Part shown: in pieces, positions 1-32,000 of the stretch | Layout: each line of letters starts with the position of its first letter | Numbering within the stretch: position 1 is the stretch's first letter | Assembly (NCBI GenBank): GCA_965250005.1 | Contig: OZ252279.1 | Location: 1,470,001 to 1,502,000, forward strand | Direction of reading: 5' to 3' | From: Demequinaceae bacterium | GTDB taxonomy: Bacteria; Actinomycetota; Actinomycetes; Actinomycetales; Demequinaceae | Length of the DNA: 32,000 nucleotides | Made by a program: the position numbers and the translations under genes | The notes under the pieces: generated by a model | What the model was told of the DNA's origin: nothing | Seen by the model: the letters and a program-made list of their open reading frames with translations, nothing else | Database searches by the model: none

Positions 1-623
1 CGGTCATCGAGGAGTTCCTTGACGAAGGAGTTCGCGACTTCCTCGCGCTGCGGGGCGACCCCCCCAAGGGTCAGAAAGACTGGAAGCCGCATCCGGATGG
101 GCTGCTTTACGCTTCTGACTTGGTCGCGCTCCTGCGCGAGGTGGGAGCGGCGCACGGCATCACCGGGCCAGACTTGAGCATCGGCGTTACGGCGTTTCCC
201 GCGGCTCACGCGAACGAGCAGTGGCGGCAGCAGGGCCTGGACGTCTTGCGTGCCAAGCAGGAGGCGGGCGCCGACTTCGCCGTCACCCAGGTCTTCTACG
301 ACGCCACGCAGTACATGGCGCTCGTCAAGGACTTAGCGGCCGATGGTATTTCGCTGCCGATCGTTCCCGGGATCATCCCGCTGTTGGACGCCGGACGCGC
401 GGCCCGACTAGCGCAGTTGACGGGCGTACCGGCCCCCGAATCGCTCGTGGCTCGCCTCCAGCAGGCAGAAAACACCGAGGCGGCTTGCGACGCCGGCGTG
501 GAGCACGCAGCTGAACTCGCGAGCGCGTTGCTGGATGCGGGCGCGCCCGGAGTGCACATCTACACGTTTAACCGCGACTACGCGGCAGTCAAGTTAGTCG
601 AGGCGATTGGCATTCGCGCCTAG
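1..623 (+). CDS. metF: 5,10-methylenetetrahydrofolate reductase, C-terminal part (5' end lies outside the window)
   Basis: Frame 3 is open from the window edge. The translation contains LALRGDPP, FAVTQVFYD, IVPGIIPL and GVHIYTFN, strings typical of MetF/MTHFR. Stop codon at 621-623. Confidence 0.85.
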   Translation, partial: VIEEFLDEGVRDFLALRGDPPKGQKDWKPHPDGLLYASDLVALLREVGAAHGITGPDLSIGVTAFPAAHANEQWRQQGLDVLRAKQEAGADFAVTQVFYDATQYMALVKDLAADGISLPIVPGIIPLLDAGRAARLAQLTGVPAPESLVARLQQAENTEAACDAGVEHAAELASALLDAGAPGVHIYTFNRDYAAVKLVEAIGIRA

Positions 624-644
624 TTTCAGGCTCGGTGGGGCTAT

Positions 645-1091
645 TCAGCCTTCGTAGTTGTTGGCGTCGGTAAGCGTGACCTTCGCGCCATTTTCAATGG
701 TGCGAGACACGGTGCACGTCTTCTCGTGCGCGGTCTTGAGCGCAGCACCGACGCGGGCCCGAGCCTTGTCGCCGTCTTCGCCCTCGGGGAACTTGAGGTC
801 AAATGACAGGCGGATGTCCCGCAGAATCGAGCCATCCTCGCCACCGCTCACCTTGTCCGTGACTGCCGTGACCTCGAAGTGGTCGGGTTCGATGCGACGC
901 GACGTCATCATGTCGACGTCGGTACTGGAGCAACCGAGCATGGCGGCGAGCAGTAGTTCGATTGAGCCGAATCCCCCCTTGGCGTTGTGCCCAAAGCGGA
1001 TCTGAGCACCACGACCGTTGTCGGCGATGAAGATGCCTTCGGCCTCGCGGGTGAGTGTGACGTTTCGCTGTACTATTGTTTCTTCTTCCAT
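645..1091 (-). CDS. OsmC/Ohr-family (peroxiredoxin-like) protein
   Basis: 148 aa, the size of the family. The two family cysteines appear in the contexts AAMLGCSSTD and HEKTCTVSRT. Convergent with metF, 21-bp gap. Confidence 0.8.
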   Translation of the reverse strand: MEEETIVQRNVTLTREAEGIFIADNGRGAQIRFGHNAKGGFGSIELLLAAMLGCSSTDVDMMTSRRIEPDHFEVTAVTDKVSGGEDGSILRDIRLSFDLKFPEGEDGDKARARVGAALKTAHEKTCTVSRTIENGAKVTLTDANNYEG

Positions 1092-1296
1092 GGCGTGATC
1101 CTTTCACGGGTTGTTTGTGCGGTAGAACAGCTCCCGGGCACGCCCATATTCCCATGTGGGCGGATGCAACTACGCTTGGCGGAACTAGCAACCATGCCGA
1201 TGCTGGTAGAGGCACGATCGCGGGCATCGCGCCGGTCCGGATAGATGTGCGGCGAGCGTCTCAGCGAACCCAGAGAAAGCTGGTAAACTCGAACAT

Positions 1297-2637
1297 ATGT
1301 TCAGCTACGTGGATCTGTTTGCGGGCGTGGGTGGATTTCACGCGGCGCTTGGCGCGCTCGGTGGCGAATGCGAGTTCGCGTCCGAGATCGATGCTGATGC
1401 TGTCGCGGTTTACGAAGCGAACTGGGGCGGCGCCGTTTCCGGCGACATCGTGCCGCTCACCGCAGATCAGATGGCTGTCCCCGCCCACGATGTGCTCGCA
1501 GCTGGATTTCCATGTCAGCCATTCTCGAAGAGCGGCTATCAGCGGGGCATGGCGGAGACTAGAGGCACGCTCTTCTGGAACATCTGCCGCGTGCTTGAGG
1601 AGCGGCAGCCGGGCGTAGTTCTCCTCGAAAATGTGCGAAATCTCGCGGGCCCTCGGCACCGCGAGACCTGGGCGACCATTGTGCGGTCGCTGCGCGACCT
1701 CGGCTACAAAGTCTCGGGTGCGCCAACCGTTTTCTCTCCGCACAACTTGCCGCTCGCCCTTGGAGGGCGACCCCAGACTCGAGACCGAGTGTTCATAACC
1801 GGAATATACGTGGGCAAGGACCGCGCGTGGGCGGAAGCAACCAATGAGTTGCTTGTGCCCAACAAGCCTGTGGACGGATGGGACCCGCGGGATTGGAATC
1901 TACTCGATCATCTTCCGGTCGCGACCGATGCTCAAACCAAGGCCGACTACGGGTTGAGCGGCGCGGAAACCGAGTGGATTGAGACTTGGGACGAGTTCGT
2001 TCATCTAGTCAGTAAGCGAATGCGGACGGGCCGATTGCCGGGGTTCCCGATCTGGGCGGACGCGTTTGTCGACGAACCGGAGATCGACGAAGACACGCCC
2101 GCGTGGAAGGCTGACTTCCTCCGCAAGAATTCTGACCTCTACGTGACGCATCGCGGCGTGATCGACAGGTGGCGCCGCAAGAATGGTGGACTCGCGCACT
2201 TCCCGGCGAGTCGCCGCAAACTTGAGTGGCAGGCGCAGGACTCGAAGAGCCTGTGGGACACGGTTATGCATTTTCGGCCGTCGGGCATCCGTGCGAAGAA
2301 GCCGAACTACCTACCTGCACTGGTTGCCATTACTCAAACGAGTGTTGTGGGTTCGCTGCAGCGGCGCATCACGCCGCGTGAGGCCGCCCGACTTCAAGGC
2401 CTTCCGGATTGGTTCAGTTTTGGAGATCAGTCGGATGCCGCGACGTACAAGCAGATGGGTAATGGCGTCAATGTGGGCGCCGCGTACTTCATCCTTCGCC
2501 AGCACGTCCTTGGCAACCTTGACGACGTGCGAGGAGCGGCACCTGGCTTGGCCGCGGCTGTTGGCGATTCACCTGCCAACCCCGACGAAGTTCTACAGTC
2601 CGCAGCGTTCGCGTTGGAGCTTCAACGCGGACTCTGA
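1297..2637 (+). CDS. DNA (cytosine-5)-methyltransferase
   Basis: 446 aa with the m5C-MTase motifs in order: DLFAGVGGF (I), GFPCQPFS (IV, catalytic Cys), LLENV (VI), QTRDRVFI (VIII), a long variable target-recognition region, RITPREAARLQGLPDWF (IX) and GNGVNV (X). Confidence 0.93.
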   Translation: MFSYVDLFAGVGGFHAALGALGGECEFASEIDADAVAVYEANWGGAVSGDIVPLTADQMAVPAHDVLAAGFPCQPFSKSGYQRGMAETRGTLFWNICRVLEERQPGVVLLENVRNLAGPRHRETWATIVRSLRDLGYKVSGAPTVFSPHNLPLALGGRPQTRDRVFITGIYVGKDRAWAEATNELLVPNKPVDGWDPRDWNLLDHLPVATDAQTKADYGLSGAETEWIETWDEFVHLVSKRMRTGRLPGFPIWADAFVDEPEIDEDTPAWKADFLRKNSDLYVTHRGVIDRWRRKNGGLAHFPASRRKLEWQAQDSKSLWDTVMHFRPSGIRAKKPNYLPALVAITQTSVVGSLQRRITPREAARLQGLPDWFSFGDQSDAATYKQMGNGVNVGAAYFILRQHVLGNLDDVRGAAPGLAAAVGDSPANPDEVLQSAAFALELQRGL

Positions 2638-3378
2638 AAGTTCGAATCCCCTCGGTGGTGTGATGCTCTCACCCGCGAGGTCTGCGTAGGTCGTATCCAG
2701 CAGCCGTGGCTTCACGAGCACAGTCAGATCTTCGTCTGACACCGCGAGCAGCAGGGCGTCGTGGAGTTTGTGAATATCAGCGCGTAGTAGCAGCGCGTTG
2801 CCGACCTTGTCCGAATCCGGGCCCTGGTATGGGGCAATGTGCGCGGCCTCAAGTGCGGCAAGGTCGTTTGTCCCGGTCACGCAGCAGGCTTCTCCGTACG
2901 CCTTCCTCACAGCGTTGCGGAACCCGGTTCCTCCAGGGCGTGTAGCGATAGCGGCGAGCCGCTTCGGCCTTGACGCGACGATCTCCGAGGGGTCGAAGCC
3001 TTCGTTGATCAGAACGGCGACAGGTGCCTCGAGTTCGGTGGAGAGATTCGGCACACCGTTCTCGAGCAGAAGGTCGCGGATCTTCCCTAGGCCCTGATTC
3101 GTGAGGGTGCCACCGCCACCCGACTTGGTTCCTTCCGACGTGTCGCCGACGCCGTACTTGTCGGGATCCGCGGGGGCGTATGTGCCCCCGAGCAGTTCGA
3201 TGATCGCCTGAATCTTTCGATATTTGTCGGGGAACTCCTCGGCTAGGTCGTCCCCCAGCACGGCAACGGCGAGCGGGTCAATGAAGTCGTTGTGAACGCT
3301 GGAGCCAACGCCCTTATCAACCACCAACATTCCGAGTATGTCGGCAATGTCCTGCATTAGTCCGTCGCGCGTGGCCAT
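2593..3378 (-). CDS. HNH-motif endonuclease, candidate restriction partner of the adjacent methyltransferase
   Basis: 261 aa. The C-terminal half carries an HNH-type pattern (CCVTG..LEAAHIAPY..GNALLLRADIHKLHD). It is convergent with the MTase and overlaps its 3' end by 45 bp (2593-2637). The N-terminal ~150 aa is unassigned. Confidence 0.65.
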   Translation of the reverse strand: MATRDGLMQDIADILGMLVVDKGVGSSVHNDFIDPLAVAVLGDDLAEEFPDKYRKIQAIIELLGGTYAPADPDKYGVGDTSEGTKSGGGGTLTNQGLGKIRDLLLENGVPNLSTELEAPVAVLINEGFDPSEIVASRPKRLAAIATRPGGTGFRNAVRKAYGEACCVTGTNDLAALEAAHIAPYQGPDSDKVGNALLLRADIHKLHDALLLAVSDEDLTVLVKPRLLDTTYADLAGESITPPRGFELSESALKLQRERCGL

Positions 3379-3502
3379 GCTGTGACGGTACCGTTGTTGG
3401 CGAGAATTTGTCGTTCCAGTTGTGAGGCGTTCGGGGCTGGTGCAGGGATAGGTGACAACTGACTTCTGGGACCTGGGAGGGTCTTGGTGGAAGGATGTTG
3501 TT

Positions 3503-3802
3503 ATGCCTAAAGTTTTTCCTGAGGAGTTTCGCCGTGACGTGGTTGCGGTTGCCCGGCGCCGTGAGGCGTCTCAGAAGCAGATTGCCGAGGATTTCGGGAT
3601 CTCGCATGCGACGTTGTCGAATTGGTTGCGTCAAGCCAACATCGAGGACGGTGACAAACCTGGTGTGAGCCGTGAGCGAGCCGAACAGGTGCGGGAGTTG
3701 CGTCGGCGTAATCGGTTGCTCGAGCAAGAGAACGAGGTTTTGCGGCGTGCGGCCGCTTACTTGTCGCAGGCCAATCTCAAACTCGGTGGCCACCCAAAAT
3801 GA
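3503..3802 (+). CDS. IS3-family transposase OrfA (helix-turn-helix, leucine-zipper-like C terminus)
   Basis: MPKVFPEEFRRDVVAVARR..IAEDFGISHATLSNWLRQ..ELRRRNRLLEQENEVLRRAAAYL. The ATG at 3503 follows GGAAGG. The ORF track opens earlier, at 3452. Confidence 0.85.
   Translation: MPKVFPEEFRRDVVAVARRREASQKQIAEDFGISHATLSNWLRQANIEDGDKPGVSRERAEQVRELRRRNRLLEQENEVLRRAAAYLSQANLKLGGHPK
3793..3799 (+). promoter_or_regulatory. Candidate programmed -1 ribosomal frameshift heptamer C CCA AAA
   Basis: Fits X XXY YYZ in the OrfA frame (cac cca aaa tga), immediately before the OrfA stop. OrfB lies in the -1 frame. The same heptamer, in the same frame, occurs in the unrelated IS type d at 30064-30070. Confidence 0.5.
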
Positions 3803-4674
3803 TCTACCCGCTCGTCCGCGAGCTGGCCGTCGACGGTGTTCCCGTCGCGGTGACGTGTCGGGTGCTGAAGATTGCTCGCCAGCCGTACTACCGGTGGCGA
3901 AGCGAACCAGTTACGGCATTGGACTGGGTGCAAGCGCATCGCATGAACGCGCTCATTGACGCGCACCGTGACGACCCAGAGTTCGGCTACCGGTTCCTCG
4001 CGGACGAGGCCGTGGTAGCCGGATGGCCGATGGTGCGCAGGACCGCATGGTCCTTGGCGTCGCAGGCGGGTTTGGTGTCAACGACACAGCGTCGCAAGAG
4101 AGGCAAGGCAGGCAAACCCGGTCCACCCGTGTTCGATGACCTCGTGCAACGTGTCTTCACCGCCCAGAGCCCAAATCAGGTGTGGCTGACGGACATCACG
4201 GAGCACCCCACCAGTGAAGGCAAACTCTACCTGTGCGCCATCAAGGACCTGTACTCGAACCGCATCGTCGGCTACTCACTCAGTGACCGAATGCAAGCCC
4301 AGTTGGCTGTGAACGCCCTGGCCAACGCCGTCGCGTCCCGCGGCGACGTCACTGGATGCATCCTGCACGCCGATAGGGGATCTCAATTTCGTTCCCGCAA
4401 AATGGGTCACGCACTGAACCGTCACGGCATGGTCGGCTCCATGGGTCGAGTAGGTGCCGCCGGCGACAACGCCGCAATGGAATCCTTCTTCAGCCTGCTC
4501 CAAAAAAACGTCCTGAACCGGCAACGCTGGGACACCCGCCAGGAACTCCGCATCGCGATCATCACCTGGATCGAACGCACCTACCACCGCCGCCGCCGAC
4601 AAGACCGACTCGGACGCTTGACCCCCATCGAATACGAGACCATCATGAACACACAAATGGCCCTCGCGGCCTAA
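3799..4674 (+). CDS. IS3-family transposase OrfB (DDE/rve integrase core)
   Basis: 291 aa with DDE contexts WLTDITEH, LHADRGSQF and GDNAAMESFF. Lies in the -1 frame relative to OrfA, with an ATGA overlap. Confidence 0.9.
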   Translation: MIYPLVRELAVDGVPVAVTCRVLKIARQPYYRWRSEPVTALDWVQAHRMNALIDAHRDDPEFGYRFLADEAVVAGWPMVRRTAWSLASQAGLVSTTQRRKRGKAGKPGPPVFDDLVQRVFTAQSPNQVWLTDITEHPTSEGKLYLCAIKDLYSNRIVGYSLSDRMQAQLAVNALANAVASRGDVTGCILHADRGSQFRSRKMGHALNRHGMVGSMGRVGAAGDNAAMESFFSLLQKNVLNRQRWDTRQELRIAIITWIERTYHRRRRQDRLGRLTPIEYETIMNTQMALAA

Positions 4675-4750
4675 ACCCGAACTGTCACCAGTTCCTGCAC
4701 CAGCCCCTTCGCTGTAGCCGTAGTTTTGAATGCATGGTCGATACTCGAGC

Positions 4751-5266
4751 TGAAGCGTCCTGGGTTTTCGGCCGTTCCTATGCGGGTTGCGGCTCTTGGG
4801 TGAGGGTCGCGTAGTGGGCTTGTTCGAATTCGGCGGGTGGGACGTAGCCGAGGCTTGAGTGAAGCCTACGAGTGTTGTACCAATCGACCCAGCCAGCGGT
4901 CGTGTATTCGATGTCGGCGATGGTTTTGTAGGGGCTGTCGTGGAACACCGTGGTGCGGATGCATTCGGCCTTGTAGAGTCCGTTGATGGTTTCCATGAGT
5001 GCGTTGTCGTACGCGTCTTCGACGGCTCCCACCGTCGCGGGTGCCGTCGTCGATATCGGCTTGCAACACCCACCGGCGCACAGACTCGTGGCCGACGCCG
5101 GCCTGACGGGCAACGGCCGCTGACGCGGCCGTGAGCGAGGAATACTCCGACCGGTGCTCCCGCACCAGCCGCACCGCCCGATCACGCAGTACAGGATCAA
5201 TTTTCTTTGGCATGACATACATCCTTCCAACTCAAAAGGATGCGGCATCAAACCTGGGGCGCTTCA
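4751..5266 (-). mobile_element. Internally deleted IS3-family remnant (type e, 516 bp)
   Basis: On the minus strand an OrfA N terminus (MPKKIDPVLRDRAVRLVREH..) and an OrfB C terminus (..YDNALMETINGLYKAECI..WYNTRRLHSSLGYVPPAEFE) are joined with the catalytic core missing. Imperfect terminal repeats: TGAAGCGTCCTGGGTTT at 4751 and AAACCTGGGGCGCTTCA ending at 5266. Confidence 0.75.
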
Positions 5267-5380
5267 TTCTGCGCTAAATGTTGCGGGGTTTCTTGGGACC
5301 CGTTAGGTTGCAGATTACAGATCACTTTTTGAGGGAACTGGGTTGCCTGTGAGGGTTTGCTTGTTCGGAGCGGGGATATT

Positions 5381-7375
5381 GTGGCGATTTTGAGACGTAG
5401 CGTGCGTGTGTGCGCCATTTCGGCAGGTGCTGTTGCTGTGATGAGTTTGGGATTGTTGACTACTAGTGCGGTGGCTGCCGTGATGGTGGATGGTATGCCC
5501 GCTGATGCGGAAGCTGCGTCCTATGTTGGTTTGCCTGAGTTGACGGCGCCGTCGGCTTACGATGCGCAGGTTCTTGCGCGCGAGGTTGGTAAGGATGTTG
5601 AGGATTTGTCGCAGCGCACTAGCACGCAAGCTGTTGTGGCTTTGCCCGATGGGTCCTGGCGTACGCATGTGCATGGTGCTCCGCAGTGGGTGTTGACTAG
5701 CGGGGATGGTACGTCGGATGCGGATTGGAGTCCGCTTGATTCGACGTTGGTGGTTCGTGCTGATGGTTTCATTGTTCCGGTTGCGCACACGGAAGGTTTT
5801 GTGATTGCGCCTGGTGGTGAGCGAACTGATCTGATTCTTGAGACCACCGATTCTGAGTCTGGTGAAACGGTTTCTTTGCTCTGGGATGGTTCGTATTTGC
5901 CGCCCGCGCAGATTGACGGCGCGCGTGTGACGTATCCCGAGGTGAAGCCTGGCATTGACTATGTGATCGAGTTGTCACCGGTGGGTTATGAACAGTTTTA
6001 TGTGGCTAAGAATCGTGGAGCGCTCAGAGCTGCAGGTGACCTGTTTCTAGATTTTTCGGTCGACGGCGGCGAGATTACGTCTGATGGTGCTGGTGGTGCG
6101 ACGTTCCTTGATAGGAAGGGAAACACGATTGCGTTTGTGCCGGTTGCTGTGGCATGGGATGCCGAGACTGATGTCAGTCGCGGTAACCCTGTGTTGAAGC
6201 CTTGGCGCGGTGACCCGCGTAGGCCGTTTGGTGGTGACCGTGAGATGCCGGCAGGGCAGGGCAGTTGGCGTATCGGCTTTGATGCTGATGTTGAGTTTCA
6301 GGAAGAGGCAGTCGAGGTTGAGGTGGAGCCCCGCGAGGGTGGTGCACGGTTGAAACTCAATTTGCCTGCGGGCTGGGCGGATGACCCGTCGACTCGGTTC
6401 CCTGTGGTGATTGACCCTTACGTTGTCCTCTATCCAACATATGACACGTACTACCAGACCAACAGTTCGGTGAACCATCAGTCCTATTCGTATTTGCTGA
6501 TGGGGACGCCCAACAGCGGCAGCGTCAAGTACCGTACGTATCTGAATGTTACGACCACACCCATCCAAGGACTGACTGTCACTGCTGCGCATTTCAACAT
6601 TTGGAATTATCATTCGTGGTCGTGTTCTGCACGCAGTTGGCGTGCATATGCCGGCACCAATGTCACTAGTCAGGTGTCATGGCCCGGACCGGGGTATGAC
6701 GGTGGCGTGTATGGCGAGTCGTCTGCGACGTTGGGGTATTCGAGTTCGTGCAATGACGGCTGGGTTTCGACGGATATCACAGCGCCCGCACAAATGTGGT
6801 CAGAGGACTTGGCCGATTCGTATCATTCGTTGGCGCTCGTTGCTGGAAGCGAGACGAACAACTATTACTGGAAGCGGTTCTATTCGCTGTCGGCTAGCTC
6901 CCATCATCCGCATTTGGTTGTGTATTACAACCAGCCACCAGACGTGCCGTCTGGTGTGCTTGTGAATGGGTTCAGTTTGGATAGTTCTGCGTTGACGTTG
7001 ACGGATCCGTATCCGGTGTTGGAGGCGACGGTTTCGGATTTGGATGGTGGGATGGTGCGCGCGGTTTTCGATATTTATGATGGCGTGGATTTGCTTGGCA
7101 GTTTTGAGGGGTCGTTGGTTGCTTCGGGTGGGACGTCGATGATTGTGTTTGCGACACCATTGGATCCTGATGTGGCGTACACGGTTAAGGTGCGTGCTTC
7201 GGACACGTTGGATGAGTCGGCGGTTTTGACTGTTCCTAACACGTTGACGTATGTGGTTGCGGCCCCGGATTTGCCGTCTGCAGGGTTGGTTGATGTTCCT
7301 GCGTATTGCGATGACGATATTGGTGCGGTTGTAGCGCCTAGCCCGGCACCGTGCACGGGGGCTCCCGGTGTTTAG
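5381..7375 (+). CDS. Secreted protein with a DNRLRE-like domain plus Ig-like module; upstream partner of the Rhs toxin
   Basis: GTG at 5381 follows GGAGCGGGGA (the ORF track opens at 5357). N terminus resembles a signal peptide (AILRRSVRVCAISAGAVAVMSLGLLTTSAVAA). The central region (VIDPYVV..YRTYLNVTTTPIQGLTVTAAHFNIW..WVSTDITAPAQMW..YHSLALVAGSE..WKRFYS..PHLVVYY) matches my memory of the DNRLRE domain often annotated next to actinobacterial rhs genes. Same strand as the rhs gene, 64 bp upstream of it. Confidence 0.65.
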   Translation: MAILRRSVRVCAISAGAVAVMSLGLLTTSAVAAVMVDGMPADAEAASYVGLPELTAPSAYDAQVLAREVGKDVEDLSQRTSTQAVVALPDGSWRTHVHGAPQWVLTSGDGTSDADWSPLDSTLVVRADGFIVPVAHTEGFVIAPGGERTDLILETTDSESGETVSLLWDGSYLPPAQIDGARVTYPEVKPGIDYVIELSPVGYEQFYVAKNRGALRAAGDLFLDFSVDGGEITSDGAGGATFLDRKGNTIAFVPVAVAWDAETDVSRGNPVLKPWRGDPRRPFGGDREMPAGQGSWRIGFDADVEFQEEAVEVEVEPREGGARLKLNLPAGWADDPSTRFPVVIDPYVVLYPTYDTYYQTNSSVNHQSYSYLLMGTPNSGSVKYRTYLNVTTTPIQGLTVTAAHFNIWNYHSWSCSARSWRAYAGTNVTSQVSWPGPGYDGGVYGESSATLGYSSSCNDGWVSTDITAPAQMWSEDLADSYHSLALVAGSETNNYYWKRFYSLSASSHHPHLVVYYNQPPDVPSGVLVNGFSLDSSALTLTDPYPVLEATVSDLDGGMVRAVFDIYDGVDLLGSFEGSLVASGGTSMIVFATPLDPDVAYTVKVRASDTLDESAVLTVPNTLTYVVAAPDLPSAGLVDVPAYCDDDIGAVVAPSPAPCTGAPGV

Positions 7376-7439
7376 GCGGGCAAGCGGTTCGGGTGCGGTT
7401 GGAGAGGTGTTTGAGGGCAGTGCGATCAGAGGGTTGAAC

Positions 7440-10400
7440 ATGGGGCGGGTTCGTTTAGGTTTGGTGGCTGTGTTTGTTGCCGCCGCGCTTGTGGTGTCGG
7501 GTACGCCTGCATGGACGGTTGACCTGTCACCGAGCCCGGATTCGACTGCGACTCCGAGTGTCGAGCCAAGCCCGGAACCGAGTGCAACACCAAACCCAGA
7601 ACCGAGCCCAGAACCGAGTCCGGAACCGAGCCCAGAACCGAGTGTGGAGCCGAGTGCGTCGGTGAACGATTTTGTGTGGTCTGATCCTGATCCGGTTGAT
7701 TCGGTTGAGGGTAATCCTGGTGGGGTGCCTCGCGATGTGGGGTTGGGTCGGTTGCCGTCGTTTGGGGCGGAGCAAAGTTCTGGTGTTGAGCATCGTGTGT
7801 TCGATTTTGATGTGATGTCGGGCACAGATTTTGAGGTTGCTGTCGCTGAGGGTACGTCTGGTGTGGATGGCAGTGTTGTTGTTGCTGTGGGGGCGGTGCC
7901 GTTGGATGATGTGATTCGGCGTGTGTATGGGTCTTCAGGTTTGTATTTTCCTGGCGAGCTGCGTGGCCGCCCCGATTTGGTGGCCGCCAGTAGGCCATCA
8001 GCTGATGTTGGTGAGCATGTCATCGTGGAACAGCGTCCAGGTGCTGACGCATCTATTCCGGGTGCGGCTTTTACGTTGTCGGTGGATGTGGGTGGCCTCA
8101 ATGAGGATGCTCGATGGGTTGATGTTGCTGTAAATATGTCGCTGGTGGAGCATCTGTTTGGTGCAAACTATGTTGACCGGCTGCAGTTTGTGTTGCTACC
8201 TGAGTGTGCGTTGACGTCACGAAAGAATCGTGACTGTTTTGCTGGTTTGCCGTTGGAGTCGTCGCGTAATGGTTTGACGGGTGTGACCACGATTGCGGCG
8301 CCAGCGAATGCGCGCACCCTTGCAGATGTTGATGGCTTCAACTCGCGTCCTGTCAGTGTAGATGTGATTCATAGTGGCGATTTGGCGGCCGAGTTTGCTG
8401 CCTCACAGGGGTTGAAGTTTGCGGGCACTGGTGGCGGCACGATCATTGTTGCCGTGTCGGGTGCTTCTGGACAGGCAGGCGATTTTTCTGCTACCGACCT
8501 TGCCGCGCAGGGTACGTGGGGTGTGTCTGAACAGTCTGGCGCGTTCACCTATTCGCTGCCTATAGAGGTTCCACCCGCGCAGGCCGGTGCCGCCCCGAAT
8601 GTTTCGTTGTCGTATTCCAGTGCCGGTGCGGACGCTAAAACAGAGTCCACGAACGGGCAGACATCAGTTTTGGGTGAAGGGTGGGCAAACCCGACGAACT
8701 TTATTGAGAGGCTCTATTTGCCGTGTAACGCCGACGAATATGGCACCAACCTTTTGGACAAGTGTTGGCATTCGCCGTATACGAGTGTGCCTGGTGAGGC
8801 GGCCTATACGGTGTCCCTAAATGGGGCAACATATGACCTGATTTGGGATGGCGGCAACCGTTACCGCACCTCTACAGAAATCGGATGGCGGGTGACACGT
8901 CACTGGGGTGCCAACAACGGCGACGGCGGTGAAGCCGACTCAGACGATGAAGGCGAATATTTTTTGGTCCAGGTTCCTGACGGTTCGCGCTACTACTTCG
9001 GTTACGGACATGTCGGTGTCAGCGGCTCGCCAACCAACTCGGTTGCGACCGTACCTGTTTTTGGTGACGATACAGGTGAACCGCGTTGTGGTACTGACGC
9101 CAACGACGAATGTGTGCAGGGATATCGGTGGATGCTGGACATTTCGGTGGACGCCTCAAACAACGCCAGCACCTATACCTATACGCGTGACACCAATCAT
9201 TATGCGCTCAAGGGTGACGTCAACCGGATCACCGAATATACGGCCGCAATCCGTTTGGACGACATCAAATACGGTCTGGTGTGGGGCGGACTTGATGTAG
9301 GGGTTGGTACGCAGCAGGCGGACGCGAAGGTCCAATATGTTTACGTCGAACGCTGTGTTCAAGCGGCAAACTATTTGGGCACCCTTGCAACAACGCCAGC
9401 CGTGAACTGCCCAGATATGGATGAAGACAACGCCCACTTCTATCCCGATGTTCCTATCGATTTGTTGTGTGATGCAGCCACGGGTTCGAACCCTTGTGCA
9501 GCCACCCACAATTCGCCAGTGTTTTTTACTACCGAGCGGCTAGACCAGATCACTACATCGGTACGTGACTGGGCAGACGTTGACACGAACTCCGACTGGG
9601 TTCCGGTTGCGACCACTCAACTGTTGGCTGGCTATCCGATGACGGGGGATGGTTCTGCCCGAAACTTGTGGCTTGATGGCGTTTACACCAAAGCGTGGGG
9701 CGAGTTCGGCAACGTTGACGACGATTTGCAAACGTATGTCATCAAGTTTGATCCCATCCAACTCAACAACCGTGTGGACTTCATTCCTGGTGACGATGAC
9801 CGTCGCGCCGTGGACCGTCTACGTATTGAACGCGTACGCACCGAATTCGGTGGCCACATCGAAGTCGAATATGCCCGCGATATTGATGGTGTTGGCGACG
9901 CAGATCCAGACGACCCGTACGGGCTGACAGTCTGTGAAGCCGATGGATTCGTCAACGAAGCAGCGATCGACACGTACTACGACACCGTTTTCGCGAACGG
10001 TTGGGACGAAAACAGCCAACTGTGCTCCCCGTCCTCGAACGCAGACGACGCACCCACATTCCACAAATATATGGTCACCGAAGTACGCCTCGTCGATGCG
10101 GTGGCGCCCGTACCTGTTGATGCAGACGAAGACGGCGACTTTGAGGAAGCAACATCGAGCGACTTTTTTGACTACCTGACCACCGTTAACCGATACGACT
10201 ACATCGGTGAGCCTGCCTGGGCTTACGCCGATTCGATCATGTCGGAGCGCGGCCAGGGTGGACAAACATGGAACGTGTTCCGTGGCTACGAAATTGTTGA
10301 ATCCTGGGTAGGTGAGAACCTCACCGACTATGCGGTCACCCGCAACCAGTATTATCGCGGAACATCTGGGGGATACCTCGAAAATGGCACGCTCGCGTCA

Positions 10401-13400
10401 ACAGTCGAACTGACACGTATCAGTGACGGCACAACAGTTGAAGACCTTGCAGACCTGTCTGGCATGCTTGCCGCAACTTCGACGGTGCGCCGCGAAGTTG
10501 ATGGCCAAACGGTCACCGATACGCTCGCAACAGCCTCACACAGTGACTACACAATTGAGCGGGCTGTCGCACTCGATGTGCGTGAAGTAGACCTCAATCT
10601 TGGGGTCGGTGCAGAACTGATCGAAGTTGGTGACGCAAACAACGACGGCAACGCGGACCTACTTGCCTGGCTTGCCGACAAGTCGTTGGTTCTGTATTAC
10701 GGTGACGGCAACGGTGGCGTGACCGACGTTGACGGCACCGTTGTGTCTGCCGCATGGAGCACAACGGCAGACAAAATTATTGCACCCGGATCGTGGGATT
10801 CAACCGTCGACGATTATGTAGACCTCATCGAAGTCAAAGACGGATATTTGCGACTACATCGCGGTGCTGGCGATGGCACATGGGCGTCAACGAGCACCCA
10901 GATCGGTAGCGGTTGGGGCAGCTTCTTGGACATTTTGGTGCCAGGTGACTGGAGTGGCGACAGCAAACCTGACATCCTGCCCATTCAAACGGACAGCGAC
11001 CTTCGGTTGTATACCGGCAACGGCACCGCCACATCCCCCACAACAGTCGGCGTCATTGCCCAAATAGTTGATGAAGACTACATGCGTTTTGGCGACTTCG
11101 ACGGCGACGGCAAAACTGATGCCGCACACCACTACGACACCGACTGGCATGCATCATATTCTGGGACCGGCGACTGGATATTCCTTGGTGGCTCGCAATA
11201 TGGGGCCGATCAGGTCCGTTTCGATGGCGACTTCGACGGCAACGGCACAACCGATATGGCAATGCACACGTCGAGCGGGTGGCGTGTGCAATGGGACTCC
11301 AACAGTTCCTGGGAATACATCAACGACAGCACCATTACCGCAAATCTGTGGTTCGTGGATGTTGGCGTCAAAACTGCAGGCGACCCCACCGGTGTGGATG
11401 ACATCGTTTGGTTTACCGGAAGCAAATTTTCTGTGCGTTGGTCTGGCCAAGGAAACTGGGTAGACCTCAACACGTCCACATTGGGTTCCGACAAATCCTT
11501 TGCCGACATTGACGGCGACGGTGAAGCCGACATGATCAAACAAAACACGCTCGGCTGGCTAGTGTGGTGGTCCGGTAAAGGCCCCTACGAATACATCAAC
11601 ACTGACCTGAGTGCTGGCGACAATGTTATGTTCGGCGACTTTGATGGTGATGGCAGCGACGATTTGGTGCGCCGACGCAACGGCAACTGGGAATACAACT
11701 CTGCTTTGTTAGCTGACAGTGCCGCCGAATGGACCCACCTCATAGCCGAAGGTGGCACCAGCGGTGAAGGTGGTGTCTACGACTACGACGACTTCCATTA
11801 CGACGTTTGGGATTTTGATGGCAACGGCACATCAGATCTTGTCCGCTCCGGTGACGGCGGCTGGATGGTCCTATACGACGGCACAGGCAACTGGCAACAA
11901 ATCGCAGCCTCCCAATGGGCCCAATACGACACTTTTGTTGACGGCGGCGACTACAACGGTGACAGCATTGCAGACATTATTGCCATCTCCGCCATCGGCA
12001 ACGTCGATGTTCTCTACGGTGAAGGCGACAACGGTCCACCCGCCAACGCCCAAAAAACTGTCATAACCAACATTGGCGACGCCCAACAACTCGTCGCACC
12101 CGGAGACTGGAACGGCGACAACGTACCCGACCTACTCCTACTTGAAGCCGACGGAACACTCATGCTTCACGGCGGCACCCCCCACACCACCAGCGGTGAC
12201 GGCTCCTACTACAGCCAAACCATCCACTCCGAAACGTCATGGTCGATGGTCACCGAACCAGGACTTACCGTGCCGTGGGTGAAAACCTCAACCTCGACCA
12301 CCGCGTTTGACGGCCAAAACCTGCCCATCACATCCGAATCAACCGTGATCGAAACAGTCGACGGCATCCAAACAGCAGGCTCACCGTTCACATCCTGCAC
12401 GGCCATGGAACATTTGTGGCGTGTTGACGACGACGCCGCTACGGGAGATACCAACATCGGATGGGATGCTGTAGACGGCTGGGGTGGAGACATCTACCTG
12501 TCAGCAACATGGCGCACCCGCACACATGAAGGCGCCTGTGACGACTCGCAGAAGATCCTGACCGGTGTTTCAGAAACCTATTTTGATGGCGCCACCTGGG
12601 ATGACAACGAACCCCAAGACCTGTTAACACGAGGTTTAGTAACAACAGAAATTGCGTACCCCATCTATGAAGGCGCCACCGCTGCCGCCAAACGTGGCAA
12701 CGCCGCAATCTCCGTCGCAGAATATGATGCCCGCGGCCGTATCGCGAAAGCATGGATGCCCAACGACGTCTCCTTGAACGCCACCACCGGAGCACTAGAA
12801 ACCAACAACAGCTTCACCACATGGACATACGGTGCGTTCGCCACGTCGGGTGACCACGCAGGCTTGGCGGAATTGACGGTAGGCACCACCGTTGAGTGGG
12901 CTGAAGGTGTGCCGACAACGTATTCGACGTCGCAATGGGTGGAGCCCACGCGCGGTAGTGGGGTGAAGTCCATTGACCTCAACGAGCACTACACGCATTA
13001 CCGATTCGACCCGTTCGGCCTGCTTGAGGCGGGTTACGCGTCCACGACGTGGGATGGCGCCACGGCTCCGTGGTTGGAGTCCAGTTATGTGATTCCGACG
13101 GCGTCGTTTGAGTACGACGTGTACGCCCCTGGTGTGGGCGTGCGTTCCACACCCGTGACAGTCACCTCTGCCCAGCATGCAGGCTACGACGCGGCCGCCA
13201 ATGCCGGTGCAGGCCAATGGGTCTGCCAAGAAGCCGCCTGCTTTGTCAACCGTTCCCACATGTTCCTCGATGGATGGGGGCGTGCCGTCGAACAGCACCG
13301 TGTTGCACCAGACGGATCCGGTGGACGGCTAGTCTCCGCGACCAGGTACAACAAACTCGGGCACATCGAGTTTGTTGCCTCAACGTTCTGGAACGAAGAC

Positions 13401-16400
13401 GCCGCACAACTATCAAACGGAAAAGTCGACCCCGTCCTAGGTCAACTAGACCAGTTTGCGACCACAACGGTGGATTGGGCTGGCAGGGCCACCACACAAT
13501 CGACATGGTACCGAGACCCAACACTAGGCTTGTTGGAAACAAAAACAGAAACAACACGTATCGGCAATGTCACCGAAGTCACGGCAGCCTCCGGGGCCGT
13601 TACGGAAACCACCAACGACATTTTGGGTCGGCTCACAAAGCAGGTGCAGTTCGCTGAGGGCGGTGCAGATCCATTTACTACCGGATACGCGTACGAGACG
13701 TTGCCCGATGGCGGCAGCAAAGTCACAGTCACGGACCCAGACAATAATGACACCGTGTTTGAGTCGAACCTGAGTGGTCAACGCACAACCATGACGGATC
13801 CGAACTCAGGCCTGTCGACCTACACGTACGACCTGAACGGGCAAACCACATCGGTGGACTCTGAGGCTGGGTTGATCACGATGGTCTATGACGCACTCGG
13901 TCGCATGACAGATCGCACCACACTTGAGCCGGACGACACCACCGTGTCTTCGTCTGCGGCATGGGAGTTCGAAAACGAACTCGACGTTGCCGCCCCCACG
14001 GGTGCACTGAAATCGTCCACAGTTACCACGGTCATTGATGCCACGACCACTTTTGTGACGGTGCAAGCCACCGACACGTGGGACACGTTGGGGCGGCCCA
14101 CATCCACCACAACACATCTTCCGCAAGACACGGCTTCTACCGGTCCGGCATATGTGACGGACGCCTCCAGTTTGGGTGAACTTGCTGGAATCAATTACAC
14201 GCGCACCGTCGCCTATGACGAGTTGTCTCGTCCCACGGTGACATTGCCTGCCATTGCAGGCCTGCCGAAACAAACCGTTTTGACTCGGTTTAACCGGTTC
14301 GGAACACCAGTGACATTGGATGTGCTGGACAACCCCGGTGCGTCTCAAACGGTGACACCGATTGTGACGGGTATCGAGCTGGATGAGTTGGGTCGGTTGA
14401 CGTCGCGGTCCTATGCAAACACCGTGGACAGGTTGATTCAGTACGACGCCCAGTGGGGTGCACCGGAACGTATCGCCGCAGTGTTTGATCCCGGTACAGG
14501 TGACATCGCAATCCAAGATGACGTGTTTACACGGGACGATGTGGGCCGTGTGACGTCCATTCAAGACGATTCAACATATGAATCGGCAAGCCCACATGAA
14601 GCCCAGTGTTTCGTCTATGACGATCACAACCGGCTCGAAAATGCGTGGACTGAAGCTACAGATGATTTCACGGGCACGTGTGACGCTTTCCCGACGTTGC
14701 CGACCACTCAGACTGAGTGGGATGCGAGTGCATGGGCTGCGTCTGCTGGACCGTACGCAACCACCTGGGAGTATTCAGATTCGGGTCGGATTGAGTCCAT
14801 CACGAACCTCATCGAGGATGGCCTGGCGGGTTCCACAGAATCGGTGCAAGCCTTCGTGTACGACACAGATCCGGCTGATGCTGAACTGGGGCCCCTGGAC
14901 TTGCCGCATGCGGTCTCCGGTGTCGACAACGATGGCGACAGCACTGTCGATGACACATTCGAATACGACACCGCTGGACGTCAAACGGTTCGCACCGTCG
15001 ATGGGGTTACCTCCACGTTGACGTGGGATGTGTCATCCAACCTCGTCAAAGCCGTCGTCGATGACGGCACCAATGAGGCCACCTGGGTGTATGTGTATGA
15101 CGCATCCGGGCAGCGCGTCACAAAGATTCAGCTCGATGGATCGACCCCGATAGATGCGACCGCATATTTCGGTGAAACTGAAGTCACCGACACTGACACC
15201 AGCACTGATGGTGCATCAGACGTGACCGCGGTGCGGTATTACCAGTTTGGTGTCGCCGCCGTCGCACTCGAGCAGTCTGTTGAACACCCCACCACCCCCA
15301 CCGTTGAGTTGTTCTATTTGTTTGGTGACTTCCAAGGTTCAGCTCAGGTGATGATGTCTGATGCTAGAGACGTCAATGGTGACGCCGACCCAGCAAACGC
15401 GATGATTCTACGCAACGCCTACACCCCCTATGGGGCACAACGTTCGATAGATGTTGACGTAGACACCAACCCCGACCCAAACCTGCCTACCGAACGTGGC
15501 TGGCTATCCCAAGTTACCGACGAAGCCACCGACACGGCAGGCACGTTAGGCACCGGGCTGACCTATTTGAACGCCCGCTACTACGACCCGGTAACAGCAC
15601 GCTTCCTCACCCCAGACCCACTCATGAACCTTGCAGACCCGCGCACGTTGGACCCATACATGTATGCGGCGGACAACCCGGTCCTCTTCCAGGACGCTTC
15701 AGGCCTGTGTTACGAGTTTGCGGGATCGGAGAGGGCCGCATGCGAAGTGGCGAAGACGGCCGCGATTCGACCCGACCTTGGCGGCACCGATGGAGGCAGT
15801 TCAACGCAGCCTCCGGAAGATCTGGAGTCCGCCTGTTTCACGAACTCTTGGTTCGAAGAATGCAGACACGATACTTCTTCGGACGAATTCTACGAGGGAA
15901 TCGGATTCGGCGAGGGAGCATCAATTGCCGGGTGGGGTGCAGCCAACTTCTTTGTCGGTATCGCGAACGGGCTATTGTTTCCCATCAACGCCGGAAAATG
16001 TGGTTGGGACGCCCGAAGCCTAAACGTCGTCGACGCATATATCATCTGTGGACTGGGAGCCTCCTCCAACAACTCGTACTTCCCAGATGGCTGGTACTTC
16101 AACTCTGTAGGAGGCAACCCCGCCCTCTACGACCCATCGATGCACGTCGGGACAGATTTCGTCTACAACGCACCGCTACTTTTCATAGGTGGTGGAGTCG
16201 CCGCGGGGGGAAGAGGATTGGCGGCCACTGCAAGTGGGTCGCGTGGGGCTGCAGTTGCCGCACCTCGGGTCACATTCGGCCACGGGGCTCGGCACTTGGA
16301 AGGGACAGGACTGTCTGTCGCGGAAGTTGAATCCGCGATCCTGCCTCGGGTCTCCGCAGCGGTGACGGAGTCCACGACTGGGACCGCGGGCGGCTCGTTC

Positions 16401-16496
16401 TGGGGTCGTGTCGTAGTCGATGGAACTACAATTGAATACCGTGCGTATCCACTCGCTGACGGCACGATCAACGTTGGGACCTACTATGTGCCTTGA
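7440..16496 (+). CDS. Rhs/YD-repeat polymorphic toxin, TcB/TcC-like fused architecture with Sec-type signal peptide
   Basis: ATG at 7440 gives MGRVRLGLVAVFVAAALVVSGTPAWT (the ORF track opens at 7368). Then, in order: a PEPS linker; an SpvB/TcB-N-like motif FTYSLPIEVPPAQAGAAPNVSLSYSS..GEGW; FG-GAP DxDxDG blades; many YD repeats (YDARGRI, YTYDLNGQ, YDALGRM, YDELSRP, YDTAGRQ, YDASGQR); the Rhs core YLNARYYDPVTARFLTPDP..DPYMYAADNPVLFQDASGL; and an unrelated 262-aa tail. Confidence 0.95.
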   Translation: MGRVRLGLVAVFVAAALVVSGTPAWTVDLSPSPDSTATPSVEPSPEPSATPNPEPSPEPSPEPSPEPSVEPSASVNDFVWSDPDPVDSVEGNPGGVPRDVGLGRLPSFGAEQSSGVEHRVFDFDVMSGTDFEVAVAEGTSGVDGSVVVAVGAVPLDDVIRRVYGSSGLYFPGELRGRPDLVAASRPSADVGEHVIVEQRPGADASIPGAAFTLSVDVGGLNEDARWVDVAVNMSLVEHLFGANYVDRLQFVLLPECALTSRKNRDCFAGLPLESSRNGLTGVTTIAAPANARTLADVDGFNSRPVSVDVIHSGDLAAEFAASQGLKFAGTGGGTIIVAVSGASGQAGDFSATDLAAQGTWGVSEQSGAFTYSLPIEVPPAQAGAAPNVSLSYSSAGADAKTESTNGQTSVLGEGWANPTNFIERLYLPCNADEYGTNLLDKCWHSPYTSVPGEAAYTVSLNGATYDLIWDGGNRYRTSTEIGWRVTRHWGANNGDGGEADSDDEGEYFLVQVPDGSRYYFGYGHVGVSGSPTNSVATVPVFGDDTGEPRCGTDANDECVQGYRWMLDISVDASNNASTYTYTRDTNHYALKGDVNRITEYTAAIRLDDIKYGLVWGGLDVGVGTQQADAKVQYVYVERCVQAANYLGTLATTPAVNCPDMDEDNAHFYPDVPIDLLCDAATGSNPCAATHNSPVFFTTERLDQITTSVRDWADVDTNSDWVPVATTQLLAGYPMTGDGSARNLWLDGVYTKAWGEFGNVDDDLQTYVIKFDPIQLNNRVDFIPGDDDRRAVDRLRIERVRTEFGGHIEVEYARDIDGVGDADPDDPYGLTVCEADGFVNEAAIDTYYDTVFANGWDENSQLCSPSSNADDAPTFHKYMVTEVRLVDAVAPVPVDADEDGDFEEATSSDFFDYLTTVNRYDYIGEPAWAYADSIMSERGQGGQTWNVFRGYEIVESWVGENLTDYAVTRNQYYRGTSGGYLENGTLASTVELTRISDGTTVEDLADLSGMLAATSTVRREVDGQTVTDTLATASHSDYTIERAVALDVREVDLNLGVGAELIEVGDANNDGNADLLAWLADKSLVLYYGDGNGGVTDVDGTVVSAAWSTTADKIIAPGSWDSTVDDYVDLIEVKDGYLRLHRGAGDGTWASTSTQIGSGWGSFLDILVPGDWSGDSKPDILPIQTDSDLRLYTGNGTATSPTTVGVIAQIVDEDYMRFGDFDGDGKTDAAHHYDTDWHASYSGTGDWIFLGGSQYGADQVRFDGDFDGNGTTDMAMHTSSGWRVQWDSNSSWEYINDSTITANLWFVDVGVKTAGDPTGVDDIVWFTGSKFSVRWSGQGNWVDLNTSTLGSDKSFADIDGDGEADMIKQNTLGWLVWWSGKGPYEYINTDLSAGDNVMFGDFDGDGSDDLVRRRNGNWEYNSALLADSAAEWTHLIAEGGTSGEGGVYDYDDFHYDVWDFDGNGTSDLVRSGDGGWMVLYDGTGNWQQIAASQWAQYDTFVDGGDYNGDSIADIIAISAIGNVDVLYGEGDNGPPANAQKTVITNIGDAQQLVAPGDWNGDNVPDLLLLEADGTLMLHGGTPHTTSGDGSYYSQTIHSETSWSMVTEPGLTVPWVKTSTSTTAFDGQNLPITSESTVIETVDGIQTAGSPFTSCTAMEHLWRVDDDAATGDTNIGWDAVDGWGGDIYLSATWRTRTHEGACDDSQKILTGVSETYFDGATWDDNEPQDLLTRGLVTTEIAYPIYEGATAAAKRGNAAISVAEYDARGRIAKAWMPNDVSLNATTGALETNNSFTTWTYGAFATSGDHAGLAELTVGTTVEWAEGVPTTYSTSQWVEPTRGSGVKSIDLNEHYTHYRFDPFGLLEAGYASTTWDGATAPWLESSYVIPTASFEYDVYAPGVGVRSTPVTVTSAQHAGYDAAANAGAGQWVCQEAACFVNRSHMFLDGWGRAVEQHRVAPDGSGGRLVSATRYNKLGHIEFVASTFWNEDAAQLSNGKVDPVLGQLDQFATTTVDWAGRATTQSTWYRDPTLGLLETKTETTRIGNVTEVTAASGAVTETTNDILGRLTKQVQFAEGGADPFTTGYAYETLPDGGSKVTVTDPDNNDTVFESNLSGQRTTMTDPNSGLSTYTYDLNGQTTSVDSEAGLITMVYDALGRMTDRTTLEPDDTTVSSSAAWEFENELDVAAPTGALKSSTVTTVIDATTTFVTVQATDTWDTLGRPTSTTTHLPQDTASTGPAYVTDASSLGELAGINYTRTVAYDELSRPTVTLPAIAGLPKQTVLTRFNRFGTPVTLDVLDNPGASQTVTPIVTGIELDELGRLTSRSYANTVDRLIQYDAQWGAPERIAAVFDPGTGDIAIQDDVFTRDDVGRVTSIQDDSTYESASPHEAQCFVYDDHNRLENAWTEATDDFTGTCDAFPTLPTTQTEWDASAWAASAGPYATTWEYSDSGRIESITNLIEDGLAGSTESVQAFVYDTDPADAELGPLDLPHAVSGVDNDGDSTVDDTFEYDTAGRQTVRTVDGVTSTLTWDVSSNLVKAVVDDGTNEATWVYVYDASGQRVTKIQLDGSTPIDATAYFGETEVTDTDTSTDGASDVTAVRYYQFGVAAVALEQSVEHPTTPTVELFYLFGDFQGSAQVMMSDARDVNGDADPANAMILRNAYTPYGAQRSIDVDVDTNPDPNLPTERGWLSQVTDEATDTAGTLGTGLTYLNARYYDPVTARFLTPDPLMNLADPRTLDPYMYAADNPVLFQDASGLCYEFAGSERAACEVAKTAAIRPDLGGTDGGSSTQPPEDLESACFTNSWFEECRHDTSSDEFYEGIGFGEGASIAGWGAANFFVGIANGLLFPINAGKCGWDARSLNVVDAYIICGLGASSNNSYFPDGWYFNSVGGNPALYDPSMHVGTDFVYNAPLLFIGGGVAAGGRGLAATASGSRGAAVAAPRVTFGHGARHLEGTGLSVAEVESAILPRVSAAVTESTTGTAGGSFWGRVVVDGTTIEYRAYPLADGTINVGTYYVP
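7560..7655 (+). repeat. 12-bp periodic coding repeat (eight units, consensus CCR GAA CCG AGY) encoding a (S/T)PEP linker
   Basis: Read directly: gtcgagccaagc ccggaaccgagt gcaacaccaaac ccagaaccgagc ccagaaccgagt ccggaaccgagc ccagaaccgagt gtggagccgagt. Lies just after the signal peptide. Confidence 0.85.
10620..12180 (+). repeat. FG-GAP/VCBS-type beta-propeller repeat region inside the Rhs protein (about ten blades)
   Basis: Recurring calcium-loop-like motifs: VGDANNDGNADL, PGDWSGDSKPD, FGDFDGDGKTD, FDGDFDGNGTTD, FADIDGDGEADM, FGDFDGDGSDD, WDFDGNGTSD, GDYNGDSIADI, PGDWNGDNVPD. Trp-rich strands lie between them (GWRVQW, FSVRWSG, GWLVWWSG, GWMVLYDG). Confidence 0.7.
15708..16496 (+). other. C-terminal toxin tip of the main Rhs protein (begins right after the ..QDASGL core boundary)
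   Basis: Similarity to the orphan copies is high up to GL at 15702-15707 and is lost after it. The tail has a Cys/Gly-rich linker, and the final ~90 aa are RVTFGHGARHLEGTGLSVAEVESAI..GRVVVDGTTIEYRAYPLADGTINVGTYYVP. I cannot assign a family. Confidence 0.75.
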
Positions 16497-16854
16497 CCGC
16501 AACGCTGGAGGACTTCGTGCCCCGACGAACGACGAGCGAGAACTGATCGCCCGGCTACTCGCCGCCGACTTCGCGGGGGCTCCTGAACTTCGACTTCAAC
16601 TGAGCACAACTCTCGTAGACTCCATCGACGACGACGGGAGCCTCGGTCTCAACCCGGAAGGCGCATCGCTAGCTGAAGTAGATCATCGGATACCCGTCGA
16701 GGCGACTTACCCCGATGCGGACGGCATGACCGTTCATGTCTTGATCCACGTGATTGACGGGCTCCTCGATGAGCTTGAGGTTTACCGAGAGGACTCCCTC
16801 CCCGTGTTGAGACCCGCAGCCGGTGCTCTCGATCTGGCGGTGGACCCGCGGTAA
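16486..16854 (+). CDS. Candidate cognate immunity protein of the main Rhs tip
   Basis: The ATG at 16486 overlaps the rhs stop by 11 bp (the ORF track opens at 16420, inside rhs). 122 aa, acidic: ..NDERELIARLLAADFAGAPELRLQL..DDDGSLGL..VHVLIHVIDGLLDELEVYREDS. From memory it resembles small DUF6984-type proteins found after toxin genes. Unverified. Confidence 0.6.
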   Translation: MCLDRNAGGLRAPTNDERELIARLLAADFAGAPELRLQLSTTLVDSIDDDGSLGLNPEGASLAEVDHRIPVEATYPDADGMTVHVLIHVIDGLLDELEVYREDSLPVLRPAAGALDLAVDPR

Positions 16855-17504
16855 GAGTGACGGTGCTCCTGGTCGCGATCCCCGCACGGGTTCACGGTCT
16901 TTGAGTCGAACATTGCCGGGCAGCGTACCAAGTTGACGGACCCAAACTCAGGCCTGTCGACCTACACGTATGACTTGAACGGTCAGACTTTGTCTGTGGA
17001 TTCCGAGACGGGTCTCATCACGATGGCCTACGACGCACTCGGTCGCATGACAGATCGCACCACACTTGAGCCGGACGACACCACCGTGTCTTCGTCTGCG
17101 GCATGGGAATTCGAAAACGAACTCGACGTTGCCGCCCCCACGGGTGCACTGAAATCGTCCACAGCTACCACGGTCATTGATGCCACGACCACTTTTGTGA
17201 CTGTGCAAGCCACCGACACGTGGGACACGTTGGGGCGGCCCACAGCCACCACAACCCATCTTCCGCAAGACACGGTTTCTACAGATCCGGCATATGTGAC
17301 GGACGCGTCCAGTTTGGGTGAACTTGCTGGCACCGACTACACGCGCACCGTCACCTACGACGAGCTGTCTCGTCCCACGGTGACACTGCCTGCCATTGCA
17401 GGCCTGCCAGCACAAACCATTGTGAACGGTTACAACCGGTTCGGAACACCAGTGACTGAACCGCCCTGGGTTTTGTTCCGATCTCTATTTGAGAGGATCG
17501 GATC

Positions 17505-17822
17505 ATGCCAAAGAGATATCCAGAGGAGTTCAAGGCCCGCGCGGTCAGGCTCGTTGACGAAGCGGTCGGCGAGGCAGGTGCCAGCGAAACGGATGCCATG
17601 TCGAGGGTTGCTACCCGTTTGGGGGTGTCAACGGAGTCTGTTAGACGGTGGCGTCGCCAGGCTCGTGTTGATTCGGGCATCGAGCGGGGCGTGACGAGTG
17701 AGGAGTCGACGGAGATGCGGCGGCTACGTCGCGAGAACACTGAGTTGAGGCGTGCAAACGAAATATTGCGGACTGCGTCAGCGTTTTTTGCAGCGGAACT
17801 CGACCGCCCCACGACGAAATGA
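17505..17822 (+). CDS. IS3-family transposase OrfA
   Basis: MPKRYPEEFKARAVRLV..VSTESVRRWRRQ..EMRRLRRENTELRRANEILRTASAFFAAELD. Confidence 0.88.
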   Translation: MPKRYPEEFKARAVRLVDEAVGEAGASETDAMSRVATRLGVSTESVRRWRRQARVDSGIERGVTSEESTEMRRLRRENTELRRANEILRTASAFFAAELDRPTTK

Positions 17823-18730
17823 TTCGATACATCGATGAGTATCGGGATCAATTCGGGGTTGAGTTCATTTGTCGCACACTTGCTGCGACACCCGGTGGGT
17901 TCATTACCTCGCGCGGCTATCGGGCCGCGAAGTTTCGGCCTCGCTCCGACAGATCAATTCGGGACGAGCAGGTCGGTGAGGCCCTGACCCAAATTCATGC
18001 TGCTAACTATTCGGTTTACGGGGTGCGTAAAATGTATGCGGCGATGCGTAGGGCCGGCTGGGATGTGGGCCGCGACCAGGTGGCCCGCCTCATGCGCAAG
18101 AGCCATTTGCGTGGGGTTAGCCGTGGCAAGAGAGTCTTCACGACCGTTACGGACCCTGCCTCGATGCGACCAGCTGACTTAGTGGAGCGGCGCTTCACCG
18201 CTAGTGGTCCGCGTGAGCTTTGGGTCGCGGACATCACCTATGTGGCCACATGGAATGGCTTCGCCTACACCGCTTTCGTCACCGACGTCTTCAGTCGCAA
18301 AATCGTCGGCTGGGCAGTATCCAGTTCGTTAACTACCCAGTCGTTGCCGTTACAGGCACTCGAGATGGCTGCCTTCATCAACGACACTGGGGAAGGTCTC
18401 ATCCATCACAGCGATATGGGCACGCAATATGTGTCCCTGGCTTACTCCGACCGCCTCACCGACCTCGGCATCACCGCTTCTGTCGGATCCCGTGGAGACA
18501 GTTACGACAACGCCCTAGCCGAGTCCGTCAACGCCGCCTACAAAGCCGAACTGATTCGTGCTCGAAAGCCCTGGCGAACCATCGAGCAAGTCGAGTTCGC
18601 AACCCTGGAATGGGTCCACTGGTTCAACACCGCCCGACTCCACGAAAACCTCGGCCACCGAACCCCAGCAGAAATCGAAACCGAGCACTACGCTCAAACC
18701 CAGAGGGCATCAGCCCTCACAACCACCTAG
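17819..18730 (+). CDS. IS3-family transposase OrfB (DDE)
   Basis: 303 aa with DDE contexts WVADITYV, HHSDMGTQY and YDNALAESVN. Lies in the -1 frame relative to OrfA. Confidence 0.9.
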   Translation: MIRYIDEYRDQFGVEFICRTLAATPGGFITSRGYRAAKFRPRSDRSIRDEQVGEALTQIHAANYSVYGVRKMYAAMRRAGWDVGRDQVARLMRKSHLRGVSRGKRVFTTVTDPASMRPADLVERRFTASGPRELWVADITYVATWNGFAYTAFVTDVFSRKIVGWAVSSSLTTQSLPLQALEMAAFINDTGEGLIHHSDMGTQYVSLAYSDRLTDLGITASVGSRGDSYDNALAESVNAAYKAELIRARKPWRTIEQVEFATLEWVHWFNTARLHENLGHRTPAEIETEHYAQTQRASALTTT

Positions 18731-20988
18731 GAACGAAACCCAGGGCGGTTCAGACATTGGACGTGTTGAATAACCCAGGTGCGTCGCAAACGGTGACACC
18801 TATTGTGACCGGTGTTGGTTTGGATGAGTTGGGTCGGTTGACGTCCCGGTCCTATGCAAACACCGTGGACAGGTTGATTCAGTACGACGCCCAGTGGGGT
18901 GCACCGGAACGTATCGCAGCAGTGTTTGATCCGGGTACAGGTGACATTGCCATCCAAGATGATGTGTTTACACGGGACGATGTTGGCCGCGTGACGTCGA
19001 TTCAAGACGATTCAACATATGAATCAGCGAACCCGCATGAGGCCCAATGTTTCGTTTATGACGGTCACAACCGGCTCGCAAATGCGTGGACTGAAGCTAC
19101 AGATGGATTCACGGGCACGTGTGACGCTTTCCCGACGTTGCCGACCACTCAGACTGAGTGGGATGCGAGTGCATGGGCTGCGTCTGCTGGACCGTACGCA
19201 ACCACCTGGGAGTATTCAGATTCGGGTCGGATTGAGTCCATCACGAACCTCATCGAGGATGGCTTGTCAGGTTCCACAGAATCGGTGCAAGCCTTCGAAT
19301 ATGACTCCGACGGTAATGGCACAGAATTGTCGGCAAACGATTTGCCGCATGCGGTTTCCGGTGTCGACAACGATGGCGACAGCACTGTCGATGACACGTT
19401 CGAATATGACACGGCTGGACGTCAAACGGTTCGCACTGTCGACGGGGTTACGTCCACGTTGACGTGGGATGTGTCATCCAACCTTGTCAAAGCCGTCGTC
19501 GATGACGGCACCAATGAAACCACCTGGGTGTATGTGTATGACGCATCCGGGCAGCGCGTCACAAAGATTCAACTCGATGGGTCAACTCCGGTAGATGCGA
19601 CTGCATATTTTGGTGAAACTGAAGTCACCGATACAGACACCAATAATGACGGTGCATCAGACGTGACTGCTGTCCGGTACTACGCATTTGGTGGTGCCAC
19701 GGTTGCGATCGAGCAGTCTGTTGAACACCCCACCAGCCCCACCGTGGACCTGTTCTACCTGTTTGGTGACTTCCAAGGCTCCGCACAGGTGATGATGTCT
19801 GATGCGAGAGACGTCAACGGTGACGCCGACCCAGCAAACGCAACAATCCTGCGCAACGCCTACACCCCCTATGGGGCACAGCGTTCGATAGATGTTGACG
19901 TCGACACCAACCCCGACCCAAACTTGCCTACCGAACGTGGCTGGCTATCCCAAGTCAGGGACGAAGCCACCGACACGGCAGGCACGTTAGGCACAGGGCT
20001 GACATATTTGAACGCCCGCTACTACGACCCGGTAACAGCACGCTTCCTATCCCCAGACCCACTCATGAACCCCCAGGACCCGCGCACGTTGGATCCGTAC
20101 ATGTATGCGGCCAACAACCCGATCCTCTTCCAGGACGCTACAGGCTTGTGCTACGGGCTGATAGGTCAGGCAATGGCAACATGCCAACAAGACAAAACGG
20201 CCGCATGGACGACGTTCACCAAAGCACAAGTGCCGACCACACCAAAGTACAAGGACCTTCCGGAGTCGGTGCAACAGAGCATGTGTGCCAGCGGTGAGGT
20301 TACCGGACACGCATGCAACGCTGACGTCACCAAGGATGATTTTGACCAGTCGATCGGATTCACCGAGGGTCTAGGAATCGTCGGAAACGGGTTCACGAAC
20401 CTTGGGGCAGGAGTTGTTGATGGAGTGACGGGCACCCTGGACCTTGCGGTAGATGTTGTCGCAAACCTTGGTCGACCGTGGTGCACTGGCGACGTTCTCG
20501 GTATTACGAGCGGGACCTGGGGGTGCGTTGATGTAACGGACATAGCCAAAATAGGGGTGGTCGGAGACCCGGACGTATACGGGCTCGTTCACGCATACGG
20601 CACCGTTTTGGGTTCGACGGCAACTCTTGCTGGCGGCGGCGCCGCGATTGGCGCGGGCAGGGCTGGTAGCGCGACCATCGCTACGGAAGTAAATCTTCCG
20701 CGATCCCTCACGCCCTTCTGGCGGACTTCCCCAACTACGTCGGCCGCTTTGCGCGCAAATCCAATTATTGGCGAGGCGGGTAAGTTTGCGCCATTTGCGC
20801 GCGGAGGGTGGCTCAACAACAACAACTATCTGCGAACGGGTTGGAGTTGGATGGGGACCAATGCCTCTGGCACTAACGTTTTTCGTACGGCGATTGGAAA
20901 CAACTCGATAGGGAAAATCCACCTGAATTGGTTCACGTAGACACCTGGGCATCAGATACTGTGATTGCCGACCACGAAAGGGCACCGG

Positions 20989-21405
20989 ATGGGCGCAAAA
21001 AGCCAATACTTCGATCTCACAATCGACGAGATATCTCGCCATTTTGAGGTGCGCGAGCTTGAGCCAAGCCCGGATGGGCCGCTGCGTGCAGTGTCTGTGC
21101 GCAATGCTGGCGATGGCGGAAGGACGTGCGAGGTCAACACGCCGGACGGATACGAAGCGCATGTTTATGCCGAGGGACTCCATTTTGACGATACGTTGCG
21201 AGGCGCAGCGTCAACACATGTCGTCCGTCTTGTGCGCGGGTACATGGAGAATGGCGCGACCGAGAGCACTCGCCGCCGCTGGTTTGGTGTCGTTCGCGTC
21301 GTCAGCGTGGATACGCCGGGTGGGGCAACCTACAACCTCGAGGAGTGGGGCCCCTTTTCTCGCGTCCGCGTGACCGATGCCCGGCGGCCGAGCGAGGGCG
21401 ATTGA
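20989..21405 (+). CDS. Candidate immunity protein for the O1 tip
   Basis: The ATG at 20989 follows AAAGGG (the ORF track opens at a TTG at 20965). 138 aa, 48 bp after the O1 stop, same strand. No recognisable family (MGAKSQYFDLTIDEISRHFEVRELEPSPDG..). Confidence 0.5.
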   Translation: MGAKSQYFDLTIDEISRHFEVRELEPSPDGPLRAVSVRNAGDGGRTCEVNTPDGYEAHVYAEGLHFDDTLRGAASTHVVRLVRGYMENGATESTRRRWFGVVRVVSVDTPGGATYNLEEWGPFSRVRVTDARRPSEGD

Positions 21406-21547
21406 GCCCGCGGACCCTTCTGCTGGACTATTCGACCAACGGATCAGTGGATCCGGTGCAATAATTCAAGTACGACTTTGACGGCGACATTTTCGGAATT
21501 GCGGCCACCGGAGAAGTGTATCGCCCCGGGTTTGGTGGAGGCTTTCA

Positions 21548-21889
21548 TTGCAGGGAAGGATGAGGACTATGGGAGCACCGAGGAAGTATTCGCCGGAACT
21601 TAGGGAGCGGGCGACACGGTTGGCGCTTGATGCGAGACGGGACCCGGCGACGAGCCGGGGGTCGATGGCGAGGATTGCTGACCAGTTGGGGATCCATCGG
21701 GAGTCGTTGCGGACGTGGGTGAGGCGCGCGGAGGTGGATGGGGGGCATCGTCCGGGGACCACGACCGATGATGCGTCGAGGATCGCGGTGTTGGAGCGTG
21801 AGGTTCGAGAGTTACGTCGAGCGAATGCGATCTTGAAGAGTGCTTCGGCTTTCTTCGCGGCGGAGCTCGACCGCCCACCGACACGATGA
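21548..21889 (+). CDS. IS3-family transposase OrfA
   Basis: ..GAPRKYSPELRERATRLAL..IHRESLRTWVRR..VLEREVRELRRANAILKSASAFFAAELD. Identical to the protein encoded at 28015-28356 (minus strand). Confidence 0.88.
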   Translation: MQGRMRTMGAPRKYSPELRERATRLALDARRDPATSRGSMARIADQLGIHRESLRTWVRRAEVDGGHRPGTTTDDASRIAVLEREVRELRRANAILKSASAFFAAELDRPPTR

Positions 21890-22803
21890 TCACCTACATT
21901 GACGAGAACAAGGATGTCTTCGGGGTCGAGCCGATCTGTGCACAGTTGCCGATCGCCCCAGCGACGTACTATGCGGCCCGGTCGCGGCCGCCGTCGGTCA
22001 GAGCCGTCCGGGACGCGGGTCTTCTCGTCTTGATCCGTGAAATCCATGCCGAGAACTACGGTGTGTATGGGGTACGGAAAGTCCATGGTGAACTGGTTCG
22101 GCGAGGTCACCGGGTTGCTCGGTGCACCGTAGAACGTCTCATGCGTCGGAAGGGTTTGCGAGGTATTGCCCGGGTGAAGTCTCCTCGCACGACAATCCCT
22201 GGGGGCGAAACGGAACGTCCCTTGGACCTCGTGGATCGCCAGTTCAGGGCCGAACGTCCTGACCAGTTGTGGGTCGCGGACATCACCTACATTCGCACCT
22301 TCAGTGGCTGGGCTTACGCAGCGTTCGTGATCGATGTGTGCTCCCGACGGGTCGTCGGCTGGCAACTGTCGACGTCGCTACGCACCGACCTGGCTTTGGA
22401 TGCCTTAGAGATGGGGTTGTGGTCGCGGCATCGTGACGGGCGAGACGTGACTGCTCTGATTCATCACAGTGACAGGGGCGTTCAATATCGAGCTATCCGC
22501 TACACGCAACGCCTCTGCGAGGCGGGTGTCGTCGCTTCCGTCGGTTCCCGCGGCGACTCCTACGACAACGCCCTCGCGGAAGCCTTCAACTCGCTATTCA
22601 AAGCCGAGCTGGTCCGAAACCGGGGGCCCTGGAGATCCATCACCGACCTCGAGATCGCGGTCGTCGAATATATCGACTGGTTCAACCACCGACGCCTCCA
22701 CGGCGAGATTGGACACGTCCCACCAGTCGAATACGAGCAAGCCCACTACGCTTCACAGAACAACCCCGCGCCGAACCCGGAGCGGGCATTCACGAGTCTC
22801 TAA
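21886..22803 (+). CDS. IS3-family transposase OrfB (DDE)
   Basis: 305 aa with DDE contexts WVADITYI, HHSDRGVQY and YDNALAEAFN. I see two differences from the copy at 27101-28018 (HAENYG vs HAKNYG; RRKGLRG vs RREGLRG). Confidence 0.9.
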   Translation: MITYIDENKDVFGVEPICAQLPIAPATYYAARSRPPSVRAVRDAGLLVLIREIHAENYGVYGVRKVHGELVRRGHRVARCTVERLMRRKGLRGIARVKSPRTTIPGGETERPLDLVDRQFRAERPDQLWVADITYIRTFSGWAYAAFVIDVCSRRVVGWQLSTSLRTDLALDALEMGLWSRHRDGRDVTALIHHSDRGVQYRAIRYTQRLCEAGVVASVGSRGDSYDNALAEAFNSLFKAELVRNRGPWRSITDLEIAVVEYIDWFNHRRLHGEIGHVPPVEYEQAHYASQNNPAPNPERAFTSL

Positions 22804-22821
22804 CAAACCCGGGGCGATACA

Positions 22822-23590
22822 CCTGCAATCTTGGTGCGCCACGCAGGCATGCTGGGAGCAGTCTCGCCCCGATTCGCAGCGACAAATTGCGTGGGATGCG
22901 CTCATGGCATCTCCAAAGAACAAGGCGACCCTCGTGGCCGGGCAGGGCAACGGCATCGTAAGGGGTGTTTGGGGGGCGGTGACATATGCTCCGAGTAAGG
23001 CGTTCGAGGGCCTCGCATGTTTTTTCATGTCTGGCCCGAATGGGTGCCGCGAGTACCAAAAGAACGTGGCGCAAGTGCAACGGGACGAAGCAAGTGAGCT
23101 GGCTACTAATTGGTGGGGCAGCACCCGATCGGCAGCTAGCGTGGCGTCGGGCTCGAAGAGCCTCGACGACCACTGGGCGGATACGTTGCCGTGGGTACGC
23201 GAGTACACTTACGGTCCTGGACTTGACGCGTTTGACAGGCAGGACTTCTTCACAGTGGGCACGGAACTTGGCAAGGGCGAAGTACTTGTTGCAAGTATCG
23301 CCTTCGGAGTTAGGAAACTGCCATCATTGCGAAGCTCAAGTTCGACTCGCGCGCTGTCAGTGTCGGACCAACGTGGCGTGGCATCGTTGCAGCGTAGAAT
23401 GCAGGAGCATCAAATCAAGTTGAGAGAGTACGTTGCCGACCCTAGGTCGTTCGACAATACTGGACGCCTCGCCGGAGCCCAGACCGCAGCAATTGAAGAA
23501 CTCATCATCGCTGGACGCATTCGTACTTTGGAACACGATATTCGAGTCTTCCAAACACAGATCGACGACATCCTTGGAGCAGGGCAATGA
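22822..23590 (+). pseudogene. Orphan toxin tip O2, cut off from any rhs core by IS copy A
   Basis: The frame is open from the IS junction. It reads (G)LQSWCATQACWEQ.., the same position and style as GLCYEFAGSERAACE and GLCYGLIGQAMATCQ in the other copies. About 256 aa, ending ..HQIKLREYVADPRSFDNTGRLAGAQTAAIEELIIAGRIRTLEHDIRVFQTQIDDILGAGQ. The upstream part of ORF 22469-23590 is only an alternate frame of the transposase gene. Confidence 0.7.
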
Positions 23591-23886
23591 CAGACCAAAT
23601 TAGAATCAGTATCGAACTTCTGGAGCGCGTCTACCCAATTCTTATCAGTCACCTGCGGGAGATCGAAGGAGAAGAGGTCAGTCTGGAAGATGATTACTTC
23701 TGGTCGATTCCTCGAGACCAAATTGGTGCCGTCGAAAGCTCCCCGACCGACCTCAACATAGGTCAAATCTCGGAATGTCTGGAGTGGCTATCAGGAATCG
23801 AGGAAAACTCTGAGGGTGCGCTGACGTATCACCTAGTTTGGCTGGCGGATGTGCTCCGGGCCATCGGCTATGCGGTTGTCAAATGA
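23587..23886 (+). CDS. Candidate immunity protein for the O2 tip
   Basis: 99 aa, acidic. Its start overlaps the O2 stop (ATGA at 23587-23590) and follows GGAGCAGGG. Noticeably AT-richer than its surroundings: I count 25 G/C in its first 60 nt. Confidence 0.6.
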   Translation: MTDQIRISIELLERVYPILISHLREIEGEEVSLEDDYFWSIPRDQIGAVESSPTDLNIGQISECLEWLSGIEENSEGALTYHLVWLADVLRAIGYAVVK

Positions 23887-23958
23887 GACGGTGCGGGCTC
23901 GTGCGCGGCTACGAATCAAGCGGTGGGCGCTTGCGATTTCGTGACTGACGCAAACGTC

Positions 23959-26059
23959 GTGGGGTGCACCGGAACGTATTGCAGCAGTGTTTGATCCCGG
24001 TTCGGGTGACGTTGCGATCCAAGATGATGTGTTTACACGGGATGATGTTGGCCGCGTGACGTCGATTCAAGACGATTCAACATATGAATCGGCAAACCCA
24101 CATGAAGCCCAATGTTTCGTCTATGACGGCCACAACCGGCTCGCAAACGCCTGGACTGAAGCAACAGATGGATTCACGGGCACGTGTGACGCTTTCCCGT
24201 CGTTGCCGACCACTCAGACTGAGTGGGATGCGAGTGCATGGGCTGCGTCTGCTGGCCCGTACGCAACCACTTGGGACTATTCGGATTCGGGTCGGATTGA
24301 GTCCATCACGAACCTCATCGAGGATGGCTTGTCAGGTTCCACAGAATCGGTGCAGGCCTTCGAATATGACTCCGACGGTAATGGCACAGAATTGTCGGTA
24401 AACGATTTGCCGCATGCGGTTTCCGGTGTCGACAACGATGGCGACAGCACTGTCGATGACACGTTCGAATATGACACCGCTGGCCGTCAAACGGTTCGCA
24501 CTGTCGACGGGGTTACGTCCACGTTGACGTGGGATGTGTCATCCAACCTTGTCAAAGCCGTCGTCGATGACGGCACCAATGAAACCACCTGGGTGTATGT
24601 GTATGATGCATCCGGGCAGCGGATCACAAAGATTCAACTCGATGGGTCAACTCCGGTAGATGCGACCGCATATTTTGGGACTACCGAAGTCACCGACACC
24701 GATACAAGTGCTGATGGTGCTTCAGACGTGACTGCTGTCCGGTACTACGCATTTGGTGGTGCCACGGTCGCCCTCGAGCAGTCGACTGAACACCCCACCA
24801 GCCCCACCGTGGACCTGTTCTACCTGTTTGGTGACTTCCAAGGCTCCGCACAGGTGATGATGTCTGATGCTCGAGACGTCAACGGTGACGCCGACCCAGC
24901 AAACGCAACAATCCTGCGCAACGCCTACACCCCCTATGGGGCACAGCGTTCGATAGATGTTGACGTCGACACCAACCCCGACCCAAACCTGCCCACCGAA
25001 CGTGGCTGGCTATCCCAAATCACCGACGAAGCAACCGACACCGCAGGTACCCTCGGCACTGGGCTGACATATTTGAACGCCCGCTACTATGACCCCGTAA
25101 CGGCACGCTTCCTATCACCAGACCCACTCATGAACCCCCAGGACCCGCGCACGTTGGATCCGTACATGTATGCGGCCAACAACCCGATCCTCTTCCAGGA
25201 CGCTACAGGCTTGTGCTACGGGCTGATAGGTCAGGCAATGGCAACATGCCAACAAGACAAAACGGCCGCATGGACGACGTTCACCAAAGCACAAGTGCCG
25301 ACCACACCAAAGTACAAGGACCTCCCGGAGTCGGCGCAACAGAGCATGTGTGCGAACGGTGAGGTCACCGGACACGCATGCAACGCTGATGTTACCTCGG
25401 ACGATTTTGATCAGTCGATTGGTTTTTCTGAGGGCGCAGCAATCGTCGGAAACGGGTTCGCGAACCTTGGCGCAGGAGTTGTTGATGGAGTGACGGGCAC
25501 CCTGGACCTTGGGGTAGATATCGTCGCGAACCTTGGCCGACCATGGTGCACCGGCGACGTCTTGGGCATCACCAACGGTACATGGGGGTGCGTTGACGTA
25601 ACGGACATCGCCAAAATTGGCGTCATTGGCGACCCAGGTGTATACGGGTTTGTCCACGCATACGGCACCGTTTTGGGTTCGACGGCAACTCTCGCTGGCG
25701 GCGGAGCCGCATTCGGCGCGGCCAGAGCGGGCATAACGGGAGCGACAGCGACCACAGTAGGCGGCTCCTCGTCGATAGTCTCCGCAGCGGCCGCCGGACG
25801 GGGTATGTACTCGCTTGGAAGTGCGACACAGGCGGCAACTCACAGAGCAGGGGCTGCTTGGGTCGGAGCTGGGGCGACTTGGAGCTCCAGCGGGCGCGCG
25901 CTCGTGGCCGCGAATCGATTGCGGCAGTACAGGCCGCCTAATTGGAAAGACAACTGGGGACAGTGGCAGGCGAATTTCGAATCTCGGGGGCTTCCAACGG
26001 GCCCCTGGGTGAATAATGGCCACATGACCGTTACAAATATTCCGCCGGTGTTGCCATGA
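23959..26059 (+). pseudogene. Orphan rhs 3' fragment O3 with a third alternative toxin tip
   Basis: Colinear with the main gene from about 14453 onward (..WGAPERIAAVFDPGSGDVAIQDDVFTRDDVGRVTSIQDD.. through ..DPYMYAANNPILFQDATGL). The tail starts at 25214. It shares its first ~165 aa with the O1 tail, then diverges. No signal peptide or N-terminal domains. Confidence 0.88.
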
Positions 26060-26406
26060 GAAGCGAACTTCGAGCCTTCGAGTTCTCGCTTTCGGAAAGC
26101 GAGGTACGCGAACTCGAGGGCAGTGATCGCGTGTACGCGCCCGCGCGAATATACGTGGGTCAGCATGGTGGTGTAGGTGAGGAATCCTTCGACTTCATCG
26201 TTTGTACACCCCTAGGGCTAGCTCAACAGCTTGAAGCTGAGGACGTAGTGGATGGTCGTCACCACTTCGTTGTGGCGCGCTTTGAAGAGAACATGTTCGT
26301 CGAATGGATCCGAACGAAGGTCGCAGGCTGCGAAGGTCCGGACTGGAGTGCGGTCGCCCTCAAGCTCTCGCGTTTAGGAATGTGGGAGTATGAGGACTAC
26401 CATTAG
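26056..26406 (+). CDS. Candidate immunity protein for the O3 tip, Imm8-like
   Basis: 116 aa. Its start overlaps the O3 stop (ATGA at 26056-26059). ..ESFDFIVCTPLGLAQQL..GRHHFVVARFEENMFVEWI..LSRLGMWEYEDY matches my memory of the Imm8 polymorphic-toxin immunity family. Needs HMM confirmation. Confidence 0.6.
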   Translation: MRSELRAFEFSLSESEVRELEGSDRVYAPARIYVGQHGGVGEESFDFIVCTPLGLAQQLEAEDVVDGRHHFVVARFEENMFVEWIRTKVAGCEGPDWSAVALKLSRLGMWEYEDYH

Positions 26407-26454
26407 CAACTGCTCTACGCCGATACCCCTTCGGCTTCGCTGCTGGCATGGGGC

Positions 26455-27082
26455 CGACCCTGGTGTGGGCGTGCGGTCCACACCCGTGACAGTCACCTCC
26501 GCCCAACATGCAGGCTACGACGCGGCCGCCAATGCCGGTGCCGGCGACTGGGCATGCCAAGAAGCTGCATGCTTCGTCAACCGTTCCCACATGTTCCTCG
26601 ATGGATGGGGGCGTGCCGTCGAACAGCACCGTGTTGCACCAGACGGATCCGGTGGACGGCTAGTCTCAGCAACCCGCTACAACAAACTCGGGCACATCGA
26701 CTTTTCTGCCTCAACATTCTGGAACGAAGACGCCGCACAGCTGTCGAACGGAAAAGTCGACCCCGTTCTGGGTCAACTAGACCGGTATGCCACGGCAACC
26801 CTGGATTGGGCTGGCAGGGCTACCACCCAGTCGGCGTGGTTCCGCGACCCAACGCTGGGCTTGTTGGAAACAAAAACTGAAACAACACGTATCGGCAATG
26901 TCACCGAGGTCACGGCAGCCTCCGGGGCCGTTACGGAAACCACCAACGACATTTTGGGTCGGCTCACAAAGCAGGTGCAGTTCGCTGAGGGCGGTGCAGA
27001 TCCATTTACTACCGGATACGCGTACGAGACGTTGCCCGATGGCGGCAGCAAGGTGACAGTCACGGACCCGGACAATAATGAC
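26455..27082 (+). pseudogene. Orphan rhs fragment O4 (internal core piece), truncated by IS copy B
   Basis: GVGVRSTPVTVTSAQHAGYDAAANAGAGDWACQEAACFVNRSHMFLDGWGRAVEQHRVAPDG..GGSKVTVTDPDNND is colinear with main-gene ~13124-13751. It ends exactly at the IS end. Confidence 0.88.
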
Positions 27083-27100
27083 TGTATCGCCCCGGGTTTG

Positions 27101-28018
27101 TTAGAGACTCGTGAATGCCCGCTCCGGGTTCGGCGCGGGGTTGTTCTGTGAAGCGTAGTGGGCTTGCTCGTATTCGACTGGTGGGACGTGTCCAATCTCG
27201 CCGTGGAGGCGTCGGTGGTTGAACCAGTCGATATATTCGACGACCGCGATCTCGAGGTCGGTGATGGATCTCCAGGGTCCCCGGTTTCGGACCAGTTCGG
27301 CTTTGAATAGCGAGTTGAAGGCTTCCGCGAGGGCGTTGTCGTAGGAGTCGCCGCGGGAACCGACGGAAGCGACGACGCCGGCCTCGCAGAGGCGTTGCGT
27401 GTAGCGGATAGCTCGATATTGAACGCCCCTGTCACTGTGATGAATCAGAGCAGTCACGTCTCGCCCGTCACGATGCCGCGACCACAATCCCATTTCCAGG
27501 GCATCCAGGGCCAGGTCGGTGCGTAGCGACGTAGACAGTTGCCAGCCGACGACCCGTCGGGAGCACACATCGATCACGAACGCCGCGTAGGCCCAGCCAC
27601 TGAAGGTGCGAATGTACGTGATGTCCGCGACCCACAACTGGTCAGGACGTTCGGCCCTGAATTGGCGATCCACGAGGTCCAAGGGACGTTCCGTTTCGCC
27701 CCCAGGGATCGTCGTGCGAGGAGACTTCACCCGGGCAATACCTCGCAAACCCTCCCGACGCATGAGACGTTCTACGGTGCACCGAGCAACCCGGTGACCT
27801 CGCCGAACCAGTTCGCCATGGACTTTCCGTACCCCATAGACACCGTAGTTCTTGGCATGGATTTCACGGATCAAGACGAGAAGACCCGCGTCCCGGACGG
27901 CTCTGACCGACGGCGGCCGCGACCGGGCCGCATAGTACGTCGCTGGGGCGATCGGCAACTGTGCGCAGATCGGCTCGACCCCGAAGACATCCTTGTTCTC
28001 GTCAATGTAGGTGATCAT
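27101..28018 (-). CDS. IS3-family transposase OrfB (DDE)
   Basis: 305 aa, near identical to the protein encoded at 21886-22803. Confidence 0.9.
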   Translation of the reverse strand: MITYIDENKDVFGVEPICAQLPIAPATYYAARSRPPSVRAVRDAGLLVLIREIHAKNYGVYGVRKVHGELVRRGHRVARCTVERLMRREGLRGIARVKSPRTTIPGGETERPLDLVDRQFRAERPDQLWVADITYIRTFSGWAYAAFVIDVCSRRVVGWQLSTSLRTDLALDALEMGLWSRHRDGRDVTALIHHSDRGVQYRAIRYTQRLCEAGVVASVGSRGDSYDNALAEAFNSLFKAELVRNRGPWRSITDLEIAVVEYIDWFNHRRLHGEIGHVPPVEYEQAHYASQNNPAPNPERAFTSL

Positions 28019-28356
28019 CGTGTCGGTGGGCGGTCGAGCTCCGCCGCGAAGAAAGCCGAAGCACTCTTCAAGATCGCATTCGCTCGACGTAGCTCTCGAA
28101 CCTCACGCTCCAACACCGCGATCCTCGACGCATCATCGGTCGTGGTCCCCGGACGATGCCCCCCATCCACCTCCGCGCGCCTCACCCACGTCCGCAACGA
28201 CTCCCGATGGATCCCCAACTGGTCAGCGATCCTCGCCATCGATCCCCGGCTCGTCGCCGGGTCCCGTCTCGCATCAAGCGCCAACCGTGTCGCCCGCTCC
28301 CTAAGTTCCGGCGAATACTTCCTCGGTGCTCCCATAGTCCTCATCCTTCCCTGCAA
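28015..28356 (-). CDS. IS3-family transposase OrfA
   Basis: 113 aa, identical to the protein encoded at 21548-21889. Confidence 0.88.
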   Translation of the reverse strand: MQGRMRTMGAPRKYSPELRERATRLALDARRDPATSRGSMARIADQLGIHRESLRTWVRRAEVDGGHRPGTTTDDASRIAVLEREVRELRRANAILKSASAFFAAELDRPPTR

Positions 28357-28387
28357 TGAAAGCCTCCGCCAAACCCGGGGCGATACA

Positions 28388-28449
28388 CAGTGTTTGATCC
28401 CGGTACAGGTGACGTTGCCATCCAGGATGACGTGTTTACACGTGACGAT
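28388..28449 (+). pseudogene. 62-bp rhs fragment O5 trapped between two IS elements
   Basis: cagtgtttgatcccggtacaggtgacgttgccatccaggatgacgtgtttacacgtgacgat encodes VFDPGTGDVAIQDDVFTRDD and corresponds to main-gene 14479-14540. Confidence 0.85.
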
Positions 28450-28510
28450 GGAGCCGACCCCGCTTTTCCGGACACATGACTTGGGATGATGTTCCCGAGA
28501 GGAGTTCGGA

Positions 28511-28779
28511 ATGCCACAAGCGAAACCGCCGGAGTTTAGGCGTCGAGCATTGGATTTGGTGCGTCAGGGAGAGCCGGTCGCGCAGGTTGCGAGCGGGCTT
28601 GGGATCAGTGAGTCGTGTTTGCGGCGGTGGATGAAGCAAGACGACATTAACGCGGGCCGTGTTGAAGGTCTCACGACTGAGGAGCGACGCGAGTTGGTGC
28701 AGTTGCGCCGCAAGAATCGGGTGCTTCAGATGGAGAACGAAATCTTGAAGCGTGCTTCTGCATATTTTGCGCGGGAGAA
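28511..28779 (+). pseudogene. Transposase OrfA of IS type d, interrupted near its 3' end
   Basis: MPQAKPPEFRRRALDLVRQGEPVAQVASGLGISESCLRRWMKQ..LRRKNRVLQMENEILKRASAYFARE. The reading frame then runs into the nested IS. Rejoining the two sides gives ..AREN VLPK stop. Confidence 0.85.
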
Positions 28780-28849
28780 GGGGCTGGTGCAGGGATAGGT
28801 GACAACTGACTTCTGGGACCTGGGAGGGTCTTGGTGGAAGGATGTTGTT

Positions 28850-29149
28850 ATGCCTAAAGTTTTTCCTGAGGAGTTTCGCCGTGACGTGGTTGCGGTTGCC
28901 CGGCGCCGTGAGGCGTCTCAGAAGCAGATTGCCGAGGATTTCGGGATCTCGCATGCGACGTTGTCGAATTGGTTGCGTCAAGCCAACATCGAGGACGGTG
29001 ACAAACCTGGTGTGAGCCGTGAGCGAGCCGAACAGGTGCGGGAGTTGCGTCGGCGTAATCGGTTGCTCGAGCAAGAGAACGAGGTTTTGCGGCGTGCGGC
29101 CGCTTACTTGTCGCAGGCCAATCTCAAACTCGGTGGCCACCCAAAATGA
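28850..29149 (+). CDS. IS3-family transposase OrfA (copy 2 of type a)
   Basis: Identical to the protein encoded at 3503-3802. Confidence 0.85.
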   Translation: MPKVFPEEFRRDVVAVARRREASQKQIAEDFGISHATLSNWLRQANIEDGDKPGVSRERAEQVRELRRRNRLLEQENEVLRRAAAYLSQANLKLGGHPK

Positions 29150-30021
29150 TCTACCCGCTCGTCCGCGAGCTGGCCGTCGACGGTGTTCCCGTCGCGGTGA
29201 CGTGTCGGGTGCTGAAGATTGCTCGCCAGCCGTACTACCGGTGGCGAAGCGAACCAGTTACGGCATTGGACTGGGTGCAAGCGCATCGCATGAACGCGCT
29301 CATTGACGCGCACCGTGACGACCCAGAGTTCGGCTACCGGTTCCTCGCGGACGAGGCCGTGGTAGCCGGATGGCCGATGGTGCGCAGGACCGCATGGTCC
29401 TTGGCGTCGCAGGCGGGTTTGGTGTCAACGACACAGCGTCGCAAGAGAGGCAAGGCAGGCAAACCCGGTCCACCCGTGTTCGATGACCTCGTGCAACGTG
29501 TCTTCACCGCCCAGAGCCCAAATCAGGTGTGGCTGACGGACATCACGGAGCACCCCACCAGTGAAGGCAAACTCTACCTGTGCGCCATCAAGGACCTGTA
29601 CTCGAACCGCATCGTCGGCTACTCACTCAGTGACCGAATGCAAGCCCAGTTGGCTGTGAACGCCCTGGCCAACGCCGTCGCGTCCCGCGGCGACGTCACT
29701 GGATGCATCCTGCACGCCGATAGGGGATCTCAATTTCGTTCCCGCAAAATGGGTCACGCACTGAACCGTCACGGCATGGTCGGCTCCATGGGTCGAGTAG
29801 GTGCCGCCGGCGACAACGCCGCAATGGAATCCTTCTTCAGCCTGCTCCAAAAAAACGTCCTGAACCGGCAACGCTGGGACACCCGCCAGGAACTCCGCAT
29901 CGCGATCATCACCTGGATCGAACGCACCTACCACCGCCGCCGCCGACAAGACCGACTCGGACGCTTGACCCCCATCGAATACGAGACCATCATGAACACA
30001 CAAATGGCCCTCGCGGCCTAA
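29146..30021 (+). CDS. IS3-family transposase OrfB (copy 2 of type a)
   Basis: 291 aa, identical to the protein encoded at 3799-4674. Confidence 0.9.
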   Translation: MIYPLVRELAVDGVPVAVTCRVLKIARQPYYRWRSEPVTALDWVQAHRMNALIDAHRDDPEFGYRFLADEAVVAGWPMVRRTAWSLASQAGLVSTTQRRKRGKAGKPGPPVFDDLVQRVFTAQSPNQVWLTDITEHPTSEGKLYLCAIKDLYSNRIVGYSLSDRMQAQLAVNALANAVASRGDVTGCILHADRGSQFRSRKMGHALNRHGMVGSMGRVGAAGDNAAMESFFSLLQKNVLNRQRWDTRQELRIAIITWIERTYHRRRRQDRLGRLTPIEYETIMNTQMALAA

Positions 30022-30057
30022 ACCCGAACTGTCACCAGTTCCTGCACCAGCCCCGAA

Positions 30058-30960
30058 CGTGCTCCCAAAATAGGTTTCCGGCTCGTCCACGAGCTCAGCC
30101 GCGACGGTATCCCCGTCGCGGTGGCGTGCCAAAAACTTGGCGTTTCTCGTGCCGGCTACTACGAGTGGTTAGGCAGGGCCCCGTCACGGCGTGCGGTCGC
30201 GGATCGGACACTCACGGAGGTGATTTGTCGGATCCATCGTGACTCGCGGGGCACGTATGGTGCGAAACGTATCCACGACGAACTTTCAATCGAGCACGGT
30301 GTGGCCTGCAGCCGTAAACGGGTGGCCCGACTGTTGCGTGAAGCGGGCCTGCGAGGCGTGTCACACGGGCGTAAACGGCGTGGATGGGCCCCAGCAGCAA
30401 CCACCCATGACGACCTTGTCAAACGCCAGTTCCGAGCCGATCAGCCTGACCGGATCTGGTTTACGGACATCACGCAGCATCGCGCGCGTGATGGTTGGGT
30501 TTACTGCTGCGCCGTTGTTGATGCTTTCTCCCGCCGTGTCGTGGGCTGGTCTATTGCTGACCGACCCACCGCCGAACTCGTCACGGACGCCCTGGAAATG
30601 GCCCGCTGGCAACGCCGACCCCGGCCCGGAACTATTGTTCACGCCGATCGCGGAGCGCAATACACGAGTTGGATCTTCGGACACCGATTACGTGAAGCGG
30701 GGCTCCTGGGTTCCATGGGACGAGTCGCCTCCAGCGTGGACAACGCCCTCATCGAATCATTCTGGTCAACCATGCAACGCGAACTACTCGACCGCCAGTC
30801 CTGGGACAGTCGTATCGAACTGGCTGCAGCAATTTTCGAATGGATCGAAGGGTTCTACAACCCCCGCCGACGCCACACCGCCCTGACCGATCACCGCGGA
30901 CGCTCCGTCAGCCCCGCCACGTTTGAAGCACTTCACACCCGTGCCCAAATAGCGGCATAA
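30058..30960 (+). pseudogene. Transposase OrfB segment of IS type d (separated from its OrfA by the nested IS)
   Basis: After the C CCA AAA heptamer at 30064-30070 the -1 frame reads KIGFRLVHELSRDGIPVAVACQKLGVSRAGYYEW.., parallel to the OrfB N terminus of type a. DDE contexts WFTDITQH, VHADRGAQY and VDNALIESFW. The ORF-track start at 30121 is internal. Confidence 0.85.
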
Positions 30961-31000
30961 TCAACACACACCCCGTGTCCGGAAAAGCGGGGTCGGCTCC

Positions 31001-31384
31001 CCCATTGGCGACTTGCTGTTCTTTGTCGCTGACTGGTTAAACGCGGAGGAGCACTACAATGGAGTGGGCGTCGAACCAGGCCTGGCCCTTGAATTGGGGG
31101 GGCGCGAAGCCCTGGTCGGGTTGACGGCTGGTCTTGGAACAGAGGCGGCCTTGTCGCCCGGGGTAGCGTTTGTTTGTGGAGCTAGTGTGGGCGTAGCTTG
31201 CCCGGGCGTCGTCGTCGTGGCAAATCTTATAAGTTGGGGAGTTGAAGAAATCTCGGTCTCCGGCGTACGGTCCGAATTCGACTGTATGTTTGCGAATATT
31301 TGTTCACCAGGATTCTTCAGAGACTTCCCGGATCCAACTCCGTCACCGGGCCCGGATCCTAATTTATACTGGGAAGGTCGCTAG
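31001..31384 (+). pseudogene. 5'-truncated ORF abutting the IS type d end; possible remnant of a further toxin tip
   Basis: The frame is open from the IS junction: PIGDLLFFVADWLNAEEHYNGVGVEPGLALELGGREALVGLTAGLGTEAALSPGVAFVCGASVGVACPGVVVVANLISWG..PDPNLYWEGR. It is rich in Gly/Ala/Val with hydrophobic stretches. No credible start or ribosome-binding site of its own. Confidence 0.4.
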
Positions 31385-31414
31385 GTCTGGTCATACGCGT
31401 TCAGGGAGGAATCC

Positions 31415-31972
31415 GTGTTTCGGAGAATCGTTTACGCCAGTCTTCTTGTCGCGCTGCTCGGCACGGCTGGATGTGGAACGCTCGCCAATCCCTTTGGGCC
31501 GCGGGAGCCAAAGCCGGTGCTCATCGTTCCGGATGAGACCGGAGGTATGACAATCTCGGTGCCGCTGTGCGTGGGCGATGAAGACTTTTCGGTCGGTGTC
31601 GGGGGATACAACGGCGTCCGCGATCGCGGCGTTGACTACTTGCTTGAAGGTGCCTCCACACGAACCGAGACAATCGTTCTGCGTCTAACCGTCGACACCA
31701 TCCTGGCTGGCGCGCTTACCGATCAGTTGCCGTTGGCTCCATGGGCCGCCGCATACGAAGCAGACTTCAACTCGGTGGCCGATGCTGGGTTGTTCTACGT
31801 ACGCGGCAAACTATTCTACGAGGCGGTCTACATGTCGGACCTGCCGCTCGCTGGCTCAAACCCAGTGATTCTTGGACTTGCACCGGGCACTGCTCTTGAA
31901 CCCGAATTCGAACCTACGACCGCTGAAGCGGGATTGACTGTCATCGAAGATTGGTGCGAGGGTCTGCTGTAG
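31415..31972 (+). CDS. Putative lipoprotein (possible immunity protein for the truncated upstream tip)
   Basis: The GTG at 31415 follows GGGAGGA. N terminus MFRRIVYASLLVALLGTAGCGT has a signal peptide and a lipobox-like TAGC. 185 aa, no recognisable family. Confidence 0.6.
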   Translation: MFRRIVYASLLVALLGTAGCGTLANPFGPREPKPVLIVPDETGGMTISVPLCVGDEDFSVGVGGYNGVRDRGVDYLLEGASTRTETIVLRLTVDTILAGALTDQLPLAPWAAAYEADFNSVADAGLFYVRGKLFYEAVYMSDLPLAGSNPVILGLAPGTALEPEFEPTTAEAGLTVIEDWCEGLL

Positions 31973-32000
31973 CTTTTGTTGTCACGTTGACCTGACCTAC

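Follow-up and report, generated by a model that had tools for sequence, protein, structure and literature searches.

How an Rhs toxin leaves a Gram-positive producer and how it then enters a Gram-positive target is a standing problem, and in a study of the WapA toxin of S. suis the translocation step was called "enigmatic" (PMC12704120). The locus described here touches on this problem. It lies in a 32,000-nucleotide stretch of DNA from a Demequinaceae bacterium (GCA_965250005.1, OZ252279.1:1470001-1502000; hereafter the window), where a gene for a large Rhs protein, resembling the fused B and C components of the Tc (ABC) toxins, directly follows a gene for a smaller protein, from here on called the partner. 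The original prediction held that this pair is an uncharacterised delivery module without a TcA-like translocator. What, then, does the upstream protein contribute, and how would such a cocoon deliver its cargo?

An ORF scan of the window gave two open frames on the plus strand (5357-7375 and 7368-16496), and the coordinates agree with the two proteins that had been proposed and with the 64-bp gap (7376-7439) between their genes (Table 1). Each protein contains a single strongly hydrophobic segment, at aa 7-37 in the partner and at aa 1-27 in the Rhs protein, as expected from the signal-peptide-like N-termini that had been noticed in both. Given the RR in its N-terminus, the partner may be exported through Tat instead. 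A scan for promoters and terminators gave no signal above chance.

Table 1. Features of the locus; positions are counted from the first letter of the window.
Feature	Position	Strand	Description and basis
Partner gene	5381..7375	+	664 aa; GTG start 5381 preceded by GGAG
Signal peptide of partner	partner aa 1 to about 34	+	hydropathy
N-terminal beta-sandwich domain	partner aa about 50-260	+	AF2 model
Disordered linker	partner aa 263-307	+	AF2 model
DNRLRE/CBM96-like jelly roll	6443..6922 (partner aa 355-514)	+	NCBIfam DNRLRE_dom; Pfam CBM96 in homologous partners
Ig-like domain, then Cys-containing tail	partner aa about 520-625	+	AF2 model
rhs gene	7440..16496	+	3018 aa; ATG start 7440 preceded by GAGGG
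Signal peptide and Pro/Glu/Ser-rich low-complexity linker	7440..7664	+	Rhs aa 1-27 and aa 28 to about 75; hydropathy, sequence
Conserved N-terminal region with SpvB-like motif and TcB-like fold	7872..10439	+	Rhs aa 145-1000; profile, AF2, Foldseek, Pfam
FG-GAP/VCBS beta-propeller region	10557..12539	+	Rhs aa about 1040-1700, about nine blades; FG-GAP_3, DxDxDG motifs
YD/RHS-repeat shell and Rhs-associated core	12687..15707	+	TIGR03696, YD_repeat_2x; core aa 2705-2756, ending ..FQDASGL
C-terminal tail CT1	15708..16496	+	262 aa; Gly-rich pre-toxin region and terminal module of about 80 aa
Candidate immunity gene	16486..16854	+	122 aa; ATG 16486 overlapping rhs stop codon; DUF6984 match; position directly after toxin
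Orphan rhs cassette 1	16894..20940	+	tblastn/blastn self-comparison
146-aa ORF, possible CT2 immunity gene	20965..21405	+	position only, directly after CT2
Orphan rhs cassette 2	23906..26059	+	self-comparison
Imm8 immunity gene for CT3	26056..26406	+	Pfam Imm8, 1.4e-21
rhs fragment, ended by IS3 copy	26459..27088	+	Rhs aa 1897-2106 (94%); self-comparison

The Rhs protein comprises, in this order, a signal peptide, a Pro/Glu/Ser-rich linker, an N-domain, a TcB/SpvB-like shell start, an FG-GAP propeller, a YD-repeat shell, an Rhs core and a C-terminal toxin, and the motifs that had been singled out in it (FTYSLPIEVPPAQAGAAPNVSLSYSS..GEGW, YLNARYYDPVTARFLTPDP and DPYMYAADNPVLFQDASGL, followed by the 262-aa tail) are all present in the translation. 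Homologues of the proteins of the locus, at 35-59% identity, reach E values down to 0, so that these are not a product of chance. With a profile of Rhs aa 145-1000, at least 148 Rhs proteins from actinobacteria were retrieved. For the AF2 model of this region (pLDDT 74.4) the best 13 Foldseek matches in the PDB are all TcB structures (YenB, TcdB2-TccC3 and TcdB1; E 1e-14 to 7e-12, probability 1.00), with the SpvB N-domain and SGS1 next and the cores of T6SS Rhs effectors far weaker (E about 1e-5). The Pfam SpvB model scored below its cut-off on the whole Rhs protein (5.7e-4) and above it on the fragment aa 145-1000 (3.5e-5, 23.6 bits, cut-off 22), and it was matched in eight of nine Rhs homologues. 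Since a phmmer search of the whole protein against PDB sequences returned low-complexity or chance matches only, and a 9-sequence profile reached YenB with no better than E about 0.07, the relationship to TcB rests on the fold search and the weak SpvB matches. As modelled, the N-terminal third of the Rhs protein is shown to have a TcB fold, which bears out the SpvB/TcB-like region that had been read from the sequence.

Of the other family models, FG-GAP_3 (1.6e-14), YD_repeat_2x (28 bits, cut-off 15.8), the Rhs-associated core TIGR03696 (1.8e-11, 44.3 bits, cut-off 32.5) and, in the partner, DNRLRE were likewise matched, whereas TcdB_toxin_midN and midC found nothing in the window Rhs protein at E up to 1; the homologue of locus L084 alone matches TcdB_toxin_midN (34.4 bits, cut-off 24.8). 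Nine DxDxDG-like motifs were counted between aa 1065 and 1556, and the earlier estimate of about ten blades was thus a fair one. The propeller is an insertion that the closest relatives share, as do L084 and L085, whose Rhs homologues also bear FG-GAP repeats, and among the matches listed PF13517/PF01839 occur only in P0011, P0012, P0017 and P0021. The idea that FG-GAP repeats had "migrated" between partner and Rhs protein in L085 and L086 was rejected, because the Rhs protein of L085 has them too. The Rhs core retains both aspartates of the self-cleavage motif, and the boundary ..YYDPVTARF..FQDASGL/CY (consensus DA[ST]GL/CY, the slash marking the boundary) is common to the main gene and both orphan cassettes downstream.

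Beyond this boundary the sequences diverge into three tails, CT1, CT2 and CT3, which have a Gly-rich pre-toxin region in common and which gave no Pfam, NCBIfam or PDB match. The terminal module of CT1, with the pattern FGHGxRHL..VE..FWG..YRA..IN.GTYY, recurs at the very C-terminal end of 516 representative proteins; six of the ten that were sampled have RHS repeats. That it could be a small RNase is a guess, made from the conserved HGxRH...E...YR pattern and the layout of a helix plus strands. The ORF that overlaps the end of the rhs gene matches Pfam DUF6984 over aa 11-109 (E 1.2e-11 to 2e-11) and, judging from this match and its position, likely encodes the immunity protein of the 262-aa tail. 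Further downstream lie two orphan rhs-CT cassettes, interrupted by IS3 copies and in one case followed by an Imm8 gene. In the self-comparison, cassette 1 corresponds to Rhs aa 2105-2292 (16894-17457, 89%) and, after an IS3 insertion recognised by its transposase domains (about 17458-18753), to Rhs aa 2292-2756 (18754-20148, 92%), ending in CT2 (20149-20940); the 146-aa ORF behind it had no Pfam, NCBIfam or PDB match. Cassette 2 corresponds to Rhs aa 2319-2756 (23906-25213, 88%) and ends in CT3 (25214-26059). Neither the DUF6984 ORF, whose stop at 16854 is the end given for the locus in its first description, nor the orphan rhs-CT/immunity array was mentioned there.

Because a candidate immunity gene and an array of orphan rhs-CT/immunity cassettes are present, the locus is, as judged from its gene content, of the interbacterial polymorphic-toxin type and not an insecticidal, anti-eukaryotic Tc locus. 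The likeness to the TcB-TcC cocoon (YenB/YenC2, 4igl; TcdB2-TccC3, 4o9x and 6h6e) covers several features: both have an SpvB-like start of the N-terminal shell, a beta-propeller inserted ahead of the RHS shell, an Rhs core carrying an aspartyl self-cleavage motif, and a variable tail enclosed by the cocoon, in the window as a prediction; and, as in the TcdB2-TccC3 chains, the B and C parts reside within one chain. The window protein differs in its Sec signal peptide, its actinobacterial host, its larger propeller (about nine blades), about 640 aa past the SpvB motif, its failure to match the TcdB_toxin_midN/midC models, and in the immunity gene and orphan cassettes, which would point to a bacterial target. 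As the original prediction had it, no TcA-, T6SS- or T7SS-type families were found in the 32-kb window, nor were there any among the genes tabulated for nine related loci; the ORFs of at least 1000 aa in related loci were uninformative in this respect, since long shadow ORFs arise in high-GC DNA. It could still be argued that the Rhs protein is a genuine BC subunit directed against eukaryotes, that the gene for its TcA lies in another part of the genome and that the upstream gene is incidental, since the best structural match is to TcB and since BC and C genes are known to occur as orphans distant from tcA (PMC7861908). The Sec signal peptide is difficult to reconcile with this, the Tc toxin of Y. 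entomophaga being freed by T10SS-dependent lysis (PMC10847048), and so are the immunity-type gene and tail/immunity cassettes, the missing TcA family in the window and the nine related loci, the conserved synteny and fusion of the partner (see below) and the distribution of surveyed TcC proteins (96.4% in Proteobacteria and 3.2% in Firmicutes; PMC7861908). We consider this explanation highly improbable.

The partner scored well above the cut-off of the NCBIfam model DNRLRE_dom (NF033679; 3.1e-15, 56.6 bits, cut-off 34), so that its proposed assignment as a DNRLRE protein holds; the Pfam CBM96 model found no match in the window partner and was matched by homologous partners. The only domains of the partner are of the beta-sandwich, carbohydrate-binding-like and Ig-like types. 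Foldseek matched its AF2 model (pLDDT 71.5) to a CBM for chondroitin sulfate (8wab, TMt 0.67) and to the non-catalytic sugar-binding and Ig domains of GH2 enzymes, and phmmer against PDB sequences gave low-complexity or chance matches only. Homologues of the partner were found at 35-42% identity. The partners whose domains were searched contain Laminin_G_3 in 22 of 29 cases and further CBM96, F5/8 type C, ricin-B and Toxin_R_bind_N domains, and no catalytic domain was found in any partner tested. From these models and domain matches we infer that the partner is lectin-like, a putative glycan binder.

Its association with the Rhs protein is not confined to the window. A partner-like ORF lies directly upstream and on the same strand in 41 of the 55 informative metagenomic loci of this Rhs type; the 80 loci surveyed comprised, besides these, four with a divergent partner-like ORF, 10 with none and 25 that were uninformative. 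Among informative loci reached via individual homologues, a partner-like gene lies directly upstream on the same strand in seven out of nine. All close standalone homologues of the partner for which the context was available (L084, L085 and L086), and also the standalone partner-like gene of L045, are located directly upstream of an SpvB-type rhs gene, and a partner-like gene also precedes the Rhs gene in L082, L087 and L089/L090 (Streptomyces anulatus). The partner stop and rhs start overlap in L045, L085 and L087, with 4-bp overlaps in relatives, and the adjacency is kept across genera at 22-41% protein identity. In Demequina soli (L088, with a barnase/barstar tail), in L083 and in 10 of the 55 informative metagenomic loci the partner is not adjacent, and thus this Rhs type can exist without an adjacent partner. 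Conversely, three standalone partner-like genes (L018, L027 and L049) have no rhs gene nearby, which, together with the occurrence of CBM96/DNRLRE domains in polysaccharide lyases and many surface proteins, could suggest that the two genes are mere neighbours and that the partner is just one more secreted protein that binds polysaccharides. We give this suggestion very little credence in view of the adjacency retained at such low identity, the overlapping stop and start codons, the lack of a catalytic domain in every partner tested, and the fusions described next. On the evidence of gene order, the pairing is real, and the partner gene is conserved beside this Rhs type in most relatives.

In 74 of 80 other actinobacterial genome loci, scanned with a 5-sequence partner alignment, a partner-like module of roughly 550 aa stands at the N-terminal end of an ORF that has three or more YD repeats, and Pfam RHS_repeat, DUF6531 and PT-HINT were confirmed in the tested samples of these fused loci. 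In such fused DNRLRE-Rhs proteins (from Streptomyces, Nonomuraea, Micromonospora, Cellulomonas and others) the N-terminal module is 28-35% identical to the partner and is likewise followed by RHS repeats and variable toxins; they differ in being a single polypeptide, in which DUF6531, Big_13, LamG, ricin-B and PT-HINT are variably present, and the SpvB/TcB-like region of the window had no tblastn match in these loci at E 1e-5. By sequence comparison the partner belongs to a known kind of protein: what ordinary Rhs toxins of actinobacteria have as their N-terminal module is here encoded apart. For the Rhs protein, too, there is a precedent. Zhang, de Souza, Anantharaman, Iyer and Aravind (2012, PMC3482391), in the passages and the table (Table 1) that deal with it, define a "TcdB/TcaC" class of polymorphic toxins with signal peptide, SpvB, integrin-like beta-propeller, RHS and C-terminal toxin, and with Actinobacteria among its hosts; the window Rhs protein has exactly the architecture given there. 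Those passages contain no mention of a conserved upstream lectin-like partner, we found no experimentally studied member of the class, and the literature on DNRLRE, DUF6984 and Rhs with LamG or Actinobacteria yielded no description of this gene pair. The conserved split partner appears undescribed so far; the Rhs architecture was already catalogued in 2012 and the partner module is known in fused form. With these qualifications the original interpretation is supported, SpvB, TcB and DNRLRE matches having been found, the upstream gene being syntenic with this Rhs type in most relatives and no TcA-like or specialised secretion locus having turned up in the window or the nine related loci.

A further related system is WapA-CT1 of S. 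suis, which is Sec-dependent and in which DNRLRE is part of an N-terminal wall-binding (NCWB) fragment separated from the Rhs barrel by autocleavage (PMC12704120). It shares with the window locus a Sec signal, DNRLRE, an Rhs barrel, a pre-toxin and C-terminal toxin, an immunity gene and extra truncated Rhs-CT copies, and there too the DNRLRE fragment ends up as a separate polypeptide, albeit by autocleavage. In S. suis, however, DNRLRE is fused to Rhs in a protein that also has LysM repeats and DUF6531, and it acts together with SecF-like and SrtB genes, whereas in the window it is encoded by a separate gene, no LysM, sortase or SecF-like gene is present and the N-terminus of the Rhs protein is TcB-like. 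The S. suis fragment is described as cell-wall-binding and interacts with sortase B (PMC12704120), which, like the Pro/Glu/Ser-rich stalk after the Rhs signal peptide, typical of wall-spanning segments, would fit a partner that acts solely on the side of the producer, anchoring or guiding the huge Rhs protein through its own cell wall, a role proposed for the NCWB fragment in S. suis, and having no role in target binding. We regard this as unlikely: neither LysM, LPXTG nor any other known wall-anchoring motif or family was found in the window partner (LysM and wall-binding families gave no match in the Rhs protein either), no sortase or SecF-like genes are present within the window, and the lectin modules, which vary among the partners (LamG, discoidin, ricin-B), look less like a housekeeping anchor than like receptor-binding ends that diversify.

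A separate coupling protein for delivery, the role that we propose for the partner, is also known from other Rhs systems. The Rhs effectors of the T6SS, such as RhsA-VgrG1 and Tse5, have adaptor or chaperone partners, and they share with the window locus an Rhs cocoon, self-cleavage and orphan cassettes. In contrast to these, the window, with its monoderm host and predicted Sec export, lacks PAAR, VgrG and Eag-type genes; no Pfam or NCBIfam match to PAAR/VgrG-binding, WXG/LXG or Eag-type families was obtained for both proteins or the neighbouring ORFs.

Taken together, we think it probable that the two proteins constitute a two-polypeptide, Sec-exported Rhs polymorphic toxin directed against neighbouring bacteria, in which the lectin-like partner supplies surface or receptor binding. 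Both proteins would leave the cell via Sec, probably after co-translation from one operon. The Rhs protein would fold beyond the membrane into a closed cocoon enclosing its tail, which would be cut at DASGL/CY, and the partner would attach to it non-covalently, with the N-domain (aa 145-360) or the propeller as candidate docking sites. With its lectin-type domains the partner could hold the cocoon on glycopolymers of a cell wall, be it that of the target, for receptor recognition, that of the producer, for display, or both. The Gly-rich pre-toxin region may then help the toxin module at the end of the tail (about 80 aa), which could be a small RNase, to enter the target, while the DUF6984 protein would shield the producer and toxins could be swapped by recombination with the orphan cassettes. 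A bolder version, which we doubt and put forward as a speculation, has the lectin-rich partner as the functional counterpart of the receptor-binding shell of TcA in a minimal, TcA-less "AB" toxin of monoderms: it would dock at the propeller or gate end, recognition of a glycopolymer of the target actinobacterium would open the cocoon, and the Gly-rich pre-toxin, in place of a TcA channel, would carry the toxin over the target membrane. If so, the target range would be determined by exchange of the lectin modules of the partner (LamG, discoidin, ricin-B, FG-GAP), whatever toxin is swapped in at the other end.

The locus indicates that an Rhs toxin can have its cocoon and its front end, for binding of a surface or receptor, encoded by separate genes. 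Dozens of soil actinobacteria have kept this pair, among them Streptomyces, Micromonospora, Demequina-like and uncultured ones. The partner could be deleted or swapped without touching the toxin and, therefore, export, wall transit, target recognition and cargo release should become genetically separable. The locus also ties Tc-toxin-like cocoons to a route that would be independent of TcA, which may be of use for engineered protein delivery and may offer insight into the rivalry among antibiotic-producing soil bacteria.

An ORF scan of the window located two long ORFs on the same strand, 64 bp apart, exactly where the original prediction had placed a DNRLRE-type secreted partner and an Rhs toxin, and every motif it had quoted is present in the translation. 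The sole strongly hydrophobic stretch of each protein lies at the N-terminus (aa 7-37 of the partner and aa 1-27 of the Rhs protein), a position that fits export signals; in view of an RR in its N-terminus, Tat export of the partner is also possible. Base composition differs strongly between the two strands at 5001-9000: at 7001-8000, across the partner 3' end and the rhs 5' part, GC skew reaches 0.30 and AT skew -0.33, and the asymmetry weakens deeper into the rhs gene.

Coordinates and properties of features in the window (CT1, CT2 and CT3 are the C-terminal tails of the main rhs gene and of orphan cassettes 1 and 2).
Feature	Position	Strand	Remarks
C-5 cytosine DNA methylase	1297-2637	+	6e-70
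HNH_2 endonuclease ORF	2593-3378	-	convergent with methylase
IS3-family copy	3433-4707		1275 bp
Partner gene	5381-7375	+	start GTG; 664 aa; GGAG 5' of start
Partner C-terminal tail	7250-7372		low-confidence in model
rhs gene	7440-16496	+	start ATG; 3018 aa; GAGGG 5' of start
Pre-toxin segment, CT1	15708-16000
Immunity candidate	from 16486	+	start ATG; overlaps rhs stop codon; DUF6984 1.2e-11
IS3-family element	17458-18753		within orphan cassette 1
Orphan cassette 1, shared part	18894-20660
Pre-toxin segment, CT2	20149-20560
IS3-family element	21516-22821	+
ORF of 373 aa	22469-23590
Stretch between IS3 copy and orphan cassette 2	22822-23905		~1.1 kb
Orphan cassette 2, shared part	23959-25725
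Pre-toxin segment, CT3	25214-25630
IS3-family element	27083-28388	-
IS3-family copy	28780-30054		1275 bp
Transposase ORF	30121-30960		right end

The Rhs protein matches FG-GAP_3 (1.6e-14), YD repeats and the Rhs-associated core TIGR03696 (1.8e-11, aa 2705-2756), and carries nine DxDxDG-like motifs at aa 1065-1556. SpvB is matched weakly by the whole protein, above the Pfam cut-off by the fragment aa 145-1000, and in eight of nine homologues; TcdB_toxin_midN and midC do not match the window protein, and midN is matched by one homologue (locus L084, 34.4 bits). For an AlphaFold model of aa 145-1000 (pLDDT 74.4, from a shallow alignment of 25 sequences) the best 13 PDB matches are TcB subunits only (YenB, TcdB2-TccC3 and TcdB1; E 1e-14 to 7e-12), followed by the SpvB N-terminal domain and the mosquito YD protein SGS1, with T6SS Rhs cores matching far more weakly. 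The global TM scores are low (~0.27), as expected for a model covering part of an open shell, and the match list is still specific. As modelled, the N-terminal region has a TcB-like fold. This N-terminal type is common: with aa 145-1000 as a profile, at least 148 Rhs proteins of 2000-2400 aa were retrieved from actinobacteria.

The region of the original prediction ends with a third ORF, left undescribed there, which sits in the immunity-gene position and matches DUF6984. Rhs fragments that match the 3' portion of the main rhs gene at 88-94% identity lie 3' of it: the first is interrupted by an IS3 insertion and terminates in the different tail CT2, the second terminates in CT3 followed by an Imm8 gene (1.4e-21), and the third is just a fragment. 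Such an orphan toxin/immunity array is classic for Rhs loci and marks the locus as an interbacterial toxin locus. The core-tail boundary DA[ST]GL|CY is identical in the main gene and both orphan cassettes. The two cassettes are 93% identical over 1.77 kb, an identity that extends ~510 bp into the tails and is then lost, and a recognisable immunity gene comes after the second cassette but not the first; CT2 and CT3 may have arisen by recent recombination, with a common pre-toxin region. None of the three tails matched a database family, but all share this Cys- and Gly-rich region, opening with CY..(G)....C...IGF.EG and continuing in Gly-rich, mildly hydrophobic stretches with weak, chance-level matches to ATP synthase c and TrbL; it may be a membrane-interacting entry region. 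The final ~80 aa of CT1 are a recurring module (FGHGxRHL..VE..I..FWG..YRA..G.IN.GTYY), which lies at the very C-terminal end of 516 representative proteins, with RHS repeats in six of ten sampled; the residue pattern of the module invites the guess of a small RNase.

The rhs array is heavily IS-ridden, with several IS3-family copies inside and around it. The two 1275-bp copies, containing HTH_Tnp_1 and rve ORFs, are 100% identical, directly oriented and flank the entire rhs locus (~24 kb) like a composite transposon; G+C is lower in the bracketed region (0.55-0.58) than in the flanks (0.60-0.64). Two further copies are inverted and 98% identical. The 373-aa ORF, which overlaps the ~1.1-kb stretch, has no family match and does not resemble the main rhs gene. 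On the 5' side of the gene pair are an IS, an HNH endonuclease, a C5 methylase and MTHFR; methylase and HNH_2 ORF are likely a restriction-modification pair just upstream of the IS-flanked island.

The partner matches NCBIfam DNRLRE_dom over cut-off (3.1e-15, aa 355-514), and a Pfam search of it gave no match. Its AlphaFold model (pLDDT 71.5, from a shallow alignment of 11 sequences) is all beta: a disordered linker separates an N-terminal sandwich domain from a jelly roll, after which comes an Ig-like domain. Its matches are sugar-binding and Ig domains from GH2 enzymes, none of them catalytic, and the chondroitin-sulfate-binding module 8wab (TMt 0.67). Of 29 split partners, 22 have Laminin_G_3 and others carry CBM96, discoidin, ricin-B, FG-GAP or clostridial receptor-binding-like domains, with a catalytic domain in none of the 29; judged by these family matches, split partners are lectin-rich. 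Two cysteines in the C-terminal tail of the window partner lie in the motif [IV]P..CD.D....C, also present in close partners of loci L085 and L087 and replaced by LamG domains in Streptomyces and Micromonospora-type partners; it may serve for docking or as a disulfide loop.

Linkage was counted with stop-to-stop ORFs and a partner-family HMM built for this analysis. Scanning one genome per species gave 157 relatives of the partner, of which the best 80 loci, all actinobacterial, were kept. In 74 of these 80 the partner-like region (~550 aa) forms the N-terminal part of a YD-repeat ORF of 1700-2800 aa, so that the module is joined to Rhs toxins in most of these actinobacteria; sampled fused ORFs carry RHS_repeat and DUF6531, Big_13, LamG, ricin-B, PT-HINT or nuclease tails. 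In Micromonospora echinofusca (L045) the module is a separate lectin-rich gene (1475 aa), with an overlap between its stop and the start codon of the SpvB-type rhs gene that follows. Each of the three standalone genes closest to the partner (L084-L086) is immediately followed by an SpvB-type rhs homologue, and a partner-like gene also precedes rhs in L082, L087 and Streptomyces anulatus (L089/L090), but not in Demequina soli (L088) or the IS-truncated copy L083. Among 80 metagenomic loci found with the Rhs aa 145-1000 profile, a same-strand partner-like ORF lies immediately upstream in 41 and a divergent one in four, and none is present in 10 whose upstream sequence covers at least 4 kb; in the remaining 25 this sequence was too short to judge. 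The divergent cases (L107, L113, L124 and L159), with the partner-like gene beside an SpvB-type rhs on the opposite strand, represent a different operon layout. The window rhs gene has two close relatives in one metagenome sample, L087 and L081 (ERZ25039549 contig_37426); in L081 rhs is split into three ORFs, with an RNase_A_bac tail, CdiI_2 immunity and, after this, two orphan core-plus-tail copies.

Family searches of the 32-kb window found no TcA-, T6SS-, T7SS-, sortase- or SecF-like families. That the Rhs protein belongs to a genuine Tc toxin with its translocator TcA encoded far away is unlikely given its signal peptide, the immunity candidate and orphan cassettes at the locus, the taxonomy of known Tc loci (PMC7861908) and the absence of TcA from all inspected loci.

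By analogy, WapA-CT1 of S. suis is a useful precedent: it is Sec-dependent, has a DNRLRE domain within an N-terminal wall-binding fragment and autocleaves this fragment from the Rhs barrel (PMC12704120). Whereas cleavage frees the front fragment in WapA, gene structure provides the same separation here. Building on the anatomy, the modelled TcB-like fold, the immunity and orphan setting, the conserved gene adjacency and the many fused relatives, we propose that both proteins would be exported, and that the Rhs protein would close as a cocoon around its own tail and then cut it. The partner would bind this cocoon and use its lectin-type domains to hold it on wall glycopolymers, either the target's or the producer's or those of both; the main rival reading is that the partner works on the producer side only, in wall transit or display. 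In the proposed mechanism the tail would next enter the target cell, with the DUF6984 protein shielding the producer.

A 2012 paper (PMC3482391) describes a 'TcdB/TcaC' class of polymorphic toxins, actinobacteria included, that unites signal peptide, SpvB, integrin-like propeller, RHS and toxin in one protein, the architecture seen here. DNRLRE-Rhs fusions are annotated in many genomes, one having been studied, in S. suis (PMC12704120); our literature search returned no account in which the TcB-like Rhs type has a conserved lectin-like partner encoded by a gene of its own. The overall reading of the original prediction is supported, although the system is less exotic than a TcB-TcC cocoon missing its TcA would suggest.

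Follow-up and report, generated by a model that had tools for sequence, protein, structure and literature searches.

Insertion-sequence-like elements are known within rhs loci of Escherichia coli, and WapA/WapI of Bacillus subtilis is a Sec-exported, wall-associated Rhs-type toxin system of a Gram-positive, in which the WapA tips are tRNases. For enterobacterial rhs loci, a C-terminal displacement model has been put forward, and recombination between main and orphan genes in Salmonella LT2 has been described together with the immunity mechanism (PMC3967940). Main and orphan cores in Salmonella are 95% identical over 522 bp, and a prior duplication preserves the main immunity gene during a tip swap (PMC3967940); for both main and orphan tips, expression driven by internal promoters and a role inside the cell as toxin-antitoxin-like addiction modules have been reported there (PMC7043789). 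Among immunity families, Imm8 is the usual and predominant partner of Ntox7 toxins on Rhs and other proteins, Actinobacteria included (PMC3482391).

We examined a window of 32,000 nucleotides (the whole stretch of DNA analyzed) containing a complete rhs gene. By its sequence, what follows this gene is a real orphan rhs-CT/immunity array of displaced 3' fragments. The array is of the ordinary type, its layout being familiar already from other bacteria; novelty is limited to the host phylum, the damage by insertion sequences (IS) and the un-named toxin families.

The complete rhs gene and its toxin tip

Translation of the complete gene more likely starts at ATG 7440 (MGRVRLGLVAVFVAAALVVSG) than at the GTG given in the table. 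The product has, in order, a signal-peptide-like N-terminus (judged by eye only), a PEPS-rich tract, FG-GAP repeats, YD repeats, the Rhs core and the tip, with matches to Pfam FG-GAP_3 (1.8e-14), TIGR03696 (1.8e-11) and TIGR01643 (2.3e-6) and a weak SpvB-like match. The domain search matched neither PAAR nor any further domain of type VI secretion, and no cell-wall-binding domain was detected in the protein. The nearest named relatives of the core belong to Demequinaceae, Cellulomonadaceae and Microbacterium. The core ends in DPYMYAADNPVLFQDASGL at about residue 2780 and is followed by a tip of about 260 residues, made up of a Gly/Ala-rich linker and then the toxin domain.

This toxin domain lacks a Pfam match, and the same domain forms the C-terminal end of 10 Rhs proteins of other bacteria (53-73% identity). 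The best Foldseek matches in the PDB for its AF2 model (pLDDT 83.7) are HigB2, RelE, CdiA-CT EC3006 and BrnT, all weak (best E 8.5e-3, TM 0.5); because the predicted fold is RelE/HigB/BECR-like, the domain is probably an RNase. The overlapping imm0 matches Pfam DUF6984 (1.2e-11), has gene-typical codon-position GC, and is the probable candidate for the immunity gene of the main tip.

Features of the rhs locus (coordinates in the window; identities are to the main gene unless stated)
Feature	Coordinates	Strand	Details
Full-length rhs gene	7368-16496	+	3042 codons from GTG 7368 (ORF list)
Terminal toxin domain of main tip	16254-16496	+	~80 residues; invariant F-G-H-G-x-R-H-L, E, Y-R-A
imm0	16486-16854	+	122 residues from ATG 16486; 11-nt overlap with rhs stop
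O1a, core fragment	16893-17456	+	= main 13751-14314, 89.4%; begins 38 bp after imm0
IS-C, IS3 family	17457-18752	+	1296 bp; inserted in O1; target duplication GAC, 3 bp
O1b	18753-20940	+	core 18753-20155 = main 14312-15714, 90.5%
imm1	20989-21405	+	138 residues from ATG 20989; TTG 20965 also possible
IS-B1, IS3 family	21517-22821	+	orfA 21548-21889, orfB 21886-22803; right end adjoins O2 tip
O2, tip only	22822-23590	+	255 codons open from IS boundary
imm2	23587-23886	+	99 residues; ATGA overlap with O2 stop
O3, intact orphan	23959-26059	+	core 23959-25220 = main 14453-15714, 88.4%
imm3	26056-26406	+	116 residues; ATGA overlap; C-terminal WEY
O4, core fragment, no tip	26455-27082	+	= main 13124-13751, 92.7%; cut flush by IS-B2
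IS-B2	27083-28387	-	98.1% identical to IS-B1, inverted relative to it
O5, core remnant	28388-28450	+	63 bp = main 14479-14541, 92%, E 4e-20; between IS-B2 and IS-D
IS-D, IS3 family	28451-31000	+	26-bp inverted ends
IS-A2, nested in IS-D	28780-30054		target duplication GAA
Gly/Ala-rich hydrophobic frame	31001-31384	+	127 codons, open from IS-D boundary
Lipoprotein-like ORF	31415-31972	+	185 residues; strong RBS GGAGG; gene in public record

Displaced 3' ends and their immunity genes

A preliminary description of this DNA had claimed that fragments downstream are colinear with the main gene at high identity, and the BLASTN self-comparison that it proposed agrees: five stretches, all on the plus strand, align colinearly to the 3' third of that gene at 88-93% identity. 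The reading of the array as orphan rhs-CT/immunity modules is likewise supported by their direct orientation, the TIGR03696 matches, the immunity-type ORFs and the same layout in related contigs. O1, taken earlier as a single colinear stretch (16893-20940), is in fact interrupted by IS-C. O4 and O1 have a common breakpoint at main position 13751, and joining O4, O1a and O1b in silico yields a single open frame of 1,124 codons; O4 therefore probably supplies the 5' part that O1 lacks, the two being halves of one orphan.

O1b and O3 (TIGR03696 at 3.8e-14 and 3.2e-14) are 92.8% identical in nucleotides over core and linker (18894-20666 = 23959-25731). The linker, from 20155 to about 20666 in O1b and ending at about 25731 in O3, comprises about 170 common residues, and only the last ~90-110 residues differ: a unique domain of ~91 residues in O1 (about 20665 to 20940) and one of ~109 residues in O3. 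The motif that complete copies were said to retain is indeed common to O1 and O3, as DPYMYAANNPILFQDATGL, whereas the main gene has DPYMYAADNPVLFQDASGL. The further claim that tips diverge completely after the motif does not hold, given the O1/O3 identity for ~510 bp beyond it and the 31% identity of the main tip to O1 over its first ~90 residues (E 1e-6).

Each tip present is followed by a small ORF, and two of these begin at ATGA overlaps (23587-23590 and 26056-26059), just as first described. Searches for relatives of the O1 terminal domain found none. The ORF behind it, imm1, has an RBS-like AAAGGG and gene-like codon-position GC; Pfam and NCBIfam models and relative searches gave no homologues, and it is a candidate O1 immunity gene by position.

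O2 has lost its whole core to IS-B1, at or near the GL motif. Its last ~85 residues form a conserved helical-hairpin C-terminal domain, modeled by AF2 as two long helices (pLDDT 86.5), that matches nothing in Pfam or the PDB and has 427 relatives at E<=1e-3, some on Rhs/FG-GAP proteins; among the matches listed, the domain lies at or near the protein C-terminus. On sequence grounds imm2 is the immunity-type partner of this tip; in 17 of 26 metagenome loci encoding the O2-type domain, only a few bases at most separate the toxin stop codon from the start of a homologue (95-106 residues, 26-46% identity, E as low as 1e-30).

Neither Pfam nor NCBIfam models matched the terminal domain of O3. Over its final 59 residues this domain shows 52.5% identity to positions 9332-9508 of a related metagenome contig (L002), directly upstream of an Imm8 gene. 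The suspected Imm8-like protein is confirmed in imm3, which matches PF15586 (Imm8) at 1.4e-21 and is 43% identical to that neighbor in L002. Two of the immunity-type ORFs belong to Pfam immunity or neighbor families and one has 17 conserved downstream homologues elsewhere.

The preliminary description had also raised the frame at 31001-31384 as a possible tip. Its match to the main linker (E 0.10) does not bear this out; the frame has a hydrophobic peak, searches found no homologues, and it could be what is left of a fifth tip. The lipoprotein-like ORF beyond it has no cluster mates at 90% identity.

Insertion sequences within the array

Structurally, the array is marked above all by its IS elements, five of the IS3 family within about 15 kb. 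These had been overlooked at first, although they set the boundaries of O2, O4 and O5. IS-C carries orfA (17505-17822) and orfB (17819-18730) between TG..CA inverted repeats, with Pfam HTH_Tnp_1 and rve; orfA and orfB of IS-B2 differ by few residues from their domain-scanned counterparts in IS-B1. IS-A2 is 100% identical to IS-A1, which lies upstream of the rhs gene (3433-4707, target duplication TTC). Inspection of the ends of IS-B1, IS-B2 and IS-D revealed no target duplication.

Probable origin and possible present use of the array

Taken together, this is very probably an actinobacterial locus for a polymorphic Rhs toxin, with a main gene plus displaced 3' ends and their immunity genes. 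The complete gene would encode a secreted FG-GAP/YD-repeat protein, in which an Rhs shell ending in DPxGL carries the C-terminal tip. The displaced ends, at first at least O2, O3, O4+O1 and O5, would stem from other alleles, and an immunity gene would go with each. By the Salmonella and E. coli precedent, the main core could recombine with the homologous direct-repeat core of O1b or O3 and so equip the delivery part with a different tip; if this happened by a simple crossover between direct repeats, the intervening DNA would be lost. By the same precedent, orphan immunity genes may protect against kin using matching tips. The five IS3-family insertions would have come later, splitting O1, stripping O2 of its core, parting O4 from O1 and leaving O5 as a stub.

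The divergence of the fragments shows, at the sequence level, the pattern of coding sequence: dN/dS is 0.10-0.15 (dS 0.18-0.43) in every pair of copies compared, which argues that the copies diverged as expressed alleles and not as duplicates decaying in situ. Between the main gene and O4/O1, identity is also perfect over runs of 143 and 156 nt, against some 55 nt by our own estimate for about 90% uniform identity, which suggests exchange between copies. Core homology with a complete tip is kept only in O1b (1.40 kb) and O3 (1.26 kb), so that at present O1 and O3 appear to be the only orphans usable for core-mediated swapping. With core identity of only 88-90%, below the Salmonella value, swapping may therefore be rare. 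The earlier count of at least four stored weapons was overstated as a count of alternatives: the terminal domains that differ from one another number four only when the expressed tip of the main gene is included.

The concentration of IS copies, together with an interrupted O1, a coreless O2, a tipless O4, an O5 of 63 bp, the modest identity to the main gene and a longest perfect run of 55 nt between it and O3, would also fit fragments that have no current role, persist because they are recent, and collect IS elements at no cost. We regard this as rather unlikely: every tip and immunity ORF present is still open, 1,124 plus 690 (O3) orphan codons contain no stop or frameshift, and, of the four toxin/immunity pairs, three are conserved as pairs elsewhere (main tip plus DUF6984, O2 tip plus imm2, O3 tip plus Imm8). 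Moreover, the same kind of array, IS3 elements included, occurs on related metagenome contigs (L002 and L003), where arrays are even longer, with at least nine fragments at one locus.

Whether the orphans are silent is a separate matter. The fragments had been said to lack a start codon and a signal peptide; no signal peptide is visible, whereas the former is too strong, since GTG and TTG starts are present in frame and proteins of 667 (O3) and 715 (O1b) residues are annotated publicly, in addition to one of 228 (O2). These starts, the Salmonella precedent of internal promoters (PMC7043789), the ATGA overlaps that couple tip and immunity translationally, and an ORF reading in frame from IS-B1 into the O2 tip would suit internally promoted tips and immunity genes acting as toxin-antitoxin-like addiction modules inside the cell. 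Sigma-70 consensus sites are fewer than in shuffled sequence, although that consensus does not cover actinobacterial promoters, and such modules would leave unexplained why kilobases of core stay open; we think them unlikely.

IS3-family transposition is known to pair IRL with IRR, and this bears on a role of IS-B1 and IS-B2 as ends of a composite transposon that moves, or moved, block 22822-27082 as toxin/immunity cargo. Such an event would explain the swapped order of the O4 and O1 halves: the two 98%-identical copies flank O2 tip-imm2-O3-imm3-O4, O4 is flush with IS-B2 while O1, which continues it, is found on the upstream side of IS-B1, and with the block taken out the outer flanks resemble a normal immunity-spacer-orphan junction. 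The outer flanks (AAG and CAG), however, form no matching target duplication, the same end (IRL) lies at both outer ends, the block is not known in a second copy, and inverting between the two elements restores no duplications either, making this origin very improbable.

Comparison with known systems

Like the Ntox7/Imm8 pairs (Zhang et al. 2012, PMC3482391), the locus has a clear Imm8 member, imm3, with the C-terminal W-E-aromatic motif; unlike them, its toxin partner, the O3 terminal domain, falls outside the Pfam and NCBIfam models.

In architecture the main protein resembles WapA: both are Rhs/YD-repeat proteins of single-membrane bacteria that begin with a signal peptide (here a signal-peptide-like stretch), end in a polymorphic toxin and are encoded beside an immunity gene (here a candidate). 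Unlike WapA, it shows no detected wall-binding domain, and its FG-GAP repeats and weak SpvB-like match point to a TcdB/TcaC-type architecture.

The O1/O3 linker recalls two-domain CdiA-CT tips, with a shared N-terminal module and a short variable C-terminal toxin, and orphan tip/immunity modules likewise lie downstream of the main gene in cdiA-CT/cdiI loci. Delivery here is by an Rhs shell, there by a two-partner-secretion filament, and no sequence relation was found. A cell-entry role for the linker would be a guess; its hydrophobic segments are weak.

A close likeness is to enterobacterial rhs loci (E. coli, Salmonella, Dickeya), in which a full-length gene is followed by 5'-truncated core fragments in the same orientation, with a PxxxxDPxGL-type motif, different tips, a small immunity gene each, and core homology that allows recombination. 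The present locus differs in its actinobacterial host, in a signal-peptide-like N-terminus and FG-GAP repeats in place of any matched type VI secretion domain, and in a core homology that is longer (1.3-1.4 kb) and less identical than in Salmonella; its tips share a ~170-residue linker, and IS3 elements have cut heavily into the array.

A full-length rhs gene followed by 3' fragments

The main rhs gene is the single very long ORF in the window. Its product begins with a segment that, judged by eye, resembles a signal peptide, followed by FG-GAP repeats (PF13517, 1.8e-14), YD/RHS repeats (TIGR01643, YD_repeat_2x, 2.3e-6) and an RHS-associated core domain (TIGR03696, 1.8e-11) at residues 2729-2780; relatives have PF05593 and PF25023. 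The core ends at about residue 2780 in a motif of the PxxxxDPxGL type, DPYMYAADNPVLFQDASGL, after which the variable C-terminal tip begins. Just past the signal-peptide-like segment, a tandem repeat encodes a PEPS-rich tract that could vary in length. The ORF upstream, whose end overlaps the rhs GTG start by 8 nucleotides, is hydrophobic at its N-terminus and was matched by nothing in Pfam; it may encode a co-transcribed accessory protein.

Comparison of the window with itself by BLASTN gave five alignments far above chance, all in direct orientation and downstream of the main gene. They agree almost to the base with the colinear fragments of the preliminary description, at 88-93% identity and all on the + strand. 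Nothing downstream in the window matched main-gene positions 7368-13123, so the orphans are without the N-terminal region for delivery and its export signal, as had been described; their possible N-termini (MFDPGSG..., MTDPNSG...) are, by eye, not signal peptides. Main gene and orphans are about 90% identical up to the core-end motif, 67% at the motif and about 45-55% past it. The expected arrangement, a retained motif and then a different tip, holds for O1 and O3 but not for O2 (tip only), O4 (tip absent) or O5 (63 bp). An assembly artefact is ruled out by the 7-12% difference between copies and the unique flanks of each. None of the orphans contains stops or frameshifts, and the O3 and O1b ORFs, the small ORFs after the O2 and O3 tips (imm2 and imm3) and a lipoprotein-like ORF are annotated as genes on the 2,000,753-bp NCBI/ENA contig. 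The spacers after the immunity genes have nothing in common, and a promoter/terminator consensus scan found sites in numbers not above those in shuffled sequence.

Features of the rhs locus and its surroundings (window positions; identities of the rhs fragments and of the IS-A, IS-B and IS-C repeats are from self-BLASTN)
Feature	Position	Strand	Correspondence or content
C-5 cytosine DNA methylase	1297-2637	+	PF00145, 6e-70
HNH_2 endonuclease ORF	2593-3378	-	
IS-A1	3433-4707		= IS-A2, 100%; target duplication TTC
IS-B-like stretch	4809-4845		37 bp, 89% identical to 22715-22751 and 27153-27189
Upstream ORF	5357-7375		672 residues
Main rhs gene	7368-16496	+	3042 codons
Tandem repeat	7569-7657		12 bp, ~6 copies
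Main toxin domain	16254-16496		last ~80 residues of main tip
imm0	16486-16854		DUF6984, 1.2e-11
O1a	16893-17456	+	main 13751-14314, 89.4%
IS-C	17457-18752		~70% related to IS-B1 and IS-B2; target duplication GAC
O1b	18753-20155	+	main 14312-15714, 90.5%
IS-B1	21516-22821		reverse complement of IS-B2, 98.1%
ORF from IS-B1 into O2 tip	22469-23590		373 codons
O2-type consensus	23330-23587		last ~85 residues of O2 tip
imm2	23587-23886		follows O2 tip
O3 core	23959-25220	+	main 14453-15714, 88.4%
O4	26455-27082	+	main 13124-13751, 92.7%
IS-B2	27083-28388		reverse complement of IS-B1
O5	28388-28450	+	main 14479-14541, 92%, E 4e-20
IS-D	~28451-31000		IS-A2 nested inside
IS-A2	28780-30054		= IS-A1; target duplication GAA
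Lipoprotein-like ORF	31415-31972		

Insertion sequences have broken and reordered the array

The non-rhs repeats brought out by the self-comparison belong to the IS3 family, and the preliminary description had pictured the array without insertion sequences. IS3 elements are recognized by an orfA (HTH) with an overlapping orfB (DDE/rve), TG...CA terminal inverted repeats and a target duplication of 3-4 bp. In all four types scanned (IS-A2, IS-B1, IS-C and IS-D), an orfA with HTH_Tnp_1 is overlapped by an orfB with rve, IS-A1 and IS-B2 being 100% and 98% copies of scanned elements. Inverted repeats end every copy, with TG...CA in IS-B and IS-C. IS-C, IS-A1 and IS-A2 are flanked by target duplications; IS-B1, IS-B2 and IS-D are not, which indicates that at least some of these three were involved in later rearrangements.

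IS-C lies within O1 with a clean duplication and explains the 1.3 kb by which O1 exceeds its main-gene counterpart. The end of IS-B1 coincides with the start of the O2 tip, so that the whole O2 core was lost there. IS-B2, inverted, cuts O4 at the equivalent of main-gene position 13751, and O5 is what remains between IS-B2 and IS-D. The locus is a clear example of IS elements breaking and reordering an orphan array and limiting which of the stored tips stay usable.

O4 ends, and O1 starts, at the identical main-gene base, 13751. When O4, O1a and O1b are joined, minus IS-C and one copy of GAC, a single open frame of 1124 codons results that passes the core motif and reaches the O1 stop. On this evidence O4 and O1 appear to be the halves of one orphan; 9.5 kb now separates them, and their order is swapped. 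The flanks of IS-B1 and IS-B2 gave matching target duplications neither for a simple insertion nor for an inversion through recombination between the two, nor for a composite-transposon hop, and we found no single inversion or transposition that restores them. At the 13751 joint, IS-B2 adjoins the O4 side only (27082); the O1 side (16893) carries no IS scar.

Several further observations concern the same elements. IS-A1 and IS-A2, each of 1275 bp and in direct orientation, enclose the whole rhs locus; if the two recombined, about 24 kb would be deleted, with the main gene and almost the entire array. The IS-B-like stretch upstream of the rhs gene corresponds to an interior segment of IS-B, close to the right end of the element, and may be the relic of a further copy. 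An ORF that begins inside IS-B1 continues in frame into the O2 tip, and transcription out of IS-B1 could drive O2 tip, imm2, O3 and imm3. Just upstream of IS-A1, the methylase gene and the HNH_2 endonuclease ORF are convergent and look like a restriction-modification-like pair at the island edge.

Divergence of the copies and exchange between them

Across core and linker, pairwise comparisons (Nei-Gojobori; main versus joined O4 and O1, main versus O3, O1 versus O3) gave dN/dS of 0.10-0.15 at dS of 0.18-0.43. Such low ratios, together with frames free of stops and frameshifts, indicate that the copies diverged while translated, in other lineages or loci; the orphans are not duplicates that decay where they arose. 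Perfect-identity runs of 143 and 156 nucleotides are common to the main gene and O4/O1, against about 55 expected by our estimate at a uniform identity of about 90%, which suggests, without proving, some exchange between copies. For a putative activation of orphan tips by recombination with the main gene, these runs are indirect evidence, as is direct-repeat homology to the main gene of 1.26-1.40 kb at 88-90% identity; only O1b and O3 seem to keep homology usable for such recombination.

A shared linker precedes the O1 and O3 terminal domains

Contrary to the preliminary description, the tips do not diverge completely after the core-end motif: main and O1 tips are still 31% identical over their first ~90 residues (E 1e-6), and O1 and O3 are 92.8% identical across their whole shared stretch, about 510 bp beyond the motif, to 20666 and 25731 respectively. 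The O1 and O3 tips differ solely in their last ~91 and ~109 residues, after a common linker of about 170 residues that is Gly/Ala-rich with weakly hydrophobic stretches. A GGGxAxGxxRxG-like motif ends the linker in the main, O1 and O3 tips, to which the O2 tip is unrelated. It is conceivable, though we think it improbable, that the tips are two-tiered: the common linker would be a membrane-entry module with a second recombination joint at its GGGxAxGxxRxG end, exchange would be confined to the terminal toxin of ~90-110 residues together with its immunity gene, and the arrangement would be the Rhs counterpart, in single-membrane bacteria, of the entry-domain/toxin split of CdiA-CT.

The count of at least four different tips stands as four terminal domains if the expressed main one is included, but only three lie among the orphans. 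The stretch 31001-31384, proposed as a possible further tip, is open from the IS-D boundary; its similarity to a linker (E 0.10) is not significant, and we do not count it as a fifth tip.

Candidate toxin/immunity pairs

Each tip appears, from gene order and family matches, to be followed by its cognate immunity gene. All five small ORFs have gene-like codon-position GC, most with RBS-like purine runs upstream, and the ATGA overlaps reported between tip stop and ORF start are real, at 23587 and 26056. None of the tips matched Pfam or NCBIfam, and PDB sequence searches with the main tip and the O2 tip returned nothing meaningful. The five small ORFs, joined into one query, gave no match, probably owing to a word-index limit, given that relatives of Imm8 are certain to exist; the tips, joined likewise, drew matches for the main toxin domain alone.

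This main domain ends ten Rhs proteins in other bacteria at 53-73% identity, and is present on Rhs proteins from several phyla. Its invariant residues, FGHGxRHL, E and YRA, include H, R, H, E, Y and R. Its AF2 model, a confident one (pLDDT 83.7), gave HigB2, RelE, CdiA-CT EC3006 (E. coli 3006) and BrnT as top Foldseek matches, all weak (best E 8.5e-3, TM 0.5); one may reasonably guess at a RelE/BECR-type RNase. The adjoining imm0, the candidate immunity gene of the main tip, overlaps the rhs stop, and the pairing of the FGHGxRH domain with DUF6984 here points to DUF6984 as an immunity family.

The terminal domain of the O2 tip has 427 relatives at E<=1e-3, with the match at or near the C-terminus in the hits listed; the lengths of these proteins span 69 to about 2500 residues, RHS and FG-GAP repeats occur in some of them, and in one relative (P0136) the domain sits behind an Rhs core end. 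The consensus is ...EH..KL.AYR.DPDAFDN.G.L.NAP..EIRQ.IIDGRIRHLE.EI..FQ.QID.ILGG. The O2 domain was modelled as a two-helix hairpin (pLDDT 86.5) for which no informative structural neighbour was found. In 17 of the 26 metagenome loci encoding an O2-type domain, an imm2 homologue of 95-106 residues (26-46% identity) begins no more than a few bases from the toxin stop. The two look like a conserved, un-named and widespread toxin/immunity pair; with the FGHGxRH domain and DUF6984, this makes two widespread pairs outside Pfam coverage.

The small ORF previously noted as Imm8-like, imm3, is indeed Imm8 (Pfam, 1.4e-21), with a C-terminal WEY, in keeping with the family description (PMC3482391). Its partner, the O3 tip, was matched by no family model in libraries that may or may not include Ntox7, the toxin for which Imm8 is the partner; its last 59 residues are 52.5% identical to a sequence immediately upstream of an Imm8 gene in a related metagenome contig, L002. 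The O1 tip and imm1 had no relatives in the databases searched, including plasmids by tblastn, and position is what marks imm1 as the putative O1 immunity gene.

Related loci and comparison with known systems

The nearest named core homologues are in Demequinaceae, Cellulomonadaceae, Demequina and Microbacterium. A contig scan with the core yielded no sister genome, its single match being the end of a distant Demequinaceae contig. L002 and L003, two metagenome contigs of the same sample, share the architecture of the window, IS3-family elements included. On L002, 21.5 kb contain at least nine core-3' fragments, with small ORFs by each and with RNAse_A_bac/CdiI_2 and Imm8 among the neighbours; on L003, the end of a main gene is accompanied by two orphans. 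At 764-1643 of L002, an RNAse_A_bac tip ORF is followed by a CdiI_2 immunity ORF, a pair indicating that the lineage uses toxin families common to contact-dependent inhibition systems.

The locus appears to match an already-known kind, the orphan rhs-CT/immunity array with C-terminal displacement layout. The preliminary description was right in kind, but it overstated the usable content and overlooked the IS elements. With these findings the orphan-cassette layout known for Rhs toxins reaches an actinobacterium of small genome (one 2.0-Mb contig) as well as uncultured relatives, and the literature searched contained no description of orphan Rhs cassettes in this actinobacterial group. They leave the understanding of orphan Rhs systems unchanged and are of modest interest.

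The layout is like that of enterobacterial orphan rhs-CT/rhsI arrays, in which 522 bp of 95% identity recombine after duplication and bring an orphan tip onto the full-length gene (PMC3967940). The usable homology here extends over 1.26-1.40 kb, more than in the enterobacterial case, at a lower identity of 88-90%. That the orphan tips are silent here is an assumption; in Salmonella, internal promoters drive expression of orphan tips, which behave as toxin-antitoxin modules (PMC7043789). Unlike Rhs proteins linked to type VI secretion, the main protein has no PAAR match, and unlike WapA, which has a signal peptide and cell-wall-binding domains ahead of its Rhs repeats, it gave no match to a wall-binding domain in Pfam. 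With its FG-GAP repeats and a weak SpvB match (Pfam), it is similar to the TcdB/TcaC-type architecture (Zhang et al., PMC3482391).

Follow-up and report, generated by a model that had tools for sequence, protein, structure and literature searches.

Classical orphan cassettes are described as sharing the Rhs or CdiA core, with DPxGL or VENN marking the end of the homology arm, and in Tc toxins the hypervariable region of TcC is described as the toxin itself, without a conserved pre-toxin domain. The Sec-exported Rhs toxins of Gram-positive bacteria have neither a T6SS nor a TcA channel, and we know of no route by which their cargo enters a neighbouring cell. Orphan rhs-CT/cdiA-CT cassettes are tandem promoter-less 3′ fragments with their own immunity genes, whose homology to the expressed gene allows tip swapping by recombination (Poole et al. 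2011, PMC3150448). CdiA-CT is bipartite; its entry domain consists of helical hairpins, depends on a conserved disulfide for translocation and becomes active on precise N-terminal cleavage (PMC9424206). PT domains (PT-TG PF14449, PT-VENN and PT-HINT) are conserved, lie between scaffold and hypervariable toxin, and are paired with many toxin families (Zhang et al. 2012, PMC3482391; PMC13483458).

The locus described here lies in a window of 32,000 nucleotides, the whole stretch of DNA analysed. Its main protein, similar to the TcB–TcC cocoon of Tc toxins, combines SpvB-N, a beta-propeller and an RHS shell with predicted C-terminal autoproteolysis and an enclosed hypervariable cargo, but there is no TcA partner and the context of immunity genes and orphans is antibacterial. 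O1 and O3 are silent spare tips of this actinobacterial Rhs toxin locus, O1 being IS-disrupted; they lie 5 kb apart in an array riddled with IS. They are the same kind of tandem promoter-less 3′ fragment with its own immunity gene as in the orphan cassettes above, and their homology to the expressed gene would likewise allow a tip swap by recombination. As opposed to the classical cassettes, this array and two related ones have a second, inner arm inside the tip, and some orphans keep that arm alone. The features are as follows, in window coordinates.

7368-15707, + strand: Rhs/YD cocoon protein of the expressed main gene, through its self-cleavage motif ..NPVLFQDASGL (translation)
15708-16496, + strand: main tip, a diverged module (about 15879-16211), then its own tail of ~80 aa (HGARH..GTYYVP)
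16420-16854, + strand: immunity candidate of the main tip, DUF6984 (Pfam PF22480, 2e-11)
18753-20148, + strand: O1 orphan Rhs core, 3′ part, downstream of an IS3 insertion, ending ..NPILFQDATGL (translation)
20149-20268, + strand: O1 post-cleavage leader (CYGLIGQAMATCQQDKTAAWTTFTK..), 99% identical to O3, dS 0.04
20338-20670, + strand: O1 pre-toxin domain core, ~110 aa (profile A3 match, E 1.5e-39)
20671-20940, + strand: O1 linker and warhead, ~90 aa, ending ..KIHLNWFT, no assigned family, unrelated to O3 from ~20668
20965-21405, + strand: O1 immunity candidate, by position only (small ORF directly 3′ of the tip)
22822-23590, + strand: remnant of the O2 tip, 3′ of an IS3 copy whose last position is 22821, with a different pre-toxin segment
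23959-25213, + strand: 3′ part of the O3 orphan Rhs core, with ..ATGL at its end (88.6% identity to main 14453-15714)
25214-25333, + strand: O3 post-cleavage leader (by comparison with O1)
25403-25729, + strand: O3 pre-toxin domain core (profile A3 match, E 7.3e-38)
25730-25786, + strand: O3 low-complexity Gly/Ala/Thr/Ser linker, from the end of the module to where homology to the G085 toxin sets in
25787-26059, + strand: O3 warhead, ~85 aa (..RLRQYRPPNWK..NNGHMTVTNI..), homologous to the C-terminus of the G085 protein
26056-26406, + strand: O3 immunity protein Imm8 (Pfam PF15586, 1.4e-21; ATGA overlap with the toxin stop)

The main gene encodes a Sec signal, SpvB-N, FG-GAP and RHS repeats (Pfam FG-GAP_3 at 1.8e-14; SpvB and RHS_repeat weak), and blastn of the window against itself places the O1 core at 90.6% identity to main 14312-15714. 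In O3, TIGR03696 (Rhs_assc_core) matches at 3.2e-14 over model positions 28-76 of 76; its last matched residue is L409, the final residue of ATGL, and the segment shared with O1 begins directly after it, at C410. The module itself lies 51-163 aa after TIGR03696 in 7 of the 7 long frames tested. With an Rhs-associated core and a ..DxxGL motif immediately upstream, the O1/O3-type tips are Rhs/YD C-terminal tips, and conservation of the motif suggests that the protein cleaves itself after GL to release the fragment beyond. Variable toxins are accompanied by cognate immunity genes, Imm8 for O3 and DUF6984 for the main tip, with the O1 partner assigned by position only.

O1 and O3 were compared codon by codon, by sliding global alignment and by window self-blastn, and all three agree on the layout. 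Positions 18894-20660 of O1 correspond to 23959-25725 of O3 with 93.0% identity over 1769 nt, zero indels and an offset of 5065 nt. The two copies are 100% identical from 20089 to 20258, which takes in the last 60 nt of the O1 core (20089-20148) with the cleavage motif and then ~110 nt of tip; identity is 78-95% per 60 nt between 20269 and ~20665, and drops to random (15/60) from ~20668/25733, an inner break located within about 10 nt. In the self-blastn, the main gene and the two orphans cease to be homologous at 15714/20155/25220, 6 nt beyond the GL|C boundary, and the sharing between O1 and O3 is therefore a separate, inner tier, whose break (20660/25725) sits 505 nt beyond the outer point of divergence from the expressed gene.

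The preliminary description had proposed such a shared post-cleavage segment, and the comparison confirms it at 166-170 aa and 91-92% protein identity, with a breakpoint that is sharp rather than gradual in all three alignments and with the O1 and O3 C-terminal tails as it had quoted them. The break it had placed at 20645/25710 is indeed sharp but lies ~20 nt further 3′, because similarity continues through ..GGGAA[I/F]GA[G/A]RAG. Divergence between O1 and O3 is stepped, not uniform: dS is 0.18 in the Rhs core, drops to the 0.04 listed above in the leader (20149-20268, the first 120 nt of the tip) and rises to 0.55 in the module, where dN/dS is 0.12. The shared segment is under purifying selection. 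There are more than two tiers, the leader of 32-40 aa being a separate unit; P0010 also has the 32-aa leader, there followed by another pre-toxin segment. The GGGAA-coding stretch, earlier read as a second crossover point, is a domain junction rather than a proven crossover site, and homologous exchange would be expected anywhere inside the shared module. A diverged counterpart of the segment in the main tip, also claimed at the outset, is present: the main tip aligns with the O3 module at 34% identity over residues 1-98 (E 1e-7) and matches profile A3 marginally (E 0.008), and aligns at 42% over 117 aa (E 3e-24) with the tip of another full-length Rhs gene that the genome carries at a different locus.

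Within the shared segment lies a domain of ~105 aa. It has two putative Gly-rich helices, the later of which ends in GGxGAGG; between them come a loop that a Cys pair closes and then a loop of the form (v)PDIPxIPvxGDPxLY. The invariant columns of the family alignment are G, G, C, C, I, I, GD, Y and G; the Cys pair is spaced by 8-14 residues, and is absent from weak family members in three genomes. Two AlphaFold2 runs gave a pLDDT of ~36, with helices and hairpins weakly indicated, and the Gly-rich segments reach a maximal Kyte-Doolittle mean of 1.2-1.65 over 19 residues, marginal for membrane insertion. The module has no sequence match in Pfam, NCBIfam or PDB. It is a real, selected and uncatalogued protein family. 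Similar to PT domains, it is conserved between scaffold and hypervariable toxin and is paired with many toxin families, but it follows the putative Rhs self-cleavage site, so would travel with the toxin, and is seen only behind Rhs cores in one bacterial family. Identity with PT-TG was considered and rejected: no tip matches PF14449, a family with a conserved G-D-R/TG loop, at E<=1; a whole-genome scan with the PF14449 HMM at E<=10 gave only an unrelated locus at 15 bits and did not match the module; and the module profile, set against two PT-TG examples from actinobacteria in hhalign, scored a probability of 0.08%.

Profile A3 matches in 9 of the 78 genomes of the window's own family, those of O1 and O3 lying at G000:C1:1490338-1490670 and G000:C1:1495403-1495729, and has no match in a sample of ~370 genomes that covers 20 further families of the order. 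Within the genomes searched, its occurrence is limited to the actinobacterial family to which the window belongs. The family has 8 representative proteins among 1.84e9, a rarity that is partly a database effect, since the representative set is clustered at 50% identity and tips are thus hidden behind similar Rhs cores. Recurrence in relatives is at ~25-37% identity; the close O1/O3 form was found nowhere outside this genome.

The 23 module-bearing tips examined carry 20 BLAST-unrelated tails, two of them Pfam-confirmed as toxin domains (an AHH nuclease, 2.4e-16; a Gln_amidase glutamine deamidase, 1.1e-9). One further tail is weakly ADP-ribosyl-cyclase-like. The module is a generic pre-toxin domain, conserved and N-terminal to many unrelated toxins. 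A small protein with a Sec signal from another genus (G085) has a C-terminus homologous to the O3 warhead (43% identity over 87 aa, E 2e-20); it has neither Rhs nor module and is followed by an Imm8 38% identical to that of O3. The toxin–Imm8 pair recurs, and the O3 warhead is an autonomous unit. The O1 warhead has no Pfam match and no homolog in the 78 genomes of the family, and its immunity candidate belongs to no family, has no homolog except itself in 5.8e9 clusters and is unrelated to the immunity protein downstream of O3.

Two other orphan arrays, one in a MAG and one on an ENA contig, show the same nested design: the nested orphans begin either downstream of the cleavage site, or in the linker, or within the module, and the shared region extends 80-157 aa past the equivalent GG.GAGG. 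On the ENA contig (L027), the main Rhs combines a similar core with a module-free tip. A second segment type behind the same kind of core is formed by the O2 tip remnant and P0010, which are 32% identical over 121 aa (E 1e-17) and have unrelated tails.

The sharp break, the unrelated tails and the autonomous O3 warhead support the bipartite cargo of the preliminary description, a conserved pre-toxin module followed by a small swappable warhead, and as a family the module does stand in front of other C-terminal domains. We consider it probable, taking the explanation as a whole, that the module is a real Rhs-linked pre-toxin domain shared by many unrelated toxins and an inner homology arm. The fragment cut after ..GL would consist of a Cys-x10-Cys leader, the ~105-aa pre-toxin domain, a low-complexity linker and a polymorphic toxin, each such small toxin presumably being encoded together with its own immunity gene. 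Because the module is common to several tips, it would act as the inner arm: toxin/immunity cassettes that keep all or part of it could recombine behind any tip of the same module type, leaving the Rhs core untouched. No exchange event was directly observed; O1 and O3 are silent, O1 is IS-disrupted and the close module form is confined to this genome.

What the module does is a separate question. It may be the delivery half of the cargo, a role argued from CdiA-CT, which likewise pairs a constant half, starting at a precise proteolytic site, with an exchangeable toxin half. In both systems, the constant half is common to different toxins and gives homology for orphan cassettes, and both have closely spaced, conserved cysteines (Cys55-Cys65 in CdiA-CT EC3006, a pair 8-14 residues apart in the module). 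The carriers differ, a Sec-exported Rhs cocoon in a monoderm here and the T5SS protein CdiA in diderms. No sequence similarity between the module and CdiA-CT entry domains was detected, and a PDB sequence search with the tips and profile A3 gave no match at E<=1 in a set that includes CdiA-CT 6VEK (PMC9424206); entry function is shown for CdiA-CT, and for the module the likeness is a functional analogy. A more specific version, somewhat doubtful, is that the module corresponds, in Gram-positive bacteria, to the cytoplasm-entry domain of CdiA-CT and is an autonomous helical element braced by a disulfide. After release from the cocoon at the neighbour's surface, it would carry the attached toxin across the monoderm cytoplasmic membrane without a TcA-like channel, and would set which target protein or lipid is exploited.

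Next most likely after a delivery role are adaptation of the cargo to the cocoon (packing, retention, release) and a processing site. The former, which we hold to be unlikely, sees in the module an adaptor that keeps the cargo unfolded, anchored or packed in the shell, or triggers its exit, conserved by the need to fit this lineage's shell. Occurrence solely downstream of Rhs_assc_core in one bacterial family agrees with it, whereas PT-TG stands behind many delivery domains (PMC13483458), and low AlphaFold confidence is in keeping with a segment unable to fold on its own. Carried by a plain Sec-exported protein, the O3 warhead occurs module-free, so the module is dispensable for that toxin's action and may serve the cocoon, not entry. 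However, L027 has a module-free tip on a similar core, and in O2 and P0010 a core of this kind is followed by a different segment; the shell thus does not depend on the module, and the paired cysteines suggest a folded, oxidised extracellular element. Still less likely is a spacer and protease substrate that frees the toxin, as proposed for pre-toxin domains such as PT-TG (PMC3482391; PMC13483458): the flexible Gly/Ala/Ser/Thr linker that follows and the low predicted order would fit, but ~105 aa with about ten invariant positions, a Cys pair and a dN/dS of 0.12 exceed what a spacer needs, and cleavage would already be supplied by the Rhs core.

The Gly-rich, moderately hydrophobic helices also raise the thought that the module is itself a toxin acting on membranes, as a pore former of the glycine-zipper type or as an ionophore, to which the tails are accessory; pore-forming Rhs and ionophoric CdiA C-terminal toxins are known (PMC10684867; PMC11630599). 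This is very improbable: hydropathy stays below the usual transmembrane threshold, no immunity gene is common to module-bearing tips (the O1 and O3 partners being unrelated), the tails include bona fide toxin domains, and Imm8 and DUF6984, the identifiable partners, match no membrane-protein family. Least credible of all is that there is no functional module and that O1 and O3 are a recent duplicate orphan, one 3′ end of which was replaced by chance. Their proximity in an IS-riddled array and the confinement of the close form to this genome would suit it, but the module predates the core that flanks it (dS 0.55 versus 0.18) and is selectively constrained, and homologous modules with other tails occur in other genera; A3 matches in relatives, Pfam toxin tails, dN/dS and the unrelated tails contradict a meaningless duplicate.

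The bipartite swappable design fits known polymorphic-toxin logic, in which pre-toxin domains and the bipartite CdiA-CT are already known; this domain is new. A conserved, selected, Rhs-specific domain that would travel with the toxin is an obvious candidate for the cargo-entry step, and the family supplies natural controls: one domain with different warheads (O1 and O3), one warhead without the domain (G085), and a second module type on the same kind of core (O2 and P0010). In this lineage, the module marks unannotated toxin tails and orphan cassettes, and orphan fragments without homology to the Rhs core are not necessarily dead ends. If the module is indeed an entry domain, nested orphan arrays would let a cell swap warheads while keeping a proven entry route.

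Downstream of the expressed gene, which encodes a Sec-exported Rhs/YD cocoon protein, lies an array of promoter-less 3′ fragments, the orphans O1, O2 and O3, riddled with IS3 elements.

Features of the Rhs locus (repeats and IS3 copies from blastn of the window against itself)
5357–7375: DNRLRE-domain protein, 672 aa (NF033679, 3.2e-15), directly upstream of the Rhs gene
7368–16496: main Rhs gene, Sec-exported Rhs/YD cocoon protein, 3042 aa, with signal peptide, weak SpvB-N match, FG-GAP repeats and RHS repeats
13792–14314 (main) and 16934–17456 (O1, 5′ part): 91.4% identity
14312–15714 (main) and 18753–20155 (O1): 90.6% identity
14453–15714 (main) and 23959–25220 (O3): 88.6% identity
21516–22821: IS3 copy, truncating O2
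27083–28388: IS3 copy, inverted

The stop of the DNRLRE gene overlaps the start region of the Rhs gene. Two direct, 100% identical copies of a 1275-nt IS (3433–4707 and 28780–30054) flank the entire Rhs locus with its orphan array, an arrangement like that of a composite transposon. The genome, a single contig of 2.0 Mb from an Actinomycetota species, holds a second full-length Rhs gene ~400 kb away.

O1 (18894–20660) and O3 (23959–25725) align at 93.0% identity over 1769 nt with no indels in the window self-blastn. Compared codon by codon, the cleavage motif (..NPILFQDATGL) and the following ~110 nt are identical, identity stays at 78–95% per 60 nt up to ~20665, and from ~20668/25733, just past the codons for ..AGGGAA[I/F]GA[G/A]RAG, it falls to random level. 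The preliminary description was thus right that the two become unrelated, but its breakpoint of 20645/25710 lies ~20 nt 5′ of the true one; the O1 and O3 tails that it quoted are correct on translation. Both orphans stop being homologous to the expressed gene 505 nt before this break, 6 nt past the GL|C boundary, so that the two nested homology boundaries it had described are indeed present. A further boundary, absent from that description, is a step at ~20269, which separates a short leader from the module, the conserved pre-toxin domain of the tip (the fragment after the GL self-cleavage motif).

Substitution rates between O1 and O3 (Nei–Gojobori estimates; O1 coordinates)
Rhs core: dS 0.18, dN/dS 0.11
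20149–20268, leader (first 120 nt of the tip): dS 0.04, dN/dS undefined, with no non-synonymous changes
20269–20658, module: dS 0.55, dN/dS 0.12

The higher dS of the module (0.55, against 0.18 in the core) makes it older than the core around it; conversion has probably homogenised that core. The O1/O3 module is maintained by purifying selection, and is hence a selected protein module rather than a leftover. The final 60 nt of the core (20089–20148) are 100% identical between O1 and O3. Together with the leader they form a 180-nt patch (20089–20268 and 25154–25333), spanning the cleavage motif, that is 99–100% identical. With dS at 0.18 in the core on one side and 0.55 in the module on the other, the patch resembles a recent gene-conversion tract.

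A version of the module is present in every one of the four complete tips in this genome (O1, O3, main and second Rhs), and the tail behind it differs from tip to tip. The main and second Rhs tips are 42% identical over 117 aa (E 3e-24), and the diverged counterpart reported earlier in the main tip matches the O3 module at 34% identity (E 1e-7). A ten-sequence alignment that includes the clearer members from relatives defines a core of ~105 aa: a Gly-rich helix (..SIAGHGVVNFGSGVVN..), an invariant Cys...Cys pair with a spacing of 8–14 residues, a loop (v)PDIPxIPvxGDPxLY and, at the end, SQxSG followed by a second hydrophobic stretch that closes with GGxGAGG. Shorter variants lacking the Cys pair (..GLLNFGGGALNG..IPSVGIAGDYxTQKY..) occur in three relatives (L018 in G031, L020 in G036 and L019/L023 in G015), also behind Rhs cores and with further unrelated tails.

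Neither Pfam nor NCBIfam assigns the module to a family in scans that covered every tip, tail and relative, and among solved structures neither the tips of O1 and O3 nor the module profile have a sequence match at E≤1. AlphaFold2 gives a mean pLDDT of 35.9 for the O3 tip in full (from an 11-row alignment) and 36.2 for the module alone (10 rows), too low for meaningful fold matches. Identity with the PT-TG domain was rejected: the PF14449 HMM gives no match on the module, and the hhalign probability is 0.08% when the module is set against two PT-TG examples from actinobacteria. Elsewhere in the genome, a 940-aa open frame (L010) with a sub-threshold PF14449 match of 15 bits (G000:C1:1679712-1679825) may encode a further polymorphic toxin, one of another type.

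The ten-sequence profile matches 9 of the 78 genomes of the window's own family, with all three genera represented, and has no match in ~370 genomes sampled across 20 further families of the order. An exhaustive HMMER search of 1.84e9 representatives finds eight proteins, a lower bound because clustering at 50% identity lets similar Rhs cores mask the tips; neither O1 nor O3 is listed. Against 5.8e9 clusters the O3 tip matches only itself, among proteins of about 380–1200 aa, where full-length Rhs proteins are not candidates, and a profile of tips finds four short proteins and no more. The O3 module has no relatives in a scan of JGI metagenomes, and the close O1/O3 form of the module (>90% identical) occurs nowhere else in these clusters or metagenomes. 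A locus search with a narrower module alignment finds a single MAG locus; the broad alignment has no conserved stretch of 7–10 columns. In seven of seven long frames tested, the Rhs_assc_core (TIGR03696) lies 51–163 aa upstream of the module, which therefore always belongs to the fragment that we infer to be released by self-cleavage. The module is a new, uncurated, lineage-restricted pre-toxin domain.

By all-against-all BLASTP (E<1e-4), the C-terminal 110 aa of 23 tips with the module fall into 20 unrelated groups, and the expectation that the module recurs before other C-terminal domains is borne out at the family level. One such tail is an AHH nuclease (Pfam, 2.4e-16), another a papain-fold glutamine deamidase toxin (1.1e-9) and another, sub-threshold in Pfam, ADP-ribosyl-cyclase-like; the warheads (the small toxin ends) of O1, O3 and the main tip match no Pfam or NCBIfam family. 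The last 85 aa of O3 (tip residues 192–276) share 43% identity (E 2e-20) with the C-terminal end of an open frame of 245 aa in G085, a genome of another genus (L029:1051-2716, G085:C130), which has a signal-peptide-like hydrophobic segment and neither Rhs nor module. That frame is followed, with the same ATGA overlap, by an Imm8 gene whose product is 38% identical to the immunity partner of O3; right after this homolog comes a second small ORF with a signal peptide. The locus looks like an Rhs-independent, Sec-exported toxin/immunity locus, and the O3 warhead is autonomous. Imm8 proteins have been reported chiefly as partners of Ntox7 and Tox-EHHH toxins (PMC3482391), and neither of these two models matches the O3 warhead. 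The O1 warhead has no credible homolog among the 78 family genomes, an apparent resemblance to a tip tail of G015 being unsupported by BLASTP, and its candidate immunity gene matches only itself, with no detectable relatives. The sharp break, the 20 unrelated tails and the autonomous O3 warhead support the proposed bipartite, swappable cargo.

The O2 tip (22822–23590) and a database protein, P0010, share a different pre-toxin segment of ~120 aa (G.V..A.TWAP..C..C..WW..DHW..YTYGP; 32% identity, E 1e-17) ahead of unrelated tails. P0010 also has the 32-aa O1/O3 leader, so the architecture is modular at three levels or more, those of leader, module and warhead.

Two other arrays bear on recombination within the tip. 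In an ENA contig (L027), orphan 1 consists of core and module, and orphans 2 and 3 (P0013 and the AHH-bearing P0006) begin in the linker or just past the cleavage site and match orphan 1 at 84–87% DNA identity over the module region only, diverging after it. The expressed tip of this contig (L027:2-2005) contains a long helical linker along with a GFWGNIGAGITGY.. segment. It lacks the module that its three orphans carry, and module homology could therefore not install them in the current expressed tip. In a MAG (L011/L024), ~1.4 kb spanning the module is common to the main tip and two orphans; orphan 3 starts within the module (profile position 40) and is 98% identical to the main gene, and fragment 4 retains only 167 nt of post-module linker. 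Orphans that start inside the tip would be usable only via homology within it, and those of both arrays are direct sequence evidence for a second recombination tier. The GGGAA-coding stretch, proposed earlier as a second crossover point, marks a domain boundary in O1/O3 and no demonstrated hotspot; in both arrays the common stretch extends 80–157 aa beyond the GG.GAGG motif, so the GGGAA codons do not fix the position of the junction.

A candidate role for the module is delivery or entry of the toxin cargo. The module accompanies every toxin, starts near a precise proteolytic N-terminus, carries, as part of an exported protein, two conserved and closely spaced cysteines and has two predicted helices, Gly-rich and moderately hydrophobic; the AHH nuclease and the glutamine deamidase behind it would be expected to act within the target cell. 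In CdiA-CT, helical hairpins make up the N-terminal entry domain, which is activated by exact cleavage and whose Cys55–Cys65 disulfide is required for translocation (PMC9424206), a design that the module, toxin-linked and with its cleavage-proximal start, Cys pair and helices, appears to match. Its hydropathy, however, is marginal for membrane insertion, weak family members lack the cysteines, the module is Rhs-specific and the O3 warhead is used without it outside Rhs, four points that count against entry or would instead suit an adaptor to the cocoon. Pore formation by the module itself is unlikely, because no immunity gene is common to the module-bearing tips.

Bipartite C-terminal regions, pre-toxin domains and orphan cassettes are known kinds, and specialists will find the principle unsurprising; what the locus does provide is a natural, well-controlled system in which to ask how the cargo of Gram-positive Rhs proteins gets into target cells.
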